From the IMG/VR virus record IMGVR_UViG_3300018414_000182, positions 1-36,627 of that record: 36,627 nt of DNA. One strand, written 5' to 3'. Made by a program: the position numbers and the translations under genes. The stretch comes from a virus. Taxonomy: Duplodnaviria > Caudoviricetes. The notes under the pieces were generated by a model. It saw nothing but the letters and a program-made list of their open reading frames with translations, ran no database searches and had not been told where the DNA came from. Position 1 is the first letter of the stretch, and every line of letters starts with the position of its first letter. This document shows positions 1 to 36,627 of the stretch, piece after piece.

Positions 1-26
1 GAGGGGCTGCTGCAACACGCCGCAGC
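1..26. repeat. 26-bp perfect inverted copy of 159-184
   Basis: gaggggctgctgcaacacgccgcagc (1-26) is the exact reverse complement of gctgcggcgtgttgcagcagcccctc (159-184). Confidence 0.95.
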
Positions 27-53
27 CAAGGCTTTCTTCTTGTTGTCGTCCAT
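19..53 (-). CDS. recA: RecA, 5' end only (MDDNKKKALAAA), truncated at window edge
   Basis: ATG at 53 reads MDDNKKKALAAA, the Pseudomonas RecA N-terminus; GAGGAC RBS at 58-63; downstream of cinA. Bases 1-18 do not continue as RecA (see findings). Confidence 0.9.
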
Positions 54-93
54 TAAAGTCCTCACGTAATCAATAAGGCCTGACGGCCAACAC

Positions 94-109
94 CTGTATA
101 AGTAGCCAG
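94..109. promoter_or_regulatory. LexA (SOS) box of recA promoter
   Basis: CTGTATAAGTAGCCAG fits CTG-N10-CAG, 40 bp upstream of the recA ATG. Confidence 0.85.
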
Positions 110-136
110 TATTATTCCACAGCGCTCAAGGATCGC

Positions 137-637
137 CTACCCCTGATTTGCGATTTCTGCTGCGGCGTGTTGCAGCAGCCCCTCTAGCGCGGCCTTCACC
201 GTTTGTCGGCGGACCTCATCGCGATTCCCGGGGAAGTGCCGGCACTCGCAGGTCAACGTCTCTCCCGCGCCCCAGGCCAGCCACACGGTCCCCACAGGCT
301 TCTGTGCAGAACCGCCATCCGGCCCGGCGATACCACTGACCGCCACGGCGAAACGCGCATGGCTCTTGGCCTGCGCCCCGCGAACCATCGCCTCGACTAC
401 TTCACGACTGACCGCACCAACCGAATCAAACAACCCGGCCGGTACATTCAATTGCAGGGTCTTCTGGCGGTTGGAATAGGTCACATAACCGGCCTCGAAC
501 CAGGCCGAACTGCCCGGAATCCGGGTAATCGCCTCGGCAATCCCGCCGCCGGTGCAGGACTCCGCGGTGGTGACATGGGCATTCAGAACCTGCAGACGCC
601 GACCGAGTTCAGCGGCAAGCTGGGTAATTTCTTTCAC
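137..637 (-). CDS. cinA: CinA C-terminal domain protein / NMN deamidase (PncC), 166 aa
   Basis: TAESCTGG, GSSAWF, GAVSREVV and SGIAGPDGG motifs; GTG start at 637 after a GGAG RBS; canonical position upstream of recA. Confidence 0.93.
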   Translation of the reverse strand: MKEITQLAAELGRRLQVLNAHVTTAESCTGGGIAEAITRIPGSSAWFEAGYVTYSNRQKTLQLNVPAGLFDSVGAVSREVVEAMVRGAQAKSHARFAVAVSGIAGPDGGSAQKPVGTVWLAWGAGETLTCECRHFPGNRDEVRRQTVKAALEGLLQHAAAEIANQG

Positions 638-883
638 AGTCCTCTCCTGATGGGGCTGGCGTGTGCTTACCGTACACCAGGAAAGAAGGCTTGCAAGTGA
701 CAAGCCGTCAGGAAAACCAACGGCTCTGGAACAAGGCTTCAGAGGAAGTGACCGTGAACAGTCACGCCCTGCGCCAGGAACAGCGCCAGCCACCAAGCTG
801 ACGCGGCTAGTCCAGCGGCCAAACCCTGCCGAAATGGGCAAAAGCACCGGCCCCTGTTCATCCACCTTCCCTGCGCAGGCATG

Positions 884-1216
884 TCAGGCCAGCAAGTCCC
901 ACGTCAAAGCTATCGCGCCACCCGGAGTGGATGCGTATGCCCACAATGCCTGGCCTGCGGGAATACGGATCGGATACGGCATGACAATCTCGGAGTCACT
1001 GCCGGAAATGCTAGAGCCATTGCCAGAGAAGATGATTGCCGCATTGGAGATGGAAGAGCCGGTCGGCCCCACATACAGATCGACGACACCGGTCGAGGTC
1101 TTGATCAACCCCGTCTGGATGATCAGGCCACCGGTGTTTTGAGCGGCCGAAACGATCTCCACAATCCCTTTTGGGAATACGGTAATGAAGTGCTTGCCCA
1201 TGGTTACTGCGTTCAT
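884..1216 (-). CDS. Hypothetical protein, 110 aa, predicted beta-rich
   Basis: ATG at 1216 (MNAVTMGKHF) with AAGGTG RBS overlapping the com stop; protein-like composition; no family recognised. Confidence 0.65.
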   Translation of the reverse strand: MNAVTMGKHFITVFPKGIVEIVSAAQNTGGLIIQTGLIKTSTGVVDLYVGPTGSSISNAAIIFSGNGSSISGSDSEIVMPYPIRIPAGQALWAYASTPGGAIALTWDLLA

Positions 1217-1221
1217 ATTGT

Positions 1222-1410
1222 TCACCTTTGAATGGAATGGTCGGTCACTGAAAGTGCCGTTTTCATGTCGCTCAAAGGCGATTGCCCAAGGCTCGAGGCC
1301 TTCACATGATTCAAGGTTCCACAGCGGGAACATTTGATCTGGAGCTCGGTAAACTCGCCCACACGGGCGAGAAGTCGTTTGCACTGCCCGCATCTGCATT
1401 CTTTTAACAT
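1222..1410 (-). CDS. Com-family zinc-finger regulator (Mu Com-like), 62 aa
   Basis: MLKECRCGQCKRLL...IKCSRCGTLN: two CxxC knuckles with the Com-family RCxxCxxLL / IKCxRC pattern. Confidence 0.85.
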   Translation of the reverse strand: MLKECRCGQCKRLLARVGEFTELQIKCSRCGTLNHVKASSLGQSPLSDMKTALSVTDHSIQR

Positions 1411-1481
1411 CGACAAGCCCATTTGATTTCAACCGCCCGCAACCCCGGCAACGATCCACTTTCACGTGAGCCTCAAGGCCC

Positions 1482-1991
1482 TCAGCGGATTGCCGGAGCA
1501 CCTTGCAACAACACCTGAGACTCCCGCACCCACTGCTGCAACGCCCTCAATTGCTCGGCGTTGGCGTGGCATTGGCTGTAGTTGTCGACGACGCTGGCGG
1601 CGACGGTAGAGAGTGCAAGGCCCGAGGCGGCGTCATCAGCGACGCTGGGGCCTGCGGCCACGGGCAGATTGGCGGCGCCGGCGTCGTGCACCCGGACAAA
1701 ACCAGCAGGTACAACGCAGGCGTTATCAGCCGCTTTCGAAACATGGATCGGAACCTCCTTGGTAATAGTGGCGCCCGCCTGATAGACCTTGACGACGCGA
1801 TCGACATACTCGACCACCACCTTCTCCTTGACCCGGCCCAACGCCTGGCCCTGCTCGAAGGATTGTTGCAGTCGAGCCTCGTCCAGGCGCTGCTGCTTAC
1901 TGCGTTCGCTACCGGCACCGCTGACGAAGCCAAGTGCATAGAGCAACCCAGCCACGACCGCGATGGCCAGCCAACTGCGGATATTCATCAC
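1482..1991 (-). CDS. i-spanin (Rz-like)
   Basis: N-terminal TM helix, coiled-coil periplasmic region, CVVPAGFVRVHD and NYSQCHANAEQLRALQQW motifs; follows the endolysin. Confidence 0.85.
   Translation of the reverse strand: MMNIRSWLAIAVVAGLLYALGFVSGAGSERSKQQRLDEARLQQSFEQGQALGRVKEKVVVEYVDRVVKVYQAGATITKEVPIHVSKAADNACVVPAGFVRVHDAGAANLPVAAGPSVADDAASGLALSTVAASVVDNYSQCHANAEQLRALQQWVRESQVLLQGAPAIR
1547..1744 (-). CDS. o-spanin (Rz1-like lipoprotein) embedded in the i-spanin in another frame, 65 aa
   Basis: MFRKRLITPALYLLVLSG-C lipobox followed by a Pro-rich mature region (PAPPICPWPQAPASLMTPP). Confidence 0.8.
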   Translation of the reverse strand: MFRKRLITPALYLLVLSGCTTPAPPICPWPQAPASLMTPPRALHSLPSPPASSTTTANATPTPSN

Positions 1992-2041
1992 GCCCTCCCT
2001 TGACCGATATGAAATGCATCAAGCGACCTGCAAAAATCCCT

Positions 2042-2118
2042 GTAGCCGCTGCCGCAGGCTGCGAAAAGGTCCGCAGGACCTTCCCTCCAGGTCCAATCGC
2101 AGCCGACGGCGGCGGCTA
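2042..2118. repeat. REP doublet (REPIN-like, GTAG family)
   Basis: GTAGCCGCTGCCGCAGGCTGCGA ... TCGCAGCCGACGGCGGCGGCTA: imperfect inverted arms with GTAG head, intergenic. Confidence 0.7.
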
Positions 2119-2144
2119 AAAAAGCTGCCCGCCTCCGCATGAAC

Positions 2145-2708
2145 TCAGACCACGGGCAGGCACAAAACCGCCCGCGCCCTGGCCCAGAGTTGCAGACGAT
2201 CCTGCAAGCCGTTCAAACCGCCATTGATACGGCGGGTGATGCTGTTGAACTCATCGCGATCGGCCAGGGCATTGAGCCCGCCGCGCTCCCAGAACCAGGC
2301 CGCCGACTCGGCGGCCCATTGCGGCTGCTCCAGCAGTTCCGGCAACTCCAGCAGGCGCTCATCGCCAAACAGCCCGAGGCTGCACTGGCGATAGTTGCTG
2401 CGCCCGGTGATCTGGATCAGCCCACGCCCGCGATACCGCTGGCCATCGCCGTCGGCCTCTGGGGTGTTGCCCAGGCGTGCGGCGAGCGTGCCGGTGTCGT
2501 ACTTGCTCAGGTATTGATCACTGCCCAGCTCGCGCACGTATTGCAGTTGCCCGGATTCGTGACCGATCTGAGCCAGAAAAGCCGCCTGACGCTTCGGCGT
2601 ATCGATCTGCCGATGGGCCATGGCGGTGTTGAGTGGAGAAACAAAAACGCCCGCTTGGCGGCGGGCGTTAGGCATGATTTGTTGCAGTTGTTGTTCGGTG
2701 ATTGCCAT
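2145..2708 (-). CDS. GH19 endolysin (pyocin lytic enzyme), 187 aa
   Basis: AAFLAQIGHESG, YRGRGLIQITGRSNY, SAAWFW and ITRRINGGLNGL motifs; ATG at 2708. Confidence 0.95.
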   Translation of the reverse strand: MAITEQQLQQIMPNARRQAGVFVSPLNTAMAHRQIDTPKRQAAFLAQIGHESGQLQYVRELGSDQYLSKYDTGTLAARLGNTPEADGDGQRYRGRGLIQITGRSNYRQCSLGLFGDERLLELPELLEQPQWAAESAAWFWERGGLNALADRDEFNSITRRINGGLNGLQDRLQLWARARAVLCLPVV

Positions 2709-2729
2709 GGTCGGTGTTTGTAAATGGAT

Positions 2730-2759
2730 AAGAAAACGCCCCGACTGTGCGGGGCGTTT
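2730..2759 (-). terminator. Intrinsic terminator between fibre chaperone and endolysin
   Basis: Minus strand AAACGCCCCG-cacagt-CGGGGCGTTTTCTT. Confidence 0.7.
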
Positions 2760-3105
2760 ATTGAGCGGGGATTTGATCGGGCGGTCGCGGCCAATCGACA
2801 TCTGAGGGAAATCCTGGTTGCTGCTGAAGTCGATTCAACGCTACCCGGTAAAGCTTCCAGAGTTTCAGCTGTTCCACTTCGCTTGCATTGGCGATATCGG
2901 TATCAATCGCGTCCTGCAAAGGCCCCATGCGGTTTGCCGCGATCGCCAGGAGCTGGTCTCGCCGCCCCAGCACTTCATCAATCGAAGAGGGAGGAAACAT
3001 AGTTTCCAATGGGGCTTGTTCTGAGAAGTACTCTCCTGGAAGAAGATCCTCCTCAACATTGACCGCACGCCAGCCTTGACCATCATTGCGTACTGCAAAA
3101 CTCAT
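2758..3105 (-). CDS. Tail fibre assembly chaperone (for fibre B2)
   Basis: LQDAID...LKLWKLYRVALNRL...FPSDVDWPRPP is typical of tail-fibre assembly proteins; ATGA overlap with the fibre stop. Confidence 0.88.
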   Translation of the reverse strand: MSFAVRNDGQGWRAVNVEEDLLPGEYFSEQAPLETMFPPSSIDEVLGRRDQLLAIAANRMGPLQDAIDTDIANASEVEQLKLWKLYRVALNRLQQQPGFPSDVDWPRPPDQIPAQ

Positions 3106-4874
3106 AAAACCTCCTCATACCCATGAATTGCTACGGCCCCTGCCGCGCTTTGAGACGCGACATAGATGCTCATGCCCTCAAGTACAACTTCTGCCGACAT
3201 GACATCTGGAGAGGTATTCGTACCACCGGCAATAGTCGTCGATATCTGCGGAGCCGAGGAGCTGCGAGTCCCAAGGTAGCTTGAGTTGGATGCGATACAG
3301 ACATTCGACTGAGCGCCGCCGTTGTAGCTGGCAATAGCCGTAAGAGAGACAGATATCGCAGTGGGCGGTACAAAGTTGACCAATGACACTTCCCCCCAAG
3401 TGGGTGCTGTGGAGTTCCAACTGCCAACAACCCCTGCCGCCACAAGCCGGTTAGACACAACATTGGTGCCTGCCGCCAACAGCCACTTAACCTTGGAACC
3501 GCGTTGCCGGTATCGAAGCGGGTACTTGTTGACAGCATCGGTAAAAAACGAAGTCACCCGTACTGCAGTGAAACCAGCAGGAAGCACCGGTTCATAGACA
3601 AACAACACAGGTGTAGCACCAAGCGTCTGCGTCGCCGGATGACTGGCAGTAATCTGATTGGCAGAATCGACCGACTGGACCACGGTTCCAGGAGGGAAAG
3701 CCCCACCCGCGAAAGCCATTCCCTTGCGCATCTGGGCAGTGCTGGGAATGCCTGTAACCACATTCGAGCCAGCCGTCGCGCTCACCGTAATGGCAGGCAT
3801 CAGAGCCGCGATTCCGGCTACTACCTCACCATTGGTTACTACCCACCCGCTGTACCAACTTGAGGCTGCGACAGCACCCAGATCAAGCCCATTAAGCCCA
3901 TTGGTCAAAAGGTTGATGCCGACATTGACATCAGTTAACACAGATGCTGCCCCAGCAGTTCCAACAATGAGCCGCTGCGCTCTAATGCCGACTATGGAGT
4001 TATGACCAGAAGCAGAAACAAAAAGTTTTTGAGGCTCCCCGACAGCAGCCATTGCTTTGACTCGCTGAAGTTCCAAAAGCAAGGTCGAGATATCAACTGC
4101 CCCCTCATTGACAGGAGCATTCCAAGCTTTGATGCACCACATTACAGCTAGATTTCGAGGCCGTGACTCGTCCCCCCCAGACGCACTGGTTGTTGCATCC
4201 AACTCCCCAACCCAGCACAAACTCGTAGAACCGCTTTGAGGCATCGCCGTTTGCTTGGTTTTATAAGAGTGTGTATGGCTCTTGTTTTCACTAAGTTGAT
4301 AACTACCAATTACCCGGCCGCCATCCACCCCCCGCCCATGATCCCAACCTCGCAAAAACTCCCCTCGCGACTCCGGCAACCGGAAGTTACCCGCGCCCTC
4401 GCCCCCGGTGTTGAAGGTCGTGCCCAAATAGGCCGCCAGATCCGGATAAGTCGCAGCGCTCTGCACACTGCCGTCCACCTCCAGGAATCCCGTCGGTACC
4501 GTGCCCTTGGGAAACGGCACCATGGCCCCCACCGGCAGGGCCGACATGTTCTTCAGCAGCGCCTCGATCTCGGCCTTGGTGTAGGTCACCGACTTGGTAT
4601 ACGCATCGGTGATCCCATACTCGGCCAAGGTCGTGCGGATCTTCTCCGGCGGAATCGAATCACGGACGATCGCCTTGATCGCCGCCAGCAGCTGATCATG
4701 CTCGGCCTCGGCCGGCTCTTTCCCACCCGCACGAATCACGTTGAGCAATTCATCGGTCACCGCATTTCCCCAGTCGGAAGAAATCAGTGAGCCGACTTGC
4801 CCCGTGACCGGGTTCTCGTCAACAAACTTCCCATTTACCAGCCCGACACTGGGCACACTCTTTGGATAATCCAC
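3102..4874 (-). CDS. Tail fibre B2 of Mu-like tailocin, 590 aa
   Basis: GTG at 4874 (DYPKSVPSVGL); tail-collar motif LPVGAMVPF...NFRLPESRGEFLRGWDHGRG; divergent, lower-GC C-terminus. Confidence 0.9.
   Translation of the reverse strand: MDYPKSVPSVGLVNGKFVDENPVTGQVGSLISSDWGNAVTDELLNVIRAGGKEPAEAEHDQLLAAIKAIVRDSIPPEKIRTTLAEYGITDAYTKSVTYTKAEIEALLKNMSALPVGAMVPFPKGTVPTGFLEVDGSVQSAATYPDLAAYLGTTFNTGGEGAGNFRLPESRGEFLRGWDHGRGVDGGRVIGSYQLSENKSHTHSYKTKQTAMPQSGSTSLCWVGELDATTSASGGDESRPRNLAVMWCIKAWNAPVNEGAVDISTLLLELQRVKAMAAVGEPQKLFVSASGHNSIVGIRAQRLIVGTAGAASVLTDVNVGINLLTNGLNGLDLGAVAASSWYSGWVVTNGEVVAGIAALMPAITVSATAGSNVVTGIPSTAQMRKGMAFAGGAFPPGTVVQSVDSANQITASHPATQTLGATPVLFVYEPVLPAGFTAVRVTSFFTDAVNKYPLRYRQRGSKVKWLLAAGTNVVSNRLVAAGVVGSWNSTAPTWGEVSLVNFVPPTAISVSLTAIASYNGGAQSNVCIASNSSYLGTRSSSAPQISTTIAGGTNTSPDVMSAEVVLEGMSIYVASQSAAGAVAIHGYEEVL
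4322..4874. repeat. ~550-bp direct repeat copy 1 (fibre N-terminus); partner 6692-7244
   Basis: Near-identical DNA at a constant 2370-bp offset; proteins nearly identical over the first ~185 aa. Confidence 0.95.
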
Positions 4875-5205
4875 TCGTCTGTCCTCTAGTTGAAATTGAA
4901 ACCCAGCAACGCAAGGTCGATGGGTAGCCAATAAGTCAGAGACTCCAGGCCTAGGCCTGGAACGATCTCAATGTGCTGTGTGCGTCAACTCGCCCAGATG
5001 CCGAACTCTGGCCAAGCCGATAACGAACTCGATCGCATCAACAATTGACCAAAGATATCTGCATCGGGATTTATCAAAGGATAAGAAAGGTGAAATGCCC
5101 CATCGAAGGACGAGGAGTCGGAAACTATGCCTTTGGCATCGTCCCGATAGTCAGAGGGTTGAAACAGGTAATACGCAAACCACCGAAAACATCAATGAAG
5201 CACTG

Positions 5206-5682
5206 TCAAAAAAAGTCAGACGCTGCGGAAAATTCAACAGCCGGCCAACCTGCAATGAGCATCGACGCCTCATACAAGCCAGCATCAACAGCAGCAACCA
5301 ACTCGCTCTCACGCATAAAGCAGGCCTGTACATACGCATCAACGGCACTATCACAAACCTGTATCTGACGTGCGTCGAGCTGCACGAAAGAACCACTTTC
5401 CAGCTTCCAGTGGATTACGTAGTTGGCATCTCGTCCTGCCCTTACTGCGGCTCGAGTGAGCTTCGCCTGGCTTGCACGATCCGTTTGAATAGCCAAGCCT
5501 TGAACAACGATACCGCCTTCCTCACGCCTGAATCGTTCATCGGCAATCAATGCCAACATATCGGTAGCGTTAAAAGAGAGAGTCGGATATTCGAGAGAGA
5601 AAATCTCTCCTTCCAGCAAGTGCTCGACACCGTCCACCGCCCTGCAACCCCGGCCATCGGCTCGAACTGCAAACCCATTCAT
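5206..5682 (-). CDS. DUF4376-like tail fibre chaperone (for fibre B1), 158 aa
   Basis: ERFRREEGGI...IQTDRASQAKL...WKLESGSFVQLD...VQACFMRE pattern; ATG at 5682 overlaps the fibre stop. Confidence 0.8.
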   Translation of the reverse strand: MNGFAVRADGRGCRAVDGVEHLLEGEIFSLEYPTLSFNATDMLALIADERFRREEGGIVVQGLAIQTDRASQAKLTRAAVRAGRDANYVIHWKLESGSFVQLDARQIQVCDSAVDAYVQACFMRESELVAAVDAGLYEASMLIAGWPAVEFSAASDFF

Positions 5683-7244
5683 AAGTTGTCCTCCCATCCA
5701 AGACATTGCAAAACACCTGTCGCCGCATAAGAACCGAATCGAATCGTTGGTCCTTCCAACAAAAACAGACCATTGGCAGTAGGTACCGGCGAAGAAGGGT
5801 TATAACCGCCGACGAAGGGTGCAGCATTGAGCGATGCAGTATTCAAGTAAATAGGCGCTTGCGCGGTATAGGCGCTGCTGGGGGCAAAGCCAACGTAGCC
5901 GTTGTTGGTACCGGCAGTCAGTGAAATTTTTGCCGCGGTCGGAGGAACAAAAGCAGAGACGGCAACATCCGCAGCGGGGCTGACAACCCCAGAGGCCATT
6001 AGCGGTAGATTTGGTACATTGGAACCCGGCATCACCTTGTACTGAACGCTGTTACCCGCCTGAATAAACGACAACAGAAACTTGTTTGCCGTGGAGTCGG
6101 TTCGCGTCCAGCTGACACGGGCCTTGTGGGTGTACCCCACAGGCAACAGAGGAGCTTTGTCACTGAGCGACAACAAACCTGCGACACCTGCACCTCCCCA
6201 GATCACCCAGACGCTGTACCAGGTGGAACCGGTCAGCAGCCCGCGGTCCAGGCCATTGGCCCCCAAAGCCGTAGCGTTGATCACAAGATTCACGTCACTA
6301 ATTGTCTTGAATGACAACTCGTTACCAACTACTAGTTGATCGACCATCACATTCACAGATGAACTGAGCCCCGTAGTCGACGCCTTCAGACCTTTGTAGA
6401 TCCCAACAACGGTGTTTTGCTGCGCGTTACGCACATCGATAGCCAGAGCGGCAATATCGATATTTCCCTGATTGCTGGGTGCATTCCAAGCTTTGACACA
6501 CCACATCACCGCGAGGTTTCTAGGTCGGGTTTCCATACCACCTGATAATGCGGTTTCTGTAAGGTACTTGTTGCCATCGGCGGCAATACCGCCAGCGTAT
6601 CCTGATCCCGTTTCGGTAACGACGTTGGCGTCAAGCGCGTGCTTGTGACTCCTCAATTCGTCGGCCTGCCAGCTACCCAGACCACGCCCAGCATCCACCC
6701 CCCGCCCATGATCCCAACCCCGCAGAAACTCCCCTCGCGACTCCGGCAACCGGAAGTTACCCGCGCCCTCGCCCCCGGTGTTGAAGGTCGTGCCCAAATA
6801 AGCCGCCAGATCCGGATAGGTCGCAGCGCTCTGCACACTGCCATCCACCTCCAGAAACCCCGGCGGCACCGTGCCCTTGGGAAACGGCACCATGGCCCCC
6901 ACCGGCAAGGCCGACATGTTCTTCAACAGTGCCTCGATCTCCGCCTTGGTGTAGGTCACCGACTTGGTGTAGGCGTCGGTGATGCCGTACTCGGCCAAGG
7001 TGGTGCGAATCTTCTCTGGCGGTATCGAATCACGGACGATCGCCTTGATCGCCGCCAGCAACTGGTCATGCTCGGCCTCGGCCGGCACCTTGCCACCCGC
7101 ACGAATCACGTTGAGCAATTCGTCGGTAACCGCGTTTCCCCATTGCGAGGAAATCAGTGAGCCGACTTGCCCCGTGACCGGGTTCTCGTCGACAAACTTG
7201 CCGTTCACCAGCCCTACGCTGGGAACACTTTTCGGATAATCCAC
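5679..7244 (-). CDS. Tail fibre B1 of Mu-like tailocin, 521 aa
   Basis: Follows the gp48-like gene; N-terminal baseplate anchor, tail-collar domain, variable C-terminus. Confidence 0.9.
   Translation of the reverse strand: MDYPKSVPSVGLVNGKFVDENPVTGQVGSLISSQWGNAVTDELLNVIRAGGKVPAEAEHDQLLAAIKAIVRDSIPPEKIRTTLAEYGITDAYTKSVTYTKAEIEALLKNMSALPVGAMVPFPKGTVPPGFLEVDGSVQSAATYPDLAAYLGTTFNTGGEGAGNFRLPESRGEFLRGWDHGRGVDAGRGLGSWQADELRSHKHALDANVVTETGSGYAGGIAADGNKYLTETALSGGMETRPRNLAVMWCVKAWNAPSNQGNIDIAALAIDVRNAQQNTVVGIYKGLKASTTGLSSSVNVMVDQLVVGNELSFKTISDVNLVINATALGANGLDRGLLTGSTWYSVWVIWGGAGVAGLLSLSDKAPLLPVGYTHKARVSWTRTDSTANKFLLSFIQAGNSVQYKVMPGSNVPNLPLMASGVVSPAADVAVSAFVPPTAAKISLTAGTNNGYVGFAPSSAYTAQAPIYLNTASLNAAPFVGGYNPSSPVPTANGLFLLEGPTIRFGSYAATGVLQCLGWEDNL
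6692..7244. repeat. ~550-bp direct repeat copy 2 (fibre N-terminus)
   Basis: Matches 4322-4874. Confidence 0.95.
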
Positions 7245-7259
7245 TGGTTCTTGTCTTCT

Positions 7260-7859
7260 CTAGTCATAGTTGATGTACACCTGGGTATGCGCCGGTGTAC
7301 TGCGATGGATCAGGCACTCCAGGGCGCTGCCCGGGTTCATGCCAAAACGTTCGCCCCAATAGCTCGCGCCGAAGCGCCGGCCCAGTTGCAAGCGGCCGCC
7401 GGTATTGAGGGTCCACATGAAATTCGCCCGCCAGGTGCCGAAATGCGCGTGACCAAAACGTGAGCGGCCCATGCGTGGGGTGCTCAGTTCGGTGACGCTG
7501 GCATTGGGGTAGCCCTGGCTGCGGGCGATTTCGACGAAGTAGGCGGCGCGCTGGCTGCCCACCGCCAACAGGCGGCGGCGCACGGCCAGGCGCCGGTCTT
7601 CGAACAGCGGGGTCAGGCCCAGGCAGGGATCGGGCAGGTTCATGACCTTTTCCCAATCGGTCACCAGTTCGCTGACGCTGGCCGGGTCCATTTCGTTTTG
7701 CAGGTCCACGGCCCGGGCGTCGATGCGCGCCAGCTCCTGGGAGATGCCCTGCAACACTCGCTCAAGCTCCGGCACCCGCTCCGGGTCCCAGGCCGGGCCG
7801 CTGGGCAGCAGGCTGCGCAGCTGATCCTGGTACTGAGCAGCGCTTCTTATTGCTGCCAT
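7260..7859 (-). CDS. Baseplate wedge protein, YmfQ/Mu gp48-like (DUF2313)
   Basis: LRSLLPSGPAW, DWEKVMNLPD and LECLIHRSTPAHT motifs; synteny. Confidence 0.88.
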   Translation of the reverse strand: MAAIRSAAQYQDQLRSLLPSGPAWDPERVPELERVLQGISQELARIDARAVDLQNEMDPASVSELVTDWEKVMNLPDPCLGLTPLFEDRRLAVRRRLLAVGSQRAAYFVEIARSQGYPNASVTELSTPRMGRSRFGHAHFGTWRANFMWTLNTGGRLQLGRRFGASYWGERFGMNPGSALECLIHRSTPAHTQVYINYD

Positions 7860-8887
7860 TGGCAACCTCCAAATACCAGCAACTGATTATTCGCCGCCGG
7901 CACATCGGCCAAGGGCGCCAACAGTTGGTGATCCTGCTCGCCGGTGGCGCTGCTGATGGCTTCGCGGATATGGCTGAGCAACAGGGTCTGGCCCAGACCG
8001 GCCTCGCGGCTGTGCAGGTCGCGCAGTTGGCTCTCGACGGCGGCGCGCACCGCGCTGGTGTCGGGGGTCAGGCGCAAGGTGTAGGTCACCGGCAGCATCA
8101 CCGGGGCCAGCACCTGCACCTCGGCGGTGACCGGGCGCAGCGGCTCGATATAGGCCTGGACCTGCGCCAGTTGCTCGGCGTTGGGGATCGGCAGCGGGTC
8201 ATCGTCACGCATGACGAACAGGCCCACCGTGCCTGGCCCCAGGTAGTTGCGCCGGCACCAGGCGCGGGTGATGCCTGGGCATTCCAGGGCCCAGGTTTCG
8301 TAGTCGTCCGCCGAGCCGCCGTGGGGAATGATCCGATAGGAGCGAATCACCCGGGAGCGCAGGGATTCGAGGCTTTCCCGAGCCACGCCACCGCTCAGGC
8401 CCGGGGCCAGGACGGTGAACGCGTTGCCGATGCCTTGCACCGGCTGCACCGCGGTCAACTCCAGGCCCGCATCGGCATTGCCCAGGGCCCCGCCATCGAC
8501 CGCCTGGATCGTGGTGCTGTTGAGCCCGGCGCTGGTGGTGCGCGCGGCGGTCACCTTGTAGCTGCGACCGTCGCTGCTCTGCAGCAGGGTATCGACATCC
8601 AGCACGGCGCCGGCCGCGGCCATGAAGCTGACGCTGCCACGGGCCGCCTGGGCGGCCTTGCGCGGCTGGTTCAGGCGCAGCGCGGCGATGCGCTCCAGGG
8701 TCGACTCATCGGCCTTGTCCGGAAGGATCTGCTCGGCGATCCAATCCAGGTAGCCGTACAGGCCAAAGGCGGCACCACTCAGGGTGCGGGCCAGCACTTG
8801 GGCATCGGACTGGCGCAGCGAATCGCTGGCCAGGTCGCTTTGGGTGCGCTGAATCAGCACCGGCAGCGAAGGGGTTTCAAACGGCAT
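7847..8887 (-). CDS. Baseplate J / Mu gp47-like protein
   Basis: PFETPSL, QILPDKAD, ESLESLRSRV...HGGSADDYETWALE, GPGTV motifs. Confidence 0.92.
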   Translation of the reverse strand: MPFETPSLPVLIQRTQSDLASDSLRQSDAQVLARTLSGAAFGLYGYLDWIAEQILPDKADESTLERIAALRLNQPRKAAQAARGSVSFMAAAGAVLDVDTLLQSSDGRSYKVTAARTTSAGLNSTTIQAVDGGALGNADAGLELTAVQPVQGIGNAFTVLAPGLSGGVARESLESLRSRVIRSYRIIPHGGSADDYETWALECPGITRAWCRRNYLGPGTVGLFVMRDDDPLPIPNAEQLAQVQAYIEPLRPVTAEVQVLAPVMLPVTYTLRLTPDTSAVRAAVESQLRDLHSREAGLGQTLLLSHIREAISSATGEQDHQLLAPLADVPAANNQLLVFGGCQWQQ

Positions 8888-9275
8888 AGGTCACCTGCCA
8901 ACTGTGAATGGGGTTGAGGTCCAGGCGTTCGCCGTCGGCCAGGATCAGCACCGTGCGCAGGTTCAGGCGCTGGGCGTCGAGGCGCTCGGTGATGATCTCC
9001 ACGGCGTTGCAGTGGCCATCGTCGATCAACCATTGCAGGGCCTCGCGGGCATAGAATTCGGCGTCGAGCTGGGTCTGCCGGGTCAACTTGACCCGGCGCA
9101 GCAGCCACAGGCGCGAGCCGATGCGGTCGTCGGCCACGCTGGGAAAACTGTCGCCCCACCAGCCGTAGCGCTGGTCGTCGTCCAGCGCGTCGTCATCGGC
9201 GGCGCGACGCCAGGTGAACAGGCTGATTTCCACGGCCCGGGTCAGGGCGTTCTTCAGGTCATAGGTGGCGAACAT
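8877..9275 (-). CDS. Mu gp46-like baseplate protein
   Basis: AVEISLFTWRRA, GWWGD, IGSRLWLLRR, YAREALQWL motifs. Confidence 0.9.
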   Translation of the reverse strand: MFATYDLKNALTRAVEISLFTWRRAADDDALDDDQRYGWWGDSFPSVADDRIGSRLWLLRRVKLTRQTQLDAEFYAREALQWLIDDGHCNAVEIITERLDAQRLNLRTVLILADGERLDLNPIHSWQVTYAV

Positions 9276-9277
9276 GC

Positions 9278-9784
9278 TTAACCTCCCACGGGTACGCCGG
9301 TCTGGCCAGGACCGGGTTGCACGCCGCTGTGGACGTGGTTGATCTGGCTGATGCCGGCGGCGACCTGATCGCCCTGGGAGACGATCTTGCCGCTCATGCT
9401 CAGGGTCGGACTGTCGATGTTGACGCCGCTGCTGGCGCGGATATTCAAGGTCGCGGTGTCGATGTCGATGACCCGCCCGCGCTTGAAGTGGATCTTGTCG
9501 CCCTCGTCGGTGTAGATCGCCACTTCACCGGCGGCCAGGGCCTGCAAGCGGTAGCGCCGGTCGGCCACCACCAGCACCACCGCGTGGGAACGGTCGCCCC
9601 CCAGAAAGGTGGCGATGCCCTCGGCGCCGGCCAGGGGATTGCTGGTGAAACCGTAAGGCTCGAAATGCTCCATGTCGTCGTTGACCTCGCCGGCGGTAAG
9701 GCGCATTTGCAGCGATTGCAGTTTGTTGGCCGAGTTGGCGAGCACCACGGTGCCCCGCGCCAACAGGCGTGTCAGTAAGCTCAT
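9278..9784 (-). CDS. Baseplate spike, Mu gp45-like
   Basis: EHFEPYGFTS, GEVAIY, C-terminal HVH metal-binding tip. Confidence 0.9.
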   Translation of the reverse strand: MSLLTRLLARGTVVLANSANKLQSLQMRLTAGEVNDDMEHFEPYGFTSNPLAGAEGIATFLGGDRSHAVVLVVADRRYRLQALAAGEVAIYTDEGDKIHFKRGRVIDIDTATLNIRASSGVNIDSPTLSMSGKIVSQGDQVAAGISQINHVHSGVQPGPGQTGVPVGG

Positions 9785-9801
9785 GCTGAGTTCCTTGGAG
9801 G

Positions 9802-9877
9802 GTAGGAGCCGGCTTGCCGGCGAACAGGAATTGCGCGGCTTCGTGCCGGATGCCTTCGCCGGCCAGCCGGCGCCTGC
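9802..9877. repeat. REP doublet (REPIN-like, GTAG family)
   Basis: GTAGGAGCCGGCTTGCCGGCGAA ... TTCGCCGGCCAGCCGGCGCCTGC, inverted arms between hub and spike genes. Confidence 0.75.
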
Positions 9878-9892
9878 GGATGGGCGCGGGTT

Positions 9893-10933
9893 TCAGGTGT
9901 TGCCGGGTGTCGGGTTGGCGTCGAAGGTCTGCGGCGGCGCCACCTGCAAGGTGGTGATCGAGCCCTGCTCGGACAGCGACCAGGTGACCTTGGAGATCAG
10001 CATGTCCTGGTCGAAACCCAGCACCGGATCGATCACTCGCACCAGGGTGTTGTGCTTCCACAGGTCGCCATTGCTCTGGCGCCAGCCCTGCACCTGATAG
10101 GTGGTGGTCAGTGCCTTGCCGGTGCGGGTGCCGCACTCCCAGTCAGCGCGCTGCTGAGCCAGTTCGGCGCTCAGTTGCGCGGCTTCGTTGATCACGGTCA
10201 CGCGCTTGCGGGACACCCTGGCGTCGTTGGCCTGACCCGACACCTCGCTGACCGCCGCCCCGCTGCTCTGGTCGCTGCCCTTGTGCTGGCCGATCACCCG
10301 GTACTCGGAAAACACCGCGGAAAAATCCATCGCTGCATTGGCCGAGAGAATGTTCTTGCCCAGCTCCAGGGCATCGCTGGCGCGCCCGCCGCTACCCGGT
10401 GCCGCCAGCAGCAGGTAACCGTCGGCGTCATCGGTGGAGAACACCCGGTACAGCGTCAGCAAACGGTCGATGGAGGCGAACACCGTCTCCCCCGGCACGA
10501 TGCTGTGGGTGTGCAACTTGCCGGTCGGGGCGATCTCGCTGCGCACCCCGACCCCGTAGGATGCAGCCAGGGCGCGAACGATGCTCAGCACGTCCTGCTG
10601 GCGCCATTGGCTCGGCCGGTTGATGGCCGCGCAATCCACCAGATCCTGGGTCAGCGAACCGCCCTGGATGCTCAGGCTGATCTGCTGGCCGTCGTAACTG
10701 ATCGGCGCCTTGTAGACATGCCCGGTGAGCACCAGGTCGCAACCGATGCGCACCTGACAGCGAGCGCCCGGACGGATCCGCACCTGCGAGTCCTGCCCCG
10801 GCCATTGCCAGGTGATGTTGAGGCTGAAGGTGCGGAACTGCCGCTCCAGATCCGCACTGATCTCCACGCTTTTCCAGCCGCTGTAATCCAGCCCGTCCAC
10901 CGTCAGGGTGACGATATTTGCCAGTTCGTCCAT
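9893..10933 (-). CDS. Baseplate hub, Mu gp44/gpP-like
   Basis: VTLTVDG..YSGWKSVEI, TQDLVDCAA, PGETVF, FSEYRVIGQ, QGWRQSNGDLW motifs. Confidence 0.9.
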   Translation of the reverse strand: MDELANIVTLTVDGLDYSGWKSVEISADLERQFRTFSLNITWQWPGQDSQVRIRPGARCQVRIGCDLVLTGHVYKAPISYDGQQISLSIQGGSLTQDLVDCAAINRPSQWRQQDVLSIVRALAASYGVGVRSEIAPTGKLHTHSIVPGETVFASIDRLLTLYRVFSTDDADGYLLLAAPGSGGRASDALELGKNILSANAAMDFSAVFSEYRVIGQHKGSDQSSGAAVSEVSGQANDARVSRKRVTVINEAAQLSAELAQQRADWECGTRTGKALTTTYQVQGWRQSNGDLWKHNTLVRVIDPVLGFDQDMLISKVTWSLSEQGSITTLQVAPPQTFDANPTPGNT

Positions 10934-10936
10934 GGG

Positions 10937-12181
10937 TCACTCCCGAGCGATTTGCAGGTCGGCCGGCGGCAGGAAGCCCGGATGGGCCACCCGGTTGCGC
11001 TGCACCACTTCGCCGACCCGCGTCGCATCGGCGAACCGCTGATAGGCCAGCACCAGCGCCGGCATACTGCTTTTGGGGCTGAGGCTGACCAGTCGCACCC
11101 CCGAAGAGGCCACGGCATTGAGGTGCCCCTGCAGTTGCTGGCGCAGGCTGTTGAGCGCCTGGTAATGCATCGGATCGGCCTTGAGCGCGGCCTGCCAGAT
11201 CAGCTCATTGAGCTGGTCACGCAGGGCCAGCACATCGTCGGCCACCGGCACCTCCAGGCGCTGCACCGGCCGGCTGGCCTGCTGTGCCAGGGGCGGCGTG
11301 TTCTTGAGCTTCACCACGGGCGTGGCCACCGGCAACGCCGACACCAGCCGGGCGATCTGCACCAGCAGCGCATCCTGCACCAGGTTGGCCACCGCCTCGG
11401 CCGCCGCCGTGGTGTCCTTGCCGGTGGTCAGCTTCGGCGCATCGATGCGCCGGGCCGCCTCCACCTGCTGGGAAATATCGGCGAGCATCTGCCGATAGCC
11501 GGTACGGGCAAAATCCTTGAGCCCGCGTACATCCTCCAGCAACCCCTTGAACTCCGTGCTCAACTCCTTGGGTATTTCCTTGACCGCCTTGACCAGGGTG
11601 TTGAGGTCGCCATAGAACTCGATCAACGGCTTGAACTCGTGCTCGATGACCGCATACACCTCTGTCAGCCCCTTGCGCAGCGCATCCACGCCGATCCGCG
11701 CCTGCTTGATCAGGTTGGTGGCGAACTCGAAGCGCAGCACCGCCGAGCCCAGCAAGGTATCGCTGGCCACCAGCACCTGCTGCTGGGTGTTGACCACCGC
11801 CGAGGGAAAGCGCAGCGGCTGGTCCGGATAGAACTTCAGGCTGAAGGTCACCAGGCCGCCATCCTGGCGGCTCTGGGTCATCTCGCATTCGCCGACCTTG
11901 ACCTGCATCCGCCCGAGCCAAGGGTGCACCAGCTCGCCGCTGCCCTCCTCCAGGGCCTTGAGCAGCCTGTCGCGCTGCTCCAGGCAATCGGCACCGACGA
12001 TAAAGGCCGTCAGGTCATGGATCTTCGCCTGCTGGCCAAGGCCCTCGAAAAACGGCTGGTCGCGCTGTGGGTACTCGTGCAACTGGCCTTTCTGGCCCAC
12101 CGGGGTTTTCGCCTGATCGACCCAGAACGGCACGCCGCGAAAGGATGCGGGCAACAAACGATCACGCCAGTTATCCGCCAT
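10937..12181 (-). CDS. Mu gp43/N-like 'DNA circulation' protein (tube initiator)
   Basis: WRDRLLPASFRGVPF, HEYPQRD, GELVHPWLG, C-terminal RNRVAHPGF. Confidence 0.92.
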   Translation of the reverse strand: MADNWRDRLLPASFRGVPFWVDQAKTPVGQKGQLHEYPQRDQPFFEGLGQQAKIHDLTAFIVGADCLEQRDRLLKALEEGSGELVHPWLGRMQVKVGECEMTQSRQDGGLVTFSLKFYPDQPLRFPSAVVNTQQQVLVASDTLLGSAVLRFEFATNLIKQARIGVDALRKGLTEVYAVIEHEFKPLIEFYGDLNTLVKAVKEIPKELSTEFKGLLEDVRGLKDFARTGYRQMLADISQQVEAARRIDAPKLTTGKDTTAAAEAVANLVQDALLVQIARLVSALPVATPVVKLKNTPPLAQQASRPVQRLEVPVADDVLALRDQLNELIWQAALKADPMHYQALNSLRQQLQGHLNAVASSGVRLVSLSPKSSMPALVLAYQRFADATRVGEVVQRNRVAHPGFLPPADLQIARE

Positions 12182-13892
12182 GGGAACCTCCTAGGGAAAG
12201 TGAGCGATAGCCCAGGGTTGAAGCCACGTTCAGGCCGGGTTGATTGGTCTTGGCCTGTTCGGCACGCAGGCCTGCCGGGGCGTTTTCGAAACGCACGGTC
12301 AATCCGCCTTCGAGTTGCGTGCGGTTGTTCGCGGCGTTCTGCTGGATCAGGGCACTGGAATTCTGGGTCAGCGAGCTGCCCTGGGTTGCGGCAAAGGGTG
12401 ATGCCAGCCCGCCTTTACCCTCGGCGTTGATTTGCCTTTGCGCCTCGGTAAAGCCTTCGACCTTGCCGGTGACCGTGGCAATCAACCCTCCGAAACCGCC
12501 TTCGAACAGCTCCTTGATCGGCACCATCAACTCTTGAAGCTTGCTCCACAGCTCGGAAAACCAATCGGCGATAGGGGCCCAATTGGTCATGATCAGCTCC
12601 ATCGGCGACCAGTCGAACAGGACCTCAATGGCCTTCCTGATCGAGTCGATACCCGGTTGCAACTCGGCCCAGATCGAACTGAAAAAGCCCGTAACTGCGC
12701 CCCAGTTGTTGTAAAGAATCACCAGCGGAGAGAAGTCGAATAGCGTTTGCAGGACCTTCTTGATCGCATCGATACCCGGTTGCAGCGCCGCCCAGATCGA
12801 GCTGAAGAAGCTGCTGACAGCCCCCCAGTTGTTGTAAAGCAACACGGAAGGAGAAAAGTCGAACAGCGTCTGGAACACCGTTTTGATCGCCTGGATGCCC
12901 GTTTGCAACGCTCCCCAGATCGACGCGAAGAAGCCGGTGACCGCGCCCCAGCTCTTGGTGATCATGTCCATCGGCACCCAGTCGAACAGGCCTTTTAGAA
13001 AGGCCATTGCCGGTACCGTCAAAGCCTTGAGCAACGCCCAGATCGACGCAAAAAGCCCCGTCAACCCAGCCCAGTTATCGATAATCAGCCCCAGAGGCGA
13101 CCAGGAGAACACCTCTTTGAAGAAGTCGACGACCGACGCCGTCATCGCCTTGATGCTGTCCCAGAGCCCGGCAAAGAACGCCGTGATCGCCCCCCAGTTG
13201 CCGATCAGCATGCCCAAGGGCGTCCAGCTGAACAGGGTTTTCAGTCCTTCCAGCGCCTGCGCCGCAAGATTCTTTACGCCCTCCCAGAGGCTGACGAAAA
13301 AGGCCGAGATCGGCGTCCAGTTGGCAATGATCACCCCGGCCGCCAGGGCGATACCCATGGCAATCAGCATCAGCGGGTTGGCCTTGGCCACCGTGCCCAT
13401 CAGGTCGAGCACCTGGGTCGCACCGGTCACGGCGGTTTGCATCGCCGAGAAGGCAATGGCGCCCATCGCCAGCCCCTCAACCAGCTTGGGATTGTCGTCG
13501 AGCAATGTCCCCACGCTGTTGAGCATGGGCTCCAGACCGACCACCAGCGCCCCCACCGCCGGCGCCAGCGCGGCATCAATGGCCGAGGACACCTTGGCCA
13601 TGGACTGACTGAATACATTCATGCCTTTGGCCGCATCGGCCGATGCGCTGGAGTCGCCGACTTCGGCCAGCTTGCCCTTGAACGCGTCGCAGGCCTTGAT
13701 CCCATCGAGAAACGGGGTAATCAGGCTACCGCCCCTGAACAGACCACTGATATCCAGCTTGCCCAGCCCGGTCTGCTCAAGGTTTTTCTTGAAAGAGTCG
13801 ACCTTGCCTTGAAGGGCGACGAGTTTGGGTGACAGTTGGTCGATGCAGGTCAACAGCACCGACTTCTTCTCTACGGTTTGTGTGTCTGCCAT
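12171..13892 (-). CDS. Tape measure protein of Mu-like tailocin (~573 aa)
   Basis: Position after the chaperone; hydrophobic segment plus W/F-periodic repeats. Confidence 0.88.
   Translation of the reverse strand: MADTQTVEKKSVLLTCIDQLSPKLVALQGKVDSFKKNLEQTGLGKLDISGLFRGGSLITPFLDGIKACDAFKGKLAEVGDSSASADAAKGMNVFSQSMAKVSSAIDAALAPAVGALVVGLEPMLNSVGTLLDDNPKLVEGLAMGAIAFSAMQTAVTGATQVLDLMGTVAKANPLMLIAMGIALAAGVIIANWTPISAFFVSLWEGVKNLAAQALEGLKTLFSWTPLGMLIGNWGAITAFFAGLWDSIKAMTASVVDFFKEVFSWSPLGLIIDNWAGLTGLFASIWALLKALTVPAMAFLKGLFDWVPMDMITKSWGAVTGFFASIWGALQTGIQAIKTVFQTLFDFSPSVLLYNNWGAVSSFFSSIWAALQPGIDAIKKVLQTLFDFSPLVILYNNWGAVTGFFSSIWAELQPGIDSIRKAIEVLFDWSPMELIMTNWAPIADWFSELWSKLQELMVPIKELFEGGFGGLIATVTGKVEGFTEAQRQINAEGKGGLASPFAATQGSSLTQNSSALIQQNAANNRTQLEGGLTVRFENAPAGLRAEQAKTNQPGLNVASTLGYRSLSLGGSHGG
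12540..13235 (-). repeat. Six tandem 41-aa (123-bp) repeats in tape measure
   Basis: F(S/D)(W/F)xP...(N/S)W...F...W units; DNA motif gtcgaa recurs at 12612, 12735, 12858 and 12981 (123-bp period). Confidence 0.9.
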
Positions 13893-14062
13893 CACTGCAC
13901 CTGCTGCATCGCATTGATCCGTTGCGCGTGCTCCAGGGATTCCCGGAGCACATCCAGTGGCCTGGCCATCATCTGTTCGGGGTCGACCTTCCAGAACCAG
14001 GCCAGGTCATAGGCGACAGCGATCAGGTCGGCGATGGCTGCGATGCCGCACTCATGAAAAAA
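13892..14062 (-). CDS. Frameshift extension (GT/E'-like) of the Mu-like tail assembly chaperone
   Basis: -1 frame from T TTT TTC reads ..HECGIAAIADLIAVAYDLAWFWKVDPEQMMARPLDVLRESLEHAQRINAMQQVQ*; its TGA overlaps the TMP ATG. Confidence 0.75.
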   Translation of the reverse strand, partial: FFHECGIAAIADLIAVAYDLAWFWKVDPEQMMARPLDVLRESLEHAQRINAMQQVQ

Positions 14063-14319
14063 CTCGCCACCGCCCAGCTCAAGGCGTTGAGGTCCACTAG
14101 GTCCAGCTGGTTCACCGAGGACGGTGGAATGCCGGCGCAGACCGCGATGTATTTGGCCGCAACATCCATGTCGAGGCTGACTTCTTCGCTCTTGTCGATC
14201 TTGTACGGCAGCGCCTTGATCGCCCGCACTTCCTGCACCGTCGGGCGGCGCAGGCTGAGTTCGGCCAGCGGCTCGCCGTGGGCCTCGATCGGCACTTGCA
14301 GCTTCACCGTGTTGCTCAT
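14023..14319 (-). CDS. Tail assembly chaperone (FluMu gp41-like)
   Basis: LQVPIEAHGE..ELSLRRPT, GIPPSSVNQLDLVD; lies between tube and TMP. Confidence 0.88.
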   Translation of the reverse strand: MSNTVKLQVPIEAHGEPLAELSLRRPTVQEVRAIKALPYKIDKSEEVSLDMDVAAKYIAVCAGIPPSSVNQLDLVDLNALSWAVASFFMSAASQPSPT

Positions 14320-14663
14320 TGCCAGGTCCCCTTCTGCCCTTCGAAGTTCAGTTCGATGCTGGCGTCGTCACCCTTGGCAATAGGCTCGTCCACCAGGTAG
14401 GCGCCGGCCAGCACGTAGACCTTGCCGTTGGCGAACTCACAAGTGACGGTCATGTCGGAACCGGCAATCAGCTGCTTGAGCGGAAAGTCCGGGGTGTGCA
14501 GCGCGGTGACTTTGAACGACGGCGTCAGGTCGGTTTCCTTGTAGAAACCCGGAACCACGGTTTCCCGCTTGACGGCCATCAGCGGTGCTTCGCAGCCGCC
14601 GCTGATGGTCAGTTGAGCGCCGTCCACTTTGACGTAGCAGGTGCCCGCAATCAGTTGACCCAT
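14316..14663 (-). CDS. Tail tube protein (Mu gpM-like)
   Basis: IAGTCYVKVDG, TVTCEFANGKVYVL; follows the sheath. Confidence 0.88.
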   Translation of the reverse strand: MGQLIAGTCYVKVDGAQLTISGGCEAPLMAVKRETVVPGFYKETDLTPSFKVTALHTPDFPLKQLIAGSDMTVTCEFANGKVYVLAGAYLVDEPIAKGDDASIELNFEGQKGTWQ

Positions 14664-14675
14664 GATGTTTCTCCC

Positions 14676-14702
14676 AAAAAATAAGCCCGCTCAAGGCGGG
14701 CT
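14676..14702 (-). terminator. Intrinsic terminator-like hairpin between sheath and tube
   Basis: Minus strand AGCCCGC-cttga-GCGGGCT-TATTTTTT. Confidence 0.65.
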
Positions 14703-14729
14703 GAAAAAGCGCAGTGATGCAGGTCCGGC

Positions 14730-16226
14730 TCAGGCCGCGGCGTCGTACTGCAGGCGGAATTGGTTGAGCAACGCGAACACCCGCAGGCCGTTGATGTAGT
14801 CCGGCGGGAACAGCACGTTGACCCGGCTCGGGTCCTGCACGTCGCGCTCGACGATCAGGTGCTCGGCGAACAGCTCGGCGTTCTCCACATGGCCTTCCAG
14901 CTCCAGCTTGGCGTACTGGGCGATCAGCTCACCGCGAATGGTGCTCGGGGTGACGATCGGCTGGCCGGCGCCGAAGCGGGTGCCGTCAGAGGCCAGCTTG
15001 TGGCGCCCGTACTTGCTGGTGATCACGCTTTGCAGGCGACGCACGATGAACGCCGACTGGTGCATGGTTTCGCTGTCCAGGTAGGAGTTGTCGGCCTGAC
15101 CGTAGGCGTTCTTCTGGTAGGTGGTGATCGCCCGCTGAATGCGCATGTAGCCGCCTTCGTAGTAGGCGGTGGCGATGCCGTAGCTGAGCAGCGACTGGCG
15201 CTCGGTCAGGGTAAAGCGCTCGCTGGCCGGCGCCGGATCGATACCCGGCAGGCTACCGCTCTGGGTCGGACGGCTGGCATCGGCGGAGATGAACACCGAG
15301 GTCCGCGCCGCCAGCGCTGCCGCCTGGACCCACACCGGCTGAGGCACACCGGTTTCCAGGGCCTGGATGGTGATGTGCTGGTCGTTGCGCGCCTGGCCGG
15401 CCGCCACCAGGGTGCCGACGGTGCCGCGCTTGGCACTGTAGACATGGCCGAACAGCTGCTTGGCCCAGGACCAGCGGCCGGTGTTGTCGTCCATCACCGC
15501 TTGCCAGGCATTGAGGCTGGCGGTGTCGGTCCAGGGCATGCAGATGAACTCGAACGGCTCGTCGCCCAGGGCCGCCAGGGCCGCGACCTGATCCGGCACG
15601 CCAGTGCCGCCGGCCATCTTGCCCAGCACCAGGGTCAGGCCGGCCGGGGTTTCTTCGCCATTGCTCTTGCCCAGGCGATTGAGTTGCAGGCTGATGTCGT
15701 TGCCGCTGTCGCCGGTCCACTTGGCGCTCAGGGTCACCGTGCCGTCGACCGCAGCCGCAGTTACCGGCAGGTCCACCGCCGCGTTGATCTTCAGCGCCAG
15801 GGCGCTGGCGGCCTGGGCGGCGCTGGCGCCACTGACGATCGAGGCCTGCACCCGTACCCCGCCGACGTACAGATTGAGCAGGCCGGCGGCGCTGGCGCTA
15901 CCGGTGATTTTCAGCTCGGCCTTGGCGACGCTGCCTTCGGTGCTGTGCAGCGGCAGGCACCAGATCTCCCCCACCGGGTCGGTCTTGCGCCAGGTTTCAT
16001 ACATCGAAGCGAGCATCGAACCTTGCCCGCCGATGCTCTTGGCCAGGGCCACGCTGGACACCAGCACCAGCTTGCCGAGGTCGTCGCCGGTCTGGTTGTC
16101 ATTGACTTGGGCGACGATCAGACGGCGCATGGCCGAAGACGCGCTATTGGCCGCCGAGTTGTCCATCTCGGCGTAGAACAGCGGAACACGGATGTCCGCC
16201 GGGATATTGCTGAAACCGATCGCCAT
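14730..16226 (-). CDS. Tail sheath protein (Mu gpL-like), 498 aa
   Basis: IGFSNIPADIRVPLFYAEMDNS, AITTYQKNAYG.ADNSYLD, PPDYINGLRVFA motifs. Confidence 0.95.
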   Translation of the reverse strand: MAIGFSNIPADIRVPLFYAEMDNSAANSASSAMRRLIVAQVNDNQTGDDLGKLVLVSSVALAKSIGGQGSMLASMYETWRKTDPVGEIWCLPLHSTEGSVAKAELKITGSASAAGLLNLYVGGVRVQASIVSGASAAQAASALALKINAAVDLPVTAAAVDGTVTLSAKWTGDSGNDISLQLNRLGKSNGEETPAGLTLVLGKMAGGTGVPDQVAALAALGDEPFEFICMPWTDTASLNAWQAVMDDNTGRWSWAKQLFGHVYSAKRGTVGTLVAAGQARNDQHITIQALETGVPQPVWVQAAALAARTSVFISADASRPTQSGSLPGIDPAPASERFTLTERQSLLSYGIATAYYEGGYMRIQRAITTYQKNAYGQADNSYLDSETMHQSAFIVRRLQSVITSKYGRHKLASDGTRFGAGQPIVTPSTIRGELIAQYAKLELEGHVENAELFAEHLIVERDVQDPSRVNVLFPPDYINGLRVFALLNQFRLQYDAAA

Positions 16227-16408
16227 TATTTGGCTCCTTGAGATTTCGCCGCTTTCACGGCTTTGCTAGTGATATCGCCATCGGCCAGACGCCGGCGCCA
16301 CCAGGCGTTGTCCGGCACTTCACGGCCGGAGGCGGGCAGCAGATCGCCTGCTTCCGGGTCCGGTACGGCGCGGCCAGCGACCGGCAGCACGGTGATGCGT
16401 TTGCTCAT
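16226..16408 (-). CDS. DUF2635 / Mu gp38-like small protein
   Basis: GRAVPDP...LLP..GREVP...WWRRRLADGD pattern; precedes the sheath. Confidence 0.88.
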   Translation of the reverse strand: MSKRITVLPVAGRAVPDPEAGDLLPASGREVPDNAWWRRRLADGDITSKAVKAAKSQGAK

Positions 16409-16989
16409 TGCTTCAGCTCTCCTGAAAAAGTCAGCTCCAGGCGCCCATCGGGGCCCGGTTTCTTCAAATTGGGATCCGCCGGATCGATGGCATCGACCCG
16501 CACCGTGACCCCGGTCAAGGACGGCAAGCCGTCGAGTTCACGCTCATGCCAGGTTTCCGCCGGCTGGCTGGGCAAGTTGCGCCCCAGCTGGAACTCGGCG
16601 AAGAAGCGCAGGCGGTAGAGCAAGCGGGTGGCGTCGAGCGACACCAGCTCGCCGCCGTCGTATTGGATCGGGTTGTACTCGGCTCCGGGCTTGAAACCGA
16701 CCAGGGCGCGCCATAGTTCGGCACGCAGGTCGTGGAGTTGGTCTAGGGCTTGTTGTGGGTTGCTGGCATCGAGGAGCAGGACGACTTCGAAGCGGTCGCG
16801 GATGGTCTGACGGTGAACGTTCTGGGCAGTGTTGCCGGAAGCCAAGTCGTTGATCGGAGCCCAGTACGCAGCCGGTAGGGGTTGGCTGGTGTTACCGCCC
16901 AGAGTATCGAGGTTGATGCCCGCCAGAATGCGCCCGCTGAGACGGGGACACTGGCTTTGCAGCTGGTTGATAACAGCGCTGAGTTTCAT
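16405..16989 (-). CDS. Tail terminator/completion protein (Mu gp37-like position), 194 aa
   Basis: ATG at 16989 (MKLSAVINQL); LRAELWRALVGFKP..YNPIQYDGG; first gene of the second module. Confidence 0.75.
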   Translation of the reverse strand: MKLSAVINQLQSQCPRLSGRILAGINLDTLGGNTSQPLPAAYWAPINDLASGNTAQNVHRQTIRDRFEVVLLLDASNPQQALDQLHDLRAELWRALVGFKPGAEYNPIQYDGGELVSLDATRLLYRLRFFAEFQLGRNLPSQPAETWHERELDGLPSLTGVTVRVDAIDPADPNLKKPGPDGRLELTFSGELKQ

Positions 16990-17075
16990 CGAGTGGCTCC
17001 AGGACCGGGACTGATCCAGGTCCGTTGCGGGCTGCCACGATCGAGCATCAGGGCCTCTCGGGAAGCAGTTGCCAT
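16986..17075 (-). CDS. Possible 29-aa leader ORF
   Basis: GGAGA RBS, ATG at 17075, MATASREALMLDRGSPQRTWISPGPGATR*, ATGA overlap with the next gene. Confidence 0.35.
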   Translation of the reverse strand: MATASREALMLDRGSPQRTWISPGPGATR

Positions 17076-17092
17076 AGGTTTCTCCAAGGCAC

Positions 17093-17113
17093 AAAAAACC
17101 CGCCGCAGCGGGT
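17093..17113 (-). terminator. Intrinsic terminator between cargo genes and second tailocin
   Basis: Minus strand ACCCGC-tgcg-GCGGGT-TTTTT. Confidence 0.75.
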
Positions 17114-26073: not shown

Positions 26074-26500
26074 ATTGGGTTTGTTCGGCGATCCAGGAGG
26101 GGGCTACCGGGCGGTGCTCGGCTTGTGGGAAGTCCGGGGATTGGGGCCAGTCGCGTAGGGATTGCATGTACACAAGCAGCTCCTTGAACTGCTCACTGGT
26201 CAGCGTCGTGGCTGTCGCGATTTCGAGCTGGTCACGGTGCCGCTCGCGTAGCCACATGAAAGATGACAGCTCTGCATCGCGCCACTGGCGTTCCTGTGCT
26301 GCTGGATCAAGAAGCACCTCGGGGGCATCAATCAGATAGGGCAAGCCCAGTTCATCATGAACCCGAATCTTGCCTGGACTTGGGTTTCCAATTACCGAGA
26401 GATAACGCTCATCAGATATCTCTACTGCGTCGTCGGGTATCGACGTATGCAACCCCATCAGGTAAGTGGTCTTTGTGCTCTGGCTGTAAAAACGCTGCAT
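26072..26500 (-). CDS. Tail fibre assembly chaperone (P2-like tailocin)
   Basis: FYS.ST..., IPDDAVEIS, ERQWRD, YMQSLRDWPQSPDFP motifs. Confidence 0.88.
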   Translation of the reverse strand: MQRFYSQSTKTTYLMGLHTSIPDDAVEISDERYLSVIGNPSPGKIRVHDELGLPYLIDAPEVLLDPAAQERQWRDAELSSFMWLRERHRDQLEIATATTLTSEQFKELLVYMQSLRDWPQSPDFPQAEHRPVAPSWIAEQTQ

Positions 26501-26503
26501 ATT

Positions 26504-28951
26504 TCACCATCCAATCGCGATGTAAGAGATGTCATATCCGGCCCCGCCAACTGCCGAGTAAAAGATCGCGCCGTCACGCGAGGGAGACCCGGTTGAAACA
26601 CCGCCGCTTGGCGCCGCTGACCCGCCGAAAGATGCAGAGCAGCGACCAAATGCATTGGGGAAAGCCATGGGCCATGTCACTGGAACTGCCGCTGCACTCG
26701 GCTTCAGAACATACCCCCACTGAACGACTAGCCCTCCCAGCCAGGAGGGGAAAGCTACATATCCGTTTGCCGCCAGGCTCATTGCAAAACCGAGGCGTAG
26801 TTTTTTAGGCGTTGCGATCACCGCGTCGCTTGCACTGTCTAGCATCTGCGCATCTGTAGCGACCTTGGCAGTCCCCTGTTTTATCTCAGTCGCCTGAACA
26901 GCCAACGGCGCCAGTGCGGCGATGTCAATGTTTCCCTGGTTGACGGGTGCGTTCCAAGCTTTGATGCACCACATCACCGCTAGGTTGCGCGGGCGGGTTT
27001 CCGAACCAACCCGAGGTACACCATTCACGCCGTCACTAACGAAAGCGCCGGTTAAGTTACGTGGTCTTGTGCTCGGAGCGACGGAACCAAGCGGCGGGCC
27101 GAACGCTAGATCACCTGCGCCGTTATCATCATTCCCCCAGGCTGCGCCATTCTTAGTCCGCATCGTTTCCATACGAAACCCCTGCAGGCTATCGAGCTGA
27201 ATAGAGCCAATTGCGCGACCAGGATCTAATCCGCGCCCATGGTCCCAACCCCGCAAGAACTCCCCCCGCGACTCAGGCAACCGGAAGTTTCCAGCGCCCT
27301 CATCGCCCTTGTTAAAGGTGGTCCCCAGATACGCCGCAAGATCGGGATAAGCGGCAATGCTTTGCACGCTACCGTTGAGTTCAAGGTAGCCCGCTGGAAC
27401 CTCAGCCTTGGGAAATGGAATGATGGCGCCGACAGGGTGCGCAGACTTGAGTGCCGCCAGTTCCTTTACCAGCGCTGCTATGTCGATATTTCCCTGATTG
27501 ACTGATGCGTTCCACGCCTTGATGCACCACATGACAGCAATGTTGTGCGGGCGAGTTTCGTACGCAATCCTAGGAGTTCCATGAACAGTATCCGTGACAG
27601 GATTTCCAGTTGATGCCGCTGGAATCATCGATGGACCCGGCGATGGCGCAGAACTGCCACCAATTGGGACGCTTTCCATAATCGAAGTCCCAGACAGCGG
27701 CGAATGTCGATGTCCCTGCATAGCATCGGTTTGCGTGGTACCGCAGCCACGATCAGGATCTATACCACGCCCATGATCCCACCCCCGCAAAAACTCACCC
27801 CGGGACTCGGGCAAGCGGAAGTTTCCCGCCCCCTCATCACCCTTGTTGAAGGTGGTCCCCAGATACGCCGCCAGATCCGGATAAGCCGCAACGCTCTGCA
27901 CACTGCCATCAATCTCCAGAAACCCCGGCGGCACGCTGGCTCTGGGAAACGCCACCATCGAGCCCACCGGCAACGATGACGACTGGGCCACAATCGACTC
28001 GATCTCGGCCTTGGTGTAGGTGTCGGTAATGCCATGCCCGGCCAGGGTGCTCGGGTTGGTCCCGGCAATCACCCGGCCGTACTTGTCGACCGTGACGTTG
28101 GCATAGGAGCCCGCACTGATACCGGTTCGCCCGATGGCCATCTCGAAGGCCAGCGGCGTGGTGCCGAGGACAATCGGCCCGTCGGTGACCAACTGCCAGA
28201 CGCTGTCGCCGTTGACCGTGCCCTTCTCGATGCTGACGAACAGCCCCGGGGTGACCTCCAGGCTGGTGTCCGCATCCTGGGCTCGGGTCCAGACGCCCGT
28301 CGACGACACCACATACAAGCCGTTGTCCTTGGCCTGGGCCTGGTTTTTCACCAGTACCCGGGCATCGGCCGGCAGCAGCACGCCGTCGATGGTCTGAATC
28401 CCGCTCAAGGCGATGTTGGCGGTGGTGGCTACCAGCGCCGAGTGCTTGAAGTCAAGCTTGGCCAGGGCCTCGATCACCGCATTGTCGACATACTCGCGGG
28501 TGGCCAGGACCACCGCCGGATCGATCTTCAACACGATCTGCGCGGTGTTGGCGACGATGAAGTTCATGCGGATGACTTGGGTCTTGCCGGTGCCCTGGGC
28601 CAGCAGGGGCTTGAAGCTCGGGGCGCAGTTGGCCACTGCCACCAGGTCGCCGTCGGCGTCGAACAGGCCGATCTCACGGATCCAGCGCCCGCCGACATCA
28701 GGCGGGATCACTTGCTCGGTGATGATGATGTTGGGGTTGGCCGGGTCGGTGCGCACCTGGTTGACCGGGGCGCGGCGCCATTCGTTGATCAGCTTGGTCT
28801 GAGCCCGGTTCGGGATGGGGTCGGTGCCGTTGGCATCGCCGACCGCCATTTCCTTGAAGGTCCAGGGCGTGCCCAGGGCCGTGGCGTTGGCCTGTTTCGC
28901 CTCGCCCACCGCCGTGAGCATGGCGAAGAACTGACTGTTGGAATCAATCAT
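26504..28951 (-). CDS. Tail fibre A (P2 gpH-like), 815 aa, two tail-collar domains
   Basis: DUF3751-type N-terminus (LTAVGEAK..GDANG..WIREIGLFD), two collar modules, C-terminal GLVVQWG..WPMAFPN..YIAIGW domain. Confidence 0.93.
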   Translation of the reverse strand: MIDSNSQFFAMLTAVGEAKQANATALGTPWTFKEMAVGDANGTDPIPNRAQTKLINEWRRAPVNQVRTDPANPNIIITEQVIPPDVGGRWIREIGLFDADGDLVAVANCAPSFKPLLAQGTGKTQVIRMNFIVANTAQIVLKIDPAVVLATREYVDNAVIEALAKLDFKHSALVATTANIALSGIQTIDGVLLPADARVLVKNQAQAKDNGLYVVSSTGVWTRAQDADTSLEVTPGLFVSIEKGTVNGDSVWQLVTDGPIVLGTTPLAFEMAIGRTGISAGSYANVTVDKYGRVIAGTNPSTLAGHGITDTYTKAEIESIVAQSSSLPVGSMVAFPRASVPPGFLEIDGSVQSVAAYPDLAAYLGTTFNKGDEGAGNFRLPESRGEFLRGWDHGRGIDPDRGCGTTQTDAMQGHRHSPLSGTSIMESVPIGGSSAPSPGPSMIPAASTGNPVTDTVHGTPRIAYETRPHNIAVMWCIKAWNASVNQGNIDIAALVKELAALKSAHPVGAIIPFPKAEVPAGYLELNGSVQSIAAYPDLAAYLGTTFNKGDEGAGNFRLPESRGEFLRGWDHGRGLDPGRAIGSIQLDSLQGFRMETMRTKNGAAWGNDDNGAGDLAFGPPLGSVAPSTRPRNLTGAFVSDGVNGVPRVGSETRPRNLAVMWCIKAWNAPVNQGNIDIAALAPLAVQATEIKQGTAKVATDAQMLDSASDAVIATPKKLRLGFAMSLAANGYVAFPSWLGGLVVQWGYVLKPSAAAVPVTWPMAFPNAFGRCSASFGGSAAPSGGVSTGSPSRDGAIFYSAVGGAGYDISYIAIGW

Positions 28952-29553
28952 GAGTACACATCCAGGGTGTCTGTTTCATCAATACACATGACCTGGCCAT
29001 AACGACCGGTCACTTCAATGTCGCGGGGTGTCGGGGGATAAACGTCGAGCACTTCGCCTTGATCCACGTAGGCGCCGTAACCAATCACTCCGGAGGTTTC
29101 CAGGCTGATGGCCAGGCCGGTCATGTGCCGGCTGACCGGCCGGGCGTCGTCGATCAGGCGGGTCAGCTCCTGGTACATCTGTTCGGTGATACCGGTGTCC
29201 AGAACGCCGACCTTCAGGGCAAAGGTGGCCGGTTCACCTTCTGGAACCGTCTGCCACCATTCGACCACTTCGATCAGGTAGCCCAGCGGTTCCACCACTC
29301 GCCGCAGTGCACCGAGGGTGCCTTTGCGGGCGTGGATGAAGTAGGAGGCGCGAATGGCGTTGCGCTTGACCGTCTCGCTCCAGCCCGGGTCCCAGCGATC
29401 CACCGACCAGGCCCAGGCCAGTTGCGGCAGCAGGTGCACCGGGCAGGTCGCCGGGTCGTACAGGGTGCGCAGCATTATGGCGCTGTCACCGCTACCGGCC
29501 GCCGCCAAGGCGCGCTCCAGCGGGGTGCTGTTGATCGGCAGTAGGCTGCTCAT
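28948..29553 (-). CDS. P2 gpI-like baseplate protein, 201 aa
   Basis: SLLPINSTPLE, CPVHLLPQLAWAWSVDRW, KGTLGALRR, ARPVSRH. Confidence 0.93.
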   Translation of the reverse strand: MSSLLPINSTPLERALAAAGSGDSAIMLRTLYDPATCPVHLLPQLAWAWSVDRWDPGWSETVKRNAIRASYFIHARKGTLGALRRVVEPLGYLIEVVEWWQTVPEGEPATFALKVGVLDTGITEQMYQELTRLIDDARPVSRHMTGLAISLETSGVIGYGAYVDQGEVLDVYPPTPRDIEVTGRYGQVMCIDETDTLDVYS

Positions 29554-29554
29554 C

Positions 29555-30436
29555 TCAGCCCCCCAACTTGACGCTGTAGCCGATGCAGTACGCCGCCTGG
29601 GCTTTGCTCGGGGTGATGTCCTGCCAATCGGCAAGGTCGACCCGGGCCACGCCGGCCACATGCAACTGTGCATCGATGGCCGAACGGGCCACCTCGATGC
29701 CCAGGCGCCGACGTGGGTTGATCCAGGCCGCCAGCCTGCGCTCGGCCTCGGCCAGGGCCGCATCACTTTCCGGCCCTGGCCCCTTCATGTGCAGCACGGC
29801 GTCGATGCGATAGGGCAACACTTGCGCACTCTGCACCGTGACCCGATCCCCCAGGGGCCGCACGTCCTCATCGTTGAGGGCCGCAGCGACTGTCGCCAGC
29901 AGCTCGGGAGCGGCCGTGCCGTTGCCTTCCAGGCTCAGCACCGTGACCGTCACCCGGGCCGGCGCCGGGCTTTCGGCCTCGGCATCGGCCACCAGGGCCG
30001 AAGCATTGCGGGCATGCAGGATGTAGCTGTTACGCGGCCCGGCGGTGGTCAGCCCTTCGTAGGCCAACTGGATGCGCTCGCGCAGGGCGTCGTCCGACTC
30101 CCTGATTTCCTCCAGCGCTGGCACCGCCAACGGATCGCCGGCCTGGATCACCAGGCGCTGCAGTTTGACGTTGGCCGCCAGGTGATCCAGGTCGGTGCCC
30201 TGGGCATGGGCCAGCAACAATGCCTTGGCGGCGTCGTTGACCCGGGCCCGCAGCAGCATGTCAGCGTAAGCCGAGACTTCCAGCAGTTTGCTCACCGGGT
30301 CGCTTTCCAGGTTGGCCGTCCAGTTCTCGCCCATGTGCCGGCGAAAGGTGGCCAGCTTGCCTTGGTACAAGGCCTCGAAGTCCAGGGCTTCAAGCACCTG
30401 GGGGGCCGGCAGCGCCGACAGGTCCAACGTACTCAT
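29555..30436 (-). CDS. P2 gpJ-like baseplate protein
   Basis: LDLSALPAP, ESDP, ESDDALRER, TAGPRNSY, VRPLGDRV. Confidence 0.93.
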   Translation of the reverse strand: MSTLDLSALPAPQVLEALDFEALYQGKLATFRRHMGENWTANLESDPVSKLLEVSAYADMLLRARVNDAAKALLLAHAQGTDLDHLAANVKLQRLVIQAGDPLAVPALEEIRESDDALRERIQLAYEGLTTAGPRNSYILHARNASALVADAEAESPAPARVTVTVLSLEGNGTAAPELLATVAAALNDEDVRPLGDRVTVQSAQVLPYRIDAVLHMKGPGPESDAALAEAERRLAAWINPRRRLGIEVARSAIDAQLHVAGVARVDLADWQDITPSKAQAAYCIGYSVKLGG

Positions 30437-30759
30437 GCCGTCACCTCCAAAACCGTGCTGTTACCCAGGTACTGGCCGGTCAGTTGAAAGCTGATCTGAC
30501 CTCCGACCACCGCGACCACGCTGACCCGTTCCAGCTTCAGCCGCGGCTCCCAGCGCAACAGCGCCCGGGCCACTTCGGCCTGTACTGCGCTTTTCCAGCC
30601 GCCGGTCACCGGCAGGTCGACATAGCGGCGCAGGTTGCTGCCGTATTCGGGGCGCATCCGCCGGCTGCCCAGGGGCGTGGTCAGGATGTCCTCGATGGAC
30701 TGCCGCACATGCTCGATGCCGGACAGCGACAGGCCGGTACGGCGATCCATTCCGATCAT
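30433..30759 (-). CDS. P2 gpW/gp25-like sheath initiator, 108 aa
   Basis: GMDRRTG, HVRQSIEDILTTPLGSRRMRPEYGS, RWEPR. Confidence 0.93.
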   Translation of the reverse strand: MIGMDRRTGLSLSGIEHVRQSIEDILTTPLGSRRMRPEYGSNLRRYVDLPVTGGWKSAVQAEVARALLRWEPRLKLERVSVVAVVGGQISFQLTGQYLGNSTVLEVTA

Positions 30760-30763
30760 GGCC

Positions 30764-30967
30764 TTACTCCTGTGCCTGCAGATCCGGGTGGCTGGCGAGG
30801 TAGTCCAGGGCAACGCGGTCGCCGGCCTTGGCCGACACCTGTCCCTGGACCACCGACAATTGGCGGCCGTCCGGCAGGATCAGATGACGCGAGGTGTAAA
30901 GACGGTCGCGAAACACCACGGCGCCGGTGCCCGCTGGGCGACCGGGGGTTTTCTTGGGGGTGGCCAT
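30764..30967 (-). CDS. Small hypothetical phage protein, 67 aa
   Basis: GGAGA RBS, ATG at 30967 (MATPKKTPG..FRDRLYTSRHLILPDGR); stop abuts the gpW RBS. Confidence 0.65.
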   Translation of the reverse strand: MATPKKTPGRPAGTGAVVFRDRLYTSRHLILPDGRQLSVVQGQVSAKAGDRVALDYLASHPDLQAQE

Positions 30968-30983
30968 TGCATTCTCCGGGTAG

Positions 30984-31006
30984 AAAAAAACCGCTCTGGG
31001 CGGGTT
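30984..31006 (-). terminator. Intrinsic terminator after spike gene
   Basis: Minus strand CCGC-ccaga-GCGG-TTTTTTT. Confidence 0.6.
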
Positions 31007-31056
31007 GCTTGGGTGATAGGTAGCAAGTGGGTCGTGAGGGCGATGAGGGCCAAGGG

Positions 31057-31647
31057 TCACTGCGGCGGGGCCGTTGCCCCGGGGCCTGGCATCACCCCAA
31101 GGTGGGTATGGGTCGAGCCGACGTTGACCCCGTTGTGCGTCAAGCTGCCACCGTTGATCTGCACGTCGCCATTCAAGGTGATCGCACCGGTCAGGGTGAT
31201 GCTGGCGGCGTTGCCGGTAATGCTGCTGTCGGTGACCTGCGCCGAGCTGGCGCCAACCTGAATGCTCACCGTGCCGCTGGGCAGGCTGATGCTGTAGCTC
31301 TTGGCCTGCCAGTCATAGACCAGCGAGCCGCCATCCTCGAAGCGCCAGACTTCGACGTGGTCGCGGTTGTCCGGCTGGGGACCGGCGTTGCCATACAGGC
31401 CGGGAACGAAAGTGCCCTGGGCCGGCTCGCCGCTGGGGCTGATCAACACGCCCTGCTCCCCCAGGCTCGGCGCCCGCCAGTGACGGGCCTTGCCGGCGGC
31501 CTGGCTGTGCCAGCGCACCCAGGCGCTGGTCCAGCCGGCGCCATCGGACACCCGCACCAGGCCGGCCGCCAGATCCACGCCGACCACGCAGCAAGGCAGG
31601 ATCAGGCCGGCAATCATGCGGTCGTGGGTTGCAGACACGTAACTCAC
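31057..31647 (-). CDS. P2 gpV-like baseplate spike, 196 aa
   Basis: GTG at 31647; WRAPSLGEQ..SPSGE, RFEDG...YD, C-terminal HTH(LGV) metal tip. Confidence 0.92.
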   Translation of the reverse strand: MSYVSATHDRMIAGLILPCCVVGVDLAAGLVRVSDGAGWTSAWVRWHSQAAGKARHWRAPSLGEQGVLISPSGEPAQGTFVPGLYGNAGPQPDNRDHVEVWRFEDGGSLVYDWQAKSYSISLPSGTVSIQVGASSAQVTDSSITGNAASITLTGAITLNGDVQINGGSLTHNGVNVGSTHTHLGVMPGPGATAPPQ

Positions 31648-32165
31648 GCCATGTGCTCCGGCGACTGGTAGTCGCCCTCGTGACCGGGCCCGGTATCGGG
31701 GCTGAAGCCCAGCACCAGCGTGCCCGGCGGTTGATCGGCCCAGGGCCATTGTTCCTGCCCCAGGTAGATAAGCTGCTGCCACTGCACGATCCACTCGGCG
31801 CGATAAGTCGGATCGGCCACCGTACCGGCAGGCTTGGCCCACACCGCCGTTGCCCCCTCGACAAAGTCCAGGTTCCACTGCTGGCAACGCAACAGCTCAA
31901 GCAGCTGCGCCGCGAGAATGGCCGCCTGCATAGGCGCCTGCGCCAGTTCGGGGTCGACCCGTATCCGCGCCTCGAAGGTGGCCCGCATGCAACTGCGGCC
32001 ATCACCGGGGTCGGCGGCCTGATCCAGGCCGGTCACCACGAAGTAGAGCGCCGGTTCAGTGACGCCTTCGAGCATCTTGGGGAAGGCCTCAACCCTGTGC
32101 AGTTGCGGCATCGCCTGCTTGATCGTGGACGTGATGGCGTCTTTTAGCTGGGTCAGTTCGTTCAT
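31644..32165 (-). CDS. Tail terminator/collar protein (PA0615-like position), 173 aa
   Basis: ATG at 32165; DPGDGR, WIVQWQQLIYLG; between holin and spike as in R2 pyocin. Confidence 0.75.
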   Translation of the reverse strand: MNELTQLKDAITSTIKQAMPQLHRVEAFPKMLEGVTEPALYFVVTGLDQAADPGDGRSCMRATFEARIRVDPELAQAPMQAAILAAQLLELLRCQQWNLDFVEGATAVWAKPAGTVADPTYRAEWIVQWQQLIYLGQEQWPWADQPPGTLVLGFSPDTGPGHEGDYQSPEHMA

Positions 32166-32245
32166 GTGTGTTGTTCCTGAAACAGGTCGAGGCGCCCAGC
32201 CGCCGGGGCCGATGAGCCTTGTTGAAGGCCGGAGCCGATGCGGGA

Positions 32246-32596
32246 TCAGCGCTGATCCGGGTTCGAGTCCCGTGAGGGCGGTTCGCATACCCCGATGCGC
32301 TTGGCCGCCCAGCGCTCATAGAGGCCGATGGCGACGTCGGCGCCGGCCATGGCGGTCAGGCAACCGAAGGCGCAGGCGGTCCAGATCGAGACGCCGGCGG
32401 CATACAGCAGCATGATTGCCGAGACCCCGCAGACCACGCAGGCTCCAGAGCGCAGCGCCAGGCGCCGCAACAGCGACCAGCCACGGGCGCCCTCCTTGTC
32501 GGCGCGCCACATTTCGCCGGAAACGCCACCGACCAGCGCCAGGACGATGACCAGCCAGATCGGCATGTCCAGCAACGCTTGCTGCTCGTTTGTCAT
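32246..32596 (-). CDS. Holin
   Basis: 116 aa with 2-3 hydrophobic helices; MTNEQQAL..MPIWLVI is typical of Pseudomonas tailocin holins; first gene of the operon; GGAG RBS. Confidence 0.88.
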   Translation of the reverse strand: MTNEQQALLDMPIWLVIVLALVGGVSGEMWRADKEGARGWSLLRRLALRSGACVVCGVSAIMLLYAAGVSIWTACAFGCLTAMAGADVAIGLYERWAAKRIGVCEPPSRDSNPDQR

Positions 32597-32700
32597 TCAC
32601 GTCTCCCGTGCGGATTGAGGCCAGCGAGATGGCCAGTTGATAGAAAGCTGAAAAGGGTGGTTCAAGGGGTCCCTGTCTGTTGGCGGCCCACGTTAGGCAG

Positions 32701-32741
32701 GCATTCCAAAAAGCCCGGTCGCCCGGGCTTTTCAGTAATGC
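32701..32741 (-). terminator. Leader terminator upstream of holin
   Basis: GCATT-AC-TGAAAAGCCCGG-gcga-CCGGGCTTTTTGG-AATGC: GC stem, U tract and an extended outer stem. Confidence 0.75.
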
Positions 32742-32949
32742 AAACCTTGGTCTTTCGGCACTACTGGTGCGGTACGGACCCATTCAAATTGTTCCTCCGA
32801 CCGCGACCCTGTCCGCCGGATAACTGCTTCTGGTGCTTTACGCTGCACACCCGGGTCAGTTGCCAACCCTCTGAACCGTCGAGGCCGGTTCATCGCTGCC
32901 TTTGCTTTGCCACTAAAGAGCGTCGTTGCAGCCGTTGTTGAACGGCTTG
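32701..32949 (-). ncRNA. Putative structured 5' leader RNA of the tailocin operon
   Basis: Lies between the predicted TSS (~32949) and the terminator; five consecutive hairpins plus boxA-like CGCTCTTTA (32914-32922); no credible ORF. Confidence 0.5.
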
Positions 32950-32955
32950 AGATGG

Positions 32956-32984
32956 ATAATATGCATCAATGCATACACAGTCAA
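32956..32984 (-). promoter_or_regulatory. sigma70 promoter of tailocin operon
   Basis: TTGACT (32984-32979), 17 bp spacer, TATTAT (32961-32956). Confidence 0.8.
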
Positions 32985-33047
32985 TGCGCAAATGCATTTA
33001 TTTATGCGCAATAATTGCACGAATGCATGGAGGCCGCATAAATGCAG
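32961..33047. promoter_or_regulatory. Array of 14-bp palindromic operators (WTGCR-N4-TGCAW), probable PrtR sites
   Basis: ATGCATCAATGCAT 32961-74, ATGCGCAAATGCAT 32984-97, TTGCACGAATGCAT 33015-28, weaker CCGCATAAATGCAG 33034-47. Confidence 0.7.
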
Positions 33048-33070
33048 GGTGGGTGGATTTTTCGAGGGCG

Positions 33071-33098
33071 AAAAAAAGCCCGCTCAGTGGCGGGCTTT
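33071..33098 (-). terminator. prtR terminator
   Basis: AAAGCCCGC-cactga-GCGGGCTTTTTTT. Confidence 0.85.
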
Positions 33099-33114
33099 GT
33101 CTGACGGAGAGGGC

Positions 33115-33852
33115 TTAGCGGGCGTACATGCCCCACCAGAAGACGTGACCGAGGATGCTGATCTGCTCCTCCTGGATCTCCTGGAAGCTGTAGTCCTCGT
33201 CCGGGTGCTCATCGCGGTTGAAGCTGCGCAGGCGAATCCCGGTGGGCAGGCGATACAGCTGCTTTACTCGCAGCTGGCCGTTGTGGTTGATGGCGTAGAG
33301 GTCGCCATCGACGATGTCGCCGATCGCGCATTTGCCGGCATTGACCCCGACCGTGGCCCCATCGCGCAGCACCGGCAACATGCTGTTGCCCCGCACCGTG
33401 ACGCACTTGGCCTGATCGAACTGCACGCCGTTGTGCCGCAGGCTGCGCTTGCCGAAGCGCAGGCTGGCGCGCTCGCTTTCCTCGATGACGAATCTTCCTG
33501 ATCCAGCAGCCAATTCAACCTCACGCAGAAAGGGAACCGACACCTCGTCGTCATCGACGGGAGTGTCGTCGTCCCACAGGCTTATGTCCTTGAGTTCCGA
33601 ATGAATCTCGTCACGGGGGGCCGCAGTCCGGCCAGGCGCGATATCCACGCGCCCGCGCAACTGGTCGGTGCTCACCTGGAAGTATTCGGCGATCCGCGAG
33701 ATGTGCTTATCCGAGGGATCGACGATCTTCCCGCTGAGAATCCGCGAGAGGGTGGATTGAGGCACACCGGTACGGCGATGAAGCTCCGTGGGGGAGATTC
33801 CATCACGATCCAGCAGCTCTCTTAAGACGGTAGAAACATTGCGTATTTGCAT
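33115..33852 (-). CDS. prtR: PrtR-like / CI-like repressor (XRE HTH + S24 peptidase), ~245 aa
   Basis: HTH (TELHRRTGVPQSTLSRIL), ELAAGSG Ala-Gly cleavage site, GNSM serine and RVK lysine; alternative start at 33861. Confidence 0.9.
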   Translation of the reverse strand: MQIRNVSTVLRELLDRDGISPTELHRRTGVPQSTLSRILSGKIVDPSDKHISRIAEYFQVSTDQLRGRVDIAPGRTAAPRDEIHSELKDISLWDDDTPVDDDEVSVPFLREVELAAGSGRFVIEESERASLRFGKRSLRHNGVQFDQAKCVTVRGNSMLPVLRDGATVGVNAGKCAIGDIVDGDLYAINHNGQLRVKQLYRLPTGIRLRSFNRDEHPDEDYSFQEIQEEQISILGHVFWWGMYAR

Positions 33853-33910
33853 AAAACGCATATTGCTCGATCTTTTAAACAATGACAAATGCTGTTTTGC
33901 ATATTTGCAA
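33839..33910. promoter_or_regulatory. Two more operator palindromes at prtR start (autoregulation)
   Basis: TTGCGTATTTGCAT 33839-52 and TTGCATATTTGCAA 33897-910 match the operon operators. Confidence 0.65.
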
Positions 33911-34047
33911 GGCATTTGCCGGACAAACCTGGTCGCGCCTTGGTGCCTGCGAGCCCAGGGCGCCCATGGTAACCTTGCCGCCATCTGCAAAAAGCCGGGC
34001 CCAGCGCTCCTTTGCTTCACCCATTCAACGAATCCGCCTAAATACCA

Positions 34048-36627
34048 ATGAGTAAAAATACCTCCGATCTGTCCTCCCACACGCCGATGATGCAGCAGTA
34101 CTGGCGCCTCAAGAACCAGCACCCTGACCAGTTGATGTTCTACCGCATGGGCGACTTCTACGAGATCTTCTATGAAGACGCGAAGAAGGCCGCCAAGCTG
34201 CTGGACATCACCCTGACGGCGCGCGGACAGTCGGCGGGTCAGGCGATTCCCATGTGCGGCATTCCCTACCACTCGGTTGAAGGCTACCTGGCCAAACTGG
34301 TGAAGCTCGGCGAGTCGGTGGTGATCTGCGAGCAGGTCGGCGACCCCGCAACCAGCAAAGGCCCGGTGGAGCGCCAGGTGGTGCGCATCATCACCCCGGG
34401 CACCGTCAGCGACGAGGCCCTGCTGGACGAGCGCCGCGACAACCTGATCGCCGCCGTGCTGGGCGATGAGCGCCTGTTCGGCCTGGCGGTGCTGGACATC
34501 ACCAGCGGCAACTTCAGCGTCCTGGAAATCAAGGGCTGGGAAAACCTGCTGGCCGAGCTGGAGCGGATCAATCCGGTCGAACTGCTGATCCCCGATGACT
34601 GGCCGCAGGGCCTGCCAGCGGAAAAACGCCGCGGTGTACGGCGCCGTGCGCCCTGGGATTTCGAGCGTGATTCGGCCCACAAGAGCCTCTGCCAGCAGTT
34701 CTCCACCCAGGACCTCAAGGGCTTTGGTTGCGAAACCCTGACCCTGGCCATCGGCGCCGCCGGTTGCCTGCTCAGCTATGCCAAGGAAACCCAGCGTACC
34801 GCCCTGCCCCACCTGCGCAGCCTGCGGCATGAACGCCTGGACGACACCGTGGTGCTGGACGGCGCCAGCCGCCGCAACCTGGAGCTGGACACCAATCTGG
34901 CCGGTGGACGCGACAACACCCTGCAATCGGTGGTCGATCGCTGCCAGACCGCCATGGGCAGCCGCCTGCTGACCCGCTGGCTGAACCGCCCGCTGCGCGA
35001 CCTCAAGGTCCTGCAGGCGCGTCAGTCCTCCATTACCTGTTTGCTGGACGGTTACCGCTTCGAACGGCTGCAGCCGCAGTTGAAGGAAATCGGCGATATC
35101 GAGCGGATCCTCGCGCGCATCGGCTTGCGTAATGCCCGTCCGCGCGACCTGGCCCGTCTGCGCGACGCCCTGGCGGCGTTGCCGGAACTGCAACAAGCGA
35201 TGAGCGAGCTGGAAGCCGACCACCTCAAGCAACTGGCGGTCACCACCAGCACCTATCCGGAGCTGGCAGCGCTGCTGGCCAAGGCGATCATCGACAACCC
35301 GCCGGCGGTGATCCGTGACGGCGGCGTGCTCAAGACCGGCTACGACGCCGAGCTCGACGAGCTGCAATCCTTGAGCGAGAACGCCGGGCAGTTCCTGATC
35401 GACCTGGAAGCCCGCGAGAAAGCCCGTACCGGCCTGGCCAATCTCAAGGTCGGCTACAACCGCATTCATGGCTATTTCATCGAGCTGCCCAGCAAGCAGG
35501 CCGAGCAGGCTCCGGCGGACTACATTCGCCGACAGACCCTCAAAGGCGCCGAGCGCTTCATCACACCGGAACTCAAGGAGTTTGAAGACAAGGCGCTTTC
35601 GGCCAAGAGCCGTGCCCTGGCCCGGGAAAAGATGCTCTACGACGCGCTGCTGGAAACCCTGATCAGCCATCTGCCACCGCTGCAGGACACTGCTGGCGCG
35701 CTGGCGGAGCTGGATGTGCTGAGCAACCTGGCCGAGCGCGCCTTGAACCTGGATCTCAACTGCCCGCGCTTTGTCAGCGAGCCGTGCATGCGCATCACCC
35801 AGGGTCGTCACCCGGTGGTGGAGCAAGTCTTGACCACGCCTTTTGTGGCCAACGACCTGAATCTGGACGACAACACGCGGATGCTGGTGATCACCGGTCC
35901 GAACATGGGCGGTAAATCCACCTATATGCGCCAGACCGCGCTGATCGTGCTGCTGGCCCATATCGGCAGCTTCGTCCCGGCGGCCAGCTGCGAGCTGTCC
36001 CTGGTGGACCGGATCTTCACCCGGATCGGCTCCAGCGACGACCTGGCCGGTGGCCGCTCGACCTTCATGGTGGAAATGAGCGAAACCGCGAACATCCTGC
36101 ACAACGCCACTGAGCGCAGCCTGGTGCTGATGGACGAAGTGGGCCGCGGCACCAGTACTTTCGACGGACTTTCCCTGGCCTGGGCTGCGGCAGAACGTCT
36201 CGCCCAGCTAAGGGCCTACACCTTGTTCGCCACCCACTACTTCGAGCTGACGGTGCTGCCGGAAAGCGAGCCGCTGGTGGCCAACGTGCACCTCAATGCC
36301 ACGGAGCACAACGAGCGCATCGTCTTCCTGCACCATGTGCTGCCGGGACCTGCCAGCCAGAGCTATGGCCTGGCGGTAGCCCAGCTGGCCGGGGTTCCCA
36401 GCGCGGTCATCAGCCGCGCCAGGGAGCACTTGAGCCGTCTGGAAACCACCAGTTTGCCCCATGAAGTGGCGCCTCCAGCACCGGGTAAAACCTCGGTTCC
36501 CCAACAAAGCGACATGTTCGCCAGCCTGCCGCATCCGGTGCTGGACGAACTGGCCAAACTGGATCTGGATGATCTGACGCCACGCCGGGCCCTGGAAATG
36601 CTCTATACATTGAAGACGCGCATCTAA
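34048..36627 (+). CDS. mutS: DNA mismatch repair protein MutS
   Basis: [57 protein letters not shown]. Confidence 0.99.

Follow-up and report, generated by a model that had tools for sequence, protein, structure and literature searches.

How is a tailocin operon of 31 kb transcribed to its end when PrtN is not encoded beside it? prtR-type tailocin loci without prtN are already in print, and the text of PMC4684702 treats the full expression of fluorescens-group tailocins without PrtN as an open question; a passage of PMC12066065 mentions "other important mechanisms of regulation". The same question is raised by the stretch of DNA analysed here in its whole length of 36,627 nucleotides (the window), in which a structured leader RNA lies between the repressor-controlled promoter and the first gene of the operon. 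A literature search covering few subscription journals found no published description of this RNA. By analogy with the put RNA of phage HK022, we favor, with a probability of about 0.55, the idea that the leader is a protein-free antiterminator of new fold that acts in cis and likely replaces PrtN.

A tailocin operon with one repressor-controlled promoter

The tailocin locus lies between mutS and cinA and is of the P. protegens group, the window PrtR being 98-99% identical to those of P. danubii and relatives. The minus-strand order is prtR, a 519-nt gap, the holin gene, a P2-like tail cluster, cargo, a Mu-like tail cluster, the endolysin gene and cinA. The features around the leader are these:

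33115..33852, minus strand: prtR/ptbA repressor gene (HTH and S24 peptidase domains, from Pfam)
about 33098-33071, minus strand: prtR's own terminator (prtR RNA-seq reads end at 33099)
32988..33001, minus strand: PrtR operator-like sequence, the sole AAATGCATTT in the window
32956..32984, minus strand: sigma70-type promoter, -35 and -10 (TTGACT-17-TATTAT; further ATGCAT boxes overlap)
32246..32596, minus strand: holin gene, gene 1 of the operon (Pfam PF16085)
884..32162, minus strand: remaining operon, with P2-like tails, GH18 and fimbrial cargo, Mu-like tails and endolysin

The cargo between both tail clusters (window 17187-19020) consists, by Pfam, of a GH18 glycosyl hydrolase and a fimbrial-type protein. 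The near-consensus sigma70 promoter that the sequence-only reading had placed about 350 nt above the holin gene is indeed present: the match at 32984-32956 is the sole promoter-like site in 31500-34500 (shuffle mean 0.5), and the holin ATG at 32596 lies about 352 nt downstream of the predicted transcription start. In 68 counted tailocin promoters the spacer (window 32980-32965 region) is CTGTATATGCATACAT, one letter off an SOS-box-like palindrome; set against the SOS-box consensus, the palindrome is degenerate in the window promoter and its close relatives.

The operator-like sequence agrees at 12 of 14 letters with the operator found under a ChIP-seq peak in PMC12066065. As described there for P. 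protegens CHA0, PrtR1 binds an operator 391 bp above hol and PrtR repression is relieved by DNA damage; the searched text of that paper contains neither "leader" nor "terminat". On this precedent, and with the same operator in the window, PrtR would repress the single promoter until DNA damage relieves it. The same source reports a CHA0 reporter that stays about 1000-fold inducible by mitomycin without prtR1. This PrtR1-independent induction leaves room for a second damage-responsive input, and it counts against the antiterminator model, which leaves it unexplained.

Along its 31 kb the operon has one operator and at least four sense-strand intergenic terminator-like hairpins, ending at about 26050, 17098, 14684 and 2736; a hairpin at 2647, within the endolysin frame, was left out of this count. 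No minus-strand promoter match was found in 1-32700, in a scan that promoters of other types would escape. That the operon combines such hairpins with the lack of any internal promoter match is one reason for favoring antitermination. Against it, the terminator totals given by the scanner are not above those of shuffled sequences (16 vs 13.0 and 10 vs 10.6).

The leader and its folded core

From its 5' end, the leader is laid out as follows:

32930..32947, minus strand: hairpin 1 (MFE fold; shape conserved, sequence variable)
32914..32922, minus strand: boxA, CGCTCTTTA (GCTCTTTA core), sharing eight letters with the motif before host 16S rRNA
32796..32901, minus strand: conserved core RNA of about 105 nt, four stems and two pseudoknots (from covariation)
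32901-898 with 32885-882, minus strand: pseudoknot PK1
32892-886 with 32878-872, minus strand: stem P2
32869-866 with 32856-853, minus strand: stem P3
32861-857 with 32826-822, minus strand: pseudoknot PK2, joining the P3 loop to the strand after P4
32851-847 with 32836-832, minus strand: stem P4, with loop GCAGCGUAAA
32820-32796, minus strand: stem P5, with two bulged G
32749..32780, minus strand: P6, an interrupted stem with a 4-bp hairpin cap and a CAGUA/CAGUC loop at 32770-32758
32701..32741, minus strand: P7, a long stem with one bulged A (32736) and a U5 run, a weak terminator or RNase III-type site
32745..32938, minus strand: discrete RNA of about 200 nt in related strains (read ends, not mapped termini)

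Hairpin 1, the boxA and the five further hairpins of the sequence-only reading all lie where it put them, and every one of the hairpins is in the MFE fold (32930-47, 32872-92, 32853-69, 32832-51, 32749-80 and 32701-41); the set nevertheless missed the stem at 32820-32796 and both pseudoknots. The leader fold has a z of -2.94, one of 200 shuffles being as stable.

The stems are conserved and covary. Across 66 sequences the 33 proposed pairs are 99.5% paired, 13 of them with two-sided changes, compared with 23-49% for slid controls. In a diverse choice of 35 distinct sequences, aligned by the model, 98.2% are paired and 21 pairs show two-sided change; this alignment is biased towards the modelled stems, though not towards the pseudoknots, which lay outside the model. 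As the sequences are related, these counts do not equal independent events. Four of the five PK2 pairs covary (variants AACUG/CAGUU, CACUA/UAGUG and CUCCA/UGGAG, with CUCG/CGAG in F116). PK1 is invariant in the sets collected with a pattern that fixed it; in three divergent matches GGGU/ACCC and GGGC/GCCC replace AGGC/GCCU. The unpaired loops of the core are invariant, and the P6 cap has 4/4 pairs in all 70 loci where its loop was found (72 examined). By covariation, then, the family is real, and it has no counterpart in Rfam 15: neither the window nor the phage copies matched a family at gathering threshold, the E-value matches being generic terminator models. The leader core is a new structured RNA family, real and well supported; its function we infer.

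There is a single GCTCTTTA motif in the 36.6-kb window; its chance occurrence within 250 nt has a probability of about 0.002. Of the 80 loci ranked best among 476 by PrtR, 76 have it exactly, amid variable flanking letters, as expected of a boxA core under selection. A wider set of 144 tailocin and 63 phage/plasmid sequences has the exact motif in 136 and 28, respectively, and a single mismatch in a further 4 and 13; the motif is absent (at least two mismatches) in 4 of the tailocin sequences (P. putida-type leaders) and 22 of the phage/plasmid ones. A script set the labels behind these counts and those for P7 below, with a few errors (for example L194 for boxA; L110 and L144 for P7). Such absences do not suit the central place first given to the boxA; judged from these sequences, it is optional and not the heart of the element. 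In many phage copies a hairpin lies between boxA and core, and tailocin hairpin 1 sits 5' of the boxA.

In 31 of 72 tailocin leaders (L019, L058 and others) an insert of about 100 nt lies between hairpin 1 and boxA. It holds a mean of 5.9 ANGGA motifs, resembling Rsm/Csr sites (0 in the other 41 leaders), has no Rfam match, is missing from the window leader and survives in L045 and L079, both without core and tail genes. A leader peptide was rejected: the frame starting at the core ATG runs for 53 codons in the window, but of 144 tailocin sequences 65 have a stop in its first 10 codons.

The leader transcript and the end hairpin

Three raw-read RNA-seq runs of related strains, from two studies, were searched, about 45% of each being read. 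They contain a minus-strand RNA reaching from about 32938 to 32745/46 at depths of about 3350, 126 and 106, compared with about 65, 29 and 9 at the holin start, so that the leader is 4, 12 or about 50 times deeper than the holin gene. No sense reads lie between 32965 and 33035 and none come from prtR. Sense-strand RNA thus begins upstream of P7, as the first reading supposed and not below the end hairpin. Together with the covariation, these reads show that the leader is transcribed and folds as drawn. Cross-mapping from prophage copies was dismissed, only 4-5 loose reads being of that type. Metatranscriptome contig X6 covers prtR only. A self-cleaving ribozyme is not supported: the coverage steps match read length, and no internal ends pile up in 32745-32938.

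The leader reads end at 32745/46, before the P7 stem; 3-22 reads span P7, within which coverage dips. Since prtR mRNA reads likewise stop at the foot of their terminator, these ends fit termination and cleavage alike. P7, cut or partly terminating, would release the stable RNA of about 200 nt that is seen in the reads. A discrete, abundant and apparently intact RNA of this size might itself be the product, freed on induction to act in trans, for example as a sponge or defence RNA, and the ANGGA array of one subgroup (31 of 72 loci) would suit such a role. Yet the core always heads a long operon and goes missing together with the genes below it even where prtR and holin stay, and the window has no ANGGA insert; we regard a trans-acting RNA as the least probable of the readings considered.

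P7 had been called a strong terminator. The hairpin is there (18 pairs and one bulge in the window; -12.6 kcal/mol, followed by UUUUUGGAA), but its strength is not borne out: the tract is only U5, then GG, the terminator scanner made no call, and U-less homologues exist. A descriptor comprising a 4-bp stem, the bulged A, a C-G pair, three loose pairs and a 6-bp stem fits 196 of 225 sequences (157 of 167 from tailocins and 39 of 58 from phages or plasmids) in a varying stem register, with one match in the window vs 0.1 in shuffles. P7 is thus a long duplex conserved by pairing, not by sequence. U5 is kept in 152 of the 157 tailocin copies, whereas none of the 39 phage/plasmid copies has U4 or more, and the tailocin variants with a shorter U-run (L018, L024, L229 and L260) change both strands. 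On these grounds the ancestral feature of P7 is the duplex, presumably RNase III-like, to which tailocins may have added termination.

Two features of these data speak against cis antitermination. Retention of U5 is what one expects of a terminator, and, were antitermination constitutive and fully efficient, a leader 4-50 times deeper than the holin gene would be unexpected, unless much greater stability of the RNA accounts for it. Both would suit a conditional attenuator or riboswitch-like sensor, in which P7 stops most transcripts until the core binds a DNA-damage signal; so would the compact pseudoknotted fold with its invariant loops, and the roughly 3-log mitomycin induction left in CHA0 without prtR1 (PMC12066065). 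P7, however, has a pairing probability of about 0.98, and the best alternative duplexes reach -16.5 and -15.1 vs -25.6 kcal/mol for the native one. A switchable antiterminator stem was accordingly rejected, there being no competitive alternative to P7. The lack of a U-run in the phage/plasmid copies also weighs against a sensor, and the SOS-box-like sequence of the 68 promoters could account for the extra induction, though it is degenerate in the window. We consider such a sensor rather improbable.

Alternatively, the leader could be a module for mRNA processing or stability, protecting or folding the 5' end, with P7 as an RNase III site that frees gene 1 and the polymerase unaffected. In favor of this, P7 is long and conserved as a duplex, its stems covary while the bulge stays fixed, it precedes the first gene, and coverage dips within it; second P7 copies are also consistent with such a role. 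One P7-type stem recurs before the holin gene, after a cargo gene, in 4 of 21 cargo-bearing loci (L025, L031, L039 and L048); another lies further down the left operon of PseuP_224, before another gene (L204 10318). But a processing role leaves the invariant core, the optional boxA and the absence from PrtN-type loci unexplained, and a cut at P7 would detach the core from the mRNA it was meant to protect; we think it very unlikely. The "Com" gene annotated in the DVM-2008 GenBank record (L001 2025-2333) begins inside the leader, at P6/P7; the annotation thus probably sets the start codon too far upstream.

Carriers, losses and relation to known systems

The core is present in 76 of 80 species-level prtR-type tailocin loci, selected by PrtR alone as the best 80 of 476. 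Its covariance model matches 90 of 151 genomes in a genus sample (eight being weak, under 40 bits, or uncredited second matches), 10 of 151 in a Pseudomonadaceae sample and 3 of 151 at order level, one of these at 20 bits and none credible outside Pseudomonas. The want of a match in most other sampled Pseudomonadaceae counts against the antiterminator. Matches of 20-23 bits (L243, L247-L253) stand in unrelated contexts and were excluded from alignment A4. A record titled Leclercia tamurae (L049) is a typical P. brassicacearum-group locus, likely mislabelled.

The core also heads the early-left operon of Pseudomonas temperate phages (PseuP_224, Orimi01, Medea1 and F116), directly downstream of the promoter adjoining the repressor or cro gene, and about 760 stored viral stretches, tailocins among them, have its 5' pattern. 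It occurs on 27 P. syringae-group plasmids; in the three that were opened it lies about 110 nt before virB1 (two) or beside the relaxase region (one). In phage Orimi01 (L003/L205) pL, core and cro are kept with no annotated cI in between. The element would derive from a temperate-phage early-left leader, inherited together with repressor and promoter, as homology and position suggest. That it is the first structured element after a repressor-controlled promoter in long operons of three unrelated kinds, tailocin, phage early-left and plasmid virB, is a further reason for favoring an antiterminator.

The four core-less loci among the best 80 (L045, L050, L052 and L079) all lack tail genes, their holin gene leading straight into cinA. 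This arrangement is found in 4 of 4 core-less vs 1 of 76 core-bearing loci (L012), four more of the latter leading from holin to lysin (Fisher 3e-6 or 8e-5). The four are scattered on the prtR tree, a single clade being rejected (p-AU 5e-45), and the model matched two damaged core copies, L246 and L257, which likewise stand in short loci. That core-less loci have also lost their tail genes favors the antiterminator, but loss of the core with the operon suits any cis function; a cis-acting role in antitermination fits the distribution data. Between mutS and cinA, L045, L050, L052, L079, L012 and L257 retain the holin gene and a prtR of about 90% identity even where every tail and lysin gene is gone, which suggests that the pair has a separate role.

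The absence of the core from PrtN-type loci again favors the antiterminator. Among seven PrtN-type pyocin loci, chosen from PF11112 matches by shared score, core (best E 0.29, filters off) and boxA were each found in none; being one lineage of different ancestry, the seven make one comparison, not seven. The claim that the window encodes no PrtN-, N-, Q- or AlpA-like protein holds for PrtN (PF11112), AlpA (PF05930) and Q (PF06530), none of whose profiles matched there, and only weakly for N, as PF11438 matched nowhere at all while PF11112 did match in other genomes. PF11112 is absent from three of five core-bearing genomes. Within 3 kb downstream, the commonest gene family is shared by 19 of 46-47 phage/plasmid loci; no family there is annotated as an antiterminator, and 0 of 7 tested families match the window. 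No N-type protein was found in these 3-kb regions or the window, N proteins being short and divergent. The lack of a common protein partner among the carriers favors an RNA that acts alone.

It might still be a nut-like platform, inactive alone, that loads a protein antiterminator, most likely a host factor. The boxA adjoins a hairpin as in nut and rrn leaders, the unpaired loops of the core are invariant, and the induction seen in CHA0 without PrtR1 suggests another factor. Yet neither the window nor any gene common to phage and plasmid carriers supplies such a protein, and the fold of four stems and two pseudoknots would exceed what a boxB needs. Moreover, the CHA0 reporter, with the whole 516-bp region, is induced, unaffected, after deletion of the tail cluster or of two prophages (PMC12066065), which argues against a phage-encoded partner for passing P7. 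A platform of this kind seems unlikely.

For a protein-free antiterminator, HK022 put is the model. According to PMC9378689, put is about 70 nt long, has two stem-loops and a short triplex, lies at pL and pR, binds the beta' zinc domain, and acts at 10 kb or more, also without an RNA tether; a cut at P7 is thus compatible with put-like action. The leader resembles put in being a structured RNA just below an early-left promoter, with bulged residues and no recognisable N. It differs in its core of about 105 nt with four stems and two pseudoknots, in its presence on tailocins and plasmids, in its frequent boxA and in copy number: unlike putL and putR, the core has a single match in each of the whole genomes of PseuP_224 and Orimi01, in the left operon, where a divergent second copy could escape. 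This single copy in two phages also counts against antitermination. As shape and copy number are not those of put, the leader may work like put but is not filed in its family; it is set apart by put's description. A blastn search with the leader against the phage collection returned no HK022-type record. As with put RNA, the core would bind the elongating polymerase, which, so modified, would resist the terminator-like hairpins of the 31-kb operon.

In the nutL/N leader of lambda, too, boxA and a hairpin are neighbors at the start of pL, and a long stem with an RNase III site follows before the first gene. In contrast, no N gene was found with our leader, the boxA is optional, a large core stands instead of a simple boxB, and the order of hairpin and boxA is reversed in tailocins. 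With the rrn leader boxA, which binds a NusB/NusE complex and needs no phage protein, the leader shares an identical 8-letter core (six copies in a close relative's genome, the one checked lying about 160 nt before 16S rRNA). The letters after it differ, however, and it is dispensable in many leader homologues. boxA-dependent complexes are described chiefly as acting against Rho (PMC12360218), and they can also promote termination (PMC12360218, PMC4807359). The rrn boxA thus acts mainly against Rho, whereas the hairpins of the tailocin operon are of intrinsic type; here the boxA would recruit NusB/NusE as an optional helper against Rho. As under PrtN/AlpA control in P. aeruginosa, repressor cleavage after DNA damage would start a lethal operon. 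But PrtN and AlpA, the latter a protein antiterminator (PMC12796719), are proteins acting at a DNA site; PrtN-type loci lack the leader RNA, and leader-bearing loci lack PrtN.

A bolder version of the antiterminator reading, which we hold only tentatively, makes the leader a second class of antiterminator RNA that needs no protein, unrelated in structure to the first: a double-pseudoknot module that Pseudomonas phages, conjugative plasmids and tailocins have each set in front of long operons, standing in for PrtN in the fluorescens and putida groups, with P7 activity gated by DNA damage. Such gating would explain the repressor-independent 1000-fold induction in CHA0.

The 105-nt element has defined base pairs that can be disrupted and repaired one by one, and a reporter is already available in a species used as a biocontrol model. 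Should the element prove to antiterminate, it would be a new polymerase-modifying RNA fold that tailocins have in common with phages and conjugative plasmids; it would also make a compact tool for long-operon expression in Pseudomonas.
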